A stretch of DNA of 61,953 nucleotides, filler included, from Bipalium vagum (Eukaryota), in NCBI GenBank assembly GCA_037834085.1. It is 3 parts of 3 records of this genome, joined end to end, with 100 filler letters (N's around TTAATTAATTAA, not from the genome) between each part and the next. Parts side by side here need not be neighbours in the genome. Positions count along the whole stretch, not along the records: positions 44,028 to 61,953 come from JBBMKC010046233.1; 2 more parts are not named here. One strand, 5' to 3'. The position numbers were made by a program, and so were the translations under genes. Below, one piece after another: positions 1 to 61,953 of the stretch (positions are counted from its first letter, which is position 1; every line of letters starts with the position of its first letter). The notes under the pieces were generated by a model that saw only the letters and a program-made list of their open reading frames with translations, did no database searches and had not been told where the DNA came from.

Positions 1-3000
1 ATTATTATATTATTATTTCTTTTCAGATAACTAGTTCATTGCCTGTGATCAATAATAGAAATCAGAAAATTATTGTTGTTTAAATTGAAATATTTGTGAA
101 CGATAATTTATTTATTTATAAATTATGGAATTATTATTTTATTTATTAAATTTATAAAATAAGGGTTAAATTAATTATTTATTAAAAGTGGTATTTTTTT
201 ATTTATACCCTCATTTATTGAGAAAGCTTTATTGTTAGATATGATTTACAAATTTAACATTTTATTTTCTATTACGATCTTCCTTCAATAAATTTGTAGT
301 TTAATATCCCTTCAGCGGGTTGATGTTATCGAATTTGTAATAAATACAGAGCAGATTTTGCTTCACTTCTCTCTTTGTTATTAATTGTTCGATTTTATTA
401 TTAAATTATTCACCATTTTTCTCAATTTGTTTTAAATAAACTGTGCTTTTCTTCATTGGTAAATGTTACATGTACAACTGAAAAAATAAATTAAAATTGA
501 CACATTCATAAACTGCAGTCGTAATTCGTTAAATATCGGTAGGGAATTATAAAATCATAAATAGAAAAACATTCGAAGGCATTAGTATTAAATATAAATA
601 AATTAAATATAAAAAATAAAACATTAAAAAAATATTATTAATCATTTTATTTATTTTTTACATTATTGTTAAATATATTATATAAACAAACATTGGATGA
701 TTTATATTTATATAAAATATAAAGTAAGATATCAAATAATATAAATAATAAAATCATAGATGTGAAATATTATTTTTTGTCTTCAAAATGTATGGAAAAT
801 ATTAATTACACAGTGAAATAAATTGATTTCAGATGGAATTTATGTGAGATATTCTTAATTAACCTTAATAATTGTTAAATATAGAAACTAATTCTGGCCT
901 GTTGTCTGTAACCTTAGCTCAAACTTTACTGTCTCTTCTTTTAAGTGTCTCCATATAAATGAATAAGAATAATCACACTAAGCATTACTCAATTATCACC
1001 AAAGGGAAAATCACGATGGCACTCAAATCAGATTACACCAGTATAAATAACAATGATTATCAATTTTGTCACGAATGCTAATGAAATCGATGTATATTTA
1101 ATAACAAAAAATCATCAGCGACAATTAAATGATAAATTATATTTAATAAGTCTTATTTAATAATAAAAGGAATATTATTAAAATAAAGTTAAACAAAATA
1201 GAGAATTTTTAACAAGCAATAGATAAAGAAAGAATTAAGCCTAAATAACACTATTTGTAGGCCAACCGATTCGCCTATAGTCAACCGAGAAAGATAAGAA
1301 CCATCGTATAATACGATCCCATAAGAAAAGAACATAACGAATTGAACCTTGAACAAATAGCAGTTTCCCAAATCTACAGACCAATTTGAAATCAATAAGT
1401 CTATTTTCTCGAAATCAACTCCCTAGGCAGTCTACAACGAACTCAAACTCTTATTTAAAACAGCCAACCTATTGGTCAGTCATTAAAATGAAAATTACAA
1501 TAATTAAAAATTTAAATTATGCACAATATAAAAATTCAACAATTAGAAATCATTTCTTTCCTTTCAATTTACAAAATGCCTTTTTATGGGTTTTCATAAC
1601 CTTTTACAAGTAACATATTTTATATCGTTTGGTTACTTATGCTTTTCAATCTCGAATAATTTATCTTTATTTTATATTATTTTCTTTTCCAATTCTTTAT
1701 ATTCTACATAAATCATACAAAAATATAAAATAAGAAATAATATATTAATTTATAATTATAATTTATATTAATGAGATAAAATATCAGAATTTAAAAAGAA
1801 AAAAGATTATGAATATTTTTTAGCAAATTCTGATAAAGAAATAATATTAAGTCTATAAATAGTAACAAACCACTTCCGCTTGAAGAAAGGAAATAATTAA
1901 TTTAAAAAACGAATAATTCAATAAATAAAATTAGATTTGGAACAAAAGGACAGTCACTCTGACATCCCGATTGGCAATAATTTTCATCATTGGGTCGATC
2001 AGGCTCAAAGCAAATGTGAGTTTGAGTACATATTAATGTACTTTATTTATTTTCATTGTTTTACATTGTCTTCTCTGAACAGTGCATCTTACCGGAATGC
2101 CGTATTTTGCATGTCAAGATAAGCTTAATATAATATCTCAAATATGTTTATATAACACTGAGTTATCCCGCAATTCCACAAAATTATCAGTATGTGATAA
2201 AATTATTGGGAAAATAATCAGATACCCAATACAAAAATATAAATATGTGTGGCATAAATAATCCTCAAATTTATGAGACAATATTTTAAATGGTATACTT
2301 GCCAGAAAAAATATTTCTTGGTTTAATAACTGCTGAAAGAAGAACGAGACCCTTGGATCAAGTAGTTTTTTATTTTTTTATTTCGCTCTCTCAATTTTAA
2401 TTTTAAACTTGGACGTTTATTAGTGCTGCTCAATTGAGGATCACTGAGCATAAAAGCGAATGTCTACCTTTTCATCAAGTAAAAGAACCACATAAGAATG
2501 AAATAAATAAATTTCTTGTTACTTTTGTAAATGTCATAAACGTGAATAAATGTTTAAGTTGAATTCTATCTTAGTTAATTGTTATGGAACATCCCTTCAT
2601 ACTTTCTACGCGTTAGGTCTTTTTATAATTGTCACATCGTTATCGGAATCTAGCTATAAGCCAGATTTGTAAACAAGAGATTAGCCCACACTGTGCTTTA
2701 ATTTCTGTCTTCAACCAAAATTGTGCAGAAAGCTTATGATTTGTAATACAAAACCAGGGGTCGGTGAGGTGGTTATATCATAACTTGTTATTTACCTTAA
2801 TGAGATTGTTTTTTATTATGTCATCAATTAATATTAGGTTGAGGAAAAGTATAATCGCTTTTTCATCTCACAAATCAAAAGTCGATAAGTCATTATAAAA
2901 AATATTCTATTAATCGAAATATGAACCATCTTTCTTTAACTTATATTCATAAAGTAGGCATTGTCTGTTAAATAGCGTTTTATATTATTAAAACAAACCT

Positions 3001-4678
3001 AAAATTAAATTTTAATTTAATAGAGGTTTACCTGTTTCAATATTGTTTATCAATAAATATAAAAATATTAGTCGATATTTTAAAATATTTTTGATTTAAA
3101 TTTAGTATATGAAAAAGCGACAATACTTTTCCCTCAAAGTACAAAAGACTTACTAGTGTGAACATTGTTGTGAACTTTATAGTCATAGATTCAGTTATCT
3201 TAGTCCTATTGATCTTGAGCCATTCAAGAAACTGATGTCAATTCAACGCCCCTGAACAGAAAGATGACTATAACATTATTACTGCAAAAAAATAAAACGG
3301 TTGCTGGTGTTTAAATTGAAAGTAAGTAATATAAACACTTACTTGAGAAAATAAGATTTGGTCCATAATAATAATTCTTAGATAATTACGTGTAAAAACT
3401 CAGTTGATAGGGTTATTTTTTACATTTTTGAAGGTCCACAATAGTTTCGTGTAAAATATGAAACATTATGCTCTTGGTGATACAATCTGACCTAAAAGAT
3501 ATAAATAAAGAAACATTGATAAAAATTTTAATTACTTTTCATGTTGCAGCAAACCAGTTCCGGTACTCTTTCTCACAATGGGATAATGGTGAGTACATTT
3601 CTTTCTTAGAATTCTTTTCTATAACGGTGATGAGGAAAGAAATGATCCTGTGGAAAATATCGATAATCACGGGTAATATCAATGAATAATTAAAAATAAG
3701 CAAATCTCTTAGGCACGATAGGCAGCACAATTAAAGTTTCGAATGGAGATTTACTTTTGCTAATCAAAATATGCGGATAATATTATTTATTTATAATTCT
3801 GCTTAAATTACAAAAGGCAAAATGAAACACTGGTTGCTAATGATGTTCTATTAATAGTTTGAGTGAGTGTTTGGTGTAGGTCGTCCATGGACCTTTTATA
3901 ACTGATGGTGAAGAAGTTAGAGTTTCTTCTATGGTCTCTTCGAAGAATCTATTGATAATGTCATACGACCACAGGATTTCCTTGAATTTCATTTAGCAAT
4001 CAAGTTCTGATGTCTCATGGTTTTGATATGAGGACCAAGCAGAATTTTCAAATCTTTTTTATTCACATTTTCATAATTCCTGCTCAATAATATCCCATTT
4101 ATTTATCCATCTTACATCTTTAAATTAAGTTTCAGTCAAATCACTGAGCAAGTCTTAACCTGATACCCTGTTACATTAAACCCTGTTATATTTTACATTT
4201 GGAATTGTGAATTATTAACTAATCAGGTGTTCTCTTTTAATTTATTTCTCACAACACATGTTTGGAATATTATTCAACTATTATTCTTTCATGACCATTC
4301 ACCATATAAAGCATTTGATCACCAAGAATTTTATTTATTTACTTTCTTGAAATAAATAATTTATTTTTAATATTAATAAATAATAAATATATTTTATATT
4401 TTTTTAAAATAATTCCTGTTTAAACAACATAACCTAAATCCTTGTTTAAACTTATTAATTAGTTTACTTGTTAACCATGTTACAATTGTTCTTCATATAA
4501 TTAATATAATATGATACATACGCAAACGTTCAAACAAGAATATTTTCGTTCGTATTTCATATGAACTAAGTAAAATTAATCAATATCGGCGACGTTTACC
4601 GCAAATATCAATCAATAATGAATAAAGCAGTGGTCGGTATTTATTTGGATTTTTATGAACCTCCCGTATTCAGATATA

Positions 4679-5620
4679 CTGTAGAATCCGCTCCGTGTGA
4701 TCACACTGGGATCTACTACTTTTGATAACGTTAACCGAAGGATATCAAAATTTACCACGTGTATTTACTTTTATTAATTTTATTATATCAACATAACGAA
4801 CAACATTTATTTAAAATTATTATCTTTTCCTAATATCAAATTTTATAAAACAATATTTTATTTAAAATACTCATCCAGTGTTTGTCGCGTTTCTTTACGT
4901 CTAATAATTTCCTAATAAATTATCCATATTTATAATTTTTTTGAAAGTTTTTTGCTCGATGTTGAAGACGACGGAGAAGAGTTTTTAATGCGTCTTTTAT
5001 TTGAGAATTGGTTGGCGGAGTCCCTAAATTTCTTTTTCAATTTTATCTTCATTATTTAGTGGTAATATATGCTAATCTATAACAGATTGGCAAATGTCTG
5101 ATGTTCTCGTTTTTGCTGCTGTTTGGACATCATTATAAATATCTAACCAATTTTCAAATTCCTCTTTGACATACCATCTGGTTGCTTATTCAAGATATCG
5201 CTAGAAACATGTCAATGCCTGCTTTGTTTTTTCATCAGCTTACACATTAAGTTGCGAAACCTCTAAATTAATAGCTGCACTACGATAAATCATTTTAGAT
5301 AAATTGTCACAGAACTATTAAATTCTTTGTTTTTTATTTACGAACAAATCGACACGCTTCATATTTATTTTTAAATCAAAAAATTGTAAATTGTGATAAT
5401 TTGGCTTAATATTTAAACAAATGTGATTGGTTTGTAAAAAACTTTATTATGAGATGATAAAATTTAATTTTTAATAAATTGATAGTATAAACCCAATCTT
5501 TGATTACAATAAACGGCTTTTTATTAATTAATTTATGTAGAAAAAATCGGCACAGAATATTTGTGATAGCAGTAACCGACTGATAACATTAACCTCCATC
5601 AAATTAAGCTGATTTCACTG
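4679..5620 (-). mobile_element. Decayed pogo/Tigger-type DNA transposon (internally deleted)
   Basis: Imperfect TIRs CTGTAGAATCCGCTCCGTGTGATC (4679) and revcomp CAGTGAAATCAGCTTAATTTGATG (ending 5620), TA on both sides. Minus-strand remnant ends ...EIIRRKETRQTLDEYFK*, resembling a pogo/Tigger transposase C-terminus. Confidence 0.6.
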
Positions 5621-6207
5621 TATATATCAACTTGAATTCTTAGATCATAGATTCTCCTGAAGAATCTTGTCATTCTTTAATTGTTTATTTGTTTTACAAC
5701 AAAATATAACATTATTTATACCACCATTGAAGAAAAATAGTTAATCCTGTTTAATCAAATCATCAATACGGCACCCTTGTCTAATCAGCAATACAAAATA
5801 TGGTTGCTCATGCCTTTACAAGATAAAGTGTCAATCAGTTGGAACATTTTCTTAACAATTTCTTTTCAATGAGGCCAAATTGAACAACCTTTATCAGAGT
5901 CGCTTTGGATATGTTATCTCAATGGAAATACATTTGATTCTTTACTTTTATTTGATTAATAAATGGAGAGATATTATTATCAGTATTTCTTTTTAGCTTA
6001 ACGGATATGAAAATGATTTTAGCAGTCTATCTCTTTTATTTTTACAACTTAATTCTTTGTGGAAATATTAAAAAGAATTTTCAGGGAACTGCAATTATTT
6101 TTAGTTTATTTTTATCGATAGTAATCGGGGAACGTACCCATATTATTTATGATCATAAGTTAGGAATTCCTAAAACTCTCTGTCATCTAATGCTATCTGT
6201 CAATAAA

Positions 6208-7477
6208 CAGGGTGTTTATTATGTATCTTAACATACTTTATTTTTAAATTAAAAGTTAGAAAATAAAGGTATTACTAATTTGTTTATATGGATTAAAAGT
6301 TTAATAATCCATTTAGTTAATTTTAAAATAAAATGGCTTTGCGTTTTTCGATGAAGAAAGAATTCAAATTGTTGTATGAAATTCCAAATTTGATAATTTT
6401 GAAGAAGTAATTAGGTATCAGAAAAAGAAGTTTATTACTCCACCATCAAGTAGGCAAACAATTAAAAAAATAATGAAAAAGTTTAAGAAGACTGAAAGTG
6501 TTCATGACCAAGTAAAATCCGGCCGACCTCGTTCCGTATTAATAACGAAAACAATTCAAAGAGTGAAAAAATTGGTTGAAGAATCTAGCAATTTGTCAGT
6601 TCGACAAAGTGCTAGGAAACTTGACATGACTGTAACCAGTTATTACAAGGCAATTAATGAAGCAGGCTTTCATTCATTTAAGCCGTCAACCGTAATTGAG
6701 ATATGCGATGACGACTTTGGCCGAAAAATGGAATTTTTTCAGACAATGTTGGTACAATTCCAAAATGACTCTTCTTTGGTCAAAAAGATAATATGGTAAG
6801 ACGATGCTCAATGGAGTTCTTAACAGACACAATTGCTGCTATTGGGCCTACTCTAACCCTAAAATACCAATTCTTGTTAGAAACTCTAGGGTTTGGATAA
6901 CGGTGTGGTGTGGTTTAAGTTCATAAGGTTCATTGGCCATACTTCTTCGAAGATACGGTAACTGGTGAGTCATACCTGGAGATGCTGGAAAAGTTTTTAT
7001 GGTCTAGAATAACAAGAGATCGTAAGTACTTACAACAAGATGGGGCACCTGCGAACTGTTCTCAAGAAGTCAGGAAATAGATAGACAAAAATTTCCAAAA
7101 TCGCTGGATTGGAAGACGAGGTCCATTTGAGTGGCCTCCTCGTTCGCCCGATCTAACTCCGCCAGACTTCTTCTTGTGGGGATATCTAAAACAAAATGTG
7201 TACAGAGACAGACCTCATACAATCACTGAGCTCAAAGGTAAAATCAGTCATGCTTGTAATGAAGTAAATTCCGGAATGTACCAGCGCGCATGTCTAAATG
7301 CACTGTCTCAATTAAGCCATTGCCTAACTATTAACGGCGTCAAATTATATAATTACATATTGTATTATTTTTTAAAAAAATGTTATTCAAATAAAAAAGT
7401 ATTACCTATTTTATATCTTTATTGCTTGTTAAAATATTTAAAATGAAAGTATGTTACCATACATAATAAACACCCTG
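6208..7477 (+). mobile_element. Full-length but inactivated DD41D (rosa/Visitor-type) Tc1/mariner-superfamily transposon
   Basis: TIR CAGGGTGTTTATTATGTATCTTAACATACTTT at 6208 matches the revcomp of the end at 7477 (CAGGGTGTTTATTATGTATGGTAACATACTTT), followed by TA. Transposase motifs: SGRPRS HTH, NRHNCCYW, VWCG, GPYFFE, QQDGAPA...WIGRRGPFEWPPRSPDLTPPDFFLWGYLK, with 41 residues between the 2nd and 3rd Asp. Several stops and frameshifts. Confidence 0.92.
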
Positions 7478-8949
7478 TATATTAATATCTATTTTGTATA
7501 TTGGACATCCCAATTTTTTATAATAATCCTATGCATCCTATTATTCATAAGTAAACATAAATTTTGAAAAAGAGTTCAGAATTTTTGATCACGTCATTTA
7601 CTTTAAATCCTCATCCTTGGTGAAACACCACGTCAAAAATATATTGAATTATATAGATAAGGATATGATTATTAAATATAAAAAGTTGAAAATTTCTACT
7701 ATCAAACAAAATCTTTTAACTGCTTTCCACAGCCTTTAAACCTGTGCTAAACTAATTTCAGCATATAATAATATAGATAATTTAATTATCAACTACAAAT
7801 TATACAAAGACATTGTAGAAACACTGTATTTCCTAGTGCGCGTAAACGAATGTTTACCACTGTATGTTCTTTTTATGCGAAATCAATAATTAGCAGGAAG
7901 AACGGCACGAAAATTCAACATGTATTATAAAACGCGTTCCTGAAGAAAAAGCAGACTTTCTACTTTATCGATTCCTGTATAAATGTATAAACAGTATAAA
8001 TGTGCTAAAAATGTGGATTTTTTCAAACGAGGAATCGAGAAAGCTACCTCTCTGTTGGGCAGAAGTCATACACAATGGAGAAGAATATATAGCTAATTAA
8101 CTACGGTTTTTATTATTGTAAACATGTTGTAATGAATATATGTATTTAGTTGGTTTATATACTTATTATATTATGAGCGACAGAATATACATCAACCCAA
8201 TAATTATTTTTTAAACAATTAACTTATGTTACTTTTAGTATACTCAAGATCTAACGTTATACTGTAAATTCTGACTGCTCAGTTTGCTATTTTTCGCTTT
8301 GATGAATCAAAATAACTCCCAATAATCCTCAATGAATCAAAATAATCTTTATCTTATTACCAAGTACAATCAAGACATAAACCACTACAGAACGTCAAAT
8401 TAACATCAAGTATGGTTATAAATCGGATTACTTACTCAAAAAACACAAAATCAGCCTAATGATATGTAATGTCGAATTAATTAAAGCTCAAAATTATAAA
8501 AATTATTTAAATGAGACAATACAACAATATCTTTTTGACCAGAGCGGACAACAGGTCTTAGAGCCTGTACGGTCGCTTAGAAGCTCCTTAACTAAACGGA
8601 AGAAATTGAATAATCTTTTTGCTACATGTTCTAAAAGACAGATAATTACGGTCGGTTGTCTTTGAGACTCTGGAGTAATTTGCAGCAAAGATCACCTCAA
8701 TGCTTGGGTTGATTATTTGTCAATTCTTGGTAAACTTGGAGTGGATTTTTTTAACAAAACCCCATGTTATGCAGATGACAAACGATGGTGCTTTGGAAAT
8801 GCTTGAGCTTCTCTGAAAGCCTTCGAGTGCTTGTACTGGTTAAATATTTCAGTAAAATTTGCATGAAAAATAATAAATACACTTAGTTTTTTTAAAATTA
8901 GATATTTGCACAGTAGAAACATTTATTGTCAAAAATACCTTGTAAAATC

Positions 8950-9921
8950 ACTGTAAAATCACTAATATACATTTCCAAATTGTTGGCAAAAATCAAAATA
9001 TTATTGCACGGGCCTTACAAATGAGTCCTAATAAGTCAACCAGGCACTGTAGTCTTCATTTAGGCCTTAGGCGTGGATGTCTCATTAATAATCTTCAAGA
9101 ACTGAAAATAAAACCGTACAGTCTTCTACATGAACTTTTAAAGAGGAATTTGCGGAAATCTTTATTAACCAAGGTATGGATTATCCTGAAATTTAGACCA
9201 AATATTCTGCTCTGATGTGGTTCAATATAAACTTAATGGATGCGTTAACCGTCTTAATTCTGTCTATTGGAGTTCAGAAATCCATCATATAACTATTCAG
9301 AGTCAGTGAAAAAAATCAAGCATCAATGTGTTGACTGGTATTATTTCATCTCCAGTTATAGGACCTAATTTCTTTGAAGGGACAGTAACTGATACTATTT
9401 ACCAGAACACTTTGAGAAATAAGATTGTACTGCAGTTGCAATTACGTGTTGACTTTCAAACATCTTATTTTAAACAGGTGCTCTGCATTTTCCATAGGCT
9501 GTTAGAAATTAACTGGGTGAAATTTTTAAACAAAGACGAATTGAACGTATTGGTCCCATAGAATTTCCTTGTCGTTCTCTAGATTTGACTCCGATGTACT
9601 TCAGCATTTTGAGAATTTTAAAAGATTTAGAGTAAGCAAAGAAACCTTTGATTATCTCAAACAATTCATTTCTGAAGCATTCTATGATATTGATGTAAAC
9701 AAAGATTTATTTGGTAGGATTTGTCGAAGTGTGCCTTCCAAATGTGAAGAATGTATATAAGCAGAGATCAAGCTGTTTGAAGATACACATTGATAGAACT
9801 GTGTCAAACATTAATCTGAGTATAATTTGTATAGAAAATCATCTTAAAATACTTAAAATACGTTTCTGTTATTAAATTTATTTTAACAACCGTAACTGTA
9901 TACCAACTTTTTGACCACACG
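8950..9921 (+). mobile_element. Heavily decayed DD41D-like transposon, distinct from the 6208-7477 element
   Basis: Remnants GIISSPVIGPNFFEGTVTDTIYQNTL and EFPCRSLDLTPM parallel the GPYFFE..VTG and WPPRSPDLTP motifs. The 3' end CTGTATACCAACTTTTTGACCACACG-TA looks like a TIR. Left boundary approximate. Confidence 0.7.
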
Positions 9922-12900
9922 TATTTCGCCAATATTTATATTATCAATTATATTATTTTAAATAAATAAATTCAAAGCCAGAACAATAAATAATGATTTA
10001 ATATAATGTGAGCAAAATATTTTTCCAATTTCTGTTATGTAGAAAAACTTGAAAAACTAAATTTATTCAACGTTGTTTTAATTTTCATTATAAATTTGCA
10101 AAATCAATTACTGTCTGCATAGGGAAACATTTAATGATTAAAATAAAATTTTATCGCTTAATATCTTTTTTATAATTTTAAATTACATTTTTTATTTAAA
10201 ATTATTATAAAAATTAAATTGATTAACTTTGGAAAAGTAATTTTTCACAAATTACAAATTGATTAAAATTGATAAAGTACTAAAACAAAATTAAATTAAC
10301 CAAAATTTAATTCGATTATTTTGTTATTGATTTTTGAATATTTATCAATTTATTTTTTCTTATATTTTTTATATCAAATCTAAAAATAATATTTTTTTAT
10401 TAATAATAATTTTTTTATATTAATTTAATATATTATTATTAAATAAAAAATATAAAAATAAATATTAAATATTAAACTTATTTCTCACCTGGGTTGTTTT
10501 GAGAAAATTAAAATGTGATCGTCTAGAACTCTTTTATTTAACATATGTAAAGAATAATTATTTATGCTAGCAAGAGTTAAAAATTAATGAAAACACGATT
10601 TTCTGTGTTTAATTTAAATAATTTATGACTTGAAAAAGGGAGAAAATTTTCTCCAACAAAGATTATACATATAAATATTTCATTCAATTAAGTGATTATG
10701 AAAACCCAATTATACAAAAATAATTAAATATAACATAATAATATATAATTATATATATATATATATGTTATCATTGTCTCATATGTTTTCTCATAATTTT
10801 TAGATTATGGACTTTTACGGCTGTTAGTTGAAGATTAATCGGAGGTACTGGTATTCGAACGTACAAAATTTTATTTTTAAAAAAAGTTGTTCTTCTTTCA
10901 CAAATTTAATCGTTTGCACATAAATGTGGGCCTATTATGACTTTGCTTCATCTACATTTTGGAGCAGGTCATCATCGCAGTTGTCGAGATTTGCAGACTA
11001 GCATTGATTTTGGTCGTCATCGAGATTTTCATCTTTAATTTCGTGGAGCTCGGAAAAATTTACTCATTATTTTTTTCCTTTGTCCTTTCGTTGTAACGTG
11101 CAAATAACGAGCTTTTATACTACAAATATAAATCAATTGAATCTATGAAGAGCTTTCTGTGAAACATTTATCAATAATCATTTTATAAACTTATTTTACA
11201 TTAGATTTTTATGAAATTTTAATGGTCAGCTGTTTAAGTCATGTTGACGTTTTTATTGAAAAATAAGGTTAAATTGTTAAAAATTTCAGTTAAACATTGA
11301 ATTAACAGAATTTTTAATAAATAAAATAAATCAAGTGGACTATAAAATTTGAGAACAATTGATTTATAGGCGAATTTATCACAGATGCTCCCTCAGCTCA
11401 ACTGAGATGTCTTGCATGGATCTCATTATCATTATCTGTTAGATTAACAGTAAGCTCATTACTGGAGACCGAATTTTTATGTACTAGAAATTCGTGAATT
11501 ATGTGCTAGTTTTATATCGGATTATGTGCAACACAAATTAAAACAAATACTAATCACACAAGAATTTATTTTATGCAATAACATACAGATATTGTATTAA
11601 TATATTCTGCATTTTAAAGTTCTGTGTTCGATCAGATAACATTAATTTATAGTGAGAAAAAGAACGTTCAATATCCACAGACACTAAAGGTACGTACTGT
11701 GAATATGATGCTTAGTGAGTCATCACATAAGCAACTCACGTCCTGAAGGAAGTTTCTAACTTGAACCATTGAGACTCTTGCAATGATCGAGATTTAAAGT
11801 CAATTAACCTTTAGATAAAAGTTGGGTTCAAATATAATTATTTTTCATTTATCAAGAAAGTGAATAATAATAAATCAAATACTCAAACCACTAAAACAAA
11901 ATTTTTATCTTTATTTTATCGAAGGTTTCAAACAAGACAGCCTCTTAATAAATAATAAATTGAAAAAATTACTTTAATTTTATTTCTATAATTGTCTCTT
12001 TACATTGGATTCTTGATAATTCATATGAATTAATTCCGGAGTTGAAAAAGTAAAGCGCTAAGTGAAAATGTTGTTTGTAAAGAAAGAAAAGAAAAAATAC
12101 ATTTTTGTGGTAATATACCACTTTTGTAATAACAAAAAAAATCATTACTAATCTGGAAATCGAAACCGGTTATAAATTCACAAACGGAGAAAATAGAAAT
12201 GAATAACTGATAAATATAATGTTTTTTAATTATCATTTATTTTAATTTAAAAGATAACAATTTTTAAAAGATTTTATTCTATAGAAAATATTTCAGAAAT
12301 ATTTGAAAATTATGTCAAAATGTTTTATAAAAATAATCTTCATTCGATAAATCTGTAAATCAATAATAAAAAGTCATGTGATATCATTTGAAGATAATTG
12401 ATTAGAATATTAAAATTGACTGAAGAAATGGTGTAAATATTTTGTTATGATTAACGAAAATGAATTTTCCTAAAAGAACATTTAAAAATTAAAATATATA
12501 AAAATAGTAATTATATAATTAATATTATTATCACATTCATATCACAAAATATATTACATAGATATTTTCTAATTATTTTTCTTTTCTCATTAACACATTT
12601 TATACTAAATATTAAATATAATAAAAATATTATTATTTTGTTATTCTAATTGAAAATAGAATTTAAAAGAAATAGAATACTCTCAGTAAAATAAAAACCA
12701 TCTAGTCTAAAGATGGAGAATGGTAATTTTTTTTCATCAGACTTGAAAAATAGAAATAATTTCCAGGTTAATTATTTATTATAATATATTATAATTAATA
12801 AGAAACCAATATGTAGATATAAGTGGAATGAAGCTCCTAGACTATAAAAGATGATAATCTCTTTAAGAATGCATAATATATAAATCTCTTCATGAAAATT

Positions 12901-13207
12901 TCCTAATATTTCATTATAATCTATGCTTAAATAATTCTCTATATATTTCAGTGAATTATATATTATACTTTATTATTATGTATTATAATATTTTAGTCAT
13001 TTTTAAAAATTCAAAAGTGAGTTTTAGAAATTAAAGAGAAAGTGAAACATCTTGATATGTAAAAGATATAATTATTTAATTATTTATATTTTTACGAAGA
13101 TATATGATAGATAATTTAAATAGAGATATTGTTATATTTTTCAAATAAACACATTTTATAAAATTTACACAAAATCAATTTATTTGCGGATATTTTAAAT
13201 TAAACTA

Positions 13208-13835
13208 TGGAATTTATTGATAAAGATGTACATTATTGGCATCTGGTATATGGAAAAGGTGTCATAAACGAGCGGATAGTTCAGAATGGTTTGAAAAACT
13301 TAAGAATGGTAAATTCACACTACAAGACTAAATACGTTCTGGGCGACCTACTGACTTTGACGAGGACCATTTAAACGCACTTTTAAAACAAATGGACGAC
13401 AAAGCACTTTAAAATGAATGGCAATCTGTCGTCACTTAAAATCAATGGGGAAAGTTCAAAAGATGGGAGTGTGGATACCGGATGAGTTGTCAGAAAACAT
13501 AAAACATCAATGCCTCACAATTGAAGCAGATTTGCTTACGCGTCATGGTGACACTTATTTTAGATTTCTCCATAAGATTGCCACTGGAGACAAAAAGTGG
13601 TGTCCATATGTAAATTGCTGGAAAAAAAACGGTGGGTAAGCAGGAGCGAATCAGCAACGTGTCAAGTTAAGAAAGATCTTCGTGTTCGCAAGACAATGAT
13701 CAGTGTGGGATGTGACTGGAAGGGTCTCAATTATTTTGATATGGTACCACATAATTGCACAATCAACCAGCAACTCTACGTAGACATATTGTATCGATTG
13801 AACCAAGTGTTTCAAGAGAAACGACTTAATCCCCA
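13208..13835 (+). mobile_element. Mariner transposase fragment (HTH to first catalytic Asp region), 3'-truncated
   Basis: RSGRPTDFDED, HLKSMGKVQKMGVWIPDEL (WVPHEL motif), IATGDKKW (TGDEKW), KTMISVGCDWKG. Frameshifted. Confidence 0.85.
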
Positions 13836-14430
13836 AGGGTAATTTCCCCTTGACTAATTAAACGCTTTATTAGATTTTTATCTTCTATATTAATGTTTTT
13901 CTCCAATTTTTTTATCAGTTTATTGATTAATTGTTCATCTCTAATTGTAATTAGTATGACCCTTTTTATGTTAACACAACGAAGTATAGTATTAACTTTC
14001 TCTAAATACTGTTTGTTATTTAGGATTACGAAGCCATGTCTTTTATCAAACTTTTTAATATTTAAATATTTTTTGTACAATTTTTTTTATTACTTCCTCT
14101 TTTTTATTCTTGTTTGTTATTTTTAATATCTCTGTTGCTCTCTTTATCATTTTAATTTTATCTTTTTAAAGTTTTTCATCTAACTGCGAGTCTACATCTC
14201 TGTATTATTACATCTTTGCATATTTTCTCCATTTTTGCTTTGAATGTGATGGGATTAATGTTTGATTTAATTCCGTAATTCGGTCACTATTTCAGCACTT
14301 CTATCTCTTCATTCGTTAATTTGCAGTCTGTTTTCTCTATTAAAATCACGATGGACTTTAAAAATAATTAATTCTTTGAGTTTTTTCAGATATATTTTTC
14401 TCATTTCTTTGATTTTAAATTCTGATTCAC
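13836..14430 (-). mobile_element. Penelope-like retroelement fragment (N-terminal pre-RT region)
   Basis: ORF 13826-14080 contains IKKFDKRHGFVILNNKQYLEKVNTIL, matching the PLE (K/P)ADKGN..VI...Y..K motif. The upstream remnant LTNEEIEVLK..PNYGI resembles the PLE L...E..L..G.NF motif. Directly abuts the mariner fragment. Confidence 0.65.
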
Positions 14431-14635
14431 AGATTATGTAATGAACAAAAATAATGAACCACTTAATGTCAATTAAATTAGAAAACAATCAATCAATATT
14501 AAACGTCGAATTCACCTTCAAATTAAAGGCAAATCCCCTAAAATATACCATTTTACTTGTTTAAATAATAATTTTAAAGTAGTTTTTATTTTTAAACATA
14601 CTTTTAGCATTACTTTTAACTTCATTTTTAGAAAA

Positions 14636-15110
14636 ATGAATAAATCAATATCAATAAAGGAAAAGGCAGAGATAGTTCGACATTTTTAATCCTTCCTAAA
14701 TGCAAAACATTTAAAAATCTTCAATAAAATTTAAAAACCAGATTAATATGAGAAATGTCGTTAATTATATTAAAGATAAAGAAAAGATTTTGAAAGCAGA
14801 AGCACATTCTGCTCAAGGCAAAAATTGTAGTAAACTTACATTTCAAATTACCGACAAGAAAATAAGTCTATGGTTTGAAATGATAAAAACACAAGGAGTA
14901 TGATATGACGAAAAGTTAATTAAAGAAAAGGTTTTTCCAGTTTTATTTATATTTATTATCAATTTTTTTAATTAAAAAAAAAAAGAAATAATCAATTTTA
15001 TTATTATGATACTATGTAATCACAATGCTTACCTCTTAAATTTGCAACTCCTAAATTTTACAGCATTTTTGGTCCATTCCAAAACTGGTAATTCAAAGGG
15101 AGTTAGCTAT
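14636..15110 (+). mobile_element. Tigger/pogo remnant (CENP-B-type HTH N-terminus plus terminus)
   Basis: MNKSISIKEKAEIV and DKKISLWFEMIKTQGV..DEKLIKEK resemble the CENP-B_N and HTH_Tnp_Tc5 domains; TIR-like end near 15110. Confidence 0.55.
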
Positions 15111-15141
15111 AGTTATATATTTATAAGTAGAAGTTAGGTTA

Positions 15142-15191
15142 TGTGATAATTGTGTTGGGTTTTGAAAAAATAATAATTTTGAATATTAATA

Positions 15192-15244
<53 letters not shown>

Positions 15245-16074
15245 TTCTGATTAATAATAATAATAATAATGGCGATTTTCGAATAATATTCATAAGGATT
15301 TTGTTTTTGAAAAAATATTAATGATAGGAATTTTTCTTTGAGAGAAAAATGAATTTTTTTATCATTTCTATAATGACAAATCCCGCCGTGTGGATTATTT
15401 TTTTGATCAGGCTAATGGATTCCTGTCAGGTGTAGAGATAGTGAGAAGAAGCTACAATACCCAAACTCATTGGTGATCGTAGACTAATCCCTACGCCTAT
15501 AAAAGGTGACGGCTATTCCCGTTAAGTTGCCCAAAAATCCCAGAGCAAAGATTCCAGAGCAAAAATTCCAGAGCCAAGAGTTTCAGAGGACGCTGCAAAA
15601 TTTCAGGGGATGCTGTTGAAGGAATCAAGAGGACGACCACAATAAATGTTTTACCCATGTCCAAAATTATGCAAACGGATTCTTTTACAAGGGGACCCCG
15701 CGAGTTAGGGAGCCCCTAGGCGACCTGAGAAGGGCCTAGAGGGTGACCCGAGGACCCCTTGTCGCTCTCGGTGAGATCGATTTTGATTATTTTTATTTTT
15801 TTTCGTTTTTCTTATTAAATTATTATCATTATTAAATTTAAATTCCGTAGTAGCGAGATTTCAGTTTATCCATAATAACATTTCTTTTGTGATAGATTTA
15901 ATATTTGTAATTGTTAATACAAATAAAGTTTTATTTTAAATATTTCGAATTGGTTATTGAGGGAGCGGATATTGTATAGTGGAGGGTGTTTTACATTCAA
16001 AGGAGTTGAGAGGGATTTCGAACACAAGTTACACAAAGTGAAGAGTCACGAGCAGACGAGCACACGTTACTACA
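15142..16074 (+). mobile_element. Putative solo LTR (~930 bp)
   Basis: Begins TGTGATAA and ends TTACTACA (TG...CA, imperfect inverted ends). Internal TATAAAA at 15498, ~14-bp tandem repeats (CCAGAGCAAAGATT-like, 15538-15610), a GC-rich hairpin and AATAAA at 15922. No clean target-site duplication seen. Confidence 0.5.
15197..15270. repeat. (AAT)n microsatellite
   Basis: Direct observation; one short interruption. Confidence 0.95.
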
Positions 16075-16262
16075 TTTTAGTATAATAGTAACAATACTTA
16101 TAAACCTCATAAACATTTTCTAAGGTTTTTTATTATATTTAATTTTATTTCATTAAAAATTTTACTCTTTACTGATTAAAACAAAAATATTAAGTAAAAA
16201 TTGAAATTTAATGCCTCAATAAAAAAATTTTAATTATTCGTTAAACAAAGGATAAATTTTAG

Positions 16263-17370
16263 ATTGTTCACGCCGATGTTATCTAATAAATTTGGAAATT
16301 GTTTCGTTTTTAATCCATATAATCTCTATAACCAAAGCTATATTAAAAAAAGGAGAAGTAGAAGTGAAGGTGAGACAGATTTCATGAAATTGACTTGGAT
16401 TATGAACCCTCTAGGACTATTTATTACGTTTTACTTACAAAGCGATGAATACTTAAGAAACATTATACCAATCACTGGTATTCGGCTTCATGTTCAACAA
16501 CCAAACTCAATTGAGATGCCTCCACCTTATGGTATGTACCTACCTCCTGGTTTTCAAATATCCCTAGGCATAAAACCTGTGAGTCATTGTTTTTTTTGAC
16601 ATTCCATGATTAGTTCAATTGAAAATTCATTTATTTTTTATTTTTAATATTTTATTTATTTTATAATCTTTTCGCACAGGAAATATCCGAAATGTCTTAT
16701 AGCTATAATATTAATTATTATAATTATAATTATTATAATTATTATAATTATTATTATTATTATTATAATTATTATTATTATTATAGTAATTATATTATTA
16801 TTTACTTTTTATTTATTATTCATATAGATTATATGATTTAATAAAGTTAAAAATTAAGTTAAAAAATTATTTCTATTGATTTTATTATTTTTGTTAATCT
16901 AATTATTTGAATTATAGTAAAAATATTGATTTTAACCGTAATTTGTAACATCTTGCTCTTTTAACTTAACTGTTGTAAATCATATTTAATCTCACAATTT
17001 TGTGAAGGAATAATTGCAAATGATTAACATAGAATCGCAATTTATATCTGTTATTATTTTCTTACATAGAAAAAAATTGTTTTAATTATATTTTTATAAT
17101 GACCATTTTTATTACCAGTTTTTATTACAAGAATAATTCTTTATTAAAATTGGTAATGCTTTCATTTAAGTTAGACAAAATAATTTTTATATATTTATGA
17201 ACATTAATAAATAAAAAAATTTTATTTTATATATAAAATCAATAAATACGGAAAATGTGCTCATAATTTGTAATATTTAGACAAAAATACGAAGACTTCG
17301 ACAAATAAGAAAAAATTGCGAGGATGGAATAAATTTTAAAAAACTATATAAAACTACATATACAAGAGAG
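16263..17370 (+). CDS. DEG/ENaC (amiloride-sensitive sodium channel family) gene, two internal exons: 16263-16578 and 17281-17370; partial
   Basis: Exon A (ttttag/gtgagt) has FGNCFVFN, GLFITFYLQSDEY, GIRLHVQQPN..P...GMYLPPGFQISLGI, diagnostic of the DEG/ENaC extracellular domain. Exon B (atttag/gtattt) joins in phase 0: TKIRRLRQIRKNCEDGINFKKLYKTTYTRE, the start of the Cys-rich thumb. Other exons not identified or beyond the contig end. Confidence 0.85.
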
Positions 17371-17534
17371 GTATTTTATTTTATTATTTTATTATAAAAT
17401 AATTTTATTATTTTAAAAACTATTTTCAAACTTTTCTTGCATAAAATATTATTCCCAAATTTTATTAATTAACTCATTCTTATCAAATCTACAGGGTTTG
17501 AACTGAATTTCAATGAAATGAAATTTCAATTTGA

Positions 17535-17645
17535 AATGGGAAGATAAAATATTGATTGGTCACCAAGGCAGTCTGACCTTACTTCAATGTAGTTTTTTAT
17601 GGGATCATATTAAAAAATTAGTTTATGCGCAACAGATTCATGTAA
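17535..17645 (+). mobile_element. Short DD41D-like transposase C-terminal remnant
   Basis: Degenerate GR.NIDWSPR.SDLTSM.FLWDHIKKLVY, matching WPPRSPDLTPLDFFLWGYLK..VY. Confidence 0.55.
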
Positions 17646-17799
17646 TTGAAACTGAATCAGAGAAGAATGATGAATATTTTAGGTTGTTAAGTTAGAAATG
17701 CACATTTTAAATTTTATTGTGTATATTTGTCTCATTTGTAATATTTCATTAATATTAACTTTCATTTCATTCATTTCTAGTTGAAAATACGCTTAGAAA

Positions 17800-18060
17800 T
17801 ATGGATGGGTACAAATATATTTGTATGTGGTATGATTTCAAACAAGGAAAGACTGTTACAGAATCATGTCGACAATGTGTTTCATATTTCTATTAGTAAT
17901 ACTCAATACAGGAGACGATTTCAACGATTTAAACAGGAAATGTAAAGGTGAAAGATGATCAGCATGAAGGACGATCTCAAACGATCTCAATAATGATTTA
18001 AACGATCTCATTAATGATTGAAATCCTCGATACAATACTCAAGAATCATTTATATTCAAT
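17800..18060 (+). mobile_element. Mariner N-terminal HTH remnant
   Basis: MWYDFKQGKTVTES...FQRFKQENVKVKDDQHEGRSQT resembles mariner LYEF..G.....WF.RFK.G...L.D..RSGRP. Confidence 0.6.
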
Positions 18061-18070
18061 CGACAATATA

Positions 18071-18170
18071 NNNNNNNNNNNNNNNNNNNNNNNNNNNNNN
18101 NNNNNNNNNNNNNNTTAATTAATTAANNNNNNNNNNNNNNNNNNNNNNNNNNNNNNNNNNNNNNNNNNNN
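18071..18170. other. Artificial contig-joining linker (44N-TTAATTAATTAA-44N)
   Basis: Exactly 100 nt; the central 12-mer gives stops in all six frames; identical to 43928-44027. Confidence 0.97.
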
Positions 18171-19504
18171 ATACTTAAATTATATTTATACGATATATGA
18201 TAAGTAAGTTCACATTAGTTTTATAAATCTTGGCGCCTTAGCATTAAAGAATCATTTATCATATTTTGTAAAGTAAAATATAAAGTGTCTAATTAATTTG
18301 ACGTTGACTATATAAACACCACAAAAATAAATTAGAAAGATATGTTTAAATAAAAAGTTCTTAACGATTTTCCTCTGGTATTTTGAAATCAAATCAATTG
18401 AGAAATGTGGAAGAACGGGAAATAAAGGGGAGTAAAACGAAAATATCGATTGATTGAATCCTTGTATCAAAAATCAATTGATTTATGCTTATAAATCTTT
18501 CTGGGAAAAGAAACAATAAACTTTAAATTGTTAAGAAATTTTAACCAAAAAGAAAGAACTTCGGAGCTTGGTCTGACTTTAAAAATGAAATTCGATAATC
18601 AAATGGGACAAGAAATATTTGAGAAATCCTCGTCCAAAATATTTCTTTTTTCTCTTTCTCTTAACGGTCTTTCACTATGTGCTAAACACAGAACTTTTTA
18701 TTCAGAAATCAAACTAAATCGATCTCCATGTATACGTTGTCATTTATTTTTGTAAAACAGACTTTCGTTTTCAAAAATCAATGATTACCAAGAATTGTAA
18801 CACTTGGTAAAGACATTCAACACAAACAGAAGCATCTATTAAAAATCGATTTGTGTCATGTTTTAAATATTGATTTACACATTGGATGATTTTTTTAAAA
18901 AATCTAAAAATCATATCGTAGCTCTTCACATTTCTCAAATTTTGATATTTGAGAGCCCAAAATTTCCTTTAATTCATTCACGTTATTAAGAATTAAAACC
19001 CAAACTCTTGTGAATTTTTATTTATATAAATTTTAATATTAATTAATTAATTTATAAATGATCAAAACTTATTTTAAACTTTAAATTTTATATAATAAAT
19101 GAAAATAAAATAATATCATAAACTAGAGATAATACATGACCATTAAAATAATTAAAATAAAAATTAAACAATATTGACAAAAATAATTTTTTTCTTTCAA
19201 AATATTATATCAAAAAATAAAACGGGTAAGGAAATCTGGCAAGCAAAAATAATATGAAAGAAAATAGTAAAAAAATAATATTAAAACTGAACTATAAAAA
19301 GTTTAAGATTAATGAAAAAATAAATAAAAAATTTAATTAAAATAAAATTGTAAAGGTTATTAATTAACCAATAAAAATATTTTAAAAAATCATGTGATAA
19401 TATATATAAGTATAAAATAAAAAAAATTTAGATAATAGTAATATAAAAAATCAATAAAATAATAGAATTAAAAATAAAATTTTCTATAATTGTAAAATAA
19501 ATCA

Positions 19505-24640
<5,136 letters not shown>

Positions 24641-24666
24641 TGCTCAGAAAACAGATTTCATAGATT

Positions 24667-24725
24667 TGTTTATAATGTATTTACAAAGTTTGTTAGTAAA
24701 CTTAATTGTTTACAAATATGTTTAC
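24667..24725. promoter_or_regulatory. Cluster of four forkhead-type motifs (TRTTTAY) just upstream of the FoxK ATG
   Basis: TGTTTAT 24667, TATTTAC 24678, TGTTTAC 24707, TGTTTAC 24719, all in the same orientation, 27-85 nt upstream of the ATG. Confidence 0.4.
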
Positions 24726-27156
24726 AAACTAGTTGAATATGGTTACTTCCTTGATGGGTTGTTTTGTCAATTGATGCAGTTAAACAAAGATAATTACATT
24801 TATATTTATTAAAAAAAATTTATTCATTGAATTTGAGTGAATTTTTTTATTTTTGCAATTTAATACGAAAAATAATAAATGAATAATAAAAGGCGAAATT
24901 TAAAACCAAAAATTAAAATGAAATGAATGAGTTACGAATAACATTGAATATAATTATACATATTATTTTTGTTTTTATTTAGTTATATTTATAAAATTTT
25001 TTAAAATAAATTGGACAGAAGAACCACGAAAATTAAAAAAGCAAAAAATAAAATGTTGAGTTATATTAAAATATTTATAAAAATATACCTGAATTTATGT
25101 ACATATTAATATTGTGCTTACAATTCGTCATTGTCAATTTTAGTTTATAATCTGTTAATAAACTTTTCTTTTAGTCTTGTTTAAACTTTAATTAATTCAT
25201 TTTCATTTATTTTTTAATGTATAGTAATGGAAAATGATAATTTTTCCATTTGACTTCGCAGTGACTGGTCTACAATTTCACAACATTTTCCCAAAATCAA
25301 CGATAAGATTTTTGGAGGACAGAATAGAAGTTTTCTTTGTAGGAGAAACTTTGAAACCAATGTTTTTTCACAATAAATTATAAAACATTTTGATTCTGAT
25401 ATTATAACTTTGAGGTCAAAATTTACTAAGAATGTAACTTATGTTTCTTACGTGCTTAAAGAATGAATCAATATAAACACAAACGTTATTAATAAATATC
25501 TCACTAAGATATAATCAGTTAACACTAACAATCAAATATATCAAACACAAATGGTCAAAGTGTCGACAAAATAATTAACAATGAAACAATGATCTAGTGG
25601 TAGGTGGATCGATAATTGCCAATACATATTTCAATCAATAAAAAATTAGTTGCAAACGAATGAATAATTAAGTTACACAGTTATTCAAAATAATTAAAGA
25701 TAAAGTTTAATTATTATGTTACAAAAAGAAGGCTTCGGGTTAATCAAATAACAAATCAATAAAAACAAAAAAGAAAGGAAAGTTTTTTATTGTTAATATC
25801 TAATACTAGTTGTCCAGGCATTTTTTGTGTTAACTATAAAAGAAAAAAATGATTACAAAAAAAAAGAATCTAAAAATAGTAACCATTGTTAATATTCTAT
25901 ATTCAAAAATAATCAAATATCACTTAAGTCTATAATTTTTATTCCATCGAAACACAATCATTCGATAATTTAATGTCTCAAATTATCAAAATAGCTCATT
26001 TTACAACTGTAGTACTATCTCTAAATCTCTTTGGGTCACTGAACGTAAATATCAAAATTAAACCAAAAGAAAACAATAATAAATAAATAAGAAAAAATAT
26101 TATTATGGGTTACTTGAAAATTGAAAAAAATAGAAATCCGAAAGACAACTTTGGCTCAGTCAATCAGAGGACTATTCAAGTCTATTAAAACACCAACATA
26201 TAAATACTCGTTGCTCGGTATACTGAACCAATGCCCCAATTAGTAAGAAAGAAATTTTTTTCAAATCTTATATATTTTGTTGATTTTTTAATTTTTCGGA
26301 TAGCCATTGTGCATCTTCACTCTTTTATGAGATTAGAACAATTTTCAAAGCTATAAAATGGTATATGGCTTCTACTCATCTGATGAGACATTTATGCAAT
26401 TCAAAGTGGTGTATTTTTGAGCAGTGTTGCGGTCTTGGATAAAAGAAAAGTAAAAACTGATAACTGTAAATTAGATTTCTTACCGTGTCCCTGGTATTCA
26501 ATCATTTAATTATTCATTCAACATAGTGAGTTTTCATTAACTTTTGCAAAATTTAAACTATTATTATCATTAATCTTATTATTATTCCCATTATTAATCT
26601 TATAATTATTATTTCTCATTATTATCATCAATCCCACCATTTCACCTTTTGTGCCTTTAGCAAACCCAACACAATAATGCAACAGAAAACTTATTTATCA
26701 GTTATTTCAGGACATACAATTTCATAATAAAATACGACATTTTATAGTGGGCAACCTAATACTTGGGAAATTGTTGTTGGCTAAACTATTCTGTGCCGAA
26801 AATTTCCAAGTACATTCTACACAATGGATTGATTTTTGAACAGTGACTCTCGCTTTTACATTATCTGAAGGGCTTTGTGACTGTCGACAAGTGGGCAGCG
26901 CGGATTAAATGAAACCTCAACCAACCTCACCAAGCCACCAATTCAATCATAGAGATCAACGAAACAATTTATTTTCATAAAACAATTTCATGTGTGTGGC
27001 ATGATTGTATTTAGACAAAAATAAATAATAAGTTTTATTAACCACACGAGAGATATCATTTATACATTTAGGAAATAAAAAATTCAACTCGTTTAATTAA
27101 CATCATGATTGATTAAGAATCAACGAATCAGAGAACAAGTCCTAATCACAGGATTG

Positions 27157-30100
27157 TCAATAAGGTTTTGTCGGAGAGTTTTGAGCAAACGAAGTCAGAT
27201 ATCCGGCTGTTTCGACGGACCGACCTGTCAAATAACCCGCGACTTGAGGCGTATTCGTCAAATAGAGGTCGTGACTCTGATCTCTGAATTGTGACCACAC
27301 GGAACTGTTTTCCAGCATCGCCGTAACCTGATAACGAAATAATAATGAAGACATTTCGAAGTTGATAGATATAGAGATTGATTAAAACGATCAATTATTG
27401 ATCTTTATTGAGGATAATGGTAACAAGTATAACAAATAAAGTTTCTTTTAAGTATTTAATAATATGAAAAATGTGTTCGTTTTAGTTATGAAAAAAAAAA
27501 GAAAAAAAAAATTTTTTATAAATAAAAAACATAAATTAAGCAGGAATTTTATTCAGCACAGATTTTCGATTTTATAAATGATAATTGAAGTCATCAAAAG
27601 GTTGGTACATTAGTTCCCGCGTTTTTTAAAAATTGTCATTCTTGCTATTTTTAGGTTTGTTTTGTTGAAAAAAATAATTATTTTGAAAGTGCTTATTTTA
27701 AGCTACAAGCATGTAATCATTATTCATTCAATAACTTAATTATAAATATATGTTTTAAGTCTACAAATGGATATTCCAAGCAGAAAAAAAAATATTTTCG
27801 GCATTTATTATATTTTGCCTTTCGCGTGGTCAGAAAGCTACAGAAGCAGCACGGGACATTTGTGATGTCTATGGAGCTAATACAATAGGCGCGAGGACCG
27901 CTCAAGAACGGTACAACAAATTCAAAAAGGATAATTTTGATCTCGAAGATAAATTTCGCTCTGGTCGACCATCTGAATTCGACGAAGAACGTCTTCAAGA
28001 ACTTTTAAGGTAGAATAGTCGCCAAACATCCAGAGAACTTGCTGGAAACATTGGCTGCACTTATCCGACAATCCTCAAAAACCTTCATTCCATAGGCTTT
28101 GAACAAAAATTTGGAGCTTGGATACCTCATAAACTCAGCGACCAAGACAAAGAAAATCGTCTCCATATCGCAGCACAACATCTTGCTCTACACCGAGCGA
28201 CATGAGGCCACATGGAACGATTTCTGCAGACAATCGTCACGGGAGACGAGAAATGGTGCCTCTACGTCAATATGAGACAACGGAAGGAGTGAGTAGCTAA
28301 AGGAGTCACGCCTAAGCCAAGAGTAAAAAAAGAACTTCATCCCAAGAAAACAATGATATGTGTATGGTGGAACCGGGAGGGTTTAGTGCACTGGAAAATA
28401 CTTGAGAAAAATAAGACTATTAACAAAGAACTCTATGCAGCCCAGTTGCAAAGAGTGAACGAAGCTATCCAACTGAAAAGTTCAGATCGTCATGTCATTT
28501 TTCTTCATAACAATGCACAGCCACATACAGCGAATATAGTCAAAATAGCCCTCCAAGACGTCAAATGGGAGATTCTTCAACATCCGCCGTACTCTCCTGA
28601 TCTTGTGCCAACTGACTTTCACCTCTACCGTTCATTGTCCGATCAAATAAGTGGCGTGACATTCAACAACGAGGAGGATTTCAAAAGCTGGCTCTTTTTG
28701 GAAAGCTTAAGACAAATTCTTGTTTTATTTTATAAATTAAAATATTGAATTATTTTAAATTTGTAGAAATATTTAAAAATCCTGTTCCAAAATCTAACTT
28801 GTAATGTGAGTAAAAAAGAAATTTACCTTTTGCTTAACATTTACTGATTAGGTTAATCTCAAATTTTAACAAGATATGTCATTTCAAAGATATTTACAAT
28901 TCTGCTCAAGGAAGCTCACCAATTTTTCGATCTACACTTTCTTCACCCGTTCTGTTTTTTAGATCTTCATTTCCCAATCTGCACCACGGGAACCACTGAC
29001 TTTTACCAGTACATTAAGCAAAATAACGTTTTACATGGTTCACTAAGATTCTGTGATATATTTTAGTATGGTTAAAAACTGCTTCTAATTTGTTTCTGTT
29101 TTTATTTGGTAATTTTACTAAAGTGACAAAAAGTAAATTAAACCGATTGACTTTTTAAATTTTTGGTGAAATATTTATTGTTTTTCTATACATTTAATAA
29201 TCAATTTTAGCATTTGTTCACAAAAAAATTGATTTTTTTGATACCTGTTGTCCGTATGTTGGACTCCTTTGCATGGCTTTGAGTGCTTTGACCAAATACG
29301 CCTTTACTTGACCTGAATCTTTGATTCCACCCAGTACCGACCCCGATTCCAGCAAGCTGAGCACATATTCCACCAGTTTCACTTTAATGGCCTGTAAAGT
29401 TCACAGAGAAAGAGACGGAGAGAGAGAGAAACAGTCACCAATGAAATAAATCAGATCGATAAACAAATTAAACAACAAAAATTGATACTTGAGCGATCAA
29501 TTCGTCAGAACCAGATTGGAACAAGCGGAACAACGTTTCACCAGCCAAACCCAATTGATCAGGTCGGGCTTTCATGGCTGTCATCATAGGTCGAATAGTA
29601 TCGATCACAGCCATCGTTCCCACACAAAGCTTGAAAGAAACAGAGCGAGAAACACAAATTTAAAAAATCAATAAAAAATCGTACTTTGCTATTGGACATT
29701 TGGTGTGATATGAGCAAACCTGATTTTAAGATGGCTTCGCTGACGCCCGAATCGTTGAGAGTTTGAAAGACTTTGTGCACATATCCTTTTCGAGGTAAAG
29801 TATCCAGTAAGCCAGAATGGGAATTTAACAAATGAGCTAAGGCATTGGTGACTAGCTCCAAATGTTCGTGGGGAACGGAAGTGTTTAACGATTTTTGAAT
29901 GACCTGTCAGGAAATATAACCTTAAGAACGTTGTGTTGACAGAGCGGTTTTTGTGAAGGTGGATGATGGATGAGAGATTAATGGTTAAGAGTCATCAAAA
30001 ACAGTCGTGACATGATTGATTCCTAAGGGAAATTGATATTTTATTCATTGAATTCTCAAAGACATTAAATCATTCTATTTTTTCTCTTGTGGTTTGATTT

Positions 30101-33100
30101 TGATTATTATTTAAATCATGTAGTCCTTATACATCACGAAAATTTTTAATTTTTTTTACACTATGCTATGATTGATCAACTCCATTTATTGGAATTGAAT
30201 TGAGTTTTGAAATTGTAGGGATATTTTCAATCTATTATATTTAATTTTATTATTTAAAATTTTTTATTTTCATTATAATTCTCAATTATTTGAGATGGCT
30301 TTACTATTTAATTGGTTGATGATTTGTCTCTCACTTGACGAGCACTAAAATGTAAACCGTCTTTGGTATTTCATCACATCAAAAATACCAAGATAAATTT
30401 GATCAATATATTTTTGATGTTTTCAGTGATGCGTTTTCCATAAATAAAGCATAATATTCAGTATTATATTTTAATTTTGTCCATTATTCTTCTCATATAC
30501 ACCTTCACAAATTTTCATTTAAAAATATCTAGCCAATCGGAAAAAATATAATTAATAATAAAATAAAAAAATTATCAATGATATACAAAAAAATCAATAG
30601 AAAAAAAAGACTGACCTCGAACCATTTAACGAATAACTGATTGCAAAATTCATCGGGATTCCTGAGAGCCCAACCAGGACTGGCAACGTATAAGTGCAAA
30701 TAAACGCCACCAACACAAAATCCCGTATTGATTATCGATTCATAAGGAACACGGAAATCATCTGCCACACTCCATTTTTTGTTCGACTCTTTTTCTTGTT
30801 CCTCAAAATAACTGAAACCAAAAGAAAATAACGTTATCAATTTCAGATAAAATTGGTAACAATAAATAGCACTTACTATCATTGTCCAAAAATAACAAAA
30901 AAACGAAAAATTATTATTAATTTATTGATAAAATTAGTTTATATTTTTCTAAATTGAAAATTACTGTGAATAATTCAATAAATATCAGTAAAAAAATTAA
31001 TCAAATAATAATTATTACTTTTATAAATTAAAAATATATCAAAAGTATTGATAAATAATAATAAAATTATTAATAAAAAATATCAATCATCAAATATTAT
31101 ATTAATTGAAATATAAATATAAATATTATTATCATTGTTATTATTACAATATAAATAAGTAATTGGTACGATTATAAGTTATTAAAAGTAAAACAATATA
31201 ATAATAATAAATTCCTTAATTATTATCAAAATTAAAATTTTAAGTAATGGATATTTCCAAATAATATCCAGGACACTATTAAGTAGTATCCCCAAAGAAC
31301 CTTTAATATTTATTAATAAATTAAAAAATAATTGAAAAAGATCATTAATAATTAAGTCACAAATAAAATTATTTCATATTTCTAAACTAATATGAATAAT
31401 AAAAAAATAAAAATTAATTATAAAGTAATATAATAAAGTAAAATATGAATATACATATATTAAATAAATATTAAAAAAATCATTATTTAATTTACAAATC
31501 TATTATTCCTTTAATATTAATAATAGTACTAATAATATATTCTAATTACTAAAATAAATTTATTTATATATTTAAAAGTTATTAATTTTGATATAATCTT
31601 ATTTTAAATTTATCAGTAATTAAGAAAAATTATAAAAAATTAGTAAAATAATAATTTTTATTATTTATAAAATAAAAACTGAAAAATGGTTATTATTAAA
31701 TTTTCGAAAAATTTATAATTAATATTATTTATTAGAAATATTATTATTATTATATAATTTGAAAAAAGAACTTTTTATATTTAAAGGTATGATATTTATT
31801 ATGCTTTATTGTTATTAAATATACTTTTAATAGTATTATTTATTACAACTTTAATATAAAAAATTTAAATTTAAATATTTTTTAGCTATTAATGAAAAAT
31901 AAATATTATTAACAATAATTTTAAAAGAATAATAATTAAAATAAAAATTATTATCATCGATTTGTTCGATATAAAGAAAATCAAGAAGAATATTACATGG
32001 ACTTTTTTTCACAGACAATTGAAGTTAAACACTGTCGAGTTTCGTCGTTCCAAATCAGTTCTGGATTTTCATGTCGGTCTAATTAAAGAAAAAAAAACAG
32101 TGGTCGGTAATATCTCTAAAAATCAATCAAATTAACAAACTGTCATAGAGGTGAATAAAGGATTCCGGATTGTCTTTCATGGCATCGAGAAATATCATCG
32201 GCAGAAATTGGAGAAGAATGGCACGAATTCGGTGACCGACCAATTTATCGGTCATCATTTTGCCAAACAGTGTCGCTGCCGTCACTCGAACTTCGGATTT
32301 AGGAGAGGTGCACAAAACGCCGAGAATGTATATCAGGGAACCTGAACAATTATTATTCACTAAAGAGATAGAGAGAGAGAGACGAAAAGACAGACAAAAA
32401 TAGGGAAAAAAAGTGAGAAAAAGATAGGAAAGGAGGTAGGAAGGAAGAAAGCGAGGAAAAGAAAAATTGATTTAGACAAATAGAAGGAAGTAGAAAGAGA
32501 GGAAAAGGTCGATTAAATGTCACAAAATCAAACATAAAATTAATGACCTCGATAAACCAATTCTTTCAGCAGATTTGTGACCGATGATATTCTCGAGATT
32601 GTGTCCAAGACCAAAGCCTGATCTGTTGATGAAAAAAGAGCCGAAAAACAATTATTATCGATTCAGAACTTATTTTATCGATCACTCACTTTGAGTCAGA
32701 GTTTCCAAGAGTCGAACCAAATGATAAAGCACATTGGAAGCTCCAATATCATCTAAGCATTCTTTGCTGGGAGTTACGGACTTGACAACCTGATAAATTT
32801 TGAGAGAATATAAAAAATCGATATATAGAATATTCAATAGAGGCAAATCGAACTCGAAGAACAAAGAGGAAAGTGCACTTAAAGAAAAAATTACTTACCT
32901 CGACAGCTGCTTCTTGAATGGACGGAAACAATCGATATGACATTATAGAAAAAAGCATTTTAAAGTGTCCAATCAATTGAATATTGATTTCCGGATGTGT
33001 TTTGATTACAGAGACCAGAGCTTCGAGAGCAAACTGAATTTTCTGAGACCGTTTCAGCACTTCATTGTTAACAGCTACAGATCCCGTTGAAGACGTTGAA

Positions 33101-36100
33101 ATCGTGGGTTTTGTCAATTGATTTGTGCCAACGGTTGTGTTCATGAATTCAACTTCAGATTTCAAGAACAGCAACAAGTCAATGGTAAAGCTGCGAGGAT
33201 TCTGAGTTGGAAAAGCGTAATGATAAAGGAAAAAAATAATATTTATGAAAAATAATCTACATTAAGATTAATAAACAATAATAAAAATAATATAGAAATC
33301 GTATACCTCTAGAGAAAATGTTTTCTGTTCGTTGTACAGTCGAATGAATATTTCTCCGATAATCAGTTCCTTCTGGTAGAGAGAGAATTTGAAATTCGCT
33401 CCAAAATGACTGTCGCATTCACTCTGGAAAAATTAAGAGATAAGGGAGAAATATTTTAAATATCAATTGATTTTCCACTCACCGTTTTTATCAGACTTTC
33501 TTGTTGGTTTTCCAAATATTTGTTGAGTTCAGATCGAGTACGATTGTCCCAGAACAAATATGGTGTTTCAGAATTTGAATTGAGCAGCTTCAAAATGACT
33601 TTCAAACTGGACGGATCACCTTTAAACTCGGTGATCTTTCTTTGAATATATGGTGTCAACATAGAACTCAAGCAAGCCCGCACCGTTTGATTTTCTGGAG
33701 ATACTATTTGGTTGAGCTGGGATTCTTCATTGACAGATCCAGCCAGTCTCGAGACTGCCAATAGCGACATGACTGATAATCGATTTAACACTTCCTTCAA
33801 ATTGAAAAAAAATCGATTATTTAAATATTTTATAATAATTAATTGGGATTAGAGCACGGTTCTTACAGTCACACAGAGAGATGGGGAACATAAAGAAAAG
33901 GATTAACACATTAAAAATTGACAATCATAATTACATATTTAAAAATGATAATAGTAGAATAATAATTTCAAAGGCAGTTATGAAGATAATATACTGTCTT
34001 GTAAATTGGTATTCTTATCTGATATTTCTACTACTAATAATAATTTTTAAAAATAATGACAAAAAATTAAAAATAATATTAATAAGAAAAAAATAATTTT
34101 TACATATTAATGTCCAGAAAAATAATTTATTTATAAATACTCAATAAAATTAAAAATAATAATGAAGTTTTGGTAAAACTCATAATTTTGGTTACAAGTC
34201 CAATTGATATATTTTAAGATTTTTATTAAATTGGTGACCTTTATACGAGAGCGGGATAAAAAGTTCTCGACCTAGTAATGAAAGAACAACCTTTTTGAGA
34301 AAATTTTTAATTATTCTTCAAAACAGTCTCCTTGCAATGCAATAAATTTATTCCAACGATATAAAAGTCTTTCAATCCCATTAGAATAGTACAATTTATA
34401 CGCTTGGTAACGTATCGACGTAGGAAAGGAAATCAACATTGATCATATTCTTTGTTTGGATGCATGGATTAACAATTTTTGTCAAAGAAATCCCATATCG
34501 GCCAAGAAGATAATAAATTATCCGAAGAAAAGAGAGAAACTGTTATTGAAAATTTAGAAAATATCCAATATTCATCATTGGGGATTGAACGTGAAATGGT
34601 TATAAACATGGGTGAGACTGCAGTGTATATTGATATATACTTTTCCAAAACTATTTCTTTCAAAGGAAAAAAGAATACAGAGATCAATGGTATGGAATAC
34701 TCGGAAACCCGATTCACTGTTGTTTTGGCAATAAATGCCTCAAGAAATTTATTAAGAACAATGGTTATTTTCAAAGAGCTAAAAAAAGCTGCTAATGTTG
34801 TTCCAAAAACATTATATTAACCATTTCAAAAAAGGGATCTATGACTTTATGTTTAATGAAAAATTGATTGACACTTGTTTGATATCTGATCCATTTTTTG
34901 CTAGTAAGAATACTTTATTAATAATGAATCAGTATTGCTCTGATAAAAAGCAAGAAGTCTTTTCGCCTCTCAAATCTTTAAAAACCTCTGGTAATTTCAT
35001 CCCACCAAAGACAACATATTATTTTCAACCGTTGGAAGTCATAATTAATGCTATTTTTATTCCAAATTAAAGAGAGTTTGAAACTTGGATGTCGAGTGGA
35101 CCAAAAGAATTTACTAAAAATGGATACTGTAGAAAATCTGATTGGGCGACTGTTCTGAGATTTGTTTCATCAGCAATTAATGTGATAAAGCGAGAGAGCA
35201 TCTTAAAATCCTTGAAATGTTGTGGTATTAGTGACATTTTAAAAATTGCTAATCAAAATAACGTATCACTAGATAAATCTAATGATAAAGAATCGGACGA
35301 ATCTTTGCAGACTGGCATGGAGGATGATGTGTTATTTGAAAATTAATGTTTCTATACAAATTAAATGTGTTAATAATAAAACATTAATCGTTGTACATGT
35401 TATTTATTTTGTAACTTTGAACTGAACACTAATTTTAGTTTAAGTTCATGCACTTATTTAAAAATTTCTAGGGGTTGTGGAAACTACATATTTTAATTAC
35501 AAACCCATTGGCTTACTTTCGCGAAACTCCGGTAATCATAAAATCAATAATAATAATATTTTAAACTATTAAAACAATACGTTAATTAATTATTTTAATA
35601 AATGTAATAAAATAATAAAAAATAATAAATAAGAATTAATCTTGTGATACGAATTGATTAAATATTTTACTCTAAAAGAAAGTAAAACTCAAAAAATTCT
35701 AATAAATAACGTTTTGTTCTCATGGATTATTTAGTTATTAATTTAATAAACTGCACTATAATATTCATTTTCATATATTTTGATTATTGATTTTTAAAAT
35801 ATCCCGACCTGTTTATGATTTTCTTCAGAACGAGCCACTCCACCTTCCTCTAAAGTGTAATCGAAAAGGAACAAATACGGCAAAAGATGGTACAGAGCTC
35901 CATTCTCAAACATGCTTGTTTGCAACCAAAGGTCGCAACACAGTTCGGCGATACAGCGGCAGACTAAACTGCACAATTGAGGCAAATTCTTAATGTAAAT
36001 TGTAAAGAGAACTTTAATTTTCATCATTATTATTTTTATTAATAAAATATTATTGATTATCATTATTGTAATTTATTAAAAATATTAATATTACTTTATT

Positions 36101-39100
36101 ATGTTTATCTTTTACAAAATTATTATTATATTGGAAATTATTCGACGAAATTGAAAATATGCCAAAAGAAAAAGGAGATACCCATCAATCATCATAAATG
36201 ATTTTCGGGGTGACATTTAAACGAATCGGAAAAATGAGATTATAAAAGTGAAATATTTAATTCTTTTTAACCAATAAGAAAAGACATTCAAAGATGAAAA
36301 ATGAGAAATCTCAGCCAAAACAGCGACTCCGTTCTTGAACAGACAATGGTATTATATTTGATATTTTAGAACAAACTTAGCGTATTTATCAATATCGATT
36401 TTTATAATTTATTTGAGACACAGTCTAATTTTTTTAGATTAATTAATTCTTTAAAATAATCAATGTTCAATAAACAAGCTTAGATAACAAATATTTATTT
36501 ATTAACAAATATTATAGAAAAAATCGATAAATAAAAAGTAAATTAGAAAACTAAAAAATCGACGATGATTGAATCGATCGAATAAATATAATTATAACAA
36601 AAAATCGATATATTATATCAAAAGAAGTGATAATGTAATAAATCGATTTACAGTGAAACTTGTCAAATTGAAAGATTGTTTTTAATAAAGATGAATGGTG
36701 TTTCCAACGAAATTTTAAAGATTTTCTTACAAATTATTTCTAAATATTTTTCACTGTATATTGATTTAACATAAATATATAAATATATAAATATATAAAT
36801 ATGATAATAATTATAAATCAATAAAAAAAGAATTAAGTAAATTATAAATATTATAATATATTATATACAAAGCAATCCACAGTGAAACTTATTCTTATTT
36901 TGAACGAGATAGAATGAAAATTATAATCGATCGATCCACGAAACTATAATTTGGAAACACAAATTTCGGTTTTATTGTCTCGTTCATATGCAATTTAAAC
37001 TGAATTGTTTATATAGATATTGATTATTTATTATTATTAATAAATGATACAATTTGATCAGGAGCCAAGTGAAAGTCAATATATAATAATAGTAAAATCG
37101 CTTTATAATATAACACGAAAAAAATTAATATTAAGCTACAGAAAAATAATAGAAAACTAATAATTAAAATAAAATTGAAAAAAGCGATAATAATAAACAA
37201 TACATTAATGATTAAAAATAAAATTTAAATGACGCAAAAATAATAAAAACAAACCTATGATCAAAAATATGACAATTTGAAAATAACTAATGAGAATATT
37301 AATAAGTAAAAATTATAAAAAATATAGATAATATTAAATTACAAAATAAAAAAATAAAAGAAAAATCAATATATCTTTAAATTAATAAAAATCAATAAAT
37401 AAATAATAATAATTAAAAACACAAATAAATTAACATATCTCTAAATAATAAAATAGTTATTACTGGATACATCAATAAATATATATGTAATAATAAAAAA
37501 GAAATATTGTTATTAAAATATCATTTAATGTAATAAATCGATTTAAATTAATATATGCAGGGGAAATATAAAAACGAATTACCTTGAAAAAGAGAAGTCG
37601 AACCAAATCGCGACCGATCTGAGGTATCTCTTGGATGCGCTGACGACAGGCCTCGAACTGGGAGGCAACGGAAAAGAAAACGGAAATGTAACCGCACACT
37701 CGAACAGGAAAGTCGGACGCGGTGCTGTTGCGAGTAATGATTGTCACACAACGACTGAAGGCGGCCTGCAAAGCCTGGATACCGTCTTGTCTACGCAACT
37801 CTTCGGCATTGAGGGCGCTGGTATTGACTGTGTGATAAGCAAGTTCTGCACAAGCCGCCAAGAGCGGGGTTTCTCGCTGGAAAAGCTGTTCGTCTTCGGT
37901 CTCGTTGAGAATGGTCTGGATCAACATTGGATAACCGGAATATTTGTGCATTTCAATTTCTGTTCAAAAAAACCAAAATCCATTACAATTTCCATGATGA
38001 TTTAAGTACAAGACGAACCTTTTTTACATCGTTGGAATAAAATACTCTGTGATTTTAGCAAGAGGAAAATGTTCTTCGGATCGGGCCCAGAGCACAATTT
38101 TGCGCGATTGCACAGAAATTGATAAGCACTATTGATTTTCTCAAATTGATCTCTGCCTTCCGGATTGCGGTCTGGGTGGTATTTCATTGACAATTGAAAA
38201 TAAGCTTTTCGAATGATGCTTTCTTCTCTGGTCCGAGATGCGTTATCATTGGAAAGATTTTCTTTGAACGTCAAATTGAGAATCTCGTACGCCTCTTTAA
38301 CGGACATTGATGGTGGTTTTTTTTCAATTTCGTTTTTCCAAGCTTGAAGAATGTCTCGCAACAAAGCCACCTAAAAGTCACATTTGAGAATTATGTTCGC
38401 ATTCCCATTGATTAGAACGGTCTTATTATCGAATCATAAAGAGAATTTTGTAAAAAATATACTTTTTGAAATCTTACTTTAAATATTACTAATAAAAAAA
38501 GATAAAGAAAAAAATTAATAAAGATTTAAAATAAATGGATAAAATAATTAAAAAATCAACTACAAATTAAAAGAACGTGATTTAAAAATTTGAAAAAGAA
38601 AAAAGTGAAGAACCTTAAATTAAAGATAACAATGATAACAAAGTAAAAAGAGATTTAACAATGGGATAAAAAAGTTTAGACTATTTTAAAAAAACCATTA
38701 AAATTCAAAATTCAAAAAAAGTATAAATTAAAAAAAAACACCAATTAAATAAATTATTTAAAAATCATTTATTTAATTTATATTTTTAAAATGAAAATAG
38801 TTTGTATTATTTGTAATATATAAGATATAATTAAAGTTTCACTTTTATAATAAACCAAAATTGGGTTTCAGGAAAAAGGTTGTTTTTAAACTGAAAAATA
38901 GGAAGTATGATAAAATGAGCGAATGATGAAAAGAAATGTGACAATGACGCTTTTAATTCTATATAAATGACCACTGTTTCTCAGTTTTATAATTTTCCCG
39001 AGATTTTTGATTATTTTAATACTTAATTCAATAAATAATATATTAAAATGTAACATACATATAGTTCAGTTTTGTGAAAATTAATTGAGTTATTGACTGA

Positions 39101-42100
39101 AAACTATTATCAATAATATTATTAAGCACTTATTATTATTTGTTTTTTATGACTATTATTTTTATTGTCCTTTTCGGTTTTTTTATTATAATTATTTTAA
39201 TTAATAAAAAGCTTAACTTCATTCATTAAGTTATTTTTGCTATATTTTTATTGCCTTCAGATAATGTTAAATGTTGGGAATATGAAATTATTTTCTCTGA
39301 TATATTACAGATTTTCAAATTCAATTATTACTTTTCATAAATATCATAATAAGAAATTCAAGTATTATTATTTGTTTATTCAAAAATGACAATATTCAAT
39401 ATATCAATAAATTTGGTAAAAGTAGGAAAATAGTATAAAAATAATAATTAAAATTTAAGAAATAATGAATTATTGATTAATATTTTATTATTATCAGTTT
39501 TAAACAAAATAATGTATTTTTTAGATAATTTACCAATTCCCTTTAAGATATTCACTAATGTCAATACGTATCATAATAAAAGTACCTATATAATCCTTGA
39601 TTGGTTTATAAAATAATGATTAATTAATAATATCTTTTATCATTGGAAATTAAAGGATTATATTATCACAATTGATTAAATGTTTTTTAAAACAATCAAT
39701 ACTTTTTGTGGAAAAGAGAAAAATTACCGGAGATCTGATAGGCCAGTCAGGGAATTTGACGGTGTCACAAAGGTGACGCAGGTAATAGCTGCCACAAAAC
39801 AGCTCGTTCTCCAGTTGCGGATAGCTGATGACCGGGATGGCCAAGTACTGATAATTGACACGGTTATTCGTTGGCAACCGCGGTGTGAATTCCATAAGAT
39901 GGCAGGCTATTTTTTCAATCATAAACCGTCTGAAATGGCGATTATTTTCGTTGTTTTAATAGAATTGCACAAATTAAAAAAGATTGATTGAAAAATCGAT
40001 ATTTTGAACCAGACCTCATTTCGCTGTTCCAAATCGTTTCCGGTGTGTCATAATCACCGAGGAAAATTTGTGCGAACTGATCAGAGGAGTGATTTTCCAG
40101 AAAACAGATCATGGACTCAGGAAGCATGTTACCCAGAATTGATCGCGACAAAATGTTCGAATCCATGTTGGCCTGTTACAAACACAAAACAACAATTTCA
40201 TCAACCATACCACGGCGAAATATATTCACAAAAATAAACTTGTAATCATTGAGTTTTTCCAGATATTTTTTTTTATTGTTTAATTTAGCAACTGACTAGT
40301 AATAATGGTAATCATAATAATAATCTTTATAATAAATAATAAATATAAAAATCAATAAAACTGATTTTAATTGAATTGGATTTTTAATCAAACATATTTA
40401 AATTTTGATAAAAAATAAAATTTAATATAGAAAATTTAATTACAGAAATAAATCTAATATACTAAAATAAATAAAAATAATCTTTCATCAATCAATAAAA
40501 TACAAATAATATATTTTAAAGGTTTGGTTATGATATTAACAAAGAAAGGTTTTTAAATTAATTTTTTTCTCACACAAATCTGAATTTTCAAATCAATTTA
40601 ATAAACAAACCAAAATTTTTTGTTTTTAAATTTATTGATGATTTAACTAAAACAAAATTAATTATTGATTTACTCTAAATTCAATAATTCTAATTAGAAC
40701 AAATAAAAAATAATATTTATTACATAGAATAAAGTGATAAATATCGCTTAAATCCAAATGACTTAAAACCCTGGGAGAAATTATAATTCAGAGACAAAAT
40801 TTGTCAACTAACAAAAATGAGATAAAAATGTTTAAAATAAAAGACGGGGCGGTTAGTTTTGAAGGGTGATTGATTTAATTTCATCGAAAAATGTATATTT
40901 TTTTGTGGATTAGGTGAAAATTTATAGTTAAAAAAGTCATTTCGTAGTTGACAAGTTAATTTCTCAACAACATGCCTTATATAAGGCGTGACGAGGAAAG
41001 AGTAATGAGGAAACCAATAACATAAAACTTATAAAAATGATATTCAAAAATTTAAATAAACATTATTTTATTGGATTTGAAGTTGACAAAGTCAATATAT
41101 TACTTGGTTCCACGATTCTAACATAAAATTTCGGGAAAAACAAAATAGCTTACCTAATGAAAAATAATATCAGACCTCCCCGATTTCGAACTAAGTCTTG
41201 CTAATACTAATTCAATTTAAAATATGATTCAAAGATTGCCTTTCTCCTCTTTGATCGACATAAAATAAGAATTAAGAGATTTTATGATCAATAATAAATT
41301 CAGCAATTCCGAAAGTGCCAATGAATTGTTTTATCCCCAATTCACTCACATATCACCGGATCTCAATATTAAAAAGCGTAACTTTAAAGTGATTCGATTG
41401 AAACTGTCCAGGGAAAATTTTATTTCTTTTTAATGTAAAAGGAAAATTCATTCAATTTCAATTTCATTATTAATTTTATTATTAAAAAATACTCAAATTA
41501 TTTAGTAATTAAAATCGATTTTAAAAAAATTATTTCATTTTCATGAATCTGATTGGACAAAAACAATTTTAAATTTATAGTTGATTTTTAGGTTATAATC
41601 GAATTAGAAATTTATTACAAATAATTCGTCATTATTTTGATACGATTTTCTAATTTGATCATGACAGAAAAAACCTTTTTTATCCACAAATTGAGATGAG
41701 ACTTTGAAATAATAATTTTCTTTTCCACTTTTACACATTGAATCAATTTTTAATCTAGACAGCTGTTGGTTATAATTTTTATTTCCTGTTTAATCTCAAA
41801 CATCGCAATTAAATAATAATAATTTTATGATCTTATTCATTTAATATATAAATTTAAATGAATAGTTTTCAATACAGAAACGACAAAAGACTTTATTGAT
41901 TTTACTGGGAAAACAGTTCAAATTATCAAGTTAATCTAAATAAATTTTCGGAGTAATGAAGGAATTCATAAACAAACTCAAATTATACGGTCGTCGAAAC
42001 AGGCCTATGACTTTTGACTGGTTTGAAAATGTTTGTGTTTATACATTTTGTTACACTTTTGATTTATCGAAATGAATATTAAATAATGATATTAATAATA

Positions 42101-42327
42101 AAAATAACATAAGTAAACGCACCAACCTCGTCGTTTCGAAAAGCCTGGAACATGTGAGTGATCTTGAGGAATTCGGCAATATTCAACAGGTTGCTGCCGA
42201 TATACATGAGTATAAAATAAAAAACACCGGTAATGTAAAGTCGAGATCGATAAGGGTTTTCGTCGAATACCATATTTAAAAGAACAGCTACTTTTTCCAC
42301 AAGAAACGGATCAAAAGTCAAGAGCAA
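27157..42327 (-). CDS. DNAJC13: DnaJ homolog subfamily C member 13 (RME-8), C-terminal ~1177 aa in 18 exons; 5' half beyond the contig end
   Basis: Exons 42327-42127, 40172-40015, 39929-39728, 38370-38019, 37959-37583, 35988-35809, 33794-33483, 33423-33307, 33201-32899, 32789-32690, 32622-32548, 32341-32141, 32078-31997, 30811-30616, 29903-29685, 29629-29489, 29391-29245, 27327-27157 all have GT-AG ends and splice in frame (3534 nt including TGA). J-domain [23 protein letters not shown] repeats ([24 protein letters not shown]), [24 protein letters not shown]-terminal [13 protein letters not shown]. Confidence 0.97.
27598..28700 (+). mobile_element. Mariner (DD34D) transposon, pseudogenised, in the last intron of DNAJC13 (antisense)
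   Basis: 5' TIR-like AGGTTGGTACATTAGTTCCCGCGTTTTT. Transposase with [40 protein letters not shown] (2nd Asp mutated to Asn), YSPDLVPTD with 34-residue spacing. Stops and frameshifts; 3' TIR not found. Confidence 0.93.
34246..34400 (-). mobile_element. 3' terminus of a mariner element
   Basis: Minus strand [26 protein letters not shown] (mariner C-terminus), then a TIR-like end CGAGAGCGGGATAAAAGTT preceded by TA. Confidence 0.75.
34430..35532 (+). mobile_element. pogo-family (DDE_1) transposon, 5'-truncated and decayed, intronic in DNAJC13
   Basis: [12 protein letters not shown] (NMDETP), [11 protein letters not shown]...[26 protein letters not shown] (IP.G.T..LQPLDV) over three frameshifted ORFs; ends GGCTTACTTTCGCGAAACTCCGG-TA. 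Confidence 0.85.
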
Positions 42328-43927
42328 CTGTAATGAAGGAAAAAGTGAATTATTCCTCAATTCAGACATAAATTATGTTTATTAAATAAATAAATTTTTT
42401 AATTGTTAATTTAAAAATCGATATTTTATTAAAGAAAATTTAATTATCAAACCAAATTAATTGATCATAATTTATTAATTAAAACAAAGACCTAATAACA
42501 TTTATTATATTTCTTAGACTAAAAATTCAAAATAATAATTTTTAAACCAATGAGAAATTTAAAATACTACATTAAAATATTAAATCAATTAAAAATCTGT
42601 ATTTTTCGATAAAAAATAATTTCTATATGGCCAGATTAATCAGAAAGGAATTAATATGAAGAGTAAATCTCTGGAAAATACGAATAATTCTCAATAAAAG
42701 ATTTTTCCAACGAACCCAAACAAGTGAGAAAGATTAATTAATCAATCCAACGGCTGGCCGAGTTCAAGGAAATGTTATCCAACGTCAGCCACCATTCTCC
42801 ACCCGACTTGTGATGAGAAAAATATCAATTCGATCGTGAGATTTAATTTAATTAGAAAACTTCGTCCCTGTGTCACTGAGAAAAAAGAACGAGTGCCAAC
42901 CAAATCGATAAAAAAATTTTTCCAAGTGAAAATTCAATATTTCTTTCGTAATCATTGAAAAATCTCAAAGCAATTCATCTTTACTTTTCAATAAATGTTC
43001 TAGTTTAAAATATTGATTTTTCAAAACGGAGAAATTTAAATGTTATTAAATCAAAAAGTAACCAAGAAAAAGTTATCGATGTCATTATTAAATGAACTTT
43101 GGTTTTTCAAACACCAAATTTATTTTGAATAAAAATACATGACACTGGTAGTATCATTTATTACAAAAATCAATGGATTTTTAAAAAGCAAAAGAGAAAA
43201 TACTTCAATTTGATTCACTTTTGAAAAAATATTTATTGATGTTTCAAAAAATATTTTGAAATGATAAAGAAAACTCCCCAGAAAAAATTTGATATACACG
43301 AATATTTATTAAACTAAATCAAGCGTTAATTATTTATAAAATCGATACTTCTTCCAATTTTAATAAAAAATATTTCAACACCTTAAATAATTCATATTTA
43401 TAAAGTCTATAATAATTTAAAATTTCTTAAAATACACTGGATCAATAATCTATTAATATTATTGTATATTGATTACTACATCATTATTTCTTCTGACAAT
43501 AATTATTGATTGCTACTTCATTTTTCTCTTATTGTTATTAATTTTCTTTTCTCTTTATTATTGCTTTCCATAAATATATATAATTTTTATATTGCTTTCC
43601 ATGATGGTAAACTGAAAAATTCCTTCTGATTTTAGCAAAACATTGCCCAATAAATGTATAATAGATATCAAATGGTTCTTAATAGGAAAGGAATACCAAT
43701 AAAATATTAGACGTACCAGACACATTAAATACTTCGTTTATGCCATAAACATAATCCTACGAATAATTCTTGTGGTCTTGATTTCCTGAGTTTTCCAAGT
43801 CCATAGATTTTTGAAATCATATTTTTGGATCTTTATGCTATTTGATACTTATACCAGGTTGAGTCAAAAGTCATTAGCGTTTTTATTCAATATATTCAAT
43901 TACAAGAATAACAAAAAAAATCACAAT

Positions 43928-44027
43928 NNNNNNNNNNNNNNNNNNNNNNNNNNNNNNNNNNNNNNNNNNNNTTAATTAATTAANNNNNNNNNNNNNNNNN
44001 NNNNNNNNNNNNNNNNNNNNNNNNNNN
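43928..44027. other. Artificial contig-joining linker (44N-TTAATTAATTAA-44N)
   Basis: Identical 100-nt structure to 18071-18170. Confidence 0.97.

Positions 44028-44096
<69 letters not shown>
44028..44096. repeat. (AAT)n microsatellite at contig start
   Basis: Direct observation. Confidence 0.95.
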
Positions 44097-44599
44097 CTAA
44101 TCATTGCTAACATCAATCGAAAAGGGACAGATATCAATTTAAATAGAGGACCATGTGAAAGAAAAGAAAGGTAATGGTGATTTGGTGTAATGAAGAAATT
44201 ATTTTACTATTCATAGGAGGCAGGCATTGTGTAAAGGAACCCCAAAGCTTTAAATGCTCAATTTGTCATTGCTGATTTAATTAAATTGATTAATAATCAG
44301 TTTTCGATTAATTAATTTACATTAATTAATTGTTATTCATCTTGTCATTGTTTAATTATAAATTGAATTTTTCGTGAGAACCGCCTTTGTTAATTGCTTT
44401 CTGTCTGTATTGGGCTGTCGGTTAAGTCAATGGGGGTTTATAGAGTAATGACAAAGAATAAAACGGGAATTTTTATTTTGAACAAATACAATTTATACGA
44501 TTAATCGATAATATAGTCACCATTGTTTTATCTGACTTCCTCCAAATTTTGCACAAGCTTGTCACTGTCTAGGCGATAGAACTCTGCAATAAGGGAATA

Positions 44600-44770
44600 A
44601 GGTCGACCAGAATGGATGTGGTCTTGAACACTAAACGCGAAAACCATTTTTGGGCTGTTCTGACCGATATAGCATAAACCCTATACAATATGCAAGTGTG
44701 ACGAGCATATTTGTTGACCTTGAAATCTGATTGTATAAAAGAAAGTTTCGTATCGAAAGTTTCATTCTCT
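44600..44770 (-). mobile_element. Mariner HTH remnant
   Basis: Minus strand IRNFLLY...AISVRTAQKWFSR...QDHIHSGRP across frameshifts. Confidence 0.7.
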
Positions 44771-47700
44771 TCAATCTGACTTCTGATTTTGACAGGTTGC
44801 CATGAAGGCTGTCATTCAATAGATCTGCGATTTCTTTCTATGTATAATCAGTATAAGACCGTATTCGCACCATTTGCACTTTGAACTCAAGTTGAGTGTT
44901 TGGCAAACAGTGCTCGGTGCGTAAGAATTGGGTCCTAAGGAAGCGTCAACCGAAGAAGAGGAATTACACAAGATTGAAATAGAATTTTTCTTTTCATATT
45001 TTTGGACATAAAACAGATTTTAGCGAATGGAATGAGTCGATGAAATGGTTTTCCAGTGTACTAAATGAAGATGAAACAGAAGTAAGAATAGGGAATGTCT
45101 AACAAGTAAAAACTGTAACTGGAAGCGGTTACTGTAAAAATATCAAGTGATTTTCTCCATAAGTACCACCTTTCGTCAACTATCTATAATAGTTTCTAGA
45201 TCTTCTTTAATTGATGGAAATAAAACGAACCTGAATTTCGTAAATACCGGCTTTGAGAATTAAAAATTGTGAAACGTTTCTCTGGGATCTGTTCTTTTCT
45301 ATTGACATTTTCAGTATCATTCAATAATGAAAGACCACATCGTTTCTTTGCTTTAATGCCATTGTCAACAATTTAATCACTACTTGGACTAAGATCGATT
45401 TCCCAATTATATCTCGTGACCTTCATTGGATATGATATTGACATCAAATATTATAAAGATATTAAAATTTCAAAATTAAAAACAAATCACAAAATATGAT
45501 AACTGAATCAATATTTATTTTAAATCATAATTTTTATAAAAAAAAATGAAATTTAATTATGTGCTTAGTGACAATTGATTATATTGACAAATTAAAACAG
45601 GGGTACGAGAACGGTAAAAATCCAAACTTTTAAATGTATGGTCTTTTCCTTTTACATTTTTCTTTATTTAATTTTTTTCATTTTTCATTTAAAATTAATT
45701 TTTATTTATGATAAAATATTAATGAGAAAGGTAAATATATTTAATTATATTTATTTAATTATATTTAATTATTTGATTAGAGAAACATTGTTTTAATATT
45801 GCGCAATTTAAGATGACTTTTGACAGAATAATATGGCAGGCATAAAGTGAGGAATTTTTTCAATTTAGTACATGTAGACGGAAGCAATTAATTACTATTA
45901 ATTAATTAATAGTAATGGCTGCAGATGCAGAGCCATTAGAAATAAAACGTTACTTATGAATTTTTTTCCCAAAAGGACAGGTAAAACAGATACTAAAAAA
46001 ATTTAATCTTATTACAAAATTTTAGCAATGTGAAGGACTTGTGGAGTAACCCGACCGGTTATTGCACTTCCTGTCATTGAAAGTGGTCGGTTTAAAGTGA
46101 CTCCTTTGGTACAAGGTATCCATACATTTATTGAGTAACTTATAGTTTAAGATAATAATAATGATTGCACTAAATTCTTTTCGTATTTTCATAATAATAA
46201 TCTATTTAATTTTTCAATAAGAATTTGTATATTGTAATGGTGCAGTTTTAATTTTGATCTCAGACAATAATATTCTATCAATACCGATTTTGATGCACTT
46301 TTTACCGTTTCACAGAATTTGTAAAAATGATGTTCATGATAATAGAAGTCGAATTAAGCTAATTAAAAATAGGATAGTTTCGCATTTATTATAAATGAGA
46401 AATTAGGGTGATATAAATGCCAAAAGTATGCTTTATTCTGTGCTCACTTAAACAGTGCTAAATGATTTTGATGAATTTTGATAATAGTTCAAAGTGAGGA
46501 GGGTCTGGTTAATATATTAATAAAAGTCTGGGTCTAATCAACGTTTATTGTCAATATAAATTTCGAACTGTACATTGAAATGATAAATTGAGATGCTCTA
46601 AAATATTTTAAAATTATAACAGATTTATGTAAACTGACAAAGATAAGATAATTTCAAATTAACCGCAGATGTTAAAAAATAATTGTATTATTTAATCTTT
46701 CTCGTGGTATGTCGTAATCTTGGGAAATGATTAACTTTGCTTAAAATATTTCCAGTTTTGTACGAGCTCTTTGGTTAGATCTCCTTACTTAATGAACTAT
46801 TCTTTATGAAAAAATAAATCCCATTATGATAATTGTGAGCATTACAAAGTTAAAAATAATTTAAATTAGTTAAAATACTTATTATCCCTAATTCGTCTAG
46901 TGCAACATTAGTGGTGGGGTTTTTGGATCAAGAATTGATCTCCGTTTATGAAGTCGTAAAATGAATATTTGAAGAACTTCTCAAAGCGTTTCAAATGAAA
47001 AACTCGATGATAGAAGATTTACAAGCAGCTTTCAATTAGATAAGGACAAATGAACCAGCGGAAAAAATGGTCAATAAGTTGTTCTCACATACGTGGGATA
47101 AGGATTTATTGTGAGAACATTTGTTGGTACATTGTACAAATGACCCGGAAGTTAAAAAAACTAACTCTGTATTTCGATAAATTAAATTAAATATTTTGAT
47201 TAATCCTACAAAAATTCTGACATGTAAAAATTTGGTGATTGTTCTTTCAAATGGTCTTTTCAAAGAGAAAATTATCTGTTAATGCATAAAGGAAATAGAA
47301 TGTTATGATCTGATGATCAGATCTGATTTCTCACTTCTTCAATAAACGAATTCCTAAAGAGACGGTTAATGGATTCTCAAGATAAGATATATGTGCCAGG
47401 TAACAGAATCAGCAGAGTCAATGAAAAAGAAGATATAAAACTTTGCTCATTCTGTTTAATCAATTTTAATTAGAGATTTTCAAAAGAACAGAAAACTCAA
47501 AACATTTACATTTTATGGTGTGACCTAAATATATTTTTGAAAAAAATTGATTGTTATTTTTGTCATCGAAAATAATAAAAATTAAATAAAGTTTAAGAAG
47601 TTTAGAAAACAAATGTTTGCTTGTAAATAAGAAACGCCTGGAGATTTGAACTAATACTTAATAAACAATGTATATAAATAAATAAACGCAATTTTAAACG

Positions 47701-49589
47701 TCATTCACGATAACCTCTATTTTTAAATTTTTCTTCAAAGATTGAAGAAATGGGGATCTGAATAATATATTTTTACATGACTTGGAATTAAAATAGAATA
47801 CGAAACAATGCCAAGGATAGCCAACAGCTAATGGTTCCGATATTTTAGTATAGATCGCGGTCATAAAATCAATTGGAACCCACACGAACTCTTTGGAAGT
47901 GTTTCGAAGCTCCTGAAGAGGATCGCAAAAGAGGCCTCAATCTGAATCAGCAAATGAAAGCTTATATCAGCTACATCATTTGCTCGAAGAAGGAAATGGT
48001 CAGTGAAGGAAAGCACTTCGGTGTTGACTTTACTATCCGAAAGTTAACAACTCATTGGTGACTTTTCAAATGCATCATGCTATTCTCTATCTCACTACAG
48101 AAAACTTTTTCTATCCAGATTCATGATCTCAATAAAATTACATGTTTTCAAAAAATTTAAATGCTTTATAACTTTTTTCCTGTAAAAGACACTGAGTTCA
48201 AATTTTATGGGTTTATAGGTTTAAAGACGCCTTATCTCTCAGAAGTAAAATAAATTTCAAATATGGTTTGGTTTCCAATATATAAATATTATTTTGAATA
48301 ATTATAAAAACTAAAACACTGATGCCTTCAAAATCTGTTGTTCAAGGAGTGCTTAGTCTTGGCTTCGTATTTTCTCATAAACTAGCTTCAGCCTCATGCT
48401 TCGTTCGGCATCTCGAAACTTTTCACCATATTTCACTCTGTGAAAGTCAAGCGGCTAAGGGAAAATACCTCTAACGTGCAAGACAAGTATGAAGAATTCT
48501 GATAAAAACATGGGACCAATCATAAAAGAGATAGGTGTCACGCAGGGCCATACTATCGCGAAACCTTAATTAAATAAAATTAATTAATAATATTGTTCTT
48601 AAATAAAAAAGAAAGTCGTTCATTGGTCAATTTGGATTTATTTTTCTATTTTATGAATTAAAAATTCTTTATCATTTTAATATCTATTTTGAATTTTCGA
48701 AACCAATAGTCATTGCACTGAAAAATTTAACGTGTTCATAAACTGCAACTGTGAAAGCTTGTAAACTTTATTTTATTAATCCAAATCCAGACTTAAATTT
48801 TTATATTATTAAACGTTACTCGGAAAATTTTCAAAATTAATATAAAAACTGACTTAAATGACTACGTTTTATGCGTGGATGTGATCCTTCTTAACACCAA
48901 CAGGCTATTTATGTTGTGTTAAAAAAGTATGTTGATCTACAACAATGGTTAGGGACCAAAAGACTTACCCTAACAAGACAAAAGCATAAAAATATATACT
49001 CAAAATAACGTTAATTACATTGCCTTTCTGATCATTGTATTCCGGAACAGAGGATAATGCACACATTTGAGATCTTGTAGAAGCCCGATCAATATGATTG
49101 CAGACTTTATGGCAAAAATGAAAATTGCAGGTTTCATCTTTCGGAATTATCTGTCCTGCCATAATAGCTGAAGTAAACATAATGTTATCATGCTCTAAAA
49201 CAGCTTACAGGATGATGTCTCGTTTTGTACCACAAAATTGATGATCACAAATATCTCTAACAGACATAATTTCTGAAACAAAACATTTCGATATATTATT
49301 GAAAAAATGTTACCAATAATAAAAAATGTCAATTTTTCTTTGCTTATTTTCTTCGCCAAAATTATTTTGACTGTAAAGTTCTATTTTAAATTATCTTTCG
49401 TGTAATATATTCGCATAATTAGCCTTTTTTGTTAAATATTGGTATGGGTTAGGGTTAGGGTAAAAAATAAATTGTAAATCGATAAAAGTGATTTCACTCC
49501 TCAGTCTTTTAATTAAACTTTTCCAGGGCTTTACTCACAAAATTTATTTGTAAAATTGATCCAATTTTCAAACCGTCGTTGGTACTAAA

Positions 49590-50050
49590 GTCCAATCATA
49601 TCCATCATAAAATCCATCATATCTTGATCACCTCTATCCTTCCAAAGAAAAACGAATAAATCAATTGTTTCCGAAATAGGCACATTCGTGAAAAAACTAA
49701 ACGCGTCAAATGATACCATGTGGTCTTTTTCGGAATTTTTCTCCTAATTATTTTTAAAACTACAAAATTCAAAGCTATCTTTCACCTCGCATTTCATTTG
49801 TAATAATGGTTTTACCAATTCGTCAATAAATTTTGCTATTTTGTGTTGGGTACAATTTTTTCATCGATAGAACTGGTCTTGTCGGACGATTATCTTTGTG
49901 TATTTTTGGTAATCTATATTATTTTGCCGGTTGTGACCCGTGACATGTTAATCGACTGGCTATTTCTTTTTATATGATTACCTTTCACTAGTTTTTTCAA
50001 TATTGAATTAACTCTTTGTTCATCTTTGATTGGAGTGGGTATGCTATTGG
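49590..50050 (-). mobile_element. Penelope-like element reverse transcriptase fragment
   Basis: HGSQPAK*YRLPKIHKDNRPTRPVLS (YGLPKIHK..P.RP), HKIAKFIDELVKPL, VKDSFEF, MVSFDAFSFFTNVP (SFDV.SLFTNVP): canonical PLE RT motifs. Confidence 0.85.
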
Positions 50051-51321
50051 ATTTTAAAAAGATTTTTTAGAGAATTAAGTGAGTATCCTGAATTCGTTCT
50101 AACTATTTATTAATCAGAGGGGTTTAAAATTAGCCCATCGATTTCCTTTGGCGTTTTCGGAGGTGTTTCAGTGGGTGATGATGGATAAATTGTTGATTGA
50201 GGGATTGGGTTGATTGCTGGAGGCACTCAATAGATATTGAGAATGGACACATTTTGTGGCATCCGCAATAGACGATTAATGCGGGTTTGTATGGAGCCAA
50301 AATGATGAAAGACCTTTTCAGAATATACACAAGATTATGCGCTGAATGTGGACAATTCTCTTTCTAATGAGAGACATTTACTGCAAGAATTGTTACCAAA
50401 ACTAAATGATGGTCCTAGGATTGGACTGGTTACCTCTTGGGAAGCTTCCACAAAAAGTTGAGGTTAGGGTTAATTCAAATAATAGTTTAAAAATGCGGAA
50501 CTCTACTTCACCATAACCAGACATAGCTTTCCAGATCTGATTTATTTGGCACCAAAATAGGTATAAATGCTTTTCAAGTTTACATGGCAGTTGTTAGTCG
50601 ACGAAAGTATAAAGCCTGGGTAACTTACTAAGCTTCTGACAATTTGACTTACCGTTTTAATTTTTCTAATTTACGATCAATAAAATTCATGTACAGTACT
50701 TTGTTTCACTAAAAGGATCAAAACTATAAAAAAGGGAGCACTGCAACATGACATGTTAATAATTTGTCTTAACAATTGAGTATGAGTTGTTCATTCATTG
50801 ACGTTTCGAGTACAACCATCATTACATCTGATCTCATCCTTTATTCATGGTATGCTCAGTAACATGTACATCAGAAATCCGAAACAGTAAATTTGAATTT
50901 AGTTTAAACCACCACAGTTTTCCGCATAGTTATGTTACAAACCGATCTACGTGACCCATCAAAAGTTAAATAATCTTCTTATAATAATAGCAATGTTGAG
51001 CCATTTTAATTTTAAACTCAAAATTAGCTTTTTTTAACACTGATTTGACAAAAATGTAAGAAAGCAGTTCACCTTTACTGCGCTTCAAACACCTTTGCTT
51101 TAATTCCAATAATGAAAACAAAAATTCACCGGTAACTTATTATATTGAAAAGCATATTATTAATGGACAGTTTTGATTGGATGCACACTGCATACAGAAT
51201 TAAATAAAATTATCTTTTGCCAATGCCATTTCAAAAAATCTTCTCACATACCTGAAGAAAGCACTGAAGTCCATTGTTTCATTTGTCAAAACATTTCGAT
51301 ATAATAAGTTATACTTTTCAA

Positions 51322-51631
51322 TATGAAAAAAGTTAACAAACAAGGAAGGAAATTCCCCTCGAGTTAACCTATGAACAACAAAAACGGAGGATTAGAAATT
51401 TTTCAAAAACTGTTAAGCAATCCAGTTGATCAACTGTCTATGAAACGAATCATCACTTCCGACAAGAAATCAATTTATTTTACTAACTATAGCAGGCAAA
51501 ATCAGTGGCTCGATTCAAATCAACAAGCTCTTATAGTAATAAAAAGTGAACGCTTTGCAAAAAAGATTCTTCTTTACTTTGGTGGAATTATGTATGAATT
51601 TGGAGCAAACAGGACAGATTTTCTTTTATAT
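51322..51631 (+). mobile_element. Mariner transposase fragment truncated by the GC-elevated island
   Basis: KRIITSDKKSIYFTN...QWL...KSERFAKKILL/WWN corresponds to mariner [13 protein letters not shown]...W...K...KK.MLC.WW. Confidence 0.75.
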
Positions 51632-54180
51632 TAAAGCGACCTTAAGGTCGCGTGCAGCCCAAAAATCATATCTATCCTTATTGGTTAGTCTCAACGGAGT
51701 GATTCCGCATTCACAGACTCTCTCTTCTGCGACCGCAACCACCTCCTCCCCCGTCATGGCTACGAGATCTTGCTCAACAGCCCTCAAACAACGAAGGCGA
51801 CCGATGACCTTTTCTCTCTGATAGCAATTAGTCGATAAAAGTCGCTTATTTATGATAATCCTAGCGACGGCAATTTTGAAGTTACGTGGAGCCTTACTGA
51901 TAAAAAAACCCTACAATATGTGCTCCGTGTTGCGCGATCTTAGACGCGAAAAGCATTGCGCGGTGTGATAAACTCTTTTTTGTGAGAGACCTTTTTCGTA
52001 ACTTCAGTTCGTTCTTCGTACTCCCGTTCTTAATTATTTTGACGAATTAGTCTGTAGTGTGTTCTGCGGACAACATTATGGTCTATCTCATCTATATGAC
52101 CTTCGTCTAGCCTTTCTGTCCCTTTCTCAATTCCAACCTTAAACTCATAGGGTTGATTTTTTACCATTTCCGCAGCAGGTCAACCTTCATCTACAATTTG
52201 GACAAGGCTCCGTAAAATTCCGAAATTGAATACTCGTTCGCTTATCTTGGTCCCTGTCCAGACAATCATACTTGATTTAACATTCACACAAGCCGTTACG
52301 GGTAATGCAATGACCTGTCTACTAGCCACCTCCTGTAATTTTTTAACTTTGTTGACAAGATCAGGTTCTGCACCCACATCTTTCAACAATTTAACAACCT
52401 CGGGCAATACAACTTGGAAAGAGTTGTCAGCAATTGTGACATCTCCACTTGCCCGGCAATGTTCAAAACCTCCTTTTCCAGCCACGTCCGTTGAATTTGC
52501 GGTAGCAATCTGTATGTTTGGCGTGCCGTCGCAAGCAATAATATCCCCCGTAAAGATTGTATTCGTTTGAGTGGTAGTAGCAGGGGTTTCAACAATAAGT
52601 TCAGAGTCGTTATCAACGATATACTTCTCTAACCAACGCCTCTCATCTGTGGGTAGCTGCTTCTGATATTGATCTTCTTCTCCTTCATGCATTGTGATAC
52701 GCGCAGTTACTTCTTCAAGATTCTTACCGAAAGTATCACTAAAGCTACAGCATGTTTAGTACGCGGTATTTTTACTTCAGGCTGGCTAGTAATAACTGCT
52801 GGAAGAGAAATCAGGTGCTCATCATTGTGCGCTGCTTTCCTTTGTGGTACATTTCCGACTGCACCCACTTCTTTAATCATTTTCGTTGAGGCGACTTTCG
52901 ACCGAGTATTGTCCGCCACGTTCCCGCCTCGCGCAATACTGGCCCCATAGACGGCTTGATGACGGACTTCCAACATCCCCGGAATGTTGGGAAAATCCCA
53001 TTCAGATGACAAATCACATAATAACGAGACGTCTTTCTCATTAAACCGAATATATTGCCAATTTTCAATTATAGGTGAAATTGACTGTTCCGATCGATAG
53101 TAGAAAAATCGCGAAGTTTTTCGACGCGAAAAATCCATTCCTTTAGGGTATTCTTAATAACACGTAAAACTTTCTGTTTCCACAGAGCCCCATTGCGTGC
53201 AAAAATACCCAATTTCTTGACTAGGTCGCGATCTGTTTTTTCACGCGTACCTGCCACTAGCCGTAATTCGCCAGTTGATGGATAGATGTTTACGTTCTCC
53301 AATCAAAAGATTTAATCCTCGAAAGTAATATTAGAGCCTTGTTTGTCAATAATATAATAACAAAAGGTGAAGATATCCTTGTAGTAGAACGGCTCTGTAA
53401 GAAAAAAACCGTCCGGTAGGTTCCCGTCCTGGATGTCAAATTGTATCTTCGTATTCGTTCGATACTTGTTCACTACCTTCTTAAAAGGTAGATCGAATTG
53501 AAACTTGTGCTGAAGTTCCAGCTCTGTGAGTGAATCACGCATGCTGATGGTTTTGCTGCGTTCGATGATTTCATATTATTTCTCTTCGCTCCACTTATTC
53601 TTATGCTCGCATTCATGGTTGAACTTAAGTGGTAGCATGTCCTTCGTAATATAATGAGTTAAGTCCCCCATTATATTCCAAACTGCGAGCAACTCTCGTC
53701 TTTCCTAGGATGATAAGTTTGTAAATATTTGCCAGAGCGATAAAGTGCAGTTGCTTTGATATCGTAGATACTGGCCTCGCCAACTGCACGCTCCTCAGAC
53801 TCCATAAGTCTAGCCACGTCCGGTGCATACAGGTTCTGTAGTACGGGATTCTCGTATATTTCGAGTAATATAGTATCGATGCGGGATCTAGCTGATCGTA
53901 AGCTAGTTCATAATTAGTAAGGAGAAGATAAAGTCTTTGCGCAACAGGCAAAGCCTCTAGGCCAAGAGGCTCTGAACATGGAGCGGGGGCAGCGATCAAA
54001 TACGCTGGGCTTCCCGAAAAATGTAAATTAATTTCGTTGTAGTTTAAGTTCATAAATAAGAATACGTGCTTGCAATACGTTCCAAGTAACAATCAACTCC
54101 AGGAACGGTACGCCAATTTAACCAATCTAGCGCATGAATATCTGAAGCCGAGTTTACAAGCTAGTACACGGCTGAACTAA
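51632..54180 (-). pseudogene. Intronless decayed ~850-codon reading frame of unknown family; candidate endogenous viral element
   Basis: GC about 40% by eye versus about 25% in the flanks, CpG-rich, no splice structure. The adjacent minus-strand ORFs join into one protein-like frame via about 6 frameshifts and 8 in-frame stops. No host-gene or transposon motif recognised. The viral origin is inference. Confidence 0.6.
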
Positions 54181-54184
54181 AAAG

Positions 54185-54637
54185 AAATGATTGAATTGGA
54201 TTTAGAACCACAAAACCACTTTTGTGATCCAATTTATGTTTAGATAATAATGATTTAGTTGAAGAAATGGAAAATAATGAAGACAAGAATAAAGTGATTA
54301 CAAAATTAAGTTTGCAAACAGTATTGAATTATTTTCATGAATTAAAATCATACGTAGTAAGTTTAGATAATCCTACAAGTGGTGACATTTTGTTCCTAAT
54401 GAATATTGAAAAAGTCAATAATAAGCAAACGTTAAACAACACGCACAAGACAATTATGCATTACCTTCCGAAGGAATGAAAAAATTGTATTATAAATAAA
54501 TATTTGGGGATTTTTAAAGAATTTTGTTATCTCTATTATTGTGTCATATTTTTTGTGCAATCATTTCCCCTCTAATTTTTGCCAAATTAAAATTTTTTCA
54601 AGGTTCCCGATTGCGGTAAATATTACAGGGTAGACTG
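54185..54637 (+). mobile_element. 3' end of a Tigger/pogo element
   Basis: Acidic linker then LSLQTVLNYFHELKSYV...HKTIMHYL (Tigger-like C-terminus); terminal ATATTACAGGGTAGACTG followed by TA. Confidence 0.65.
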
Positions 54638-55949
54638 TATATATAAATTAATAAATTAATTTAAAATATAAAAGCAATTTTTAATAATTTTGAAAAATAT
54701 TAAAATATTTTTGGATGTGTTCATTTTTTTAAAAAGTTCCTAAAAAACATTGACAAAAAATTTTTAAATTCTCTTTTTATTAATTAAAAAACTGAATATG
54801 AATATAAAATTGTGATGTTTTCGTTTCCAAAATATTTATCGATTTTCTTCGAGAAAGAAAAAAGAAGGAATATAGAAATTAATCTTTAAAATTTCGGTTG
54901 ATTGTTTTGTAATAAATCAGAAGGGTCTGAGACGGTTGAAGAAAAGAAAAAGAGCACACCATAAACAAAAGGGAATTCCACAGAAAAAAAAATTATTAAA
55001 TAAAATTTAGAAGTGAAAATTTCCAATGCTCCAAAATAAAATGGTTCAGAACGATTTCCATTATGTTAAAAGATCTCTTTGAGAAGCGTTCTAAATATAA
55101 ACTATCATATTCTGCAAAGACCACAACATCAACCTCTAATTGAAGAGTTGGTATGGGCAATAAATAATAATAATATTAATAAAAAAATGAATAACTCCTT
55201 TCAAAGCTCCTGGTTGCCGTTTATGCCTTCAATGTAAAATAATGTTAACATTAATAAAAGTCCTTTGCATCCTTGAAAGTAAAAGTCGGTTCCATTGATT
55301 CTGTAGTATGATCAAACGTTACCCTTTCAACCTTTAAAAAGTTCGATTTTTGTTCAATAATCATAAATTATTTTCAAGAAGTCTCGTTAAAATTGGCACT
55401 TTTTTAAATAAAATAATTATAAAAGTGAATTCCATTATTTCGTTTGTACAGAGCGTCAGTCGAAGAACGTTTTCAGTTCTCGAGAATTTTTTTTCAAAAT
55501 CGTTTTGAAAAATCTTCCGTCAGGAGCAGTTTTTATGATTCATTCAAACAAACCCAAGGTCAGCCAAAGACAATGAACATTATAATATTTTTCAATAAGC
55601 ATTTGATCTGGTAGAAAATATAAATTAAATCATTTCTCAGTTGAACCATAAATAATTATACTGTGACAAGAAATGCCAATATTCCATTGGTTCATTAATA
55701 AAATTATTTAACATTTTTCAAAAAATATCATTTAATGAAGGAATTTTTATTTTTGCAATTGATAAATTAAAATTTCGTTAATTTGTTCAAAAAATATTAA
55801 AAAGATTATTTTAAAAATAAATTTAGAGAAATATTTAAAAATAAAATAAATTGGCATTTAATAATAATTATAATATTATTATAAAAAACGTTACGCTCTA
55901 TATTTTCACTGATCCCTCGCCGATAGTTACAAACGTGTTCTTACACTAC

Positions 55950-57200
55950 AGACAAAATAACTAAAGCAACCTTTAACAAATGAAACAAATAATCAAAATA
56001 GCCTTTATCACACCACAGAACAGGATCCATTCCCAGTTTGTTTTTGAGGTGTAACCACTCTCCAGCTGGAGTTAATGAGAAAAAGTTTACTTACTTTTTA
56101 GTAACTCGTGGCTGGTACCCCAGATATTTGTCATACGAGTCCCTTATTTGGATAGCTTTTCACTAAAACTAAAACTTTCGTTAATGTCATTATTATTGAT
56201 TGAACTGTCGAAGGGAACTTTAACGTCGAGTACGTAATATTTGTGCTGCTTTTCATTAGTTAATATTCTTGGGAATAAATTTAGGAAGTCTTACCTTTAT
56301 AATGAACCAATGCTTCCCAACGTTGAAGGCTTCGTTAAGGATGTTTAGCATGTTTTTGTATCTGCATCGGACCTCTGGAATTATACTAATGCACTAATAT
56401 AATACGTGTGAGGCAGTCTCCTTTTGTTCTGCGCAATTTTTTGGCGTCTCCTCATTGACTAGTGATTTTTTGTGTTGATTGGTAAGTTGTTTGCACTTAC
56501 GTTTTGGGCAAATATCAGTGATCATCAACATGGTGCTTACCTCAGATTAAGTTACTGTTGCGCTTGGGGTTGAACGATAATTTTGAGAATGGAACCGAGT
56601 TCTGGTACAGAGCTCCAATGTATTTAGTGGTGGTTGACGAGACATGGTTGTATAAATGTGCACAGCTTTTTGATATTGTCTTTGTCGAACATGCTGGTTA
56701 CAAAATGCACCTTCTTAATTTCTGGGTGGTGTATCATATATTTTTAAGATATATCATATTCTCCCAGATATTTGATGGCCACCGTTAGTTTGGTAAAATA
56801 TGATTTTCGTAGTAGGGAGTACCGGCTTGGTTCACGAAATCGACCACTTCTTAGAAAATTTCGTGTTCCAGGTGTGGCATCGTTATTGTCTTAATAGGCA
56901 TTGAATTTTGACATCTTCGGGACACTTTGCACTATTGACTGTGTCTTACATTCATCGAAAGTCTTCATGATTCCATTTTCTGCTCATTAGGCGGAGGATA
57001 TGACTTTCTTTAACACATCATGTAAAGGTTTGTCCTTTACATTCATCATTCTAAAAAATTTTGCCATTTATACTTCATCTTTAATTGCTATTAATCCAAT
57101 TCCAATATTGCCATATAAGGATCCGTTGGTGCGATTGGAGATTGTGAGATTAGGTCTCTTATCTATTTTCGTATGGCTTTTATTGTAAATAAAACGTGTT
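55950..57200 (-). mobile_element. RLE-type non-LTR retrotransposon (NeSL/R2-like) 3' fragment
   Basis: Thumb-like LYGNIGIGLIAIKDEV..AKFFRMMN, zinc-knuckle remnant NCAEQKETASHVLY*C...RCRY (C..C..ET..H...C...RH) and endonuclease motif KYYVLDVKVPFD. Many stops. Confidence 0.7.
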
Positions 57201-59289
57201 GCGAAACCAGTCTCACTACTTTATTTAAAGATCTTGGATTTCAAAATCGAAATGCTTCTTATTAACAAATCCCTTCCGCCAGTGCATAATATTAGTAAAA
57301 TAGGTCACTAAGGGGTGTTGACGGCCTCAGTTTTTTTATCAACTGGAGTACCGAACTAAAAATCGTCAGCACCATCAACGACAACCAGGCTTGTGCCGCT
57401 ACAATAATATCTTGTCTGATGTGTCAACATTATATTCGATATTTGAACAATTTTATCATTTATAAATATCACTTAAGTGAAAAAGGTTCGGTTTATCGAT
57501 CGCACATTTCTCACCGAAAGAAATCCCACAAAAGAGATCGCACATTTATTATTATGTCTATCCCATTAATTTATTACCAAAATTGTTTGTATTGTTGTCA
57601 GCATAAAACTAAAACATAAGATCAGTAACAGCTCTTTCGAAATCTATGGTAAAGTTATCGATCTTATTAATAAATGTCGAAGAGATGGCCAACACCCATG
57701 GAAAGCCATTAAAGCCTATAAAACATTTGCACATCCAAAGTTAATTTTTGTCGTCCTAAATCATAAAACGGCAGTACCATTTGTTAAATGCTTAGAGAGT
57801 GTTCTGTGGGGATGAATATTAATGAGTTATTATTTCCAATGGAAGCAGTTAGAAAGCATTTCTCAATTGATAATTCGTGTTTGCCCAGTTCAATCGAGAA
57901 GATCGGCGCTGTTCTTTAATTCCATCAATGATGTTGATAATAATGGTCAGACTCAGCCCGACGAATAATGATAATAATAATAATACCGACGACATGATGT
58001 ACTTATGCATCCCTATCAATTCCAAACCGATCAAAGACTGTCAAAAAGTTTCAAATTGGGGACCAATAGCTTTCTTAAATGCCAGTTACAATATTTCTTT
58101 TTATAATATTCCTTTGATCAATAGAAATGTTATTATTATTTTTTTTTCATTTTTCAGCTGAGGAAATAAAGTTGGTTTCGTGACTAAAAACATTTTTATT
58201 GAATGTTTTTATCTTTTGCATAAAAAAGTTTATTTCAACGTGTGTCGCTATTGATTAACGATTGATAAATATTATTTTTTCAACAAATATTAATAAAATA
58301 TTAGTTAAAAGTTATTGAAAATCATGATGAAAAGGGAATAATTGAAATAATTCCATATTTCTACACCTTTTTATTGATTTTAGAATTTTTCACTATTTAT
58401 CCTTTTAAGCATTGCTTAACAATTTAATAAAAAATTGTTTTATTTATTAATTATTTAAGGACTAAAATTTATATTGCATGGCCAAAAATGAAATAATAAC
58501 AAATAATAAAAAAAGAAATGGAAATAAAACTTTAATTAAAAGCCATTTTGACAACCACTTCATTTACAGCTCAGTTGTCATTAAAATCATTAAACATTGA
58601 CAAGGGGCATGGACATAAAGCACAGGGCCAGTTTTAATGTATGTCAAAGCACAATGAATTCTGCTTCCCATGATTTCAAGTTCTAAAATATTCTTGGTCA
58701 ACCTTTATTACAACATTTGTCCTCCTTGTCCCGATCATACTTCCTCTGCCTTTCTTCTTTTTTTCAGCTGACAGTGGGATAAAGTGTTGTGTCAAATGAA
58801 ACAACCGTCAACCACAGTTTGTAGAGAGAAGGTTTTCTCAGTTGAAAAATGTTGTCTTCATAAGTGACAGAATGTGATCCTGAAATTTTATTGAACCTTG
58901 GATTCTATTGAATCTTTTCAAAATCTCGTCTTTAAAAGTAAACAGGTAACTTTGTTTACTTTGAAAATTTAGTCTCAGAAGTGCATTTTTTTGGAAAATT
59001 GTTTCGATAAAACAAAATAAAAAATTCTTACTACGGGAAGGTTTCAGCAAAGGATTGCGAATTTTCAAAGGTTATAAAACAAAACAAAGTGATTTTTTAT
59101 ACAACCATCCGTATGGGAAAAAATTCAAAGGTCATTGTCATGTCAGGTTAATTTGGTCTGACAACAGTAAATAATTGCATGCTGATTATTTTAAACATTG
59201 TGTATGATAAGCTCTAATCTAAAGTTAAGCATGGATTGGTCAACGGAATACAAAATTCTGTTAAATAGATAAATTATTTATTTAGCGTT

Positions 59290-59660
59290 TTTGGATCGAA
59301 ACTACACTAAGTGCTATTATGAGTTTGGATCCATAGAAAAAGAGATTCCAGCACCCATCAAAGTAAACTCAAAGCCCACAAAGGAGTCGGAACCGATACA
59401 GCCAAAACAAGAGCTTATGGAGGATGATTCTCCAAAGCTCATAATAGTCACAAAACTAATATTTTCAATTGTGAAATTTTCATGAAAAGACCTTGTTAGA
59501 ATTAAATGTTAAGCTTACAATTAAACGAAATCACCAGATACCCGACTTCTCTAGATACAATCGTTGTTGGTTGCCTTGGCTCATGAGATCAAAAGAACGA
59601 CACAGCACTTAAGAAAATAGGTCTTACTAAAAACCAAATTAATACTTTATCTAATCTATT
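59290..59660 (+). mobile_element. Second RLE-type non-LTR endonuclease fragment
   Basis: DSPKLIIV (PDL-like) and LDTIVVGCLGS*DQKNDTALKKIGL matching the NeSL/R2 C-terminal IVVG.LGSW...ND..L..LG motif. Confidence 0.65.
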
Positions 59661-60299
59661 AATTAAAATCAATCCACCAATCATAATTTATACTTAAACC
59701 ACGTTTACAAGGAAAATGATACTAATTTTGAATCACTGAAAATCTAAAATTTAACGATTATTAGTAATTATTTCTTGTTCCCATGATTTCTTTTATTTGT
59801 AAGTCTTTATTTCGTTCTGTTTTTGTAACCCTATCTCTATAAGAATCTAAGCTTATTATATCTGCAATTCATATTATCTAATATTATACTCTCTGTCTGC
59901 CTGCTCTTTTATTCTTACTTCTTCGCTGCCTTCTCTCATTTAATGATTTTTCAGTGCATTTTAGAAGATAGACGGAGTTGGAAAATCAAGCCGAATACAA
60001 AAAAAACAGGAGGCAGATTGTTCAAGTGCACATCCACCTCGAAAGAGGCTCGTTTTTACTAAATAAATATTTGCTTATACCTTCTTATTCGCATTTCGCT
60101 TTGAGAAAACCTGAGGAATGATCTTGGAAAGACTAGTGCGACTTTTTGTGTTCATTTGTTAGAAGATGTGGTATTCATTTGACTGTTGAATAAATGTTTG
60201 ATATCTTCATGTGGCAAAATATTCAGTACCACAGTCTTGGGAAACGCATATTATATTTCCACTAATGATTTCAAGTATTGATTAAAACAAGAACACCAT

Positions 60300-60420
60300 T
60301 TCATAGTGCAGTCGCCGCAGAAACGATCCAGGAACTAATGACGAAAGAGTTAGATTGCTTAGAGCGAACAATTGTATATATTGATGACATTATGATATTT
60401 TCAGTAAGCTCAGAACCCAG
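60300..60420 (+). mobile_element. Ty3/gypsy reverse transcriptase fragment
   Basis: AAETIQELMTKELDCLERTIVYIDDIMIFS, with YIDD at 60377-60388. Confidence 0.75.
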
Positions 60421-60707
60421 TAAGAGATCTTGGGACTGAAGGTCTGCCTCTATGCTCAATAAATGCCGATCTTAAACTGAGCTAGAAAACGAAACTTTAC
60501 GTACAAAACCGTTTCACTTCAGCGTCGACCTCATACATTTCCGGTTCAAGAAGAGGGTAGTTAAAGAAGTCAATGTTTCGACTTTTTGACTGTGAAATAA
60601 TGAATTGATGGTAAGGCCGAGGCATCGTACCCACAACATGTCCTCCGACCATTATCAAATCTTTGAAACAATTCCTATGGTTCTCCAAAGGTTGAGGAAT
60701 AGGTCTA

Positions 60708-60890
60708 TCACAGGAGCAATGGGAGCCTTCTTCTTATGATATCCGTCCTTCTCATTGTCACCTTGATCTGTCGATCCTTGGTCAAGGTCTCTTCCAACAT
60801 CATGGACAATTCCACAGCCGCACAATTTTCATATTCAAGGTAGGCGAAACCCTTCCGTCGTCGTTAATCTGTCAAGATTGTTATTCTGTT
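60708..60890 (-). pseudogene. PABPN1-like RRM pseudogene fragment
   Basis: NRITILTD*RRRKGFAYLEYENCAAVELSMMLEETLTKDRQIKVTMRRTD aligns by eye to PABPN1 [22 protein letters not shown]...LDESLFRGRQIKVIPKRTN. In-frame TAA at 60864-60866; no RNP2 half upstream. Confidence 0.7.
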
Positions 60891-61021
60891 ATATTTGTTT
60901 CGATTGTGAACTTTTATTATAATTTTTATTATTTATTTTATATTTTTATTATTATTAAGGAGAAGGAAAGGAAGAGGCAATGGAAAGAAGTCGGAAAATC
61001 AGTTTATTAAACAAAAGTCCC

Positions 61022-61607
61022 TCATCGAGATATGAGAAGTGCTTCGTTAGCCAGTGGAGGCTGCCAGACCCGGCCCTCATATTGCTTGGCGAATTGCTCG
61101 AAGTACATTCCGTCGACGGTCTTGCCGGTCCTGGTCTTCGCCTCCAGGTACAGCCCTGAACGGAAAGCATCAGAGAATAAACGAATACCGGTATGGACCC
61201 ACCAATATCGTCGTATGGAGGCAGGTATATCCTGCGGGAGCAGTCATCAATCGCCACGCCCAATTCCTTTTTCAGGGCGGCCGTGATAACCTGAGGCAGA
61301 GCTCACACCGGACAATCATTGACACCTTACCTTGACGTCGGCGAAGTTCGTGATGCCGATCCTGGGCAGGTTGGACTGGGTCATGAGGAACATCTTGCGA
61401 CCGTTGACGAAGTTGCTCCGGAAGCAGTCCTGTGGCGACGACGTTGTGTGATGAGGGTCATTGTGAGAACGGACTCACCTTGTAGTAGGGAAAGCCGATT
61501 CTGTCGACGAAGTCGGCAACGTCCTCCACGGACCAGTAGAGACAGCACGGCACCCGTCCGTTCTCGGCATCCTTCGACTGAACGCTAGTTTGGTCTGAAT
61601 CGGCCAT
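61022..61607 (-). CDS. SAMD15: SAM domain protein SAMD15-like, 149 aa, exons 61607-61479, 61429-61331, 61290-61203, 61155-61022
   Basis: Spliced product MADSDQTSVQSKDAENGRVPCCLYWSVEDVADFVDRIGFPYYK/DCFRSNFVNGRKMFLMTQSNLPRIGITNFADVK/VITAALKKELGVAIDDCSRRIYLPPYDDIG/LYLEAKTRTGKTVDGMYFEQFAKQYEGRVWQPPLANEALLISR*. Matches SAMD15 hallmarks (GFP.YK.CF..NF..GRK, SNLP..GITNF.D.K, DIGLYLE.K..TG). GT-AG introns of 49, 40 and 47 nt; AATAAA at 61003-61008. Confidence 0.92.
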
Positions 61608-61629
61608 TTGAAATTGGTTTCCAACTGTT

Positions 61630-61642
61630 GTCGCTTAGCAAC
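61630..61642. promoter_or_regulatory. RFX X-box motif upstream of SAMD15
   Basis: GTCGCTTAGCAAC fits the X-box pattern GTYRCY-N-RGCAAC, about 23 nt upstream of the ATG. Confidence 0.6.
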
Positions 61643-61876
61643 CACCGCGACAAACAAAAGTCTTATTTAAATTAAGGCCAACTCAGTATTGAAAATAAAT
61701 ATTTCTTTCTCGCAACAAACAATATCATGATAATACATTATTTATTATTAATATTATCCATGAAAATTTTCAATAAAGCTAAGTAATATTTTTAACTTTT
61801 TAACTTTAATTTTCCATATTTTTGGTGACCGTTTTCAATGAAGGGTACTGCTTAAAATATGTTGGGTTTCAATGTG

Positions 61877-61929
<53 letters not shown>

Positions 61930-61953
61930 TATTATTATTATTATTATTATAAT
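61877..61953. repeat. (AAT)n followed by (ATT)n microsatellite
   Basis: Direct observation; the two halves are reverse complements of each other. Confidence 0.95.

Follow-up and report, generated by a model that had tools for sequence, protein, structure and literature searches.

What kind of gene left the 2.55-kb stretch that lies between two transposon remnants in the genome of the flatworm Bipalium vagum? The window, i.e. the whole stretch of DNA that was analysed (61,953 nucleotides from assembly GCA_037834085.1), contains at 51632-54180 a block that the initial annotation had described as a hidden foreign reading frame and a candidate endogenous viral element (EVE). To answer the question, we consider whether the block is coding, whether it belongs to the genome, and which source its anatomy and its relatives favour.

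Coding content was scored by read-through dynamic programming, in which amino-acid composition is scored and stops and frame changes are penalised, using three sets of penalties. The best path on the minus strand scored -9.3, -9.3 and -6.7, and this score was reached by none of 100 dinucleotide shuffles in each set (z values of 7.4, 6.6 and 5.7). The plus strand of the block scored at the level of the shuffles. Against a general background the block reached a z of 8.7 and ranked first among the window's 62 stretch-strands; outside the block, no stretch exceeded a z of 4.5. Moreover, codon-position periodicity was strong (chi2 of 96.7, 6 df) over 780 codons, in pieces that had been selected for being open. 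The frame of about 850 codons that had been pieced together across frames thus corresponds to a genuine minus-strand coding signal (z of 5.7-8.7 against shuffles), and all eight stops reported earlier (53705, 53576, 53312, 53303, 52756, 52180, 52030 and 51940) were found in the frames named. The frame posterior generally agrees with the earlier path, but it is blurred at the switch points and favours another frame at about 52030-51900, where a path other than the earlier one fits. The block had also been called intron-free, and indeed its 100-nt bins (51630-54229) all have a GC content of 0.35-0.54, without any AT-rich intron-like gap. From the coding score, the eight stops and the absence of such a gap, we conclude that the block once coded for protein over some 850 codons and has since decayed, so that no full protein is made from it today. 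Substitution since the death of the gene is estimated from the eight stops at about 6% (range 3-13%), stop-bearing codons being skipped in the estimate. The flanking repeat copies diverge similarly (21/294 and 14/137 other letters).

The composition of the block gives little indication of its source. Its GC content is 0.425, compared to 0.283 in the remaining window, and no other 2.55-kb stretch of the window is as GC-rich. The elevated GC reported earlier therefore stands, but the elevated CpG does not: the observed/expected ratio is 1.15 in the block versus 1.03, and it rises to 1.83 elsewhere in the window. Over 780 codons the GC content of the block (0.428) is practically that of the DNAJC13/RME-8-like exons of the window (0.426). 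Codon usage differs between the block and these exons (p of 1e-5); host genes are as unlike one another in codon usage as the block is from host genes, and both GC and GC3 of the block lie inside the spread of the window's host genes. The exon-like GC and the lack of a CpG rise give no compositional support to a foreign origin. The sharp GC step at the limits of the block is that between coding and AT-rich non-coding DNA.

Read evidence was taken from the contigs of one public run (X1), which may be the source of the assembly. A single contig of 2760 bp covers 51503-54262 with 0 differences and 0 gaps, overhanging the left junction by 129 bases and the right junction by 83. Its depth is 23.5, compared to 24.7, 20.5 and 24.8 for flank contigs. 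The block is thus continuous with host DNA and has the depth of unique sequence, and the spanning of both junctions by one contig answers the concern, raised at the outset, that it might be a contaminant or a chimera. With 0 differences in the spanning contig, the stops and frame changes exist in the reads. All six frame changes of the earlier path step the same way and are also present in the run's contig; a mutational bias is a possible cause.

The flanks had been described as a cut mariner fragment and a Tigger 3′ end. On the left, the mariner-type assignment is backed by Pfam Transposase_1 matches with E values of 0.0022 and 0.0065, both under the curated cut-off; the summed contig depth there is 409-636, as in a multi-copy family. 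On the right, the repeat and its terminus were found, with a summed contig depth of 953-1862, the loose ends of two contigs before 54179, and a CAGT-type end followed by TA at 54613-54639, but no transposase gave a Pfam match there; we take this transposon to be pogo/Tigger-like, a label that comes from its terminus. Past either transposon, no coding signal was seen on the minus strand in 600-nt bins (z below 1.3; 54100-56200 and 49700-51400), and the interval 44028-59000 yielded no host exon. The block had been thought to be truncated at both ends. At the 3′ end the sequence does not show this: the stop of the last frame, at 51628-51626, sits barely within apparent mariner sequence. An A-rich 14-mer is present at the 3′ junction (minus strand) and is indistinguishable from mariner DNA. 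The repeats listed (20 of 52 direct families, 25 of 107 inverted pairs) include none that bounds the block.

Features of the block and of the window. Positions count along the window; E, expectation value.
Feature	Position	Strand	Remarks
Decayed intron-free coding block	51632..54180	-	~850 codons, 8 in-frame stops, ~6 frame changes
Longest open piece, 191 aa	52180..52755	-	No relative in protein, viral-contig, metagenome, family or plasmid searches
Weak macro-domain-like stretch	52429..52560	-	By-eye lead
Sister patch	52133..52210		988-bp contig, depth 22.6, 64/78 bases
Sister patch	52896..52944		1385-bp contig, depth 18.2, 42/49 bases
Sister patch	53583..53641		617-bp contig, depth 26.8, 50/59 bases
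Sister patch	53935..53975		522-bp contig, depth 17.8, 37/41 bases
Mariner-type transposase gene, internal fragment cut at block	51170..51631	+	Multi-copy; limits approximate
Multi-copy DNA transposon 3′ end, terminal repeat and TA	54180..54637	+	From depth and terminus
Broken Penelope-like reverse transcriptase fragment	49590..49960	-	1.7 kb from block; regex matches at 49713 and 49915, motifs presumably Penelope-like; no Pfam match for RVT
Short coding-signal stretch	48900-49500	-	z 3.5; 79-aa ORF at 48965-49204
Decayed sequence	56000-57000	-	No Pfam match; presumably resembles the 3′ endonuclease region of a restriction-like non-LTR retrotransposon
Gypsy-type RT fragment with YIDD	60330-60440	+	RVT_1 E 0.068
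Broken RRM-like stretch	60500-60863	-	No Pfam match; presumably resembles a PABPN1 retrocopy
SAM-domain gene	61025-61634	-	SAM_1 E 0.0006
DNAJC13/RME-8-like exons	29559-42836	-	DnaJ E 1.5e-14; gene presumed DNAJC13/RME-8-like
DDE_1-like transposase remnant	34473-35346	+	Weak or presumed
Mariner copy	28293-28748	+	Pfam
FHA-domain gene	23793-24643	-	Pfam
ASC/ENaC exon	16234-16599	+	Pfam
Tc1-like transposase remnant	6380-7446	+	Weak or presumed

Relatives of the block were sought in protein, family, genome and metagenome collections. Protein word searches returned no match at E of at most 1 among 3488 candidates (lengths 466-1486), and none at E 10 among 1467 candidates (lengths 488-2000) or among 113 candidates (lengths 105-335). 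HMMER comparison with 1.84 billion representatives gave 0 matches at E 0.001, using one of the three frames (about 320 of the 850 path codons). Taken together, the searches of the large protein collections covered the path codons apart from about 170 in the third frame. An exact protein look-up found none of nine pieces. Nothing came near the cut-off in Pfam, PHROGs or NCBIfam, the Pfam search covering the three whole minus frames, and the best match to PDB sequences had an E value of 0.76. No match was obtained in viral contigs with the block pieces as queries, in GTDB genomes, in plasmids or in Rfam, and the best phage matches had E values of 0.1 and 2. Flatworm virus proteins may be missing from the collections searched. 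One metagenome search gave 0 matches and another a single 35-residue match (L133), which we rejected because it is antisense to a long ORF. Regular expressions for RdRp, RT, protease, Walker A, CCHC, BIR, dUTPase and YxDD patterns found none in the block. The earlier remark that no RT, DDE or RdRp motif is recognisable accordingly holds for RdRp and RT patterns and for Pfam in the three minus frames. No hydrophobic stretch of transmembrane length exceeded a KD19 of 1.56.

Structure prediction was uninformative, and visual inspection added one lead. Single-sequence AlphaFold models reached pLDDT values of no more than 32.5 and 37.6, which is inadequate for comparing folds; Foldseek with these low-pLDDT models returned 0 matches at E 0.001, and the best VIA match (Z of 4.8, on a helix pair) is uninformative. 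To the eye, the 191-aa piece resembles the start of a macro domain at its residues 66-109, and a bacterial profile of this domain (PF01661) can be aligned, through its N-terminal motifs, with a stretch of 30-45 residues. However, our own HMM of 87 bacterial macro sequences scored this stretch at 1.4 bits, a value equalled by 47 of 1000 shuffles. The glocal score was reached by 4/300 shuffles with model positions 3-130 and by 64/300 with the whole model, for which it is no better than shuffles. Comparison by hhalign gave P values of 0.003-0.011, with 0/60 shuffles in each mode, and a probability of 4%. BLASTP with Escherichia coli YmdB gave an E value of 16, and Pfam gave no match to PF01661. 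We treat the stretch as a lead and not as a finding, because the hypothesis was chosen after looking. A macro domain, if real and divergent, would point to the replicase of a positive-strand RNA virus.

Copies of the block were sought among the contigs of run X1 at 80% likeness, a filter excluding some records. Five contigs fit the block at this level, namely its own and four short partial matches with 82-90% identity over 41-78 bases (227 matched bases altogether, in one run), each with a chance expectation of at most 3e-5. The depth of the four contigs is similar to that of the block, and the 30-letter loose ends beside the patches resemble, by eye, the adjoining window bases. The block therefore has diverged sisters. 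From their lengths and offsets the four partial contigs could represent one or two loci. Outside the short patches the sisters are below 80% identity. All of the listed differences in the 52133..52210 patch (3/3; 1 in 27 by chance) affect the third base of a codon in the block's frame, and one of them lies in a codon that is a stop in the copy of the window. With a decay of about 6%, a living parent or copies of the same burst should show about 87-97% identity across extended stretches. Among the contigs of run X1, some records being filtered out, no long copy reached 90%, and no parent gene near-identical to the block was found at 80%. A processed pseudogene with such a parent, which the initial annotation had named as one of the outcomes that would overturn it, was thus not encountered under this filter. 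Since the sisters lie beyond the decay of about 6% and differ from the block, where differences are listed, at third positions, they probably diverged for the most part before insertion, while selection acted at the protein level. Sisters that are diverged and codon-biased would also be expected of old retrotransposon subfamilies or of a host gene family.

Our preferred reading, to which we give a probability of roughly 0.5, is that the block is an endogenous fragment of an unnamed non-retroviral virus. Since no homologue is detectable, the viral origin is inferred from anatomy. The part of the EVE proposal that describes an integrated, intron-free, decayed sequence of no recognisable family is upheld; its foreign and viral part finds no viral homologue, and composition is that of host exons. 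Against a viral source we count the lack of a viral relative and of a hallmark motif in the searches above, and a GC content equal to that of host exons. If the source was viral, its gene would have been under protein-level selection before insertion. The viral RNA may have been reverse-transcribed by a host retroelement and the piece captured at a break in transposon-rich DNA; alternatively, the first ends may have been deleted later along with parts of both neighbours. Neutral decay would have followed insertion, and diverging relatives of the virus would likely have entered the genome more than once. Any present role would be that of a putative small-RNA (piRNA) source.

Known EVEs offer a close anatomical parallel. 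In the reports on Armadillidium vulgare (PMC4231630) and on the non-retroviral integrated sequences of Aedes (PMC5497376), EVEs are likewise partial intron-free ORFs with stops and frameshifts, present in several diverged copies, with no bounding repeat seen and in a transposon-rich setting. In Armadillidium, EVEs with stops and frameshifts and without target-site duplications are described as products of independent insertions (PMC4231630). In mosquitoes, EVEs are reported to be enriched near transposons and in piRNA clusters, lying mainly beside LTR elements (PMC5497376); the direct flanks of the block are DNA transposons. A further difference is that these EVEs were found via homology to known viruses, whereas the block has no detectable homologue.

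Flatworm viruses provide candidate sources. A survey reports 115 novel flatworm viruses, mostly new at the family or genus level (PMC9241645). The tricladiviruses (SmedTV and relatives), toti-like dsRNA viruses of flatworm hosts with a long, fast-evolving ORF1, are one candidate, the likeness being one of published description (10.1101/551184). The best match of SmedTV ORF1 to known capsids is reported to have an E value of only 1.5e-7, and SmedTV was reportedly not found in S. mediterranea assemblies (10.1101/551184). Endogenous densovirus NS1 sequences of Platyhelminthes are a further parallel, being likewise chromosomally integrated in flatworm genomes (PMC13055364); however, NS1 keeps a conserved ATPase domain, and the block has neither a Walker A pattern nor a Pfam match. 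In the literature searched, subscription papers apart, densovirus (DNA) EVEs of flatworms were found and no report of an RNA-virus EVE. In a more specific version of our preferred reading, a host virus lineage absent from all searched collections inserted into the germline repeatedly and left both the block and its sisters, perhaps from the replicase region of a positive-strand RNA virus carrying a highly divergent macro domain. We regard this version as doubtful.

A less probable, although serious, alternative is that the block is a decayed piece of an unannotated part of a Burro-like giant LTR-retrotransposon polyprotein, or of another transposon accessory ORF, the sisters being old subfamilies. 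An intron-free orphan ORF with diverged sisters amid transposon debris fits this explanation, and a Gypsy-type fragment with YIDD is present near 60377 on the plus strand (E 0.068). Planarian Burro ORF1 measures 4,873-5,140 aa, of which named domains fill about half, Burro/GYPSM1 likewise being a long intron-free ORF with unannotated stretches, and decaying Burro fragments with stops and frameshifts are described in Dugesia japonica (PMC6431247). However, neither Pfam, run on the three complete minus frames, nor the patterns for CCHC, BIR, protease, dUTPase and YxDD gave a match over the 850 codons of the block, a result to be read with the fact that a fragment from an unannotated stretch of Burro would lack named domains too. 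Burro is described in thousands of copies (PMC6431247), and the flanking transposons have depths of 400-1900, whereas no long copy of the block was found at 90% or more. The YIDD fragment, moreover, is 6 kb off and on the opposite strand. Compared with the published description of Burro/GYPSM1, the block was found to have neither a domain of the Burro type nor an LTR, and no close family of high copy number was detected.

We consider it improbable that the block belonged to an old, lineage-specific family of intron-free host genes and died recently, or that it is a retrocopy with a lost or filtered-out parent. Its GC and GC3 are within the range of the window's host genes, its sisters at unique depth could be living paralogues, and an apparent second retrocopy is present at 60.5-60.9 kb of the window. 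However, no parent at 90% or more was found among the contigs of run X1, the host exons of the window measure about 500 bases or less, no homologue was detected in 1.84 billion representatives with the one frame searched, and neither a clear poly(A) nor a bounding repeat is seen. Finally, horizontal uptake of a gene from a bacterium or another cellular organism, or else contamination or a chimeric join, would explain an intron-free sequence without a host homologue but is very improbable: nothing was found in GTDB, NCBIfam or plasmids, phage E values were poor (0.1 and 2), the sole metagenome match is antisense, and a chimera is contradicted by the contig that bridges both junctions at host depth, barring an artefact common to run X1 and the assembly.

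Should the version with repeated germline insertions be correct, the block would be part of a fossil record of viral dark matter, detected via a decay signal and without homology. Fossils of unknown viruses are missed because EVE surveys depend on homology. The small family of diverged, homology-free decayed ORFs could provide a profile with which to seek the living virus in host transcriptomes, and the same family could serve to test piRNA-based viral memory. A Burro-like origin, by contrast, would make the block an ordinary transposon remnant that contains a domain without annotation. In both cases the kind of element is already known (EVE or transposon debris), and the block and its family are unnamed.

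The wider tract around the block contains Penelope-like, Gypsy-like and other remnants, under labels that are partly presumptive. The stretch at 48900-49500 has one weak Pfam match, under the cut-off. From the N gap (43928-44027) up to 59000, the DNAJC13/RME-8-like gene showed no 5′ exons; its start may therefore lie in the N gap, or the scaffold may be misjoined. The block itself was considered as the missing 5′ part of this gene and rejected, having no Pfam or HMMER match. The SAM-domain gene has a GC3 of 0.69, far above that of the other host genes of the window.
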